Shown: piece after piece, positions 1 through 44,523 of the stretch
How the letters are laid out: every line of letters starts with the position of its first letter
How positions within the stretch are numbered: the stretch's first letter is position 1
From: a bacterium
Lineage (GTDB): Bacteria > Eisenbacteria > RBG-16-71-46
DNA: 44,523 bases
Assembly: GCA_043779265.1 (NCBI GenBank)
Contig: JAYWEM010000059.1
Span: forward strand, 1 to 44,523
Reading direction: 5' to 3'
Program-made: the position numbers and the translations under genes
Notes under the pieces: model-generated
The model's database searches: none
What the model was told of the DNA's origin: nothing
The model's input: the letters and a program-made list of their open reading frames with translations, nothing else

Positions 1-1
1 G

Positions 2-79
2 AAACTATGGCAGGACGGCGCACTGACGGCGGATCAGGCGGAAGTGGAAGCGGCCATCACACAGTTGCCATCGGCCTGA
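2..79 (+). CDS. Probable 3' end of an upstream gene truncated by the window edge (…KLWQDGALTADQAEVEAAITQLPSA*)
   Basis: Frame 2 is open from the edge to TGA at 77-79 with protein-like composition. No family recognised. Confidence 0.35.
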   Translation, partial: KLWQDGALTADQAEVEAAITQLPSA

Positions 80-135
80 CGCTCAGGCGCATCCGGCGGG
101 GCGACAGCGCTCCCGGCTCTGCTACCCTGAACGCC

Positions 136-2124
136 ATGCCCAAGCACCGTCTCGTCACGAGCGCCGTGATCGCCGCGGCCATGCTCGCGCTGTCCGTCGT
201 CGCCGCCGCCCAGACTCCCGCCGTGCAGGACACCGCGCCGCCGCGCGTCATGCGCCGCGTGCCGTTCCCGCTCCCCGGCAGCTCGCGCGTCCAGCCGGGT
301 GGTGCCGATAGTGTGATCCGCGCCGTGTTCGCCACCGGCGGCAATGCCTTGATCAAGCTCCCCGAAGTCGAGAGCACGATCCCGACGTTCTGGCGCACCA
401 AGGCCGAGCGCACCTCCTACGTCCAGAGCGCCGATTTTGACGAGACGATGCGCTTCTGCCGTCAGCTCGAGGCGGGCTCTCGCTGGGTCAAGCTGACGAG
501 CTACGGACGTTCGGGCCAGGGGCGCGAACTGCCGATGCTCATCATCAGCAAGGACCGCGCGTTCACCCCCGAAGCCGCGCGCGCCACCGGCAAGCCGATC
601 GTGCTCATCCAGAACGGCATCCACCCGGGTGAGATCGAGGGCAAGGACGCCTCGCTCGCACTGATCCGCGACTTCACCGTGCTGCGCAAACACGAGGCGC
701 TGCTCGACTCGGTCACGCTGCTCATCCTGCCGATCTTCTCGGTCGATGGACACGAGCGCCTCAGCCGCTACAACCGCATGAACCAGAACGGGCCCGAGGA
801 GATGGGCTGGCGCCACACCGCCGCCGGCTACAACCTCAATCGCGACTACTTGAAGGCCGACTCGCCCGAGATGCGCTCGCTGATCGGCAACGTCTACACC
901 AAGTGGTGGCCCGACCTGCTCGTCGATGACCACACCACCAACGGCGCCGACTATCGGCACGACGTCACGTACGCGTTCTCACATGGTGCCGGCACGGCCC
1001 CCAGCGTCGAGCGTTGGCTCACCGAGGCGTTCGAGGGCCGCGTCGTCGACTCGCTGAGCGCACGCGGCCGTCTGCCCGCGCCCTACGTTACGTTCCGCAA
1101 CGGGCACGACCCGCGAAGCGGCATCGACTTCGGCTCGGGCCCGCCTCGCTTCTCGACCGGGTACACGGTGCTGCAGAACCGCCCGTCGATCCTCGTCGAG
1201 ACGCACATGCTGAAGCCCTACGGCGTGCGCGTGCGAGCCACCTACGACCTGCTGTTCGCCTTGATCCAGGAGATCGCCGCGCGGCCACGCGAGCTCACGA
1301 GCGCGGTGCGCCAGGCCGACGCCGAGGCCATCGCCCGCGGCCGCGATCCCGACGCGCGCGCGCGCCTCATCCCACTCACCACGCGCACCACGGATCGCTC
1401 GGTGCCCTTCGAGTTCAAGGGCGTCGAGACGCGTTGGGAGTTCAGCACCATCACCGGGGCCCCCGTGCCGCGCTGGCAGGCGGCTGCCTGGGACACGATC
1501 ATCCCGCTGTTCCGCGAGGTCGTGGCGGGCAAGTCGATCGTCCAGCCGCTGGGTGGCTACCTCGTCCCGCAGGAGTGGGCCGACGCACTCGATCGCCTCC
1601 GCATCCATGGCGTGCGCACCCGCATGCTGACGCGCGCGCATCGTGACAGCGCCGAGCGCGTGCGCATCGTGCGTTGGACACTGGGCGGCGTGCCCTACGA
1701 AGGGCGCGTGCGGGTCGCGGTCGACAGTGTCACGGCCGAACGCGCGATGGGCGCATTCCGCCCGGGCGACTTCTGGGTGCCGCTCGATCAGCCGAGCGCG
1801 GCCATCGCCGTGCACCTGCTCGAAGCCGAAGCCCCGGACGGCCTGTTGCAGTGGGGGTTCCTGCACACGGTGCTGCAACGCAAGGAATACGGCGAGGACT
1901 ACATGCTCGACCCACTCGCTCATTGGATGATGGCCCGCGACCCCAAGCTGGCCGCCGAGTTCCGCCAGAAGCTGGCGCACGACGAGGCGTTCGCCAAGGA
2001 CTCGGGCGCCCGCGCCGACTTCTTCTACACACGCTCGCCCTGGATGGACCGCGAACAGGGCCTGATGCCGTTCTCCCGACTGATGCGCCCGGTGCCCGAG
2101 GCTTCACTCGAGCCGCTGCGCTAG
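136..2124 (+). CDS. Secreted M14 family zinc carboxypeptidase
   Basis: Zinc motif IQNGIHPGE (HxxE), NLNRD and DDHTT. The signal peptide follows ATG 136 (MPKHRLVTSAVIAAAMLALSVVAAA), so 136 is preferred to the ORF-track start at 7. Confidence 0.88.
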   Translation: MPKHRLVTSAVIAAAMLALSVVAAAQTPAVQDTAPPRVMRRVPFPLPGSSRVQPGGADSVIRAVFATGGNALIKLPEVESTIPTFWRTKAERTSYVQSADFDETMRFCRQLEAGSRWVKLTSYGRSGQGRELPMLIISKDRAFTPEAARATGKPIVLIQNGIHPGEIEGKDASLALIRDFTVLRKHEALLDSVTLLILPIFSVDGHERLSRYNRMNQNGPEEMGWRHTAAGYNLNRDYLKADSPEMRSLIGNVYTKWWPDLLVDDHTTNGADYRHDVTYAFSHGAGTAPSVERWLTEAFEGRVVDSLSARGRLPAPYVTFRNGHDPRSGIDFGSGPPRFSTGYTVLQNRPSILVETHMLKPYGVRVRATYDLLFALIQEIAARPRELTSAVRQADAEAIARGRDPDARARLIPLTTRTTDRSVPFEFKGVETRWEFSTITGAPVPRWQAAAWDTIIPLFREVVAGKSIVQPLGGYLVPQEWADALDRLRIHGVRTRMLTRAHRDSAERVRIVRWTLGGVPYEGRVRVAVDSVTAERAMGAFRPGDFWVPLDQPSAAIAVHLLEAEAPDGLLQWGFLHTVLQRKEYGEDYMLDPLAHWMMARDPKLAAEFRQKLAHDEAFAKDSGARADFFYTRSPWMDREQGLMPFSRLMRPVPEASLEPLR

Positions 2125-2154
2125 ACTTCCCGCTCCCCTGACTGGAGGCACCTG

Positions 2155-2823
2155 ATGCGTTCGATCCCCCTCTCGCTGATCCTGTTGCTCGTGTTCGGAG
2201 CGCTCGGCCTCGATGCGCGCACCGCGCTGGCCGACCGCACCCAGATCTACTCGGTGCAGGGCGCCGACTGCGGCGACTGTGGCACCGCACTCGTGGCGGC
2301 ACTCAAGAAGGCCAAGGTCGTGAAGAAGGCCGAGTTCGACATCCACAAGGTCGAGCTGAAGGTCGTGGTTCGTGACGGCGTCTCGGATCATCAGATCATC
2401 GAGCTGATCCGCAAGACCGAAGAGGGCTTCGACGCCGTCGTGGGCGCGGGCAAGGGCGCCTACCTGCCGATGGGCGAGTACCCCGAGGGCGCCGATGTGA
2501 TCACGCTGACGCGTGACGGCTCGGCCGTGCCCGAGTTCGAGACGCTGCGCGTGCCGGACAAGTACACCGTGTTCGATGTGTACGCCGAGTGGTGCGGCCC
2601 GTGCCGCGGTATCGACAAGAAGCTGGTCGAGACGATCGCGACCCGCAAGGATCTTGCCGTGCGCCGACTCGACGTTCGCACGTTCACGACGCCGCTCGCC
2701 AAGCAACTCGGAACAAGTCTCAAGGCGCTGCCGCACGTGGTCGTCTTCACGCCCAAGGGTCGCCGCATCGACCTGACCGGCGCGCGCTGGGAGCAGATCG
2801 AAGCCGCGCTGGCGGCTGAATGA
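2155..2823 (+). CDS. Exported heavy-metal-associated (HMA) domain / thioredoxin fusion protein
   Basis: GGAGG RBS. Signal peptide ending in ALA. HMA-like YSVQGADCGDC, thioredoxin YAEWCGPC and cis-Pro loop ALPH. Confidence 0.85.
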   Translation: MRSIPLSLILLLVFGALGLDARTALADRTQIYSVQGADCGDCGTALVAALKKAKVVKKAEFDIHKVELKVVVRDGVSDHQIIELIRKTEEGFDAVVGAGKGAYLPMGEYPEGADVITLTRDGSAVPEFETLRVPDKYTVFDVYAEWCGPCRGIDKKLVETIATRKDLAVRRLDVRTFTTPLAKQLGTSLKALPHVVVFTPKGRRIDLTGARWEQIEAALAAE

Positions 2824-3797
2824 GCCCTCGCGCCATCACCGCGGCGCTGCTCGCCGCATCGATCCTGTTCACGCCCGGCAACACGCACGCCGAAGCCGGT
2901 TGAGCGGGTTGAACCAACCCCAACCTGCCGGTCGGCGGGTCCGAGACGACGATCCCCGAGGAGGGCACGCTCCAGTGGAGCCTGTCGTTCGTCGTGGCGC
3001 CGATCCACATCCGTCACCCCGAGATGGACGGTGCGACCGAGTACTGGCATGACCAGCGCCTCCTCAGCGCACAGGCGAGATGGCGTGGCGTCTATGGCCT
3101 GAGCAAGACGCTCGCCCTCGAGGCCTCCGTGCCGTTTCGGCTGGTGCGCGATCGCATCGAGTTCGAGACGGCTGCTGGCGCACCCTACGCACCGGCCGAT
3201 CCCGATCGCCACCATCGCAACGAGACCGTGAGCGGACTCGCCGACCCGACCCTGTCACTTCAGTACGGCCGACTCGCTGGGCCCTGGGTCCTGGCGCTCT
3301 CTGCCGGGATCACGCTGCCGGCCGGCACGACCGTGGACAATCCGTTCGCGCTCGACCGCGCCGGACTGCGCCACCAGCACACGCAGCTCGGCGCGGGTGT
3401 CGCCTCGCCCTCGTTCTCGGCTTCAGCCTCGCGGCCATTCGGTGCGTGGCGCACGCATCTTCAGGGAACTGCGCTGCTGCCGATCGAGGAGAACTCGCGC
3501 GGCTATCGCCCGGGCTCTCGCTTGGGGCTCAGCTTCAGCGCCGGCCGCCAACTGGTCACCGGCTGGTCCGCCACCCTCGGAGCCGACTTCTCGAGAGAGA
3601 ATGCCGAGCGCTGGGATGGCAACGTCGAGGAAGAGGGCAACCTCGGCCGCAGCGATCTGTTCCTGCGAGCCGCCGTCGCCACGAAAGTCGGCGCGACCTG
3701 GGCCGTCGGACTGACGGCGCAGGTGCCCGTGTGGTCCGACGTCGAGGGGGCGCAGATCGATCTGCCGCTCGTGCTCGGGCTCACGATCTCGCGTTGA
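2820..3797 (+). CDS. Candidate selenoprotein (U28-A-G-U31): exported outer-membrane beta-barrel/transporter-like protein, 325 aa
   Basis: ATG 2820 overlaps the upstream TGA (ATGA). Signal peptide MSPRAITAALLAASILFTPGNTHAEA. In-frame TGA at 2901 and 2910. The frame continues into the 2994..3797 ORF, which has amphipathic beta strands and HHRNET / HQHTQLG motifs. A SECIS-like hairpin lies directly downstream of the UGAs. Confidence 0.8.
2923..2940 (+). promoter_or_regulatory. Putative bacterial SECIS element (ACCUGCC-GGUC-GGCGGGU)
   Basis: 7-bp stem with one G-U pair and a GGUC apical loop. The loop begins 17 nt after UGA 2910 and 26 nt after UGA 2901. Confidence 0.7.
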
Positions 3798-3807
3798 CGC
3801 CCGACGC

Positions 3808-4863
3808 TCAGCGCTCGGCGATCACCCGCTCGTAGGCCGCCCAGTACGGATCGACCTGTGGCGTGTCGTGCCGCGTGACGCTGCCGTCGGACTCGGTCAC
3901 CCACAACCGCCCGCCGCCGCCGCCCACCACCTCGCCCACATCCGCGCCGACGATCTCTTCGGCGCGCCACTCCGACAGCACGGCCTCGGCACGCTCGGGC
4001 GCCGCACAGGCGATCAGCGCGCCCTGCGCCAGCGACCAATAGGGATCGACCGAGAGCCACTCGCATGCCGCGGCCACTTCGACGGACAGCGGGATGCGGG
4101 ATCGTTCGGCCCGCACGTCGTGACCGCACGCGAGCGCCAGCTCCAGAAGCCCGCCCAGCACGCCGCCTTCCGTGGCGTCATGCATCGCGGTGACGCCTCG
4201 CTCATGCACGCCGGCCCGTAGCGCGGCGCGGCAGTCGGCGACGACCGAGACCTGCGACCACGAAGCGCTCAATCTTGCGAAGGCCGCTTCGTCGAGCCGT
4301 GAACGCAGCACGTCACCCGCGATCGAGGCCGCGACCGCTGCGGTCTCGATGGCGCAGCCCTTGGTGATCAGCACGCGATCGCCCGGCCGCGCCATGGCGG
4401 GCGTCAGGAAGCGACCCTCATCGCCCAGCCCCATCAGCGTCGCGGCGCCGACGATGCTGAGCGCACATCCGGGATAACGCCCGGTGTGCCCCGTCACCAC
4501 CGCCACCTCGAGTGCCGCCCACGCGTCGCTCATCGCCCGCCAGTAGCGTGCGAACTCGTCGTCACTCAGATCCGGCGGCAGCGCGAAGCTGACACTCACA
4601 TGCGCGGGCGGGATGCCCGTCGTCCACAGATCGCTCGCCAGCAGATGGCAGGACAGCCAGGCCGATCGCTCCGGGCCCAACGAAGGCACGAGGCTCAGCG
4701 GATCGGTGGTCACGGCCATGACGCGCCCTGCACCGACGCGAATGATGGCGGCATCGTGCCCGGCACGCGGACCCACCAACACGTCGCCTCTCGATGCGCC
4801 CAGGTGCGGCGCGATCGAGCGGGCGAAGGCCTCGGGCGAGAGCTTGCCGAGCGCGGGGCGCAT
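3808..4863 (-). CDS. AIR synthase-related (PurM/HypE/ThiL/SelD superfamily) protein
   Basis: LGKL N-terminus, GHDAAII, TTDP, VTGHTG, PGDRVLITK and MHDATEGG motifs. ATG 4863 lies directly after the stop of the upstream peptidase gene. Confidence 0.85.
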   Translation of the reverse strand: MRPALGKLSPEAFARSIAPHLGASRGDVLVGPRAGHDAAIIRVGAGRVMAVTTDPLSLVPSLGPERSAWLSCHLLASDLWTTGIPPAHVSVSFALPPDLSDDEFARYWRAMSDAWAALEVAVVTGHTGRYPGCALSIVGAATLMGLGDEGRFLTPAMARPGDRVLITKGCAIETAAVAASIAGDVLRSRLDEAAFARLSASWSQVSVVADCRAALRAGVHERGVTAMHDATEGGVLGGLLELALACGHDVRAERSRIPLSVEVAAACEWLSVDPYWSLAQGALIACAAPERAEAVLSEWRAEEIVGADVGEVVGGGGGRLWVTESDGSVTRHDTPQVDPYWAAYERVIAER

Positions 4864-4864
4864 G

Positions 4865-7732
4865 TCAGTCGAGCGAAGGGCCATCGAGCACGGCATTCAA
4901 GAGCAACCGCTCGGTGTTGCGCCAGAACTGCCGGAACAACACGGGACCCCCGATCATCACCGCATGGCCCGCCCCGTTCGGCTCGTCGATCGCGAAAGCG
5001 GTGTGTGCGAGACGGCGCTCGGTCTCGGGCCAGGTCCAACCGGCCAGCGTCAGCGGCGTGCGATCGAACCGCAGGGCATTGGTGCCTTCTCGCGTCCCGG
5101 TGAGGAACGTGCGCCCCTGCATCATCACGGGCAGGCGCTCATCGCGATAACCCCACGACAGCCAGTGCCTCGGCTCGAGGCTCGCCCAGAACGTCGTGCC
5201 GGGCACGAACTGCGGGCGACGCTCGGCCTCGACCTGGGCGCTGTCGGGCTCGGCGTCGTCCTCCTTGGCATCGTCCTTCTTCACGACGACGCCGACGACC
5301 TTGGCGTTGGAGAGGCCGACGCTCTTGAGCGTCGGGAACTCGGCCGCGTCGTCGAGCCCGATGAACACACCACCTCGCTGAACCCAGCTCTTGAGTGCCT
5401 CGACGCCGCTTCCCATCTCGCTTGCCAGCGCGTGCGGGTTGCCATCGGCGGCGATCACGACGTCGTAGCGATCCAGCTCGATGCCACCGATGCTGCCGGT
5501 GGGTAGCGCGGTGAACCGCACACCGAGACGGCGTTCGAGCAGGAACCACAGCCAGCCATAGGCCTCCGGGCTGCCCGGGCCATCGGCCAGAACGGCGATG
5601 CGCGGACGCTTGAGGCTCACGATCTGCTCGGAGCCGATGCCGGTGTCGCCGCGGTCGATCCACGCGCTCTTCAGCGACTGCACGACGACGCCCGAGGTCC
5701 TCGCCAGCGCCGCGATGCGCTCGTGCAGCCGCGCGTCGGTGCGGTCCACCCGCGCGATGAACGAACCGCGCGGATAGTCGCGCTCACCGGCCCGCAGCGG
5801 GCGCGTCGCGGTGGCGATGCGGAAGTCCTCCTGCAGCAGTCGAAGCGCCAATCGCTGCGCGCCATCAGTGGCGCACGACCACACGTAGGCGGTCATCGCC
5901 TCGCCCCCTTCGACGCGGCCACGCAAGTCGAGCGCGATGGAGCCATCGACACGCTTGAGCACGAGTGGCGCCGAGCGCGACGCCCGCGCCGGGAAGGGTA
6001 CGCCGATCGCGAGCGAATCGGGTGGCACGTCGGTGCTCTCGTCCTGCCCATCCGTACCGGTCAACGCGAGCCGGGCACCTCCCAGCGGCACCGCGCTCAC
6101 GTGGTGCACCGGCACGCCGTACGCCACGCCGAGGTTCCACGACGTGACGTCATAGAAGCCGTACGACTCGGCGGGAGCGCGCTTGCCCTTGGCGAGATTG
6201 CGCTCGTAGCGCTCGAGCTCCTGCTTCGCGAACGCGGCGTCCGGCGAGCGATCGTGCTCGAGCAGCGCTCGCGCCACTCGGCTGCCCGGCTGCGCCAGAT
6301 CGATCACGAATGCACCCTCCGGATAGCTTCGCGTCTCGCTCGGCGCCGTCGCCGAAGCCGGGTCGCCGCGACGCTCGAGCCCCTTGCCCTTCTCAGGTGC
6401 GGGCTTCGCGGCATCGTGGCTCCACAGTGGGCGCGCATCGCGCACACGGAAGGCCCCGCTCCGCCACTGCACCTCGACCCCCGCATGCATCAGATTCTCC
6501 GCGAATGCGGCAGCACGAACCGGATCCCCCACGGGATCGAGCACGAACGCGCCAGCGGCACGACGCGGAGAGACGGACTCCTGCGCGAACCGCGCGAAGT
6601 CGGCGAGGCGCGCCTCGCGCATCGCAACCGCGGTCTCGAGCGTCGTCAACGAGGCGACGAAATGTCGCTGCATGCCGTCCAGCATCGTCACGACGGTCTC
6701 GTCGTCGCGGCGCAGCGCCAGATTGCCGCCCCCATCGGTCTCGTAGGTCATGCCGATGGCGCCCTGCAGCGTCGGCCAGATGTCCCAGTAGCCGACCGAA
6801 TGGAAGTCGAAGAAGTCGCGGACATAGTAGTGCCAGCCATAGCGATCGAACGCGTTGGCATTCGCTTTGCCGAACGCCTCCACCCAACGCTTGTAGTCGG
6901 GGAGCGTGAGCGTCCAGTTGGTGGGCTCGGCGGTCGGCGGGAAGAAGTAGTTGGAGACCTGTCCGTGATGGTCCACGAACACCTGCGGCCGCCAGCGCCG
7001 GATCGCACTCGACATCTGACGCGACTCCGGATGGCTCATGGCGACCGCGTCCCGATTGGGATCGAACTTGTAGTGCGTCAGCCGGCCGTAGATGCCCCAG
7101 GGCTGCGAGCGTTGCTGCTCGAGCGCCCAATGCTCGGGGTCCCCGGTGCCATGCGCATTGATCCACGTCACGAACCGCTCATGCCCATCGGGGTTATGTG
7201 CGGGATTGAGGATCACGACCGCCTGCTCGAGCAGGCGGCGCGTGGCCGGGTCCTCGGCGGCGACCAGCTGATAAGCGACCTGCATCATCGCCTCGAACGA
7301 GGCGGACTCGTCGCCGTGGATGCTGTAGTTGAGCCACACGGTGACCGGAGTCTCGCGAATCAGCCGCGCCGTCGTCGCCGCATCGCCGCCTCTCGGATCC
7401 GCGAGGCGGCCATTCGCCTCTCGGATGGCATCGAGCCTCGCCAGATTCTCCGGGCTCGAGACGATGAACAGCGAGCGATCACGCGCTTCGATGGTGCGCC
7501 CGATGCTCTCGCGACGGACCCGCTCCGGCCGCGAGGCGGCGAGTGCGGCGAGATAGCGCTCTTGATTCCCCCACGTCGTATGGAACGTGCCGGGTGCATA
7601 GCCGAGCAACTCGGCGGGCTTCGGCACACCGTGTCGATACGGACCCCGATCGTAGAACTCGAAGCGGGCCGGCGCGGCCAGGGTGGGAGACGTGAGGCAG
7701 ATGAGCGAGAGCGCGAGCAACAAACGGCGCAT
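4865..7732 (-). CDS. Secreted M14 family zinc carboxypeptidase with C-terminal glutamine-amidotransferase-like domain
   Basis: GGAGG RBS then MRRLLLALSLICL signal peptide. Motifs YSIHGDE, NPDGHER, DPNRD and VDHHG. Confidence 0.85.
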   Translation of the reverse strand: MRRLLLALSLICLTSPTLAAPARFEFYDRGPYRHGVPKPAELLGYAPGTFHTTWGNQERYLAALAASRPERVRRESIGRTIEARDRSLFIVSSPENLARLDAIREANGRLADPRGGDAATTARLIRETPVTVWLNYSIHGDESASFEAMMQVAYQLVAAEDPATRRLLEQAVVILNPAHNPDGHERFVTWINAHGTGDPEHWALEQQRSQPWGIYGRLTHYKFDPNRDAVAMSHPESRQMSSAIRRWRPQVFVDHHGQVSNYFFPPTAEPTNWTLTLPDYKRWVEAFGKANANAFDRYGWHYYVRDFFDFHSVGYWDIWPTLQGAIGMTYETDGGGNLALRRDDETVVTMLDGMQRHFVASLTTLETAVAMREARLADFARFAQESVSPRRAAGAFVLDPVGDPVRAAAFAENLMHAGVEVQWRSGAFRVRDARPLWSHDAAKPAPEKGKGLERRGDPASATAPSETRSYPEGAFVIDLAQPGSRVARALLEHDRSPDAAFAKQELERYERNLAKGKRAPAESYGFYDVTSWNLGVAYGVPVHHVSAVPLGGARLALTGTDGQDESTDVPPDSLAIGVPFPARASRSAPLVLKRVDGSIALDLRGRVEGGEAMTAYVWSCATDGAQRLALRLLQEDFRIATATRPLRAGERDYPRGSFIARVDRTDARLHERIAALARTSGVVVQSLKSAWIDRGDTGIGSEQIVSLKRPRIAVLADGPGSPEAYGWLWFLLERRLGVRFTALPTGSIGGIELDRYDVVIAADGNPHALASEMGSGVEALKSWVQRGGVFIGLDDAAEFPTLKSVGLSNAKVVGVVVKKDDAKEDDAEPDSAQVEAERRPQFVPGTTFWASLEPRHWLSWGYRDERLPVMMQGRTFLTGTREGTNALRFDRTPLTLAGWTWPETERRLAHTAFAIDEPNGAGHAVMIGGPVLFRQFWRNTERLLLNAVLDGPSLD

Positions 7733-7827
7733 GGATCCTCCGGTCATGAGGTCGGTCGAACCGCGCGCAGGATACGCGAACGCCCGGCTCTCGGAGTGAG
7801 CCGGGCGCCGCGTTCTCGACGAGTGCG

Positions 7828-8625
7828 TCAGCGGGCGGCTTCGAACGTCACCAGGGCGAAGAACGCCCCCTGCGGGTCGGCGAGCACCGAGAAGCGTCCC
7901 ATGCCGGGGATGTCGGTCGGCGGCACATGGCCCTGGGCGCCCGCCTTCATCGCCGCGGCGTGCGACCGGTCGACGTTCTCGGTCGCGAAGTAGCAGAGCC
8001 AGTGCGACGGGATCGGCGCGCCCTTCGGCATCTCCATCATGCCGCCGGCCGGGCCATCGGCCTTGAGCCACGTCGTGTACACGCCGCCCATCGGGTTCGG
8101 GTCGTCCTGCACCTTCCAACCGCACAGCTGCGTGTAGAACTTCTTCGCACCATCGGTGTCAGTGGCATTGAGCTGTGTCCAGGCGAGCGAGCCCGGCTCG
8201 TTCATCAATCCGACGCCGGCATGCTGCCTCGCCTGCCAAACGCCGAACACGGCGCCGACCGAGTCCTTGAGCATGTACATGCGCCCATGCTCTCGGCCCT
8301 CGACCTTGACCTCATGCGGGCCCATCAGCACCTGCCCGCCGAGCGCCTTGGTCTGCGTCGCGGCGGCATCGGCATCGGTGACGCTCAAGTAAGTGCCCCA
8401 GTGAGGCGGCACGCCCGGCATCATCGTCTCGTCGAGCTGGAAGGCGGCGCCGACCTGATGCCCACCCTTGGTGAAGACGTAGTAGGTCATGCCGGGCCCC
8501 ATCGGGTGCTCGATGAGATCCCATCCGAACAGAGCGCGGTAGAACTTGATCGCGGCCTGGATGTCCTTGGCGGCGAGCTCGGGCCAACAGAAGGTGCCGG
8601 GAAGGTGGGCGGTGGTGGCGGGCAT
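7828..8625 (-). CDS. VOC/glyoxalase family protein with two tandem domains
   Basis: PGTFCWPEL…KFYRALFGW is repeated as PGSLAWTQL…KFYTQLCGW. C-terminal DIPGMGRFSVLADPQGA. Confidence 0.9.
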   Translation of the reverse strand: MPATTAHLPGTFCWPELAAKDIQAAIKFYRALFGWDLIEHPMGPGMTYYVFTKGGHQVGAAFQLDETMMPGVPPHWGTYLSVTDADAAATQTKALGGQVLMGPHEVKVEGREHGRMYMLKDSVGAVFGVWQARQHAGVGLMNEPGSLAWTQLNATDTDGAKKFYTQLCGWKVQDDPNPMGGVYTTWLKADGPAGGMMEMPKGAPIPSHWLCYFATENVDRSHAAAMKAGAQGHVPPTDIPGMGRFSVLADPQGAFFALVTFEAAR

Positions 8626-8802
8626 GGCGGGCTCCTCGGTGAAGGGGGGGCGAGCGCCCGCTCCGGGGGAGGGGCGCAGGAACCCCGCGAGAATAGGCCG
8701 CTGGCGCGGCAGCCCACGGTATCGAGGGCGAACGTCGCGTTTGGCCCGACGAGCGCAGGAGATCGCTTCAGGCCGAATCGGCCACGCCGGCGACTCGAGG
8801 AA

Positions 8803-11487
8803 TCAGGGCACCAGCACCAGCGAGCGCGTGCGCCGCCCCTCACCCTCGACGCGGAGTCGAACCAGATAGAGTCCGGGCCGGGCCGGGGAACCGTCGCGGG
8901 TCCTGCCATCCCATCGGTGTTCGTGGACACCGGCGCTCATCGTCGCGTCCCCGATCAAGGTCCGCACGAGGCGACCCGTCACATCGAGCATCTCGAGCGA
9001 CACGCGAGCCTCGCGCGGCTGGGACCATGCGAGCTGCGAGGCCCCGCGCGAGGGACTCGGGCGCGGGAGCTCGAGCTCGAGCGCGCCTCGCGTGATGCCG
9101 GGGGCATCGACGAGTGACAACGAGACGATGCGTCGCAGCTGACCCGAGAACGCATTGGGATACGGACTCCACAGCCGCAGGTACCACAGCGCTCCATCGG
9201 GTCCGACCTTCCAACCATTCGTGAACGAGAAGCCGTTCGCCCAGACGGTCGGGCTCGGTTGCCCGGGCACCGGCGCGGCCAGCGCCCATGTGTCACCCGA
9301 ACGCTCGATGCGCCGCATCTCGCCGGTGTAGAAGTCGAGGTAGAACACATCGCCCTCGTACGCGGGCGGGAAGCCGGTCGAGAACAGGGGCTTGCGATAC
9401 ACGCCGCCCATGATGACGGTGCGCGTTCCCGGCTGATAGTAGTAGCCGGCGATGGGCGGCACCGAGTCGCTCGTGTCGGCATCGACGCAATGGAAGGTCG
9501 TCGCGACCGGGCCCTCGTAGTGCGGCCAACCGAAATCATGGCCACCCGATGCGGCGTAGTCCACTTCCTCATAGGCGATCTGACCGACATCGGCGATGAA
9601 GACCGCTCCGCTGAACGGGTCGATCGAGTAGCTGTAGGGATTGCGAAGGCCCGTCTGCCAGACGATGCGCGCCCGCGGGTCGGGATGACCCGCGAACGGA
9701 TTGTCGGACGGCGCGAGACTCGCGAGTGTCGGGGGCGGACCAGCGCCATCGGGGATCGAGGCGGTGTCGAGGCGCAGGAGCTTGCCCCGCAGCGAGGTCA
9801 GGCTCTGCGACGCACACTTGGTGCCGTCATCTCCCAGCGCGACGATCAAGTGACCGCTCGGATCGAACGCGAGCGTGCCGCCGTTGTGCGCGCCCGACGA
9901 ATCGGGCAGCCCTGCGAGCACCATGCGCGAGGACGTCAGGTCGAGATCGATCGTGCCATCGCCCGTTCCCAGCAGGTCCCCCACCAACGTGTAGCGCTCG
10001 ATGCGGATATCGAGCCCGCCGCTCCAGTCGTAGTGCACATAGAGGTAGGGACTCTGCGGGTAGCGCGGATCGAGCGCCATGCCGAGCAGGCCCTGTTCCA
10101 GATAGGCCGAGCGCACGCTGTCGATGACGCCGGCGGGATCCGAGGCATGGAACGACGTGCCACTCAGCAGCCGGATCGCGCCATCGCGGCGCTGGGTCAC
10201 GAGTCGTCGATCGCCCGGCAGGAAGACGAAGGCCGTCGGCTCGTCGAGGCCCGAGCCCATCAACTGCTCGGCGAAGTCCGTGGGGACGACCTGGGTCGCG
10301 CTCACTTGCGCCGGAGAGGCGGGATGCGATATCGCGGCGGCGACGGAGGTCCGCTCGGCATCGGCACGCAACGGTTCGGCGAAGCGAGCGGGCCCGACCT
10401 CGACCACGGAGGCGCCATCACTCCAGGCGGACTTCGAGACCATGACGCGCTCAGCCAGCTTGAGCGCGCCGTTCGTCAGGTCGACGTAGGCGATCACCGG
10501 ATCGCCTTCGGCATCGAACCGCAGCGAGGGTTGTGACCCGACGCGGCCCACCGAGTCCACGACCTCGAGGACCCAGTTGCCGGACTCCCGGTGCGCCAAT
10601 CGCAGATCGGCGTTGGCCCGATCCAGATAGGCGATCCATGGCTCGCCCGCGCTATCCAGCGCGAGCGAGCTGTGCTGACCCACATCACCCGAGGAATCCA
10701 CGACGCTCAGGGTCCACACGGCGCCGGAGCGCTCGGCGAATCGAAGGTCGCCGCGCACCGCATCGTGATAGCTGATCCGCGGCTCGTCACCCGCTCCGAG
10801 CGCAAGGCTGGTGAACGCGGTTCCTCCGAGAGGGCCCGCATCCACGAGTTCGCTCGTCCACGCCGAGACCCCGCGCGTCGCCAGTCGGAGCGCCGAGTTC
10901 GAAACGCTGCCGTAGCTGATGCGCGGCCGACCATCGGAGCCGACCGAGAGCGAAGCCTGCCAGCCGGTCATGATCGCCGGATCGACGATCTCGTTCACCC
11001 AGCCGCCCGCTTCGCGGCGCCCGTACATCAACTGGAAGCTCTTGGTGAAGGCCAGACACGCAGTGCCGGTGGAATCGATCGCCAGTGACGACGAGGCCGA
11101 GAAGCCGTGCCCGTTGAGACTGACCTCCTCGATGGTCCAGGCGGCGCCGACGCGGCGAGCGAACATGACGCGATGATTGACCACCGCGTCGTAGGCGATG
11201 CGCGGCTCGCCATCGGGGCCGAACACCAACGACGTCAGGTAGCCGGTCTCGAGCGCGGTCTCGAGTGTCTGCGTCTGCCACACCGCGCCATCGAATCGGG
11301 CGAAGCGCAGATCGAGCCGCTCGCCTTCTTGATAGCTGATGTTGGGGCGTCCCGCGGGGTCGAACGCCAGCGAGGCGTGATAGCCCGAGTGCCGGAGCGT
11401 GTCGATCGTCTGGATCGAGAACGAGGCGGCGCCCGCGCTTGTCGGCAGGAGGAGCCCGCAGATCAGCAATCGGACACAGGCGGTCAT
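8803..11487 (-). CDS. Secreted protein: N-terminal beta-propeller repeats, PQQ-dependent glucose/sorbosone dehydrogenase (GSDH) domain and FlgD-Ig C-terminal domain
   Basis: Signal peptide MTACVRLLICGLLLPTSAGA. Repeats SLAxDxxGxPxISY. GSDH motifs EQGLLGMALDP, HNGGTLAF, GLRNPY, ADVGQ and GWP. C-terminal DVTGRLVRTL…WDGR…PGLYLVRL. Confidence 0.8.
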   Translation of the reverse strand: MTACVRLLICGLLLPTSAGAASFSIQTIDTLRHSGYHASLAFDPAGRPNISYQEGERLDLRFARFDGAVWQTQTLETALETGYLTSLVFGPDGEPRIAYDAVVNHRVMFARRVGAAWTIEEVSLNGHGFSASSSLAIDSTGTACLAFTKSFQLMYGRREAGGWVNEIVDPAIMTGWQASLSVGSDGRPRISYGSVSNSALRLATRGVSAWTSELVDAGPLGGTAFTSLALGAGDEPRISYHDAVRGDLRFAERSGAVWTLSVVDSSGDVGQHSSLALDSAGEPWIAYLDRANADLRLAHRESGNWVLEVVDSVGRVGSQPSLRFDAEGDPVIAYVDLTNGALKLAERVMVSKSAWSDGASVVEVGPARFAEPLRADAERTSVAAAISHPASPAQVSATQVVPTDFAEQLMGSGLDEPTAFVFLPGDRRLVTQRRDGAIRLLSGTSFHASDPAGVIDSVRSAYLEQGLLGMALDPRYPQSPYLYVHYDWSGGLDIRIERYTLVGDLLGTGDGTIDLDLTSSRMVLAGLPDSSGAHNGGTLAFDPSGHLIVALGDDGTKCASQSLTSLRGKLLRLDTASIPDGAGPPPTLASLAPSDNPFAGHPDPRARIVWQTGLRNPYSYSIDPFSGAVFIADVGQIAYEEVDYAASGGHDFGWPHYEGPVATTFHCVDADTSDSVPPIAGYYYQPGTRTVIMGGVYRKPLFSTGFPPAYEGDVFYLDFYTGEMRRIERSGDTWALAAPVPGQPSPTVWANGFSFTNGWKVGPDGALWYLRLWSPYPNAFSGQLRRIVSLSLVDAPGITRGALELELPRPSPSRGASQLAWSQPREARVSLEMLDVTGRLVRTLIGDATMSAGVHEHRWDGRTRDGSPARPGLYLVRLRVEGEGRRTRSLVLVP

Positions 11488-11554
11488 GGGAGCGCTCCGG
11501 AGTTCGAGGGACGGCACGCCCGCAAGCCTACGCCCGCGGTTCGTCCACGTACAT

Positions 11555-11592
11555 GGGAATCCGGGGGAATCCGCGGGGAATCCAGGGAAGCC
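11555..11592. repeat. Four phased GGGAA(T/G)CC direct repeats in a divergent intergenic region
   Basis: GGGAATCC at 11555, 11565 and 11576, and GGGAAGCC at 11585. Confidence 0.7.
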
Positions 11593-11751
11593 CGCAACCC
11601 GAAGCCGCACTTGGGCCGCATCGGCGGTATGGCCGGCAATCGACCATTCCGCGGGCGACGCCTCGTCCTCGATGCGGCGAGGCAGGAGTTCCACGTCGAG
11701 TGAGCCGCCGCGTGTAGTCTCCTCGCTCACCCTCATCCCCAGGAGGCTCCT

Positions 11752-12099
11752 ATGGAGATCCGCCGCATCGCCGTGGGCGCGCGCATGAGCGCAGCCGTCG
11801 TGCACGGGAACACCGTCTATCTCGCAGGTCACGTCGCGGGCGATCGCTCGCGAGGCGTTGCCGGCCAGACCGAGGAGATCCTGCGCCGGATCGACGAGCG
11901 CTTGGCGGAAGCCGGCACCGACAAGTCCAAGGTGCTCTCGGCGAACATCTGGCTGGCGGACATGGTGACCTTCGAGGAGATGAACGGCGTGTGGGACGGC
12001 TGGGTGGCGCCTGGCTGTGCGCCCGCGCGCGCCACGGTCGAGGCCAAGCTCGCCTCGCCCGACTATCTCGTCGAGATCGCCGTCATCGCCGCAACCTGA
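11752..12099 (+). CDS. RidA/YjgF/UK114 family protein (YoaB-like)
   Basis: AGGAGG RBS. Motifs RMSAAVVHGNTVYLAG, MNGVWDGW, PARATVEAKLA and VEIAVIAA. Confidence 0.92.
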   Translation: MEIRRIAVGARMSAAVVHGNTVYLAGHVAGDRSRGVAGQTEEILRRIDERLAEAGTDKSKVLSANIWLADMVTFEEMNGVWDGWVAPGCAPARATVEAKLASPDYLVEIAVIAAT

Positions 12100-12173
12100 C
12101 CACAAGCGAGACGAGCACCCAGCCGATTGCCAGGCGCCCGTCGTGGGCTCGCTGTGTCGAGACGAGTCGTGCG

Positions 12174-13523
12174 CTATCGCACGCGTGCCCTGGGCCCGCG
12201 CGGCCGAGCATCGTACTTCTCGAACAACCGCTTCTGGCGTGACTCCATTGACGTGACCTGTCCTCCGATCAGGACCTGAAGACAACGGGTGCTCTGCATC
12301 AGCGGATCGCCGTCGGTGATCTGGAGGTCGGCCAACTTGCCGACCTCGATGCTGCCGACCAGGTCGCCGACGCCGAGGATGCGCGCGGGGTGGATGGTCA
12401 CGGCCTTGAGCGCTTCCTCGGCCGGCAGCCCGAAGGCCGCCGCCATCGAGGCATGGTGCGGCAGGTTGCGCGCGTTGTGCGCACCGCCACGCCCCTCGTC
12501 GGCAATGCAGAAGCTGACGCCGGCCGCATGCAGACGAGCCGCGACGCGGAACGCCTCATCGTAGGGCTCGTGCCGCCGCGTGGGCGTCGCGAGCACACCT
12601 GCGATGATCACTGCGATGTCGCGGCTCTTCAGCTCGTCGGCGATCCGCCAACTGTCGTAACCGCCCACCAGCACGATGCGCTTGAGACCGAGTTCGTCGG
12701 TCCACTGCAGCGCGGCACGGATCTGGTTCAGGGCATCGGCATGGATGAAAACGGGGATCTCGCCGCGAAGCGCCTTGCCCATGGCATCCCAGCGCACGTC
12801 GCGATCATGTCGACCGGCGCCCGGCTTGCCCTGTGCATCACGCGCCTTCCAGTACGCACGAGCCTCCTCGAACGCGCTGCGGATCGCGGCGATCGACTCG
12901 TCGCGCGCCTTGGCCTGGTCCTCATCGCTCCGCTGCTCCCACCACGACCGGCTCGGCGTCATGTTGGGCCACTGCACATGCAGCCCGACCGGAGCACGGA
13001 TCGTCATGTCCTCCTGCGTCCAGCCGTCCAGGTGGATGAGCGCCGACGTCCCGGTCACCGCACCGCCCCCCGGAACCGTCAGGGCGGAGGTGATGCCGTT
13101 GACCCGCGTCACCGGCAGCAACTCGCTGTCGGGATTGATCTGGACCTCGGCGCGGGCGTTCGGGTTGAGATTGCCTGTCTCCTGAGTGTCGTTGGAGCCT
13201 GTGACCGTGCTCACCTCGGTCAGTCCGAGCTGCGAGTTGGCCGCGACGAAGCCCGGGTAGACGTGCTTGCCGCGGCAGTCGATCACCCGGGCGCCCGCCG
13301 GGACCGCGACGTGCGCTCCCACGGCGGTGATGCGATCGCCCTGCACCAGCACGGTCGCGTTCTCGAGCGTGCCGCCGGTCACCGTGTGCACGGTGCCACC
13401 GACGAGCGCGACCGAACCCGTGGGCTTGGGAAGCCAGGTGGACTTGTTCTGGGCAACCGCCGAGGAGGCGAGTACGAAGGACATCGCCACAGCGACCAGC
13501 GAGCGGATCATGAGGCGATTCAT
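12174..13523 (-). CDS. Secreted amidohydrolase-family (HutI-like) protein, probably non-catalytic partner
   Basis: Amidohydrolase N- and C-terminal beta motifs (GKHVYPGF, GSIEVGKLADL), but the HxH site is replaced by AANSQ. Its start overlaps the upstream stop (ATGA). Confidence 0.85.
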   Translation of the reverse strand: MNRLMIRSLVAVAMSFVLASSAVAQNKSTWLPKPTGSVALVGGTVHTVTGGTLENATVLVQGDRITAVGAHVAVPAGARVIDCRGKHVYPGFVAANSQLGLTEVSTVTGSNDTQETGNLNPNARAEVQINPDSELLPVTRVNGITSALTVPGGGAVTGTSALIHLDGWTQEDMTIRAPVGLHVQWPNMTPSRSWWEQRSDEDQAKARDESIAAIRSAFEEARAYWKARDAQGKPGAGRHDRDVRWDAMGKALRGEIPVFIHADALNQIRAALQWTDELGLKRIVLVGGYDSWRIADELKSRDIAVIIAGVLATPTRRHEPYDEAFRVAARLHAAGVSFCIADEGRGGAHNARNLPHHASMAAAFGLPAEEALKAVTIHPARILGVGDLVGSIEVGKLADLQITDGDPLMQSTRCLQVLIGGQVTSMESRQKRLFEKYDARPRGPRARVR

Positions 13524-16500
13524 CGCGACACCTCCTCGCCGTTCTGGCGGGCGCGGCGTTCGGTCTCGGACATGAACTCGTGCGAGTGGCCGTCATCGCC
13601 GTGGGCGTGGCCGCACTGGTTGCCGCTCATATCGGTGTCCATGAGGTAGCGAGGGGGCCAGTCGCCCTTGCCTCCGCCGCCCTTCCCTTCGGGCTTCTTC
13701 GAGTCCTTTGCGGCGGCCACGAGCGCGACGCGCTCCTTGGCCAGCGCGTCACGCCCCGCCAGGTCCTCGGCGCGGTCGAAGTACTTGCGGCCCTCGATCC
13801 ACGTCTGCTCGCATAGCGCGTAGGGCGACAGCGGCTCGCCGCTCCACAGCGCGAAGTTGGCGAGCTTGCCCACCTCGAGCGAGCCGACCCGATCGTCGAT
13901 CTTGAGGCAGATGGCGGGATTCAGCGTCACGAACTTGAGCGCCTCGTCGCGCGGCACGCCGCCGTACTTGATCGCCTTGGCCGCTTCGGTATTGAGGCGC
14001 CGCGCCAGTTCATTGCTGTCGGAGTTGAATCCGGTGACGACGCCGCGGTCCCACATCAGATAGCCATTGTGCGGGATCGCGTCGATCACCTCCTGCTTGT
14101 AGCCCCACCAATCCGAGAAGCCCATGCCGGCCGCGCCGTGCAACGCCATCTCGTCGGCCACTTTGTAGCCCTCGAGGATGTGCGTGAACGTGTTGACCGT
14201 GATGCCGAATTCCTCGGCGAGCCGCATCAGCATCAGGATCTCGTCCTGGCGGTAGGAGTGCGCGTGGATGAGCCGCTTGCCGCTGACGATCTCGGAGAGC
14301 GCCTCGAGCTGCAGGTCGCGCCGCGGCGGCAGCGTGCGCTCGCCGCTGCTGAACTCGCTCCACGCACGGTCGTAGTCCTTGGCCGCGAGGAACGCCTCGC
14401 GGATCGACTGCTCGACGCCGGCGCGCGACTTCGGGTAGCGGCTCGTCGCATCGGCTCCCCAGTTGCTCTGCTTGGGATTCTCGCCGAGCGCGAACTTCAC
14501 CGTGCCCGGGATGTCCGAGACGTACATCTCTTCGACCGACGCACCCCACTTGCAGGAGATCAGCGCCGCCTGCCCGCCGATCGAGTTGCACGATCCGTGC
14601 AACAGGTGCTGCATCGTGACGCCGCCCGCGAGCTGACGGTAGATCTCGACGCTCTCGCTGTTGATGACATCCGCGATCCGCACTTCGCACGTCAGGTTGT
14701 TGGTGCACTCGTTGACGTTGCCCAGAATCGAGGAGTGGCTGTGCTCGTCGATGATGCCCGGAGCGACATGCTTGCCCTTGCCGTCGATCACCACGGCCCC
14801 GCCCGGCGCCGCGAGCCCCTTGCCGATCGCCGCGATCCGACCGCCGCGCACGAGGAGGTCGGTCTCCTGCATCGTGCCCTTGGGACCCGCCGTCCACAGC
14901 GTCGCATTGCGCACGAGCACGGCCGACGGGCTGGCCGGAGCCGGCATCCGCCAAGGTTCGGTGTTGCCCATGACGATCGGCGTCTCGACGCGTGCCGCGG
15001 GAGCGTCCTTCTTCTCGTCCTTGGTCACGGCCCGAGCGCTCACGTCGACGGTGCCCGCAGCGCCCACCATCGCATCATTCGCAGCGCGCAAGTCGAACGC
15101 CCTCGAGGCGCCTCCGACCAGCACCGAGAACCGCACACGTTTGGCTTCGAGTCGGACGCCCGTCGCCTTCAGCGTGTCGGTGCCCATCACCAACGTGGCC
15201 GTGGTGTCCTTGTCGACCGCGATCTTGAGCGTCGCTGCCGCCGACAGGCCCTTCAGCGCCCACTCACCCTTGGGCGACGTTTCGTCCTTGGACACCTCGA
15301 AGCGGTCACCATCCACCCACACGTCGCGCACCTTGGCCGCCTCGCTGAACAGGGGGCCGCGCATGACGGTGAGGTTCGCCACCTTGCCGGTCGCGATCGT
15401 GCCGAGCCGAGCCTCGAGCCCGAGCAGCCGCGCCGGCGTGGTCGTCACGGCCGCGATCGCATCGTCATTCGAGAGACCCTGCGCCACCGCCTTGCCGACC
15501 TGGGCGCGGAACGTCTTCACATCCTTGAGACCGTTCGACGTGAGCGCGAACGGGACGCCGGCGCGCTTCATGGCCGCGGGGTTGCCGGGCGCCTGCTGCC
15601 AGTGACGCAACTCCTCGGTCGTGACTTCGAGCGCGTTCGCATCGTCCGAGACATCCGGCGCATCAGGGAAGGCGACCGGTAGGACCACGGGCTGCGTCGT
15701 CGCCGCGACCTGGCGGGCCCGCTTGTACTCGTCGCCCGAGCCCACGACCATCGCACGCACGCCGGCCTCGCGCGCGAGCACCGAGGCCCGCATCACCTCG
15801 AGCATCTCATCGGCCAGGAACAGCACCGGCAACGTGCCCGAGATCGCACCCTGCAGCGAGGCATGTGACAGGTTCGTCTCGGGGCGCTCGCTGCTGGCGG
15901 GCTTGCGAGCATGGGCCGCATGCACATCGCGATACCACTTGGCGTCCATGAACGCCTGCCGGATCATCGCGATCGCGCCCATCAGCGAACCCGGATAACC
16001 CTGTGGCGTCGGCTGGATCGAGACCACCTGGGCCGCATCCGCCACGAGCACATTGGCATTGAGCGCTCCGTCGCCCAGATTCACCACGGCGCTCGTACCG
16101 CGCAGGATGCCCGCGCGAGGAGCGACTTGAGCCGCCGCGAATCCTGCACCGCGCAACGACTCGAGCTGGTCCTTCGAGAGCGAGAGGTTCGAGGCGACGC
16201 GGTATTCGGGCCGCACATTCGGATTGTCCGCCGCCGCTCCGCGCGAGGGCTCGGCCGCAGGCTCGCCGCCTCGCCCGGGTCGCCCCGCTGGCCGCGCCGC
16301 AGCGCCTCCGGCTTCAGCCGGAAGCACCATCATGTCGATCAGGCCCGCGTACACCGTGAGGCTGTCGCCCGGCCAGATCCGCGCATCCGGTGGCGGCGTC
16401 ACGGTGGCACCGACCGCGATGATCACGCCGTCTCGCATCACGACGGTCCCACGCGGGATCACCTGTCCCGGCGCGACCACGATGCGCGCATCGACGATGG

Positions 16501-16627
16501 CATGGACGCGAGGTGTCGCGGCCATTGCCGTGGAGCCGAGCGAGAGCGCGGCCGCCACGACCAGGACGAACAGGTGGGCGCGGGCTGCGGGACCGGACCG
16601 ACGGAGCAGTCGAAGACGCGAGGACAT
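13520..16627 (-). CDS. Secreted two-domain amidohydrolase-family protein
   Basis: Two amidohydrolase units. The second has PGIIDEHSHS, KFALGENPK, HSYRQDE, FTHILEGY and NSDS. GGAG RBS before ATG 16627. Confidence 0.85.
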   Translation of the reverse strand: MSSRLRLLRRSGPAARAHLFVLVVAAALSLGSTAMAATPRVHAIVDARIVVAPGQVIPRGTVVMRDGVIIAVGATVTPPPDARIWPGDSLTVYAGLIDMMVLPAEAGGAAARPAGRPGRGGEPAAEPSRGAAADNPNVRPEYRVASNLSLSKDQLESLRGAGFAAAQVAPRAGILRGTSAVVNLGDGALNANVLVADAAQVVSIQPTPQGYPGSLMGAIAMIRQAFMDAKWYRDVHAAHARKPASSERPETNLSHASLQGAISGTLPVLFLADEMLEVMRASVLAREAGVRAMVVGSGDEYKRARQVAATTQPVVLPVAFPDAPDVSDDANALEVTTEELRHWQQAPGNPAAMKRAGVPFALTSNGLKDVKTFRAQVGKAVAQGLSNDDAIAAVTTTPARLLGLEARLGTIATGKVANLTVMRGPLFSEAAKVRDVWVDGDRFEVSKDETSPKGEWALKGLSAAATLKIAVDKDTTATLVMGTDTLKATGVRLEAKRVRFSVLVGGASRAFDLRAANDAMVGAAGTVDVSARAVTKDEKKDAPAARVETPIVMGNTEPWRMPAPASPSAVLVRNATLWTAGPKGTMQETDLLVRGGRIAAIGKGLAAPGGAVVIDGKGKHVAPGIIDEHSHSSILGNVNECTNNLTCEVRIADVINSESVEIYRQLAGGVTMQHLLHGSCNSIGGQAALISCKWGASVEEMYVSDIPGTVKFALGENPKQSNWGADATSRYPKSRAGVEQSIREAFLAAKDYDRAWSEFSSGERTLPPRRDLQLEALSEIVSGKRLIHAHSYRQDEILMLMRLAEEFGITVNTFTHILEGYKVADEMALHGAAGMGFSDWWGYKQEVIDAIPHNGYLMWDRGVVTGFNSDSNELARRLNTEAAKAIKYGGVPRDEALKFVTLNPAICLKIDDRVGSLEVGKLANFALWSGEPLSPYALCEQTWIEGRKYFDRAEDLAGRDALAKERVALVAAAKDSKKPEGKGGGGKGDWPPRYLMDTDMSGNQCGHAHGDDGHSHEFMSETERRARQNGEEVSR

Positions 16628-16827
16628 CGGGGGTCTCCTGGCAGGGAGCGGGACGGGATCGGGCGCCGAGTGCGCGACGATGAGGCGGACAGAATGGGGA
16701 AAGTAGGACTCCTGCTGCCCGCTGCCGATGCGGCCCCGACCGACGCGGCCCGCCATCAGACGAGTGCGGTGACGCCGGAACCCCCTCCGCCGCAGCGAAC
16801 AGGCCGATCCGGCTGGATCCGAGGGCC

Positions 16828-16859
16828 TTGACCCCCAACCCGGGAGGGCCTTTTAATTT
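16828..16859 (+). promoter_or_regulatory. Possible sigma70 promoter for the S1-domain gene (TTGACC … TTTAAT)
   Basis: -35-like TTGACC at 16828 and a rare AT-rich TTTTAATTT box about 18 nt downstream. Confidence 0.35.
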
Positions 16860-16942
16860 CCCAGGGAGGGCGGCGGTCCTCTACCCTCTCCCGGCTCCAC
16901 CTCACCCCCTGCATCCACCCTTGTCTCAGAAGGTAGCCTCCG

Positions 16943-18523
16943 ATGACCGAGCTTCCCACCGATCAGCCCACCCCGCCCGTCGACGCCGACGCTGCGGCAG
17001 CACCCGCCCTCCAGTCCGTCACGGCTGACGTCGCCGCGACCGATCCTGAAGCTGCGGATGCCCCTTCCACGGACTTCGCCCAGGCCCTTGCCGACCATGA
17101 GTCGAGCCCGACCGCAACCGCGCAGCAGGAGAGCGCCGCCGTCGAGCCCCGCAAGGGACAGAAGGTGAAGGCCCGCGTCGTGTCCATCGGAGAGGAACAC
17201 ATCGTGTTCGACTTCGGCGGACGCAGCGAAGCCACAGCCGAGACCCGCGCGTTCCGCGCTGACGACGGGTCCATGAAGATCACGGCGGGCGAGACGCTCG
17301 AGTTGTTCGTCAAGGAAGTCGGCGATCAGATCGTGCTGGCGGCGAAGGGTGGTGGCGATCGGAATGCGGCGGCCATGGCGCAGTTGCGCGAGGCGCATGC
17401 CGCTGGCATGCCGGTCAGGGGCCGCGTCACCGCGGTCAACACCGGCGGCGTCGTGGTGGATCTCTCGGGCGTGCGCTCGTTCTGCCCGATCTCGCAGATC
17501 GAGAACGGCTTCTGCGCCGATGCCAATGTCCACATCGGCAAGTCCTACGAGTTCCTCGTCACCAAGATGGGCGAGAGCAAACGCGACCTCGTCGTGTCGC
17601 GCCGCGAGTTGCTGCGCAAGGCCGAGAAGGCCGAGGCCGGCAACCTGCTCGCCGCGATCAAGGAAGGCGATGTGCGTGATGGCCGCGTCGTGAAGCTCGA
17701 GGGCTTCGGCGCGTTCATCGATCTGGGCGGCGTCCAGGGCATGGCGCACGTGAGCGAGCTGGCGCACGGCCGCGTCAATCACCCGAGCGACGTGTTGCGC
17801 GAGGGCGAGACCGTGAAGGTCAAGGTCCTCCGCGTCGAGGGTGGCGACGGCAGCAAGCGCCGCATCGCGCTGTCGATCAAGGCGATGCTCGCGGATCCGT
17901 GGACCACGGTCGCCGAAACCTTCACCGTCGGCCAGCGCGTCACGGGCACGGTCACGCGGCTCGCCGACTTCGGCGCGTTCGTGCAGATCGCTCCGGGAAT
18001 CGAGGGCCTCGTGCATGTCAGCGAGTCGGCCCTGACACGCGTCGCGCATGTGAAGGATGTGATGGCCCCGAACGACAGCGTCGAAGCGCTGGTGCTGACG
18101 GTCGAGCCCGACAAGCGTCGTGTCTCGCTCAGCGTCCGTCAGGCGCTGGGTGGTGCCCCGGCCGAGCCGCGCCGTCCGCGCGGCGAGTCGAGCGAGGGCT
18201 TCGCCGGAGCGGGCGCGGGCGCGGGTGCGAGTGCGAGTGCGGGTGCGGGTGGCGGTCGCGGCGAAGGCCACGGCGGCGGCGGCGGCGGCGGTCGCCCTCG
18301 CAGTGACCGCTTCGGCGGCGGTGCGGGTGGCGGTGCGGGTGGCGGCGGCCGTGGTGGCCGCGGCGACCGAGGCGGCATGGGTGGCGGCGGCCGAGGCGGC
18401 CGACGCGAGGGCGGAGATGATTGGCGCGCGTTCGCGTCCAGCGACTCGGGCCCGTCCGAGACGCCGATGGCCATCGCGCTGCGCAAGGCGATGGAGAAGG
18501 CCAAGAGCCGCGAGAAGGCCTGA
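16943..18523 (+). CDS. Ribosomal protein S1-like RNA-binding protein with four S1 domains and a Gly/Arg-rich tail
   Basis: S1 repeats (FCPISQI, FGAFIDLGGVQGMAHVSEL, FGAFVQIAPGIEGLVHVSE) and a C-terminal TPMAIALRKAM helix. Confidence 0.88.
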   Translation: MTELPTDQPTPPVDADAAAAPALQSVTADVAATDPEAADAPSTDFAQALADHESSPTATAQQESAAVEPRKGQKVKARVVSIGEEHIVFDFGGRSEATAETRAFRADDGSMKITAGETLELFVKEVGDQIVLAAKGGGDRNAAAMAQLREAHAAGMPVRGRVTAVNTGGVVVDLSGVRSFCPISQIENGFCADANVHIGKSYEFLVTKMGESKRDLVVSRRELLRKAEKAEAGNLLAAIKEGDVRDGRVVKLEGFGAFIDLGGVQGMAHVSELAHGRVNHPSDVLREGETVKVKVLRVEGGDGSKRRIALSIKAMLADPWTTVAETFTVGQRVTGTVTRLADFGAFVQIAPGIEGLVHVSESALTRVAHVKDVMAPNDSVEALVLTVEPDKRRVSLSVRQALGGAPAEPRRPRGESSEGFAGAGAGAGASASAGAGGGRGEGHGGGGGGGRPRSDRFGGGAGGGAGGGGRGGRGDRGGMGGGGRGGRREGGDDWRAFASSDSGPSETPMAIALRKAMEKAKSREKA

Positions 18524-18546
18524 TCCACGCGGCACAACGCTGACGA

Positions 18547-18580
18547 AAGCCCCCGCGACCGGTTCGAGTCGCGGGGGCTT
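18547..18580. terminator. Hairpin terminator between the convergent S1-domain and SOD genes
   Basis: 13-bp stem AAGCCCCCGCGAC / GTCGCGGGGGCTT with an 8-nt loop. Confidence 0.75.
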
Positions 18581-18602
18581 CGCTCTTTCGTGCGGCGAGG
18601 TC

Positions 18603-19382
18603 TCAGCCTTTGATCGCCTCGACGTAGCGTGCAGTCACGACATCCCAGTCCACGACCTGAGCGAACGCGGCCACGTACTCGGCACGGCGGTTCTGGTACT
18701 TGAGGTAGTAGGCATGCTCCCAGACATCGAGTCCGAGCAGCGGCGCCTGCGCGCTCATCAGCGGCGAGTCCTGGTTGGGCGACGTGCTCAACTCGAGGCC
18801 GCGCTTGGGATCGAGCACCAGCCACGCCCAGCCGCTGCCGAACACCGAGAGCGCCGCGGCGTTGAAGCGCTCCTGGAACGAACTGAAGCTGCCCCACTTG
18901 GCATCGATCGCGGCGGCGAGCTCGGCGCGCGGCGCGCGTGCCCCGGTTCGCGCGAGACTCGTCCAGAACAACGAGTGATTGTGATGCCCGCCACCGTGAT
19001 TCCGCACCGCCTTCTGCACATCCTCGGGCAACTTCGCCACCCCGGAGACCAGGGACTCGAGCGATCTCGACTCGAGGCCGGGCTTTCCGGCGATCGCCTT
19101 GTTCAGATTCGCCACATAGCCCGCATGGTGCTTGTCGTGGTGGATCGTCATGGTCTGCGCGTCGAGATGCGGCTCGAGAGCGTCGGCCGCATAGGGCAGC
19201 GCCGGCAACGTGAACGGCCCGCTCAGCTGAGGCGGCGGCACGACGGTGCCGGGTTTGGGAGTCGCAGGTGTCTGCGCCGAACTCGTCTGCGCGAACGCAT
19301 CTCGAGGGTGTGGGAGTGCGAGGGCGGCACTCGCGAGCGCGAGCGTCCTGAGCGCCTGACGGCGCGTGATCGGAACGGGCAT
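18603..19382 (-). CDS. sodA: Superoxide dismutase (Fe/Mn family, Mn-type signature) with Tat signal peptide
   Basis: HHDKHH, NHGGGHHNH, FGSGWAWL, NQD and DVWEHAYY. Twin-arginine TRRQAL signal. GGAGG RBS. Confidence 0.9.
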   Translation of the reverse strand: MPVPITRRQALRTLALASAALALPHPRDAFAQTSSAQTPATPKPGTVVPPPQLSGPFTLPALPYAADALEPHLDAQTMTIHHDKHHAGYVANLNKAIAGKPGLESRSLESLVSGVAKLPEDVQKAVRNHGGGHHNHSLFWTSLARTGARAPRAELAAAIDAKWGSFSSFQERFNAAALSVFGSGWAWLVLDPKRGLELSTSPNQDSPLMSAQAPLLGLDVWEHAYYLKYQNRRAEYVAAFAQVVDWDVVTARYVEAIKG

Positions 19383-19483
19383 GGCAGGGCCTCCTTCGAA
19401 GCTCGGGGCGGATGCGGCCGATGGAGCGAGGGTGCGGCAAGCCGAGGCGTGCGTCCACCCTAACCCGCTGCGAGACGCGTCTC

Positions 19484-20806
19484 TCAGACCGCCGGCTTGC
19501 GCAAGCGCCACACCAGCAGTGGCGGCGTGCATACGGTGGTGATGACCACCATCACGACGACGGCGGAGAACACCGAGTCACTCACGACCCGGCTGCCGTG
19601 CACGTACAGCGTCGCGCCGATCTGCGCGAAGATCAGACCGACCTCGCCCCGTGGGATCATGCCGAGCCCGACCGCGATCTTGTCGATGCCCTTCTCGAGC
19701 ACGCCCAGCGAGCACGCCTGCTTGCCGACGATCGCCGCCAATGTGAGCACGCCTGCGAATCCGAGCACGCCCACGTTGCCGAACACCGACAAGTCCACCT
19801 GCAGGCCCATCAGGACGAAGAAGATCGGCACCAGGAACTGCGAAAGCGGCTCCATGAGGTCGTGGATGGAGCGCCGCTGAAGGTCACGCTCCTTCAAGTC
19901 CGCGTAGTGCACTTCCTCGAGCACGAGGCCGGCGGCGAAGGCGCCGACGATGGCAGCGAGGCCGGCCTTCTGAGCGAGGAGCGAGAGCAGGAAGCAGAAC
20001 GCGAGAGCGATGCTGACCAGCAACCCGCTGCCTCTCAGCTGGCTTGCGAACCGGAAGGCGACCTTCGACAGCCAGCGGCCGACGACCACCGCGGCCGCGA
20101 GGAATCCGAGCGCCTTGGCGAAGATGAGGACCAGGTCCTTCATCGCGAAGTGCCCGCCGGAGTTGATCGCTGCGATGAGCCCGGTCATCGCGGCCAGCAC
20201 GATCAGCCCGAGCACGTCGTCGATCACCGCGGCCCCGAGGATGATCCGCCCCTCGGCACTCTCCATGCGCTTGAGATCCCCCAGCACGCGGGCGGTGATG
20301 CCGACGCTGGTGGCCGCGAGTGTCGCGCCGACGAACCAGTGGGTGAGCGGGTCCGCCAGCGGGAAGAACATCCTCGACGTGCCCCATCCCAGCAGGATCG
20401 GCACCACGATGCCGAGCATCGCCACGAGCAGGGCCGAGCGCCCGACCTTCATCATCTGGCCGACATCGGACTCGAGGCCGACGGTGAACAGCAGGAACAA
20501 CACGCCCAGCTGCGCCAGGATCTCGATCGTCGGCAGCTGCGCCAACTCGATGAAGATCGTGATGCCGAAGTGGGACAGGTTCCCGAGCACGATGCCGACG
20601 AGCAGCTCTCCCAGCACGGCCGATTGGCCGAATCGCTCGAACAGCGAGCCCCCGAGCTTGGCGGCGACCAGGATGATCACCAGCGCCTCGAGGATCGGCA
20701 TGATGTCCACGCCGCCGGGAGCCGTCGTCGCCTGCGCGACGTGCGCCAGAACGAGCCCGAAGGCCATGAGCGGGAGGTGCGGACGGAGGCGGGAGAGCGT
20801 TCGCAT
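19484..20806 (-). CDS. Cation:proton antiporter (CPA2/NapA family)
   Basis: Multi-TM protein with LGELLVGIVLG, ATSVGIT, AAVIDD, GAFAAG and GMIPRGEVGLI. Confidence 0.92.
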   Translation of the reverse strand: MRTLSRLRPHLPLMAFGLVLAHVAQATTAPGGVDIMPILEALVIILVAAKLGGSLFERFGQSAVLGELLVGIVLGNLSHFGITIFIELAQLPTIEILAQLGVLFLLFTVGLESDVGQMMKVGRSALLVAMLGIVVPILLGWGTSRMFFPLADPLTHWFVGATLAATSVGITARVLGDLKRMESAEGRIILGAAVIDDVLGLIVLAAMTGLIAAINSGGHFAMKDLVLIFAKALGFLAAAVVVGRWLSKVAFRFASQLRGSGLLVSIALAFCFLLSLLAQKAGLAAIVGAFAAGLVLEEVHYADLKERDLQRRSIHDLMEPLSQFLVPIFFVLMGLQVDLSVFGNVGVLGFAGVLTLAAIVGKQACSLGVLEKGIDKIAVGLGMIPRGEVGLIFAQIGATLYVHGSRVVSDSVFSAVVVMVVITTVCTPPLLVWRLRKPAV

Positions 20807-20900
20807 AGGGGGGTGTTGATACCTCACGGGGCGCTCCGGGTCGAGTCGAGTCAGGGCCGGGACAGGTCCGTGTGAATCAGGTGGCGAGCCGCAGGCGCGC

Positions 20901-21724
20901 TCAGACGTCGGCGCCGCGACCCCGCTCGGCGAGCACGAAATGCCACTCGCGCAGCAGCCACTCGAGGAACCACAGCACCTCGGTCGTGCTCTTGACGCGG
21001 AACTCGGCCGCCGTCGACCGACGCGCCACGACGACCCCGATCCCACGCCGTGCCCGCACCACCGGATAGCCGGTCTCGTCATTCACATCGTCACCCAGGA
21101 ACACGACACACGGCGACTCGGGAAGGGAGCCCTCGGTCAACCACTGGCCGATCGCCGTGCCCTTGTCGATCGCCACGATGGGCGAGAGCTCATAGACCTT
21201 CTTGCCCGGCAGCGCATGGATCTGGTCGCGGTGCTCGTTCAGTCGCCGCCTCACACCCGCGGTGAATGCGGCCTGCAACCGTGTCGGCAACTGGCGGTAG
21301 TGCACCGCGCAGGCCGGCCCCTGTCCTGCACCCAGGTGCCCGGATGCGCCTCGCACCACTGGCGCAGATCCTCCTTGAGCGAAGCCGGCACGCCGCCTCC
21401 GGCGACCTCGGGGTCGCGCCTCACGCCACCCTGATCCCGCACCTCGAGCCCGCAGACGCCCGAGTACCACGCCGGCTCGACTCCGACGCGCGAGGCGAGG
21501 TCCTCGACCCTTCGGCCCGAGAAGAACCCGACGGATACGTGGGGACTCGTCGCAAGCGCGCTCATCGCCCGAAGCGCACGCGGCGGGATCGCCGCGTCAT
21601 CGCTGTGCTCCACGATGTCCGCCAGGGTCCCGTCGAAATCACTGCCCACCGCGAGCGAGTCGTGTTGGCGAAGACGCGCAGCCAACACGGGCAACGAGCT
21701 CCAGAGCGACTTGGTGAGAGCCAG
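20901..21724 (-). pseudogene. otsB: Trehalose-6-phosphate phosphatase, frameshifted near 21320
   Basis: HAD motifs SDFDGTL and FSGR are in one frame. AVHYR, GKKVYEL, DKG and LGDDVNDE are in another. One base is missing at GAC-AGGGG-CCG. Confidence 0.8.
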
Positions 21725-21921
21725 GGATACCTCCTCAGAATGAGGCACCCGAAGCGGTGCCACACCTTCCCCATACCTTCCCGGCCGAAGCAGGATCAAT
21801 CGTCCCGTCGTTGTAAAGCCGAGATGGGCACAACGGAAGTCCGTCGATTCGACGATGCACCACACAACCCTCGCGCATGGGGGCTAGGTTGGGAGTGAAC
21901 CCGAATGCCCGAGGAGGCCCC

Positions 21922-23506
21922 ATGATCGAGACCCCTCGACGAGTGCATGGTCCAAGTGCGCGTCCTGTCGTGCGCCACGCCACCGAGCGTCTGCGCACCG
22001 GCGCCGCCGAACTGCAGCAGTGGGCGCGCGCGCATCTGGGCGACCGTCGATTGGTGCTCGTCTCCAACCGGGAACCCTGGTCGCACCACCATCAAGAGGA
22101 CGGCTCGATCCGCGCCGTCCGCAACGCCGGAGGACTGACCGTCTCGCTCGACGCCCTGGCCAGTGCGGTCGGCGCCTCGTGGGTGGCGCACGGCAGCGGC
22201 AGCGCCTCGAAAGAGTCCTCGGATGCGACCGGACGTCTGCGCTGTCCGCCCGAGGACCCCTCCTACACGTTGCGCCGCATCTGGCTCGACGAGGAGGACC
22301 ACACGCTCTTCTACGGCGGCGCCGCGAACAGCACGCTGTGGCCACTCTGCCATGTCGTGTTCGTCCGGCCGCGCTTCGATGCGCGCGCGTGGGATCGCTA
22401 CCGCGACGTCAACGTGCGCTACGCGGAGGCCGCCCTCGCCGAAGCGGGCGATGAGCCCGCGTTCATCTGGCTGCAGGACTACCACCTCGCGCTGGCCGCC
22501 CGGACGATCCGCGAGAAGCGACCCGAGCACTCGCTCGGGCTGTTCTGGCATATTCCGTGGCCATCCCCCGAGGTGTTCCGCGTCCTGCCGTCCCGCCGCG
22601 AACGCCTCGAGGGGCTGCTCGCCAACGACCTGCTGGGATTCCATCTGCGCGGCCACGCTCTGAACTTCCTGCAGTGCGTCGCCGACACGCTCGAGGCGCG
22701 CGTCGACATGGAACGCATGGCCGTCGATCGCAAGGGGCACCGGACCTGGGTGCGCGCGATGCCGATCGGCGTGCCGGCCGTGGACATCGGGAACCTCGCC
22801 GACGCTCCCGAAGCGATCGCCGCCGAAGCCGCGTGGCGCGAGCGCCTCTCGCTGGGGAATCGCAAGGTCATCCTCGGCGTCGACCGACTCGACTACACCA
22901 AGGGTGTGCCGTAACGACTCCAGGCGTTCACCCGGCTGCTCGAGAAGCATCCGTCCATGCACGGCCGCGTCACGTTCGTGCAGGTCGGCGTGCCGTCTCG
23001 CATCGAACTGCCCGAGTACCGCGCGGTCGGCCGTCAGGTGAAGCAGGAGGTCGCTCGCATCGAACGGAGATTCCCCGCCAAGGGCGGCCCCACGGTGGTG
23101 TACATCGAGGACTCGCTCGACTTCCGCGAGGTCGTGCCGCTCTATCGGCTGGCCGATGTGTGCGCCGTGACGCCGCTGCACGACGGGATGAACCTGGTGG
23201 CCAAGGAGTACGTCGCCGCTTGCACCGACGGTGAGGGCGCGCTCGTGCTGTCGCCGTTCGCAGGAGCCGCGCGCGAGCTGGAGCGCTCGTATATCGGCCT
23301 CGCCCTACGACATCGATGCGCTGGCCGAGGCCTACCGCGCGGCGCTCGAGGATCCGGCGGAGGAACGCCGCGAACGCATGGGCGCGCTGAGGGAGATCGT
23401 GCTGCGGCGCACTGTGCATGATTGGGCGATCGAGTTCCTCGACTCCTGGCAGCGATTGGGCCTTCGTCGACGACCACCCGAACCGCTCGAGACCAAGGCG
23501 AGCTGA
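21922..23506 (+). pseudogene. otsA: Trehalose-6-phosphate synthase (GT20) with a premature TAA at 22912 and a frameshift near 23297
   Basis: VSNREP, AGGL, LWPLCH, QDYHL, FWHIPWP, GVDRLDYTKGVP*RL and DGMNLVAKEY. The C-terminus (SPYDIDALAEA…) continues in a shifted frame. GAGGAGG RBS. Confidence 0.85.
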
Positions 23507-23516
23507 ACGTTCATGC

Positions 23517-25358
23517 TCAGGGCGAGACGACCGGAACCAGCGGCCAGACCTTCGGGATCAGCGTGAGCGCGATCACCGCCAGGATGAGGTCGAGCGGCAG
23601 GCCCATTCGAATGAAGTCGCGAAAGCGATAGCCGCCGGGTCCGTACACCATGAGGCTCGTCTGATAGCCCACGGGCATGGCGAAGGCGGCGGAACAGCCG
23701 AAGGCGACCGATGCCAGCAGCGCCATCGGGTCGACGCCCAGCGCATTCGCGGTGCTCGCCGCGATCGGGGCGAGGATCGCCGCGGTGCCGCTGTTCGACA
23801 TGAACTCGCTGAGCAACATCGCGGTCAGGAAGAAGACGCCGACGAGGAGCGTCGGCCCCATGTGCTCGCCGCCTCCGGCGAGCCCGCGCGCGAGCAACTC
23901 CGCCAACTGTGTCTTCTCGAGCGCGGCACCCAGCGCGAACGCGCCCGCCAGCAGGAAGATGACGCTCCAGTCGATCGCGGCATAGGCCTCGCGCGGCTGC
24001 AGGCTGCGCGTCAGCATGAGCACGGCGCACCCGGCCACAGCCGCCGTGACGATGGGCAGAGCGCCGGTCGCGGCCAGCAGCACGACGCCTGCGATCGTCC
24101 CGACCGCGACGACCAGTCGTGCCGTGCGCGCACGCGGCCGAGGCGGCGAGCCGATGGCGAGGAATCCGCGCGTTTCGGCCAGCGCGCGCAGGTCATCGTC
24201 CTCGCCCTCGACCACCAGCACGTCGCCTGCCCGCAGCCGCATCGGATCGGGCAGCGCCACCAGCGCCGTCTCGGGCCGGTGCACTGCCAGCACCACGGCA
24301 CCGTAGCGATCGGCGAAACGCGACTCGCTCAGCGTGCGCCCCGCGAGCGACGAGCCCGGGAGCACCACGAACTCGGCGAGCGGCAGCGCGGGCGGTGCCT
24401 TGGTCGGATTCGTCGCGCCGCCCGCGGCCGCGGCCGCCGCCGCCACGGCCTCGGCCTCCGCCGCGACGCGCGTGGGGAGCCGCGTCTCGAAACCCGCATT
24501 CGCCAACGCCAGCACGCGCGCCAGCGGCCCCCTCACGCGGAGGCGTTCACCGGCGACGAGCGGGGCGAACTCATCGGTCCGCGCGAGTAGCACCACCTCG
24601 TGGTCCCGCATGAACGAGGCGGCGACGGGCACGCGTCCCACCCAGGTCGAGCCCTCGGGGACGCGCAACTCCGCCACGTAGTCGCTGCGCGCCGCGGTGA
24701 GATCGGCGCCCGGACGCGGCCCATCCGGCAGGAACCAACGCCCGATGAGCAGGATGTAGGCCGTGCCCGCTGCGAACATCGGCAGGCCGACGGCGGCGAA
24801 CTCGAACATCCCGAAGCCGCGCAGACCACTCTGCACCGCGAACTCGTGCACGACCAGATTCGTCGATGTGCCGATCAGCGTGCACATGCCGCCGAACGTC
24901 GCGGCGTGCGCCATCGGCATCAGCAAGCGTCCGGGCTTGGCCCCACTGCGCCGGCAGGTCTCGAGCACGAGCGGGATGAACACCGCCACCGCCGCCGTGT
25001 TGTTCATCAGCATCGAGAGCCCACCGACCGCGATCATCACGACCGCGGTGAGCAGCCACTCGGAGCGTCCGAGCGGGGCGAGCACCCGGCGAGCCAGCGT
25101 CTCGAGCGCGCCCGTCCGCTCGAGCCCCGCTGAGAGCACGAGGACGGCCGCCACCGAGACCGTGGCCGGGTGCGAGAAACCCGCGAACGCCTCGAGCGGC
25201 GTCAGCACGCCGGTCAGCAGCAGCGCCAGCAGCGCCAGCAGCGCCGTCAGGTCGGCCGGAAAACGCTCGCGGATGAAGCTCCAGATGGCAGCGACGAACA
25301 CCACGACCGTGACGATCGCATGCAGCACCTGGGACGGATCGGTGGTCAGGAAGGGCAT
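23517..25358 (-). CDS. SLC13/CitT family permease with TrkA-C (RCK-C) domains
   Basis: GFSHPA, MNNTA, GGMCTLIGTSTNL, MSNSGTA, PVGYQTSLMVYGPGGYRFRDF and a central RCK-C region. Confidence 0.92.
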   Translation of the reverse strand: MPFLTTDPSQVLHAIVTVVVFVAAIWSFIRERFPADLTALLALLALLLTGVLTPLEAFAGFSHPATVSVAAVLVLSAGLERTGALETLARRVLAPLGRSEWLLTAVVMIAVGGLSMLMNNTAAVAVFIPLVLETCRRSGAKPGRLLMPMAHAATFGGMCTLIGTSTNLVVHEFAVQSGLRGFGMFEFAAVGLPMFAAGTAYILLIGRWFLPDGPRPGADLTAARSDYVAELRVPEGSTWVGRVPVAASFMRDHEVVLLARTDEFAPLVAGERLRVRGPLARVLALANAGFETRLPTRVAAEAEAVAAAAAAAGGATNPTKAPPALPLAEFVVLPGSSLAGRTLSESRFADRYGAVVLAVHRPETALVALPDPMRLRAGDVLVVEGEDDDLRALAETRGFLAIGSPPRPRARTARLVVAVGTIAGVVLLAATGALPIVTAAVAGCAVLMLTRSLQPREAYAAIDWSVIFLLAGAFALGAALEKTQLAELLARGLAGGGEHMGPTLLVGVFFLTAMLLSEFMSNSGTAAILAPIAASTANALGVDPMALLASVAFGCSAAFAMPVGYQTSLMVYGPGGYRFRDFIRMGLPLDLILAVIALTLIPKVWPLVPVVSP

Positions 25359-25403
25359 GGCCGCGCAGGATACAACTCCGACGCGGTCATGCCCTCATTC
25401 GCA

Positions 25404-27935
25404 TCACTCGACGCGGACCACCCGTGACGTACGCGTCTCGTCGGCACCGCGCACACGCACCAGATAGAGCCCCGGCGACGTCGTGCGCCCCAAGTCGTCG
25501 CGACCATCCCAGCCGAGCAGATGCTCGCCAGCCGACCTTGGCTCGAACACGAGCGTCCGGACGACGCGGCCCATCAGGTCGAGCACCTCGGCCTCCATCA
25601 CGCCCGCGCGCGGCATCGAGACCGCCAGTTGCACGCCGCCTCTCGACGGGTTCGGCCATGGCGCGCGCAGCACGAGTCGCGGAGCCCGCCCCACGCTTGT
25701 CGTCGGGATCGCCGCGTCGTAGAGGCAGGCATCGTCCACCGCCGCCTCGACGATCGTGCCCGCCAACGTGTCGCTGGCGGTGAAGCGAACGCGGAAGCTG
25801 GTGACGGAGGGCAGGAAGTCGAACACGGGGATGGCGATCTCGGTCCAGTGGTTCTGCACACCGTTGATCTCGCGTGCCAGCACCCACGTACTGCTGCCCG
25901 AGGCGTTGAGGTAGATGCGCAGGAAATCGGGCGTCGACGGAGCGCTCGAATAGAACCAGGTCCAGGCGCCGAACGTGGGAACGGTGAGACCCGCGGTGCT
26001 GAAGTAGGGCGAGACCAACGAGGTGCGCCCTCCGTCGACATCCGCCTCACCGATCGAGCTCGGAGTGGTTCCCTGACCCGTCACCCAGCACAGCGTGCCC
26101 TCGGGGCTGCGATCGTACTCGGGCTGCACGTCGCCCGGGATGGCGCCGTCCGCCTCGTGCCCCTCGTGATAGCGCTCGGCCGGGCCACGCGGGATGCGCG
26201 AGGTGATGCCGTTGGAACGAAGCCCCGGCGCCTGCTGCGGCTCGCCCGTGCCGAGCGGCTCGACTCGCACCCAGTGGCCGGTCGTCGCGTTGTCCGTGGC
26301 GAACCCGGGAATCCAACCGTCGGCATCCTCGAACTCGTGCCACAGCGCGGTCGGCTGCAATGCGTAGTCCTGGGCATCGAACCCGGGCCCGATGCGGCGC
26401 ACATGGGCGAACGGCGCATAGCCGGGGCGGCCGACCGCGACCGCGTAGTCGTCATCCGGGATGTTCGCGAGCAAGTAGCCGCCGCCCGCGTTCGTGTGAT
26501 CGTGCAGTCCCCACTGCGGCAACACCACCTCGGCATCCTCGAGCGGCAGCAGCGTGCTGGCATCGCGGATGACGCCGGTGAAGGGGGCCATGGGCTTCGC
26601 CACCATCACGATCGTCACGCTATCGACTTCGCCCAAGACGATGCTGGCCGGCACGAGCCGGGTGAAGTAGCCGAATCGGCTGACCTCCACCGAGTGCGCC
26701 CCGGGGCTCGGCGCGAACGCCACGACACCATCGCCCGGCGTGGTCAGCGAATCGCCCTGGGAGACGAGACGCACGCGGAAGCCCGGCGCGGGGCTCTGGT
26801 TCTCGAGACGGACCTGCACCCGGAGCCGTCCGTAGTCGCGGGTTGCGCGGTACACGTAGAGCCCGCTCTGCATGTCGCTGGCGATCACCGTGCCCGAGGG
26901 GAAGTACGGGCACACCTCCCACACGCCGAAGAAGCCGCCCGAGGCGCCCGCATAGGAGTCGCCGTAGGCCCACTCGGCCGGATGCGCCGGATCGCTCAGG
27001 TCGAGGGCGCGGATGCCCTCGGTGTAGTTGGAGAGCCACAGGTCGTTGCCCTGCACGTGCGCGTTGTGCACGATCGCCTGCGGATTCGCCGTGATCTCAT
27101 TGGAAAGCACCGGCGCGTTGATGTTGCTGATGTCGAAGATCTTGAGCGGCTCGCCGTTCACCTCATCGGTCACATACAGCCAGTTGCCCGAGGCATCCGG
27201 CCACGCGTTGTGTGTGAACGCGCCGCCATAGGTCCAGCTCGAGAGCTGCGTCGGCGTGGCGGGATTGGTGAAGTCGAGGATGCGCTGGATCCCCGAGTTG
27301 ATCGACGAGGCGAACAGCCGATTGCCGATGGGCACGCTGTCATGCACGTAGTCGCTCGAGGACACGGGCACCGGGCCGCCCGGCCAAGTGCCGATCTCGA
27401 CCGGCGCTTCCGGGTTGGCGAGCGACAGCACGCGCAGACCGGTCGCCAAGCCCGCGGCGTTGCGCGTGCCGTTACAGATCAGGATCGCGCGCGCCGTGTC
27501 GACGGACACCGAGTGCGATCGCACGAACGAACCCGTGTAGCTCGCCGCGAGCACCGGCGCCTCGGGATTCGTCATGCGGATGATCTGCAGGCCCTGGAGC
27601 GCACCCGAACCCTCGGTCACCACATAGATCCAGTTGCGATACGACTTCATCTCGCGCCACAGCGAGGTGGGCCCGGCGATGAATCCGACCTGATAGGTCG
27701 CGGCCGGGTTCGTCACGTTGTAGATGGCCGTGCCATTGCCCGTGCCGATGACCGCGTACTCGCGTCCATCGCTGTGGATGTAGGACCAGCACGCCGCATA
27801 GCCGACGGCGGCATAGTCGTCGCGGTTGGCCAGGAACTGCAGGTTGCGCGTGACGGGCGGGGCCGCCGATGCGGCGAGCGGGGCGACGAGCGAGCAGGCG
27901 GCGAAGAGGGCGGCCAGGGCGAGGCGAGGGCGCAC
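25404..27935 (-). CDS. Secreted choice-of-anchor B / LVIVD-repeat protein with carboxypeptidase-regulatory-like repeats and FlgD-Ig C-terminal domain
   Basis: GAGGAG RBS with GTG start and a signal peptide. Motifs GREYAVIG, WREMKSY, YVHD, FTHNAW, TDE, HNAHV, SNYTEG and PYFPSG. C-terminal PNPSRG…DLMGRVVRTL…WDGRD…GLYLVR. Confidence 0.82.
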   Translation of the reverse strand: MRPRLALAALFAACSLVAPLAASAAPPVTRNLQFLANRDDYAAVGYAACWSYIHSDGREYAVIGTGNGTAIYNVTNPAATYQVGFIAGPTSLWREMKSYRNWIYVVTEGSGALQGLQIIRMTNPEAPVLAASYTGSFVRSHSVSVDTARAILICNGTRNAAGLATGLRVLSLANPEAPVEIGTWPGGPVPVSSSDYVHDSVPIGNRLFASSINSGIQRILDFTNPATPTQLSSWTYGGAFTHNAWPDASGNWLYVTDEVNGEPLKIFDISNINAPVLSNEITANPQAIVHNAHVQGNDLWLSNYTEGIRALDLSDPAHPAEWAYGDSYAGASGGFFGVWEVCPYFPSGTVIASDMQSGLYVYRATRDYGRLRVQVRLENQSPAPGFRVRLVSQGDSLTTPGDGVVAFAPSPGAHSVEVSRFGYFTRLVPASIVLGEVDSVTIVMVAKPMAPFTGVIRDASTLLPLEDAEVVLPQWGLHDHTNAGGGYLLANIPDDDYAVAVGRPGYAPFAHVRRIGPGFDAQDYALQPTALWHEFEDADGWIPGFATDNATTGHWVRVEPLGTGEPQQAPGLRSNGITSRIPRGPAERYHEGHEADGAIPGDVQPEYDRSPEGTLCWVTGQGTTPSSIGEADVDGGRTSLVSPYFSTAGLTVPTFGAWTWFYSSAPSTPDFLRIYLNASGSSTWVLAREINGVQNHWTEIAIPVFDFLPSVTSFRVRFTASDTLAGTIVEAAVDDACLYDAAIPTTSVGRAPRLVLRAPWPNPSRGGVQLAVSMPRAGVMEAEVLDLMGRVVRTLVFEPRSAGEHLLGWDGRDDLGRTTSPGLYLVRVRGADETRTSRVVRVE

Positions 27936-28272
27936 GGAGAAGTCTCCTCTGAGGATGCGAACGGAAGCGCGGTCCCCATGAGTGTAGCGAGCCGACCCTC
28001 CCCTCGGCCAGATGTCATCTCTCTCGGGCGACCTGTGACTGTGGTCGAACTCCATGGCAGGCAATGTGTTCCGGGATCAAGCAGGCCCAGGCGGGGAATC
28101 CAACGGAGTTTCGACGGCTCAGCGGAGCGCGGTCGGAGCCGCCACACATCGAGGAGCACTTCTCTTGACTCATCCCCCCCCCGAAGAAGGTGGATTTCGC
28201 GCATGCCGCGCTCGGTTCCGGCTCACAGTTCTCGCGCCCCCATTCCATCATTCGCTCATCCGGGGTCCTCGA

Positions 28273-29025
28273 ATGCTCGAGCAGCACGACTTGCGCACCA
28301 AAGAGCAGATGGAGATCGCTGCTTGGATCGCTCCGCCTGAGGACCGGAATCGGCCCGATCGGGAGATCGGGAACCTGATCAACAAGCTGACGGACGCGCC
28401 GGTGTTCCTCGGGGGTTTCGAGCGACATCGCCAGCGCTTCCTCTCCTCGGCGAGGATCCTCGAGCTGGGAGCAGGCGAGGGGTGGGCCTCTTGCATCGCG
28501 AAGCGGTTGGTCCCCGCGAAGTCGTCGGTGATGGCGACGGACATCAGCCGGCATGCCATCGGCGGCCGAGGTGAGTGGGAGCAAGTGTTCCAGCAACCGC
28601 TCGACGGTGCGTTCTCGTGCCGGAGCTACGACATCCCGCTTCCGGACTCGAGCATGGACCTGGTCTTCACGTTCCAGGCGGCGCATCACTTCGTGGCCCA
28701 CCGACGCACGCTCCTCGAGCTGGCGCGCGTGCTCCGGCCGGGGGGCGCCGCGATCTACCTGCACGAGCCGACGTGTTCGCGCTGGATCCATCCGGTCGCG
28801 CATCGCAGGGTCAACGGCAAGGGAATGCCGGTCCCCGAAGACGTGCTTGTACCGGCGGAGTTGGCGACGCTCGCGGCCGAGGCGGGCCTTCGGATGCGCT
28901 CCCACTTCGATCTGTCGCTGGCCAAGCGCGGACCCATCGAGACCTTGTATTACGCCGCGCTGCGGGTGATCCCCGGGCTGCGTGAGTTGCTTCCCTGCAC
29001 ACGCGACCTCGTGTTCGAGCGCTGA
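28273..29025 (+). CDS. Class I SAM-dependent methyltransferase
   Basis: ILELGAGEG, ATDIS, IPLPDSSMDLV and AHHF…ELARVLRPGG. Confidence 0.85.
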   Translation: MLEQHDLRTKEQMEIAAWIAPPEDRNRPDREIGNLINKLTDAPVFLGGFERHRQRFLSSARILELGAGEGWASCIAKRLVPAKSSVMATDISRHAIGGRGEWEQVFQQPLDGAFSCRSYDIPLPDSSMDLVFTFQAAHHFVAHRRTLLELARVLRPGGAAIYLHEPTCSRWIHPVAHRRVNGKGMPVPEDVLVPAELATLAAEAGLRMRSHFDLSLAKRGPIETLYYAALRVIPGLRELLPCTRDLVFER

Positions 29026-29115
29026 TCGGCACGCATCGGCACGCCTGTAGCGAGCCGCCCCCCCTTCGGCTACGCTCCATCACCTTCCCCAATTGCCCTG
29101 AGGAGATGGAACCCG

Positions 29116-30090
29116 ATGGCGAGGAACACGTTCCGTGGATTCGTCTGTGCCGCGCTGCTGAGTGCGATCGCCGGCTGTGGCGGCAATGAAGTGGCGGGGC
29201 CGCCCGGGGACACCGGGGGCGAGCACCTGGTGGTGTTCGTCACCGACCGAGGCCAGCCGGGCAACACCGAGATCGCGCTGTACGACCTCGATGAGTCGGG
29301 CTTCCGCTCGCTGGCGAACCTCAACAACACCGCCTCGGACCTCGAGCCGTGCCTGAGCGAGGACGGCAACTTCATCGTGTGGGCGAGCAATCGCGCTGGC
29401 GGAAGCGGCGGCTACGACATCCTGTTCTACGATCGCGGCGCCCAGGCGCTCGCCGCGCTACCCGGGCTCAACTCGGGTCTCGATGAGCGCCGGCCGCGAT
29501 TCGCGCGAGGCTCCCAGCGCCTCGGTTACGTGTTCGACTCGCTCGGCTCCGCGCGCATCCGCCTCTACGAGCCGGTGGGCGACACGCTCATCAGGCTCCC
29601 CGGTCTCTCGGCGGCGCCGGGCCAGAGCGACGATCAACCGGCGCTCGATGAGACGGGCGATCGCATCGCGTTCGTGAGCGATCGGACCGGGCGGCGGCAG
29701 CTCCATGTGTGGAACCGCACGGCGGGCACTCCCGTGCAGCCGGCGGGCCTCGCCGGTGACTCCACGGACGCCGCGCCGTCTCTGTCGCGCAACGGGCGCT
29801 ACCTCGCCTTCGCGAGCAATCGCACCGGCGGCGCCGGCGGCTGGGATGTGTACCTGTATGACCTGACGACCAGCGCGTTCGTGCCGCTGCCGGGACTCAA
29901 CACGTCGGCCGATGAGCGCTCGCCTTCGATCGGCAACGACGGCATGCGCCTGATCTTCTCGTCCGATCGCCCCGGTGGCGCGGGCGGGCTCGACCTCTAC
30001 CGCTACGAACTCTCCGGAGGCGTCGTCTCGCAACCCTCCGGATTCCGCAGTGCCGCACTCGACGACATGCCCTACCTTCGCTGGCGCTGA
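29116..30090 (+). CDS. TolB-like (PD40-repeat) beta-propeller lipoprotein
   Basis: Lipobox IAGC. Repeated PxLSxDGxxxAFASNRxGGxGGxDxYLYD motifs. Confidence 0.85.
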   Translation: MARNTFRGFVCAALLSAIAGCGGNEVAGPPGDTGGEHLVVFVTDRGQPGNTEIALYDLDESGFRSLANLNNTASDLEPCLSEDGNFIVWASNRAGGSGGYDILFYDRGAQALAALPGLNSGLDERRPRFARGSQRLGYVFDSLGSARIRLYEPVGDTLIRLPGLSAAPGQSDDQPALDETGDRIAFVSDRTGRRQLHVWNRTAGTPVQPAGLAGDSTDAAPSLSRNGRYLAFASNRTGGAGGWDVYLYDLTTSAFVPLPGLNTSADERSPSIGNDGMRLIFSSDRPGGAGGLDLYRYELSGGVVSQPSGFRSAALDDMPYLRWR

Positions 30091-30127
30091 TCCGCCGACG
30101 CCCAGGATGAACCCCAGGAGTCCCACC

Positions 30128-32227
30128 ATGCGCCCCTCGAAGTCGATCCTGCTCTCGGTGATGCTGCTCGCATCGGTCTCGACGGCGCTCGGCCAGTCGC
30201 TTCCGCCCTACCCGCCGACGCGGGTCGAGGTCGTGAACGACGTGCTGCACGGCCAGACGATCGCGGACCCCTATCGCTGGCTCGAGGACAAGGACTCGCC
30301 CGAGACGAAGGACTGGGTCCGCGAGCAGATGGCCTACACGCAGGGCCTCTTGGGCCAGGTGCCCGACCGGGCGTTCGTCACCGAGACCATGATGCGGCTC
30401 GCGAAGGTGGACTCGCAGGGGCTGCCGACCCAGCGCGGCGAGCGCCTGTTCTACATGAAGCGCACCGGCAGCCAGCAGCAGTCGGTGCTTTTCGTGCGAG
30501 ACGGCGCACGCGGCTCCGAACGCGTGCTCATCGACCCCGCCACGCTCGATTCGACGTTCAAGACCTCGATCACGCTGCTCGATGTCTCGCTCGATGGTCG
30601 CATCGCGATCTACGGCATCCGCCGAGGTGGCGAGGATGAGGTCGAGCCGCACTTCCTCGACGTCGTGAGCGGACGTGAGGTCGCGCCCCCGATGCCGCGC
30701 GCGCGTTACATAGGCCTGCAGCTGGATCGCACCGCCAAGACGCTGTGGTACTCGAGGTGGGAGGCCAAGGGGCCGCGCGTCTGGGTGCGCGCGCTTTCGC
30801 AGAGCGCCGAGCACGAGAAGATGGCGTTCGGAGAGGGCCTGACCCAGGGCAACATCCCGGTCTTCAGCCTGTCGCAGGAGCGCGACTGGGCCCTGATCAC
30901 GGTGCTCAAGGGGAGCACGAGCAACGGTGCGCGGCTCCATCTCGCACGAGCCGACCGGCCCGAGCAATTCGTCTCGCTCAACGAGTCGCTCGAGACGGAG
31001 CTGTCCGCCCAGATCGCAGGTGGACGGCTGTACGTGAAGACCACGTGGAACTCGCCCAATGGCCGGCTGATGGTGGCGGATGTGTCGAAGCCGCTCTCGC
31101 AGGATTGGCGCGAAGTCGTGGCCGAGCGCAATGACGCCAAGCTCGAAGGGGCCTCGCTGGTCGGCGGGCGGATCTGCGCGACCTACCTGAAGAACGTGGT
31201 GAGCGAGCTGGTCGTGCACGACCTCAAGGGCGCCCGGCTCCGGGGCGTGGCGCTGCCGGGGCTCGGATCGGCCTCGACGCCGGTCGGCCGCCTCGACTCG
31301 AAGGACGCCTACTTCACGTTCTCCTCGTTCAATCGCCCCCCGACCTCCTACCGCCTCGACGTGAGGAGCGGCGAGACCACCGAGTGGTTCCGCTCGAACG
31401 CCGCATTCGATCCCAACCGATTCGAAGTGCGTCAGGTGAGTGCGCAGTCCAAGGACGGCACACGCGTTCCCTTCTTCATGGTGCACAAGAAGGGACTCGC
31501 CATGGACGGGGCCAACCCGACGCTCCTCCATGGCTACGGCGGATTCGCGGTGGCACAGGTGCCGCGCTTCTCCTCGTACTGGGCCACGTGGCTGGAGCTT
31601 GGCGGTGTGCTCGTGCTCGCCAACTTGAGAGGCGGCGACGAGTTCGGAGAGCCCTGGCACCAGGCGGCGATGCTCGAGAAGAAGCAGAACTCGTTCGACG
31701 ACTTCCACGCCGTCGCCACTTGGCTCGTCACGCACGGCGTGTGCCGTCCGCAGCGCCTTGCCATCCAGGGCGGCAGCAATGGAGGCCTGTTGGTGGGGGC
31801 GGCGATGACACAGCGCCCCGAGCTCCACGGCTCGGTCCTGTGCACGGTTCCGCTGCTCGACATGGTGCGCTATCACCAGTTCCTCGTCGCTCGCTTCTGG
31901 GTGCCCGAGTACGGCTCGTCCGAGGACCCGAAGCAGTTCGAGTTCCTGCGCGCCTACTCGCCCTACCATCAGGTGAAGCAGGGGACGCCGTACCCCTCGG
32001 TGATGTTCGTGACCGGCGACAGCGACACGCGCGTCGACCCGCTGCATGCGCGCAAGATGGCCGCGCTGATGCAATCGGTCGGCGGCGAGCGGCCCGCGCT
32101 GCTCCACTACGACTCCGCGGCCGGACACTCGGGGGGCAAGCCCCTGGACCGCGGCATCGCCGACTCCGTCGATCAGATCCAGTTCCTGCGTTGGACGCTG
32201 GGTGTGGCCCCGATCGGGAGGGACTGA
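30128..32227 (+). CDS. Secreted prolyl oligopeptidase (S9A)
   Basis: DPYRWLED, GYGGF, NLRGGDEFG, catalytic GGSNGG, DTRV and AGH. Signal peptide and AGGAG RBS. Confidence 0.93.
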   Translation: MRPSKSILLSVMLLASVSTALGQSLPPYPPTRVEVVNDVLHGQTIADPYRWLEDKDSPETKDWVREQMAYTQGLLGQVPDRAFVTETMMRLAKVDSQGLPTQRGERLFYMKRTGSQQQSVLFVRDGARGSERVLIDPATLDSTFKTSITLLDVSLDGRIAIYGIRRGGEDEVEPHFLDVVSGREVAPPMPRARYIGLQLDRTAKTLWYSRWEAKGPRVWVRALSQSAEHEKMAFGEGLTQGNIPVFSLSQERDWALITVLKGSTSNGARLHLARADRPEQFVSLNESLETELSAQIAGGRLYVKTTWNSPNGRLMVADVSKPLSQDWREVVAERNDAKLEGASLVGGRICATYLKNVVSELVVHDLKGARLRGVALPGLGSASTPVGRLDSKDAYFTFSSFNRPPTSYRLDVRSGETTEWFRSNAAFDPNRFEVRQVSAQSKDGTRVPFFMVHKKGLAMDGANPTLLHGYGGFAVAQVPRFSSYWATWLELGGVLVLANLRGGDEFGEPWHQAAMLEKKQNSFDDFHAVATWLVTHGVCRPQRLAIQGGSNGGLLVGAAMTQRPELHGSVLCTVPLLDMVRYHQFLVARFWVPEYGSSEDPKQFEFLRAYSPYHQVKQGTPYPSVMFVTGDSDTRVDPLHARKMAALMQSVGGERPALLHYDSAAGHSGGKPLDRGIADSVDQIQFLRWTLGVAPIGRD

Positions 32228-32248
32228 GCCGATCGCCGCGGCGCGGAG

Positions 32249-35200
32249 TCAGGACTCGGACCGGCTCGCGCCTCGATCGGCACCCAACTCCCGGGCGAGC
32301 GCGACCAGCTCGGGGCCGGGCGGCAACCCGAGCTGCTCGTGGCTTCGGCTGGAGAACGCCTCGAACGCACGGCCCGCCGCCGCCGACTCACCCGCTGCCG
32401 AGAGCGCGCGCAGCAGCAGCGCGAAAGCCTCCTCATGCAGCGGATCCACCGCGAGCACCTGCTCCGAAGCCTCGCGTGCGCGCAATGGCTCGCGGCGCGC
32501 GAGAGCCGATCGGCCCACTCCCAGCCACATCGTCAGATGACGGTCGCGAAGTCGCTCGCGATGATCGGCGGCCCAATCGATCTCCGTCCACTCCGGAAGC
32601 AGATCGCCCGTCCACACCTCGAGGGCGCGCGCGAAGGACGCTGCCGAGCCCTCGCGCTCGGCCTGATGGGCGAGCTGAAGGAATCGGTCGAGGTCCAGTT
32701 CGACTCCCGCATCGAGCCAGAGCAGCCCCTGCCCACTCCCGATCACGGTGTAGGGGCCGCGCGGCCCAGCGTGCGGCTCGAGCGCCTTGCGCGCCTCCGA
32801 GAGCGCGACGTCGAACCGATTCCGGCTGGCCGAAGCCGAGGCCCCGGGCCATAGCTGCTCGGCGAGTGCCTCTCGCTGCTGCGGCCTCGGCCGGCGCAGC
32901 GCCAGCAGGGCGATCAGCTTGCGTGCGGCCGCGCGAGAGATGACGCGACGCACGCCCTCGACCTCGATCGCGAACCCCCCGAGCAACGTGATGCGAACGC
33001 GGAGCGATCGCGAAGTCGCGGATCGAGAGGCGCCCAGCGGGACGCGCGACGAGGAATCCTCCATCAGCGGCTTCGAGACGTCGCTCTCCTTGCGCAACAG
33101 CACGCGGTAGTTCTCGCGATCGATCAGCGCCACTGCGGACCGCAGGGCCTGCTCATGTGGGAGCCCGGCCTGCATCGCCACGCGTGCCGAGAAGAGACGC
33201 GCGCGCGCCTCCTCCTTGCGGTCTCCGAGGCGACGAGAGAGCCGCGCGCAGGCCGCCAACGTCGACAGGGACCGCGCCGCCGCATCGGAGCCGAGTCCCT
33301 CGACCAGCGCCCGCTCGATCCGCGCGACGTTGCGCCACGATGGGGACTCGAGGCGCTCAAAGGACGCTTCCGCACGCGTGAGCATCTTCACGGCGGGTGC
33401 GAGTCGGCCGCGGCGCCGCAGCAGCACGCCCTCCCAGACATCGATCATCGCATCCAGCATCGGGCTCGAACTCGTCCGAGCACTCGCGCGCGCGCGGCGG
33501 AAGGCACGAGCCGCCTGGGCGAGACGGCCCTCCTCACTCCACGCGCGCGCGCGCGACATCTCGATCATGGCAATGCGCGGCCCCGGGCCGCTCTTCGGCA
33601 ACAGCCGCTCGGCGTCGTCCAGATGCCCGCGAGCCACGGCCTCCTCGCCCAGGTAGATGTAGGCCTCGGCCATGTTCGTCAGCAGCGAGAACGCCCGACT
33701 CCAGTGGCCCGTGCGCCGGTAGAGATCGAGAGCACGGCGCGCCCGCACGAGATAGGCCTCCCAGCGTCCGGCAGTGAACTCGACCGTGGCTCGATGCACT
33801 TCGGCCTCGGCCGCCTCGTGTTCTGGCGCATCGCGCCGCAGTACGGTCAGTGCGAGGTCGAGGTCGCGCCTCGCGCCCTCGGGGTCGCCCGCATGGAGCC
33901 GGAGCGCGCCGAGTCGGGACCGGATCATGGCGACCGCCACCTTCGATCGCCTCGATCGGGGCAGGAGCCGCTCCCCGATCCGGATGGCCGCCCCCAAGCG
34001 GCCGGTCTGGAAGGCGACGCGTGCGATCACCCAGAAGGAGCGCGCCGCGTCGACCCAGGCGCCTCGAGCCAGCCAGAGCACGATCGCCGCCTGCGCCGTT
34101 TCATCCGCCGCAGCCAGTGAACCCGCGTCGGAGTCCGCGAGCGCGGCAGCGTGGCGGATCACCGGGGAGTCCGCGGCCGATTCAGGTGTCCGCGTGACCA
34201 ACCAGCGCTGGGCCAGCGCCCCGAGCGGCTCGCGCTCCGGCACTTCGAGCTTGCCCATCAGCCGCTCGAACGCACGGACGGCGCTGGCGCCCTGCCCGGA
34301 AGCGGCCCTCAGGTGCAGGGCGCGCGCGTGGTCCCCTCTGGCCTCGTGGATCCGGGCCACTCGCACCATCACCGCCTCGCGCGTGCGTCGCGGCACTTCG
34401 CGCGCCGCCAGATCCCGAAGGACATCCAGGAAGAGCGGATGGAATCGGGGCGTGCTGCTCCCCGCATCGAGGAACAATCCGAGACGGTCGATCTCGCGCC
34501 GAAGTGCGCGGGCTCTCGGCTTCCCGAGAGCCGCCTCCAATGCGCCCGGCTCCAGATCATCGAGCGCGCTCGCGAGCAGGAGGTCGCGGCGCCGCGCCGG
34601 CGTGAGCGGGCTCAGCATCCGCTCGGCGAGCACGCCCCACGCATGATCCTCGCCAGCCGTCTCGGTCGCACGAACCGCCATCGCCAGCCCGGCGGGCCAC
34701 CCTTGATGCCGGGAGGCCAGCGCGCGCCGACTCGAGGCGGGAACACGCCACCTCGAGAACAAGCGCTGCACCTCGGCGCGGTCGAATGCCAGATCCTCAC
34801 GCGCGAGGGGTCGTTCTCCCATCGCCGCGAATCGTCCGGCCGGAAACGGCGCAACGCCGCGTGCGGCGAACAGGAATCTCACCTGCGCCGGACTGCGCTC
34901 GACGAAGGAGGCGAGCCACGCGAGCGTTCCCCGCGTCCCCGCCAACTCATGCGCGTCGTCGAACACGATGAGGCGCGGAGCGGACTCGTCCGCCAACTCA
35001 TGCAGCAGGCTCGCGGTCAGCATCCCACCGTCTCGCTCGAAGGCACGCCGCGCCGCGAAGCGCGCGAGGGTCCGCCGACCGAAGGGTGGCTGGAGCCGAG
35101 CGCCCGCGGCCAGGATCGCCCCGAGCAGCCGCGAGGGATCGCGTTCCTCGCGAGCGACCGTCACCCAGATCGCGTCCTCCCGGGCGGCGAACTCGGCCGC

Positions 35201-35308
35201 CACGGTCGTCTTCCCCCAACCCGCGGGAGCGACCAGTGTCGCCACCTTCCAACGGCCGACCAGCAGCCGCATGAGTCGGGGCCGGGGAACCGGCCTCGGC
35301 ATGGTCAC
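32249..35308 (-). CDS. MalT-like STAND ATPase / TPR regulator with C-terminal winged-helix and BTAD (SARP-type) domain
   Basis: PRPRL, Walker A APAGWGKTT, Walker B FDDAHE, GWPAGL and RFHPLF. C-terminal RITLLGGF…REALAEQLWP…GDLLPE…DPLHEEA. Confidence 0.85.
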   Translation of the reverse strand: MTMPRPVPRPRLMRLLVGRWKVATLVAPAGWGKTTVAAEFAAREDAIWVTVAREERDPSRLLGAILAAGARLQPPFGRRTLARFAARRAFERDGGMLTASLLHELADESAPRLIVFDDAHELAGTRGTLAWLASFVERSPAQVRFLFAARGVAPFPAGRFAAMGERPLAREDLAFDRAEVQRLFSRWRVPASSRRALASRHQGWPAGLAMAVRATETAGEDHAWGVLAERMLSPLTPARRRDLLLASALDDLEPGALEAALGKPRARALRREIDRLGLFLDAGSSTPRFHPLFLDVLRDLAAREVPRRTREAVMVRVARIHEARGDHARALHLRAASGQGASAVRAFERLMGKLEVPEREPLGALAQRWLVTRTPESAADSPVIRHAAALADSDAGSLAAADETAQAAIVLWLARGAWVDAARSFWVIARVAFQTGRLGAAIRIGERLLPRSRRSKVAVAMIRSRLGALRLHAGDPEGARRDLDLALTVLRRDAPEHEAAEAEVHRATVEFTAGRWEAYLVRARRALDLYRRTGHWSRAFSLLTNMAEAYIYLGEEAVARGHLDDAERLLPKSGPGPRIAMIEMSRARAWSEEGRLAQAARAFRRARASARTSSSPMLDAMIDVWEGVLLRRRGRLAPAVKMLTRAEASFERLESPSWRNVARIERALVEGLGSDAAARSLSTLAACARLSRRLGDRKEEARARLFSARVAMQAGLPHEQALRSAVALIDRENYRVLLRKESDVSKPLMEDSSSRVPLGASRSATSRSLRVRITLLGGFAIEVEGVRRVISRAAARKLIALLALRRPRPQQREALAEQLWPGASASASRNRFDVALSEARKALEPHAGPRGPYTVIGSGQGLLWLDAGVELDLDRFLQLAHQAEREGSAASFARALEVWTGDLLPEWTEIDWAADHRERLRDRHLTMWLGVGRSALARREPLRAREASEQVLAVDPLHEEAFALLLRALSAAGESAAAGRAFEAFSSRSHEQLGLPPGPELVALARELGADRGASRSES

Positions 35309-35539
35309 GAGCGCCTCGCGACCACGGCGAGCGCTCCGAGGTGACGTCCGTCGCTTTCGCCAGCCTGCCGCATCGCTCCCTCCTCACGCGCCTGCCGGTC
35401 GCAGCCTAGCGCGAAGGAGCGACTCCCGTAAGACGGCAGTAAGAGCGAGACGCGAGCGTCGTCCCATCGGCGAACGGAAGCGGCCGGCGACAGAGAGCCC
35501 GTCGCACCGACTCCCGGAAGCCGTCGACTAGGGGCCAAC

Positions 35540-37408
35540 ATGAGACACCGAGCGATGCTCATTCCGTGCGCCGCGGTCCAGCTCATCCTTGCTCTCGTCA
35601 CGACTGCGAGAGCCGCGGCAACCGTCACCGTCACGCCACTCGCGAGGCAGGGCGACGCCGCACCCGATGCCAACGGCTCGTTCTCCACCTACTTCCAGTA
35701 CGGCGACCCCGTTCTGAACGATGCCGGGGAAGCGGCCTTCATGGGCCGATTCGCGAGCACGGCGGGCGGGAGCGCCGACGATGACTACCTCGTTCGCGCT
35801 CGGCGCGACGGACTGCGCCTGCTGCTCGCCCGGCAGGGCCAGGCCCTGCCGGATGTCAGCGGCACGTTCGGCGGAATGTTCGCCGCCACGCGCCAGCACG
35901 CGATGAACGACTCCGGACGTGTGGCGTTCGTGACGCCTCGCTCGGGGACACCGGGAGGCACCTCGGACAACAGCGCGCTCTACAGCGTGTTGGACCCGGG
36001 CGCCTTCTGGGTGCATGCACGACGCGGCGACACGCCGCCCTTCACGGCGACGACCTTCAATGGCCTGTTTCCGCCGACGATCAACGATCAACCCCCGAGC
36101 GCGGTCGCGTTCTTCACCTCCCATGGTGGAAGCGCCGCACCGGTGACCGTCTACACCTCGCGCCTCGGCCTCCTGTCGCCGATCGCGTGGCTGTCGCGCC
36201 CGGCTCCCGATGCGACCGATGGCGATGGGATCAACGGGGCGCTCAGCATCTTCTCCTTCGCCGGGACGGGCGACCCGCCGGCGCTTCGCGAGACCGCCAG
36301 CGAGATCGCGTTCTACGCTCACCTGAGTGGCACGACGAATGCGTCGATCGATGACGACGGCGTGTTCCGCGCATCGCCGGACGTGTTCGTGGACATCGCG
36401 CGGGGCGATCAACCCGCACCGGGCGGCGGGACCTATCAGGAATTCGGCGGCTCCCCGACGTACAACGCCAACGGAATCGCGGCGTTCCTCGCGCATCTCA
36501 AGCCGGTTCCCGCGACGGGATCGATCATCGCGCTCGACTGGCCTGGCGGCGGCGACCTGGTGGCCTACTCCTCGCAACCCTCCGCCGACGGGAATGGCAC
36601 CATCAGCTCGCTCTGGCCACCGTCGGTGAACGGTCACGAGGCCGTGGTGTTCCCGGTCCGCTTCACCGGAACCGCCCTGGGCGCGCTCGACGACGACGCG
36701 ATCTACAAGGGGGACTCGACGCTGCTCGTCGTCCCCGAGATCGAGGACCAGATCGCCCGCGAGAATCAGAGCCCGCCGGAGGGTGGCGGTGTGTTCGCAT
36801 CGTTCGGCCTGAGCCCCGCCATCAACGACGCGGGCCAGGTGGCGTTCACGGCGAACCTGCGCAGCACGCCGGGCGGCACGAGCGACGATCGCGCGCTCTA
36901 CCTGTGGGACCCGCTGCAGGGGCTGGTGAAGCTGCTGCGCGAGGGCGACGTCATCGACGGCCGGACCGTGTTGCAGTTCTCGGCGCTGGTCACGCGGGAC
37001 TTCGGTGGGCTCCGCGGGCTGAACGAGGCCGGCGAAGTGGTGGCGCGCATCCAGTTCGTGCAGCCGGGCGGCGATGGCGTCTATCTGTTCCGACTCGAGC
37101 CCGTGCTCTCGGCGCCTCCGCCGCTTCCGGTCGACGCGATGCTGTCGCTGAGCGTGGGCCCCAACCCGATCGGCGCGGGGGCGATCCGCTTGAGATGGTC
37201 CGGCACCCGCGGCGCGCCGGTGCGAGCGCTCGTGCTCGATGCCGCCGGGCGCAAGGTGCGGCTGCTGGCCGAGCGCGTGGACGGCGATGGCTCGCTCGAG
37301 TGGCGGTTGGACGACGACGCGAGGCAGCCGGTCGCAGCCGGCATCTACATCGTGCTCATCGAGTCAGCCCATGAACGGCGCGCACGCCGCATCGCGGTCG
37401 TCCGCTGA
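35540..37408 (+). CDS. Secreted NxxGxxAF tandem-repeat (choice-of-anchor) protein with FlgD-Ig-like C-terminal domain
   Basis: Repeats LNDAGEAAF, MNDSGRVAF, YNANGIAAF and INDAGQVAF. Signal peptide. C-terminal GPNP…DAAGRKVRLL…AAGIY. Confidence 0.8.
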   Translation: MRHRAMLIPCAAVQLILALVTTARAAATVTVTPLARQGDAAPDANGSFSTYFQYGDPVLNDAGEAAFMGRFASTAGGSADDDYLVRARRDGLRLLLARQGQALPDVSGTFGGMFAATRQHAMNDSGRVAFVTPRSGTPGGTSDNSALYSVLDPGAFWVHARRGDTPPFTATTFNGLFPPTINDQPPSAVAFFTSHGGSAAPVTVYTSRLGLLSPIAWLSRPAPDATDGDGINGALSIFSFAGTGDPPALRETASEIAFYAHLSGTTNASIDDDGVFRASPDVFVDIARGDQPAPGGGTYQEFGGSPTYNANGIAAFLAHLKPVPATGSIIALDWPGGGDLVAYSSQPSADGNGTISSLWPPSVNGHEAVVFPVRFTGTALGALDDDAIYKGDSTLLVVPEIEDQIARENQSPPEGGGVFASFGLSPAINDAGQVAFTANLRSTPGGTSDDRALYLWDPLQGLVKLLREGDVIDGRTVLQFSALVTRDFGGLRGLNEAGEVVARIQFVQPGGDGVYLFRLEPVLSAPPPLPVDAMLSLSVGPNPIGAGAIRLRWSGTRGAPVRALVLDAAGRKVRLLAERVDGDGSLEWRLDDDARQPVAAGIYIVLIESAHERRARRIAVVR

Positions 37409-37454
37409 GACGCGCCTTGCACTCGACGGCGAACCTGCGCACCGTGGCGGCGAC

Positions 37455-38936
37455 ATGCGACCCACTCGCCGCGACTTCCTGCGGGCCACCCTGCTCGCGG
37501 GCGCCTCCTTGGCGCTGGGGCCCGGAATCGACCGGGCCCTGGCGGCAGCCTCGCGTGGGCCCCGTCGCGAGGCGCGAGGCTACGGCCCTCTCGTCCGAGA
37601 CCCCCACCGGCTGCTCGATCTTCCCGCCGGCTTCCAGTACCGCGCCCTGTCGCCCGGCGTGCGCGACAAGCACGCCGTGGAACTCGCCGACTTCCGCTCG
37701 CTGCTGAGTGATGGCTCCGCGACGCCGCCTCTGCACGATGGCATGGCGGCGTTCGCGGGAGCAGCCGGAATGACGATCCTGGTCCGCAATCACGAACTCG
37801 ATCTCGGGCACGCGCCGATGGTCGACGCGGCGAGGGCGCGGCCCTATGACCCGCTCACGGGCGGCGGCACGACGACGCTCTGGATCGACCACGATCGCCA
37901 GTTGGTGAAGTCGTTCTCGAGTCTCTCGGGCACGCTGCGCAACTGCGCCGGCGGTCGCACGCCGTGGGGCTCGTGGCTGAGCTGCGAGGAGACGACCGCC
38001 ATGCCGGGCGATCCGGATCCGGTGAACGCCGACCGCACGCCTCGTGTCAGCAAGCCGCATGGCTACGTGTTCGAAGTCGATTCGCGCGCCGAGGCGCTCG
38101 TCGATCCATTGCCGCTCAAAGCTCTCGGCCGCTTCTACCACGAGGCGCTGGCCATCGATCCCTCGACCGGCTTCTGCTATCTCACCGAGGATCGTGACGA
38201 CGGCCTGCTCTATCGCTTCAGTCCGAACGCGGCGATCGAGAAGGGCAAGCGGCCCGCCGATCTCGCGCTCGGGGACTACGCCGAGGGTGGCGTGCTGGAG
38301 GCGCTGCGGGTTCGCGGCCGCCACCAGTTCCTCGCCCAGAACTGGAGTGATCCCAATGGGTTGGCGGTTGGCGAATCGCTTCGGATCGAGTGGGTCCGCA
38401 TCCCTGACATCGACCCTGCCATGGATCTCGAGCGCGACCCCGCCGACCCCGAGCCCGACCTGTTGAAGCGACGCGGGCGCACCGCCTCCGCCTCGATGCG
38501 CGGACAGGGCTTCTCGCTCGGGTGCACGCAGTTCGCGCGGGGCGAAGGCGCCGAGTTCACGCACGGACAGCTCTACCTCTGTTGCACCAACGGCGGACCC
38601 GAGCGCGCCGGTCAGGTGTTCCGGTTGGATCCGCGGCGCGATCGATTGACGCTCGTCTGTCAGCCCGACGATCGGTCGTTGCTCGATGGTCCGGACAATC
38701 TGTGCACGTCACCTCACGGCGATCTGTTCGTGTGCGAGGACGGCCGCGATATCAATCGCATCATGGGACTGACGCCCGCAGGCCGCCTCTATCCGTTCGC
38801 GCGCAATCGTCACGAACGCAACGGCGAGTTCGCGGGCGCGATGTTCGCTCCCGATGGACGCACGCTGTTCTTCAATCTCCAGGAACCCGGTGTGACGTTC
38901 GCGGTGTGGGGTCCGTGGACGCAGCGACGCGACTGA
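37455..38936 (+). CDS. phoX: Tat-exported alkaline phosphatase PhoX (DUF839 family)
   Basis: TRRDFL Tat signal. Motifs HDGMAAF, LVRNHE, NCAGGRTPWGSWLSCEE, GRFYHEA, PDNL, CED and EFAGA. Confidence 0.85.
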   Translation: MRPTRRDFLRATLLAGASLALGPGIDRALAAASRGPRREARGYGPLVRDPHRLLDLPAGFQYRALSPGVRDKHAVELADFRSLLSDGSATPPLHDGMAAFAGAAGMTILVRNHELDLGHAPMVDAARARPYDPLTGGGTTTLWIDHDRQLVKSFSSLSGTLRNCAGGRTPWGSWLSCEETTAMPGDPDPVNADRTPRVSKPHGYVFEVDSRAEALVDPLPLKALGRFYHEALAIDPSTGFCYLTEDRDDGLLYRFSPNAAIEKGKRPADLALGDYAEGGVLEALRVRGRHQFLAQNWSDPNGLAVGESLRIEWVRIPDIDPAMDLERDPADPEPDLLKRRGRTASASMRGQGFSLGCTQFARGEGAEFTHGQLYLCCTNGGPERAGQVFRLDPRRDRLTLVCQPDDRSLLDGPDNLCTSPHGDLFVCEDGRDINRIMGLTPAGRLYPFARNRHERNGEFAGAMFAPDGRTLFFNLQEPGVTFAVWGPWTQRRD

Positions 38937-39312
38937 TCGCGTTCACCATGCCGACGATGCTCGAGAACTTCGCGAAAACCTCCGAGCAGAACGGCACTCA
39001 CGAGCACGACATCGCGCGCGCTATGGAATGAAGCGCCGACGCGCTGTCAAGCGTCGGACAGGGCGCGTTTGAAGCGGTAATTCTGGCCCTTGCATCGGTG
39101 ATGGTGAACGGTGCTATACCTAGCTCCGCCGCTGACGCGCGCGACACCTCGCGTCGGCGGCTCTTTCTCTCACGCGCACAACTGATGTTCCGCAAGCCGG
39201 CTCACTCGGAGCCGCTGATCGTGTGCCCTCTCGGCCCGCGGCGGCTCCGACCGAGCCATCATCAGGATGTGGTGGCATGCAGCAACGCAGTACGGACCAG
39301 GAGGGTCCTTCC

Positions 39313-42300
39313 ATGTCGGTCACCCCCCAGGAGACGCACTCCGCATCATCGTCCACGGCTTCGCAGACCGGTGTCCACGTTCCGCGCCACTACACGCGCG
39401 TCGGGCACGACCCCTTCGCCGAGATCGAATGGGACCTGCGAACCACCGCCATCAAGAACCCCGATGGCTCGATCGTCTTCAAGATGGAGAACCTCGAGGT
39501 CCCGTCATCGTGGTCACAGCTCGCGACCGACATCGTCGTGAGCAAGTACTTCCGCAAGGCCGGTCTCCCGGGCACTCCGGGTCATGAGACGAGCGTGCGG
39601 CAGGTGGTTCACCGCCTCGCCCGCACCACGCGCATGGCGGGCGAGTCACAGGGCGGCTACTTCGCCAGCGAGGCCGATGCCGAGGCGTTCGAGGCCGAGC
39701 TCAAGTACATGCTGGTTCATCAGATAGGGGCGTTCAACTCCCCCGTCTGGTTCAACCTCGGACTCGGCCACGTCTATGGCATCAAAGGCTCGGGCGGCAG
39801 CTTCGCGGTCGACCTCGTCAGCGACGAGGTGCGCATGACACAGGACGCCTACGCGCGCCCTCAAATTTCGGCCTGCTTCATCCAGTCGGTCGGCGACGAC
39901 CTGATGTCGATCTTCGAACTCGTCAAGAACGAGGCTCGCGTCTTCAAATACGGCTCGGGCACGGGCACCAACTTCTCCAAGCTGCGCGGCCGCATGGAGA
40001 AGCTCTCGGGCGGCGGCACCTCGTCGGGGCTGATGAGCTTCCTCGAGGTGCTCGATCGCGGCGCCGGCGCCACCAAATCGGGCGGCACGACGCGTCGCGC
40101 CGCCAAGATGGTGGTGCTCGACATCGATCATCCCGAGATCGTCGACTTCGTGCAGTGGAAGGTGAAGGAGGAGTGCAAGGTCCGCGCGCTCATCTCGGCC
40201 GGCTATCCGAGCGACTTCAATGGCGAGGCCTACCAGACCGTCGCCGGCCAGAACTCCAACAACTCGGTGCGCGTGCCGGATCGCTTCATGGAAGCGGTCG
40301 AATCGAATGGCACGTGGGACACCACGTTCCGCACCACCGGTCAGGTGCACCAGACGCACCAGGCGCGCGAACTGTGGAACACGATCTCCGAGAGCGCGTG
40401 GGCCTGTGCCGATCCCGGCCTGCAGTTCGACGACACGATCCAGCGCTGGCACACCTGCAAGACCACCGATCGGATCAACGCGACCAACCCGTGCAGCGAG
40501 TTCGTCTTCCTCGATGACACGGCCTGCAACCTGGCGTCGATCAATCTGATGAAGATGCGCCGCGAGGACGGCAGCTTCGATACCGAGAGCTACCGTCACG
40601 CCAACCGCGTGTTCTTCCTGGCGCAGGAGATCCTGGTCAGCTTCGCGAGCTACCCGACCGAGTTGATCGCCCGCAACAGTGAGGACTACCGCCCGCTCGG
40701 GCTCGGCTACGCCAACCTCGGCACGCTGCTGATGGTGCAGGGGCTGCCGTACGACAGCGACGGCGCCCGCGCCTATGCCGGCTGCATCACCGCGATGATG
40801 ACGGGCGAGGCCTACTCGCTGTCGGCCGAGATGGCCGCCAGCAAGGGCCCGTTCAAGGGCTATCCGAAGAATCGCGACTCCATGCTCGGCGTGATGGATC
40901 TGCACCGAGACGCCGCTCGCAAGCTCGACCCCGACCACGCGCCGCGCGACCTCAAGCAGGCGGCGATCAAGGCGTGGGATGACGCGGTCGCGTTCGGCCG
41001 CGTGCATGGCTATCGCAACGCGCAGGCCACCGTGCTGGCCCCGACCGGCACCATCGGGCTGCTGATGGACTGCGACACGACCGGAGTCGAGCCCGACTTC
41101 GCGCTGGTCAAGTTCAAGAAGCTGGCGGGCGGCGGTTACTTCAAGATCGTGAACCAGTCGGTGCCGCTCGCCCTCGAGTCGCTCGGCTACTCGAAGACCG
41201 ATGCCGAGCGGATCATGACGTACGTCGTCGGTCGCGGGACCTTCACCGGCGCACCGCAGGTGAACCACGTCGCGCTCGTCTCGAAGGGCTTCACCGAGGA
41301 GGAGGTCGCTCGCCTCGAGAAGATCCTGCCGGTCGCGCTCGATCTGCACATGGTGTTCATGCCGGGCCTGATCTCCGACGAGACCCTGACGCGGCTCGGC
41401 ATCACCGCCGAGCAGCGCCGCGCCAAGGGCTTCTCGATCCTCGGCGCCATCGGCTTCACCGCGGCCCAGATCAACGAGGCGAACCTGCACATCTGCGGCA
41501 CGCAGACGGTGGAGGGCGCTCCGGGGCTCGATCCGGCGCATCTGCCGGTGTTCGACTGCGCCAACCGCTGTGGCCCGCGCAGCACCCGGTTCATCCGTCC
41601 GCTCGGCCATGTCCACATGATGGCGGCGGCCCAGCCCTTCATCTCGGGCGCCATCAGCAAGACGGTCAACCTGCCCAACGAGGCGACGGTCGAGGACATC
41701 GAGTCCATCTACCACGAGTCGTGGCGGGCGGGCATCAAGGCCGTGGCGCTGTATCGCGACGGGTGCAAGGCGAGCCAGCCGCTGGCGGGCGGCAGCAGTG
41801 ACGACAAGAAGGACGAGGTCGAGAAGGTCACCGCCGTGGCTCCCGCTGCCGAGGCTGCCCTGGCCACGCTGACGCGGCTGCGACTGCCCAAGCGCCGGTT
41901 CGGATTCACCCAGGAGGCGCGCATCGCCGGGCACAAGATGTTCGTGCGCACCGGCGAGTACGACGACGGCCGACTCGGCGAGATCTTCGTGGACATGCAC
42001 AAGGAGGGTGCGGCCTACCGCAGCCTCATGAACTGCTTCGCCATCGCGGTCTCGATGGGGTTGCAGTACGGCGTGCCGCTGCAGGACTTCGTCGATCAGT
42101 TCGTCTTCACCCGCTTCGAGCCCAACGGCCGCGTGGACGACGACGCCCACATCAAGATGAGCACGAGCGTCATCGACTACGTGTTCCGCGTGCTCGGCTA
42201 CGAGTACCTGAACCGCACCGACCTCGTGCACATCATCGATGACGAAGCGCCGAGCGGCGTGCTCGTGCCGGCCAACCCGCACGAGCAGAAGCATCCGGTC

Positions 42301-42531
42301 GGTCGCGATCAGCGCATCGCCAATCGCATCCAGACGCCGGTGGCGGCCAGTGGCCCGGTGATGGTCCAGGAGACCGTGGTGCAGAAGGTCACCAAGTACG
42401 ACCCCTACGAGATGCAGAAGGCCGCGGTCGCCGGGGACGCACCGATGTGCAGCACGTGCGGCCACACGACCATCCGCAACGCGACCTGCTTCAAGTGCAC
42501 CAACTGCGGCAACAGCGAGGGCTGCAGCTGA
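39313..42531 (+). CDS. nrdJ: Adenosylcobalamin-dependent (class II) ribonucleotide reductase with fused TSCPD domain and C-terminal zinc ribbon
   Basis: FNSPVWFN, QISACFI, KYGSGTGTN, TNPCSE (thiyl Cys), ACNLAS, APTGTI, ISKTVN, YRDG and GEIFVD. C-terminal CSTC…CFKCTNCG…GCS. Confidence 0.95.
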   Translation: MSVTPQETHSASSSTASQTGVHVPRHYTRVGHDPFAEIEWDLRTTAIKNPDGSIVFKMENLEVPSSWSQLATDIVVSKYFRKAGLPGTPGHETSVRQVVHRLARTTRMAGESQGGYFASEADAEAFEAELKYMLVHQIGAFNSPVWFNLGLGHVYGIKGSGGSFAVDLVSDEVRMTQDAYARPQISACFIQSVGDDLMSIFELVKNEARVFKYGSGTGTNFSKLRGRMEKLSGGGTSSGLMSFLEVLDRGAGATKSGGTTRRAAKMVVLDIDHPEIVDFVQWKVKEECKVRALISAGYPSDFNGEAYQTVAGQNSNNSVRVPDRFMEAVESNGTWDTTFRTTGQVHQTHQARELWNTISESAWACADPGLQFDDTIQRWHTCKTTDRINATNPCSEFVFLDDTACNLASINLMKMRREDGSFDTESYRHANRVFFLAQEILVSFASYPTELIARNSEDYRPLGLGYANLGTLLMVQGLPYDSDGARAYAGCITAMMTGEAYSLSAEMAASKGPFKGYPKNRDSMLGVMDLHRDAARKLDPDHAPRDLKQAAIKAWDDAVAFGRVHGYRNAQATVLAPTGTIGLLMDCDTTGVEPDFALVKFKKLAGGGYFKIVNQSVPLALESLGYSKTDAERIMTYVVGRGTFTGAPQVNHVALVSKGFTEEEVARLEKILPVALDLHMVFMPGLISDETLTRLGITAEQRRAKGFSILGAIGFTAAQINEANLHICGTQTVEGAPGLDPAHLPVFDCANRCGPRSTRFIRPLGHVHMMAAAQPFISGAISKTVNLPNEATVEDIESIYHESWRAGIKAVALYRDGCKASQPLAGGSSDDKKDEVEKVTAVAPAAEAALATLTRLRLPKRRFGFTQEARIAGHKMFVRTGEYDDGRLGEIFVDMHKEGAAYRSLMNCFAIAVSMGLQYGVPLQDFVDQFVFTRFEPNGRVDDDAHIKMSTSVIDYVFRVLGYEYLNRTDLVHIIDDEAPSGVLVPANPHEQKHPVGRDQRIANRIQTPVAASGPVMVQETVVQKVTKYDPYEMQKAAVAGDAPMCSTCGHTTIRNATCFKCTNCGNSEGCS

Positions 42532-42554
42532 GCCTCCGCTCCACGCGATGAGAA

Positions 42555-42592
42555 CACGAAGGGCCCGCGCTCCATGGCGCGGGCCCTTCGTG
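42555..42592. terminator. Perfect 16-bp hairpin downstream of nrdJ (probable terminator, no U-tract)
   Basis: CACGAAGGGCCCGCGC-TCCATG-GCGCGGGCCCTTCGTG between convergent genes. Confidence 0.7.
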
Positions 42593-42615
42593 CATCCACG
42601 CCGTCGGCGCGGCGC

Positions 42616-42819
42616 TCAGCCTGAGCCGTACACACTCCGGGCCTGTCCGTACGTGACGCGCGGCAACGCCTCGCGACGGGTCGAGGGCTCATAGGAGTCG
42701 TCGGTGCGACGCCCGGGCCCGACGAATCCCGCGCCCGGCACCGGCGCGATGGGCTCGATGGGAGCTGCCGCGTAGGGCTGCGACAGGTGGAACGCGATGG
42801 AGACCGGGGACACCTTCAT
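42616..42819 (-). CDS. Small hypothetical protein (67 aa, Pro-rich)
   Basis: MKVSPVSIAFHLSQPYAAAPIEPIAPV…DSYEPS…VTYG. GC3-rich codons. It fills the gap between the methylase gene and the hairpin. Confidence 0.5.
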   Translation of the reverse strand: MKVSPVSIAFHLSQPYAAAPIEPIAPVPGAGFVGPGRRTDDSYEPSTRREALPRVTYGQARSVYGSG

Positions 42820-42888
42820 ATCCGAGGGTATCGGTCGCTCCACCCGCTTCCCGAAGGGGCGCGCGCAAGTGCCGGTCACTGCGTCGCC

Positions 42889-43920
42889 TCAGGCGGCGCC
42901 GGTCACCGCAGCAGGGGCTCCCTCGCAGCGGACCATGAACACGTGCTCGCGATTGCTCGCCGGACCGGGCGTGCCGACGCGCTCGCCTCGCGGGTTGTAG
43001 ATGCCGAGCCGATGGCCGATGTAGCGCGGGTACTCGACCGCGCGCTCGTGCACGTCGCCTCGCTCGCCGAGGATGGCTCGCAGTTGGTCGAGCGTCAGGT
43101 GACCCTCATCGCTGAACGAGACGACCATCCACTTCGCGCGCACTCGCGAGACGACCGCATGGAGAGCCGCCGCGATGGTGCCGCGTCGATTGAACGCGCT
43201 GGTGCGCTCGCGGCAGTCGACGCGCTTCATGGCGATGCCATAGACCTCGGGGCGATCCCAGCGCACGAGCGACTCCCAGACATGGTAGTTCCCGAGATAG
43301 CTGTGCTGGTTGTAGGGCGGATCCAGGTAGGCCACATCGGCCTCATACCGCCCGGCGGCCTCTCCTGCATCGAGGCACGAAGCGGAGCCCTCGCCTTGGA
43401 GGAGCTCGGGCAGACGCAGACGCAGCGGCTGCTGCGCACGTTTCGCCCAGGCCTTCAGGTACGCCATCTGCAGGCCGACGGTCGAATCCACCCGGTCGGC
43501 GGCCTCGATCAGGCTGGTCAGCGCGATCGCCTCGAGCGTCGGCGCGAGCGAAAGCGCCGCGATGCGGTCGCGGATCGCATCGACGCGGGCGCCGTTCTCG
43601 GGGTGCAGGTAGCGCGAACGCTCGCAGTGGGTCTCGGTGAACCAGCCCGCACGGCCTGGGAGCGCCTCAAGCTCGGCGATGAGGCGCGTGGCGGGCTCGC
43701 GCCAGATGGCGGCATCGGCCCCGACGTAGCAGGCGGCCAGCACATGCGCGTAGGCGTTGTGGTCGTTGGCGTGCACGCGCCAGCCACGCGCCTTGAGCGC
43801 ATGCCCGACGCGCGAGGTGCCCGAGAACAGATCGAGCGCCGAGCGAGCCCCCTCGCACCGGTCGAACACGTCGAGCAGCGCCGGCATCATGCGGCGCTTG
43901 GACCCCAGATACTTGATCAC
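42889..43920 (-). CDS. DNA adenine methyltransferase (D12/alpha class), orphan within this window
   Basis: GGAGG RBS with GTG start. IKYLGSK, motif I DLFSGT and motif IV YLDPPY. Confidence 0.9.
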   Translation of the reverse strand: MIKYLGSKRRMMPALLDVFDRCEGARSALDLFSGTSRVGHALKARGWRVHANDHNAYAHVLAACYVGADAAIWREPATRLIAELEALPGRAGWFTETHCERSRYLHPENGARVDAIRDRIAALSLAPTLEAIALTSLIEAADRVDSTVGLQMAYLKAWAKRAQQPLRLRLPELLQGEGSASCLDAGEAAGRYEADVAYLDPPYNQHSYLGNYHVWESLVRWDRPEVYGIAMKRVDCRERTSAFNRRGTIAAALHAVVSRVRAKWMVVSFSDEGHLTLDQLRAILGERGDVHERAVEYPRYIGHRLGIYNPRGERVGTPGPASNREHVFMVRCEGAPAAVTGAA

Positions 43921-43969
43921 GCCGGTCGCCTCCCTGCGAAGCCGTCGCACACTCCGTGACGCGCGCAAC

Positions 43970-44176
43970 TTACAGGAGGGCCCGCGCGTTCGCGAAGCGC
44001 GCTCCGGCGACCGCGCCTCGCGAGAGGCGACGGGCGAGTCGGAATGCATCACCGCTGTCGCCCATGATGCTGACCATGATCGAGAAGAACTCGATGGGCA
44101 CGATGAAGCTCACGCCCTGCGTGGCACGGTCGCGCGCCATCTGCCTCAACGACGAGACGAGGATCTCGCGGATCAT
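43970..44176 (-). pseudogene. Possible truncated remnant of an ABC-2 type permease N-terminus
   Basis: MIREILVSSLRQMARDRATQGVSFIVPIEFFSIMVSIMG resembles the LR-x-x-RDR…first-TM start of ABC-2 permeases, then stops at 68 aa. Confidence 0.4.
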
Positions 44177-44523
44177 TCGCGATGGTCCTTTGCGTTCAGG
44201 GCGAGGAACGCCTGCTGCTGCAGCGTCAGACGCACACGGCGACCGGTGAGACCTGCTTGCACCACCAAGTCCGACAGGGTCCCTCACACGACGATGCGCC
44301 CGGGATCCAGCATGGCGAGACGTTCGCAGAGCCCCGAACAGTGCCAGGTTCGCGCACGGCGCGCGCACGCGCCCCGATCACACGCCGCGCACCGGGCGGG
44401 CGAGCAAGGAAGGGCACGCCACAGAATGAGCCACGACGAGTCCCGTGGTAGGCCGGGCCCGTCCTGTAAACAGTGTAGGCGGCCATCCCGGGCACGCCGG
44501 CACGGTCACTCCACCGCCACCCC

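Follow-up and report, generated by a model that had tools for sequence, protein, structure and literature searches.

The window analysed here, a stretch of DNA of 44,523 nucleotides, carries a real and conserved gene (2820..3797, forward strand) for an apparently uncatalogued, predicted outer-membrane barrel with two selenocysteines (Sec) and a dedicated thioredoxin/metallochaperone partner. The Sec reading of its two in-frame UGAs, which an earlier note on this DNA had proposed, is almost certainly correct as judged by sequence comparison; it follows from the conservation of the UGAs, the existence of Cys homologues, a covarying hairpin and the presence of selA and selB. By record titles, in which MAG labels can err, the carriers include Eisenbacteria, Vicinamibacteria/Acidobacteriota, Myxococcota, Poribacteria, Sericytochromatia and others, and the gene thus adds a widespread family of predicted two-Sec outer-membrane selenoproteins, which would extend Sec chemistry to the cell surface.

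A gene with two in-frame TGA codons after a predicted signal peptide

The gene, its upstream partner and their parts are located as follows.

2155..2823, +: partner gene, with a signal peptide, an HMA/CopZ/MerP-like domain (CGDC, 2269-2280) and a thioredoxin (CGPC, 2593-2604)
2820..3797, +: full gene of the predicted two-Sec outer-membrane barrel, 325 aa with both TGAs read through; homologues align from signal peptide to C-terminus
2820..2897, +: predicted signal peptide M1-A26, assigned by eye; the cut would follow AEA or, two residues before it, THA
2898..2969, +: N-terminal segment ahead of strand 1 (U-A-G-U-T-N-P-N-L-P-V-G-G), a predicted lumen plug from the alignment with 4rl8
2901..2903, +: first in-frame TGA, codon 28 (predicted Sec28); of 82 distinct non-CxxC loci, 79 have TGA here and 3 encode Cys
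2910..2912, +: second in-frame TGA, codon 31 (predicted Sec31); TGA in 82 of 82 distinct non-CxxC loci
2923..2940, +: SECIS-like hairpin with a 7-bp stem and a GGTC loop at 2930-2933, from folding and conservation
2970..3794, +: predicted 12-stranded beta-barrel, COG4313/FapF-like, from the model and its fold match
3210..3227, +: HHRNET motif, H131 and H132 invariant in the alignment columns, in predicted extracellular loop 2 (topology inferred from strand order)
3372..3380, +: H-Q-H motif, H185 and H187 invariant in the alignment columns, in predicted extracellular loop 3 (topology from strand order)

As the earlier note stated, the barrel ATG (2820-2822) overlaps the TGA (2821-2823) of the upstream gene, and the frame, which reads MSPRAITAALLAASILFTPGNTHAEA-G-*-A-G-*-TNPNLP..., opens with a signal peptide recognised by eye and continues in frame into the ORF 2994..3797, which alone has no signal peptide. 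The codons after the signal-like N-terminus are GGT TGA GCG GGT TGA ACC AAC CCC AAC CTG CCG, with the two UGA stops in CxxC spacing at the predicted mature N-terminus, again as described there. An AxA-like site, searched with a loose pattern, lies directly ahead of the first U/C in 47 of 88 distinct loci and at most four residues from it in 84 of 88. In a contig-level comparison, the contigs of two probable source runs showed no difference from the window over 2100-3900, and a separate study supplied a contig (run X4, record 26, 2660-2929) in which both TGAs are intact and five differences lie elsewhere. The double TGA is neither a sequencing error nor a product of chance. No sigma-70 promoter or terminator consensus was found in 1..5000.

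The UGA sites are conserved among homologues

A search of 60 related genomes gave full-length double-TGA matches in several families, and 113 loci were collected from a GTDB scan (33 loci) and metagenomes (the best 80 of 117). Both sites are UGA (UxxU) in 92 of the 113, three loci are Cys/UGA (CxxU), six are CxxC, nine are cut by contig ends and three (L047, L067 and L145) have no in-frame motif. Trp, which the earlier note had named as evidence against Sec, stands at the UGA sites in none of the 113 loci and in none of the homologues aligned. The Cys homologues that it had looked for do exist: besides the six CxxC loci, CxxC-x-NP follows the signal peptide in 12 of 150 representative database matches (by pattern), and three QxxC variants retain the second Cys only. 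With duplicates removed, TGA occupies the second site in 82/82 non-CxxC genes, whereas the stop codons of the same genes are divided among TGA, TAG and TAA (38/29/7).

Homology reaches from the signal peptide to the C-terminus rather than starting only past 2994. Each of the 37 protein database matches is either the short call of the window itself or covers no more than 86% of the query. Gene callers usually truncate the barrel family, and since the databases hold mostly N-truncated calls, neither the signal peptide nor the likely active site can as a rule be seen in them. In the window's phylum, 25 of 206 genomes match at E 1e-10, partly by distant barrels only, and the gene is therefore patchy. 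More distant COG4313-like barrels of this phylum start with a Cys-rich CxxCxC plug.

In a quick unrooted tree of 58 rows, built with the motif left out, the CxxC, CxxU and QxxC forms are dispersed between UxxU branches. A single Sec origin with all Cys forms outside was rejected by AU tests (p 8e-5 for CxxC, 1e-4 for CxxC plus QxxC), which used this quick unrooted tree, excluded the first 14 mature residues and compared groups that were defined by motif and chosen after the tree had been seen. Because the hairpin stands at one position, with nearly one sequence, across UxxU branches, a UxxU that arose early and reverted repeatedly would be the simpler account of this unrooted tree.

A single SECIS-like hairpin follows the two UGAs

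The hairpin, which the earlier note had not seen, has a loop beginning 17 nt past the second UGA and 26 nt past the first. According to the bacterial SECIS (bSECIS) model given in section 5 of PMC13188914, a G is found in the first two loop positions, the loop lies 16-37 nt from the UGA, the stem has 4-16 bp and the energy is at most -7.5 kcal/mol; the hairpin of the window agrees with this at both distances, with its GGTC loop, its 7 bp and an energy of -11.1 kcal/mol. Our own version of the model accepts 61 of the 66 distinct UxxU heads; of the other five, four fall short of the energy limit by 0.1-0.2 kcal/mol and the deletion allele L056 has no hairpin. The background was taken from random TGA-N6-TGA sites of the genome, of which it accepts 40 in 400. 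Two of the six CxxC genes also pass, at other positions, and none of them has a hairpin at the UxxU position.

In 70 aligned heads, 93.5% of stem cells are paired and two-sided changes occur in 18 cells, values reached by 0/500 shuffles, with covariation counts that are inflated by kinship among the heads; controls with the register of the stem slid gave 31-54% pairing. Two-sided changes affect only three of the seven stem pairs, which 34 of 500 shuffles reach. Within the stem, the codons of Leu9 and Gly12 co-vary (CTG/GGC, CTC/GGG, CTT/GGA), and codon choice tracks the stem at Pro10 (CCG in 75/75) and Val11 (GTC in 75/78); Arg13 uses the rare AGG/AGA in 23/23 cases, against 3/71 at a control Arg. 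Distant members carry a hairpin of other sequence at roughly the same place (L065, and L171-L173 by eye). Folding z-scores computed on the window alone are unremarkable (-1.3 to +0.9 in five stretches of 46-90 nt), so that the case for a SECIS rests on conservation.

An alternative hairpin that covers the second UGA and gives the window RNA its fold of lowest energy was rejected, being paired at 73.8% with covariation no better than in shuffles, and the window has no match in Rfam. SelB acting on the single hairpin would serve both UGAs, and the short, highly conserved cassette, with its two UGAs, one hairpin and natural CxxC, CxxU and UxxU forms, suits tests of double decoding by a single SECIS.

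Selenocysteine machinery and other decodings of the UGAs

The search for selABCD that the earlier note had suggested was successful in part. In the window's genome (G000, 92% complete), selA and selB score above curated cut-offs, but selD and selC (tRNA-Sec) were not found in the assembly, where the tRNAs of Cys, Ile, Phe, Thr and Tyr are likewise missing. Three relatives carry selD and selC side by side, and the gene next to this pair matches contig C19 of the window's genome from its second base, that is, from the contig end; for this reason selD-selC probably fall in an assembly gap. The AIRS-family gene at 3808..4896 on the minus strand was considered as a hidden selD and rejected, scoring 50 bits against a cut-off of 125, with better scores for ThiL/HypE. 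Three further genes of the genome, all from known selenoprotein families, have an in-frame UGA and a hairpin, namely a formate dehydrogenase, a UshA-like and an AhpD-like gene, the latter two identified by comparing their motifs with Table 1 of PMC13188914.

We also examined 35 barrel-carrying genomes, 9 from the related-genome search and 26 of the 33 GTDB loci (six repeats and one fragment being left out), and found selA in 33, selD in 32 and tRNA-Sec in 30. Two of the 35 have none of the three; one is 58% complete and the other (G070) is the sole CxxC genome, which, as one genome, is an anecdote rather than a test.

Other readings of the codons have to be weighed against Sec. If the TGAs were true stops, leaving a pseudogene or a short protein from 2994, or if they were read as Trp, the mostly N-truncated calls in the databases and the one known deletion allele (L056/G009) would be easily accommodated. 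However, the truncated ORF lacks a signal peptide, and all three features (TGAs, signal peptide and hairpin) are kept across phyla; TGA is moreover the main stop in the window's genome (519 of 659 training ORFs), its tRNA-Trp has the anticodon CCA, and no Trp is found at these sites in homologues. Site conservation, covariation, codon counts and the tRNA-Trp anticodon effectively refute both versions, to which we give practically no credence. One or both UGAs could instead be read as Cys by a SelC*-type tRNA (tRNA-ReC) with the same hairpin, giving a CxxC or CxxU protein. Such tRNAs are reported to be enriched in genomes with UXXU hydrogenases (PMC13582414), and in one barrel-carrying genome (G072) a second tRNA-Sec-like gene, of 98 nt, bears the anticodon GCA. 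This is the only case in the 35 genomes (E 1e-9), by a general tRNA-Sec search that could miss tRNA-ReC, since a second match in G071 scores as the first and looks like a duplicate; together with the presence of selA (33/35) and selD (32/35), this makes decoding as Cys very unlikely.

The product is modelled as a COG4313-like barrel

The AlphaFold2 model of the protein is a barrel with a mean pLDDT of 89.6 and, by our own reading of secondary structure, 12 strands. The best fold match is 4rl8 (Pput2725; Z 23.8, rmsd 2.6, 245 aligned by VIA-align), which comes first in Foldseek too, and the second is FapF (5o65; Z 23.0). The fold prediction that the earlier note called for thus agrees with the beta-barrel it had claimed, and on the strength of the model we consider an outer-membrane barrel highly probable. 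The protein would be exported via the Sec/SPase I route and then inserted in the outer membrane.

Mature residues 1-15 have a pLDDT below 50, except residue 5, so the placement of UxxU in the model is of low confidence; the first model was shallow in alignment depth at the N-terminus, and the second is still of low confidence there. From mature residue 13 onward, the protein aligns with the 4rl8 plug from its residue 2 onward. The N-terminal 14 residues of Pput2725 fill the lumen from the periplasmic side, as a plug that occludes it and appears mobile (PMC4493636). Based on this alignment, the N-terminal segment probably enters the barrel lumen in the present protein, and UxxU may extend as far as the outer mouth or turn back toward the periplasm. 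Four His residues are invariant (H105, H106, H159 and H161 in mature numbering) and two near-invariant (H40 and H51); all six are predicted, by strand order, to lie on the outer face.

The barrel travels with a thioredoxin partner

Among 79 distinct loci with at least 400 nt upstream, a thioredoxin partner is encoded upstream in 71, is fused to the barrel C-terminus in four and is absent in four, among them the closest relative (L035, 68%). Barrel-thioredoxin fusions account for 30 of 150 representative matches, some with a further cupredoxin-like domain, and such a domain is fused in three of the four long database homologues scanned. The first domain of the partner is HMA-like in most loci, with an HMA Pfam match in 15 of 29 partners and weak MerP/CopZ matches in 11-12 of 29, and is a Cys/His-rich repeat in Myxococcota and in CxxC loci. 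This repeat has no Pfam name; we take it to resemble the metal-binding domains of efflux adaptors. The metal-binding CxxC is missing in 14 of 71 partners (by our own pattern, some being cut by contig ends), whereas the thioredoxin CxxC is invariant (29/29), and a redox role therefore fits as well as a metal role.

A MerR-family gene lies directly upstream of the operon in five loci (L041, L042, L048, L058 and L060), four from Eisenbacteria and one from Sericytochromatia, hence in two lineages. In these MerR-led operons an inverted repeat follows a TTGA hexamer ahead of the regulator, in a layout resembling a mer-type operator. The Eisenbacteria regulators score best to MerR, yet below all family cut-offs, and no MerR-type operator was found upstream of the window's own locus. 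CusA/CzcA-type pumps are present near four loci; the surroundings vary, and no conserved metal transporter beyond the partner was found in a scan of 60 of 119 candidate neighbours. DsbD/CcdA is present in the genome.

Soft-metal handling as the favoured function, and its rivals

The recoding is well supported, while each functional step that follows is inferred. The gene context favours a metal/redox role for the UxxU pair, which would be the first likely role of this kind for COG4313-like barrels. We put it at somewhat better than an even chance that a soft metal, either copper(I) or mercury(II), is bound by the Sec-x-x-Sec pair on the exported barrel and then transferred to the periplasmic protein whose gene lies just upstream, and soft-metal handling overall is held with the same modest confidence. 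The partner thioredoxin, probably fed by DsbD/CcdA, would keep the selenols reduced in the oxidising periplasm; the outer His cluster would gather the ion, the selenolate pair would bind it and the HMA-type domain would take over. MerR control suggests a response to metal excess, and in the MerR-led operons the job would thus probably be detoxification. The HMA and cupredoxin domains, the MerR-led loci and the His cluster point toward a metal role; against it stand the occurrence of MerR in five loci only, the sub-cut-off scores of the regulators, the lack of a conserved metal transporter, the partnerless L035 and the fact that characterised COG4313 channels are tied to hydrophobic molecules, not to metals (PMC4493636).

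Conservation in the partner is stronger at the thioredoxin motif than at the metal-binding one, and this makes the main rival a redox relay or gate, in which the partner thioredoxin would drive the pair between diselenide and selenols and metal binding would be secondary; the plug would open and close for small hydrophobic or thiol/disulfide solutes, or electrons would pass outside the cell. Within the partner, the thioredoxin CxxC is what stays invariant; the thioredoxin is often fused to the barrel, DsbD is present, the plug of Pput2725 occludes the lumen and seems mobile (PMC4493636), and the three QxxC variants keep the second Cys, as a single catalytic thiol would be kept. The HMA, Cys/His-rich and cupredoxin domains, the MerR-led operons and the His cluster would nevertheless be left unexplained, and we regard a purely redox function as possible but clearly less likely than not.

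Diselenides are very stable, and the pair could also be a structural staple that folds the plug, with the thioredoxin acting only as an isomerase in maturation and the barrel carrying some solute. The position of the motif in an exported protein, and the CxxCxC start of distant COG4313-like proteins of the same phylum, would suit a staple; two Sec codons and a hairpin maintained across many phyla seem a costly way of making one, Cys forms exist, and the metal-related context would again be unexplained, so that we judge this explanation distinctly unlikely. More tentatively, and with the odds in our view against it, metal handling and redox chemistry may be combined in one redox-coupled gate, based on selenium, that passes metal through the outer membrane. 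The DsbD-fed periplasmic thioredoxin would reduce a diselenide on the barrel plug, the selenolates at the His-lined outer mouth would reduce and bind the ion (Cu(II) to Cu(I), or Hg(II)), and the bound ion would be passed to the fused metallochaperone. If true, such a gate would be a haem-free conduit for electrons and metal, of a kind for which no description was found, and a natural test system for how a single SECIS hairpin can serve a pair of UGAs spaced by three codons.

Relation to known proteins

The COG4313/PF13557 (Phenol_MetA_deg) channels Pput2725 (4rl8), SphA, TcpY and FapF (5o65) have the 12-stranded fold that is predicted here, and the members known so far are tied to hydrophobic solutes or to the export of amyloid. 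The window protein differs from them in its low identity (16%), its longer plug with UxxU/CxxC, its His-rich outer loops and its thioredoxin partner; no selenoprotein form of these channels turned up in the literature searched. PF13557 does not match the window protein and matches 22 of 69 relatives at E up to 0.01, some above the cut-off, and we file the family as a distant COG4313-like one rather than as a member. The likeliest working analogy is the copper channel PcoB/CopB (7pge; PMC9210255) combined with a MerP/CopZ hand-over, in which a small outer-membrane barrel moving a soft metal is likewise coupled to periplasmic metal-binding proteins. PcoB/CopB differs in fold (Z 13.4 versus 23.8), the abstract of PMC9210255 mentions neither Sec nor a thioredoxin partner, and Pfam CopB is absent among the families matched by 69 barrel members.

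The earlier note described UxxU as best known from SelL, which proved too narrow: Table 1 of PMC13188914 lists a Prx-like protein, NF041115 and an FmdB-family protein with this motif, and group 4 [NiFe] hydrogenases also have it (PMC13582414). The HMA-type NF041115 protein likewise has two Sec in UxxU spacing, Cys homologues and a metal context, but it is a small soluble HMA domain, whereas in the window the Sec pair is predicted in the barrel and the HMA partner has Cys; the NF041115 model matches the partner HMA domain weakly and the barrel not at all. The UXXU hydrogenases resemble the present gene in having two close UGAs with apparently one downstream SECIS and a mosaic of CXXC, CXXU and UXXU forms (PMC13582414). 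Both they and the Prx-like/SelL UxxU proteins have unrelated folds (hydrogenase and thioredoxin-like, respectively), and in the window the motif precedes a modelled beta-barrel, with no thioredoxin-like fold around it.

The class had been called unrecognised, which holds for a two-Sec family and less so for selenoprotein barrels in general. Sec in an outer-membrane barrel is already listed for NF041027 (GSU2204-family, MtrB/PioB-type barrel) and NF049945 (FCYXU TonB-dependent receptor), with one Sec each and in other families (Table 1 of PMC13188914), and no NCBIfam family matches among 69 barrel members (E up to 0.01). UxxU motifs, single-Sec barrels and, as a hypothesis, double decoding from one SECIS (PMC13582414) are thus already known. 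The present family is not one of the 119 families that Table 1 of PMC13188914 listed in 2026, and it is absent from the portions of PMC9312934, PMC12013277 and PMC13326102 that were available. No description of it was found in the literature searched, recent selenoprotein surveys included, and a mention is possible in the BSepDB family table or in the groundwater MAG study cited by PMC13188914. The Atlas clusters nearest a Cys homologue are named just 'MetA-pathway domain', 'transporter' and 'hypothetical'.

Fused, MerR-led and variant forms of the barrel unit

In homologues such as the database proteins P0035, P0064 and P0070 and the loci L046 and L122, the barrel is fused to thioredoxin, or to thioredoxin and cupredoxin, through His-rich linkers, and these fusions are the two-gene unit of partner and barrel in a single chain. 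Elsewhere, a MerR-family regulator gene lies immediately 5' of the operon in the same orientation (L042:3600-4082, L041, L048, L058, which has two copies, and L060), with an inverted repeat preceding each regulator's own gene.

Three proteins, P0082, P0093 and P0099, form one clade with Q-x-x-C-S-N-P, carrying Cys at the second position only, and thioredoxin is fused in P0082 and P0093. Remoter COG4313-like barrels from the window's phylum (L030, L175-L179) begin with C-S-x-C-x-C-G once past the signal peptide. In the allele found at L056:4983 and at L028/L169 (genome G009), the signal peptide and the U-A-G-U motif are retained and followed directly by HHRNET, the motif of predicted loop 2, about 90 residues being absent; the hairpin is broken and the partner gene is missing. 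This deletion allele is either a decayed copy or a misassembly.

Other UGA genes and a tRNA-Sec-like gene

Three other genes of the window's genome (G000) combine a UGA with a hairpin:

C164:9420, plus strand: formate dehydrogenase alpha, CNRT-U-HAP
C128:27515, plus strand: UshA-like gene, PCG-U
C175:9593, plus strand: AhpD-like gene, HCPY-U

A Vicinamibacteria genome (G072, contig C35) carries a 98-nt tRNA gene (L188:169-266) with anticodon GCA and a long variable arm, which also passes the tRNA-Sec model and is possibly a SelC*/tRNA-ReC, a tRNA-Sec-like tRNA reading UGA as Cys.

Other genes of the window

3808..4896, minus strand: AIR-synthase-family gene without a named subfamily, convergent with the barrel gene
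8803..12285 (minus), 25404..28064 (minus), 39223..42531 (plus), 42889..44052 (minus): secreted proteins whose C-terminal domains are of the FlgD-Ig type, a ribonucleotide reductase of class II (B12) and an adenine methyltransferase of the D12 class

The latter are ordinary genes. The AIR-synthase-family gene was ruled out as SelD by score; it recurs beside the barrel at 5 other loci.
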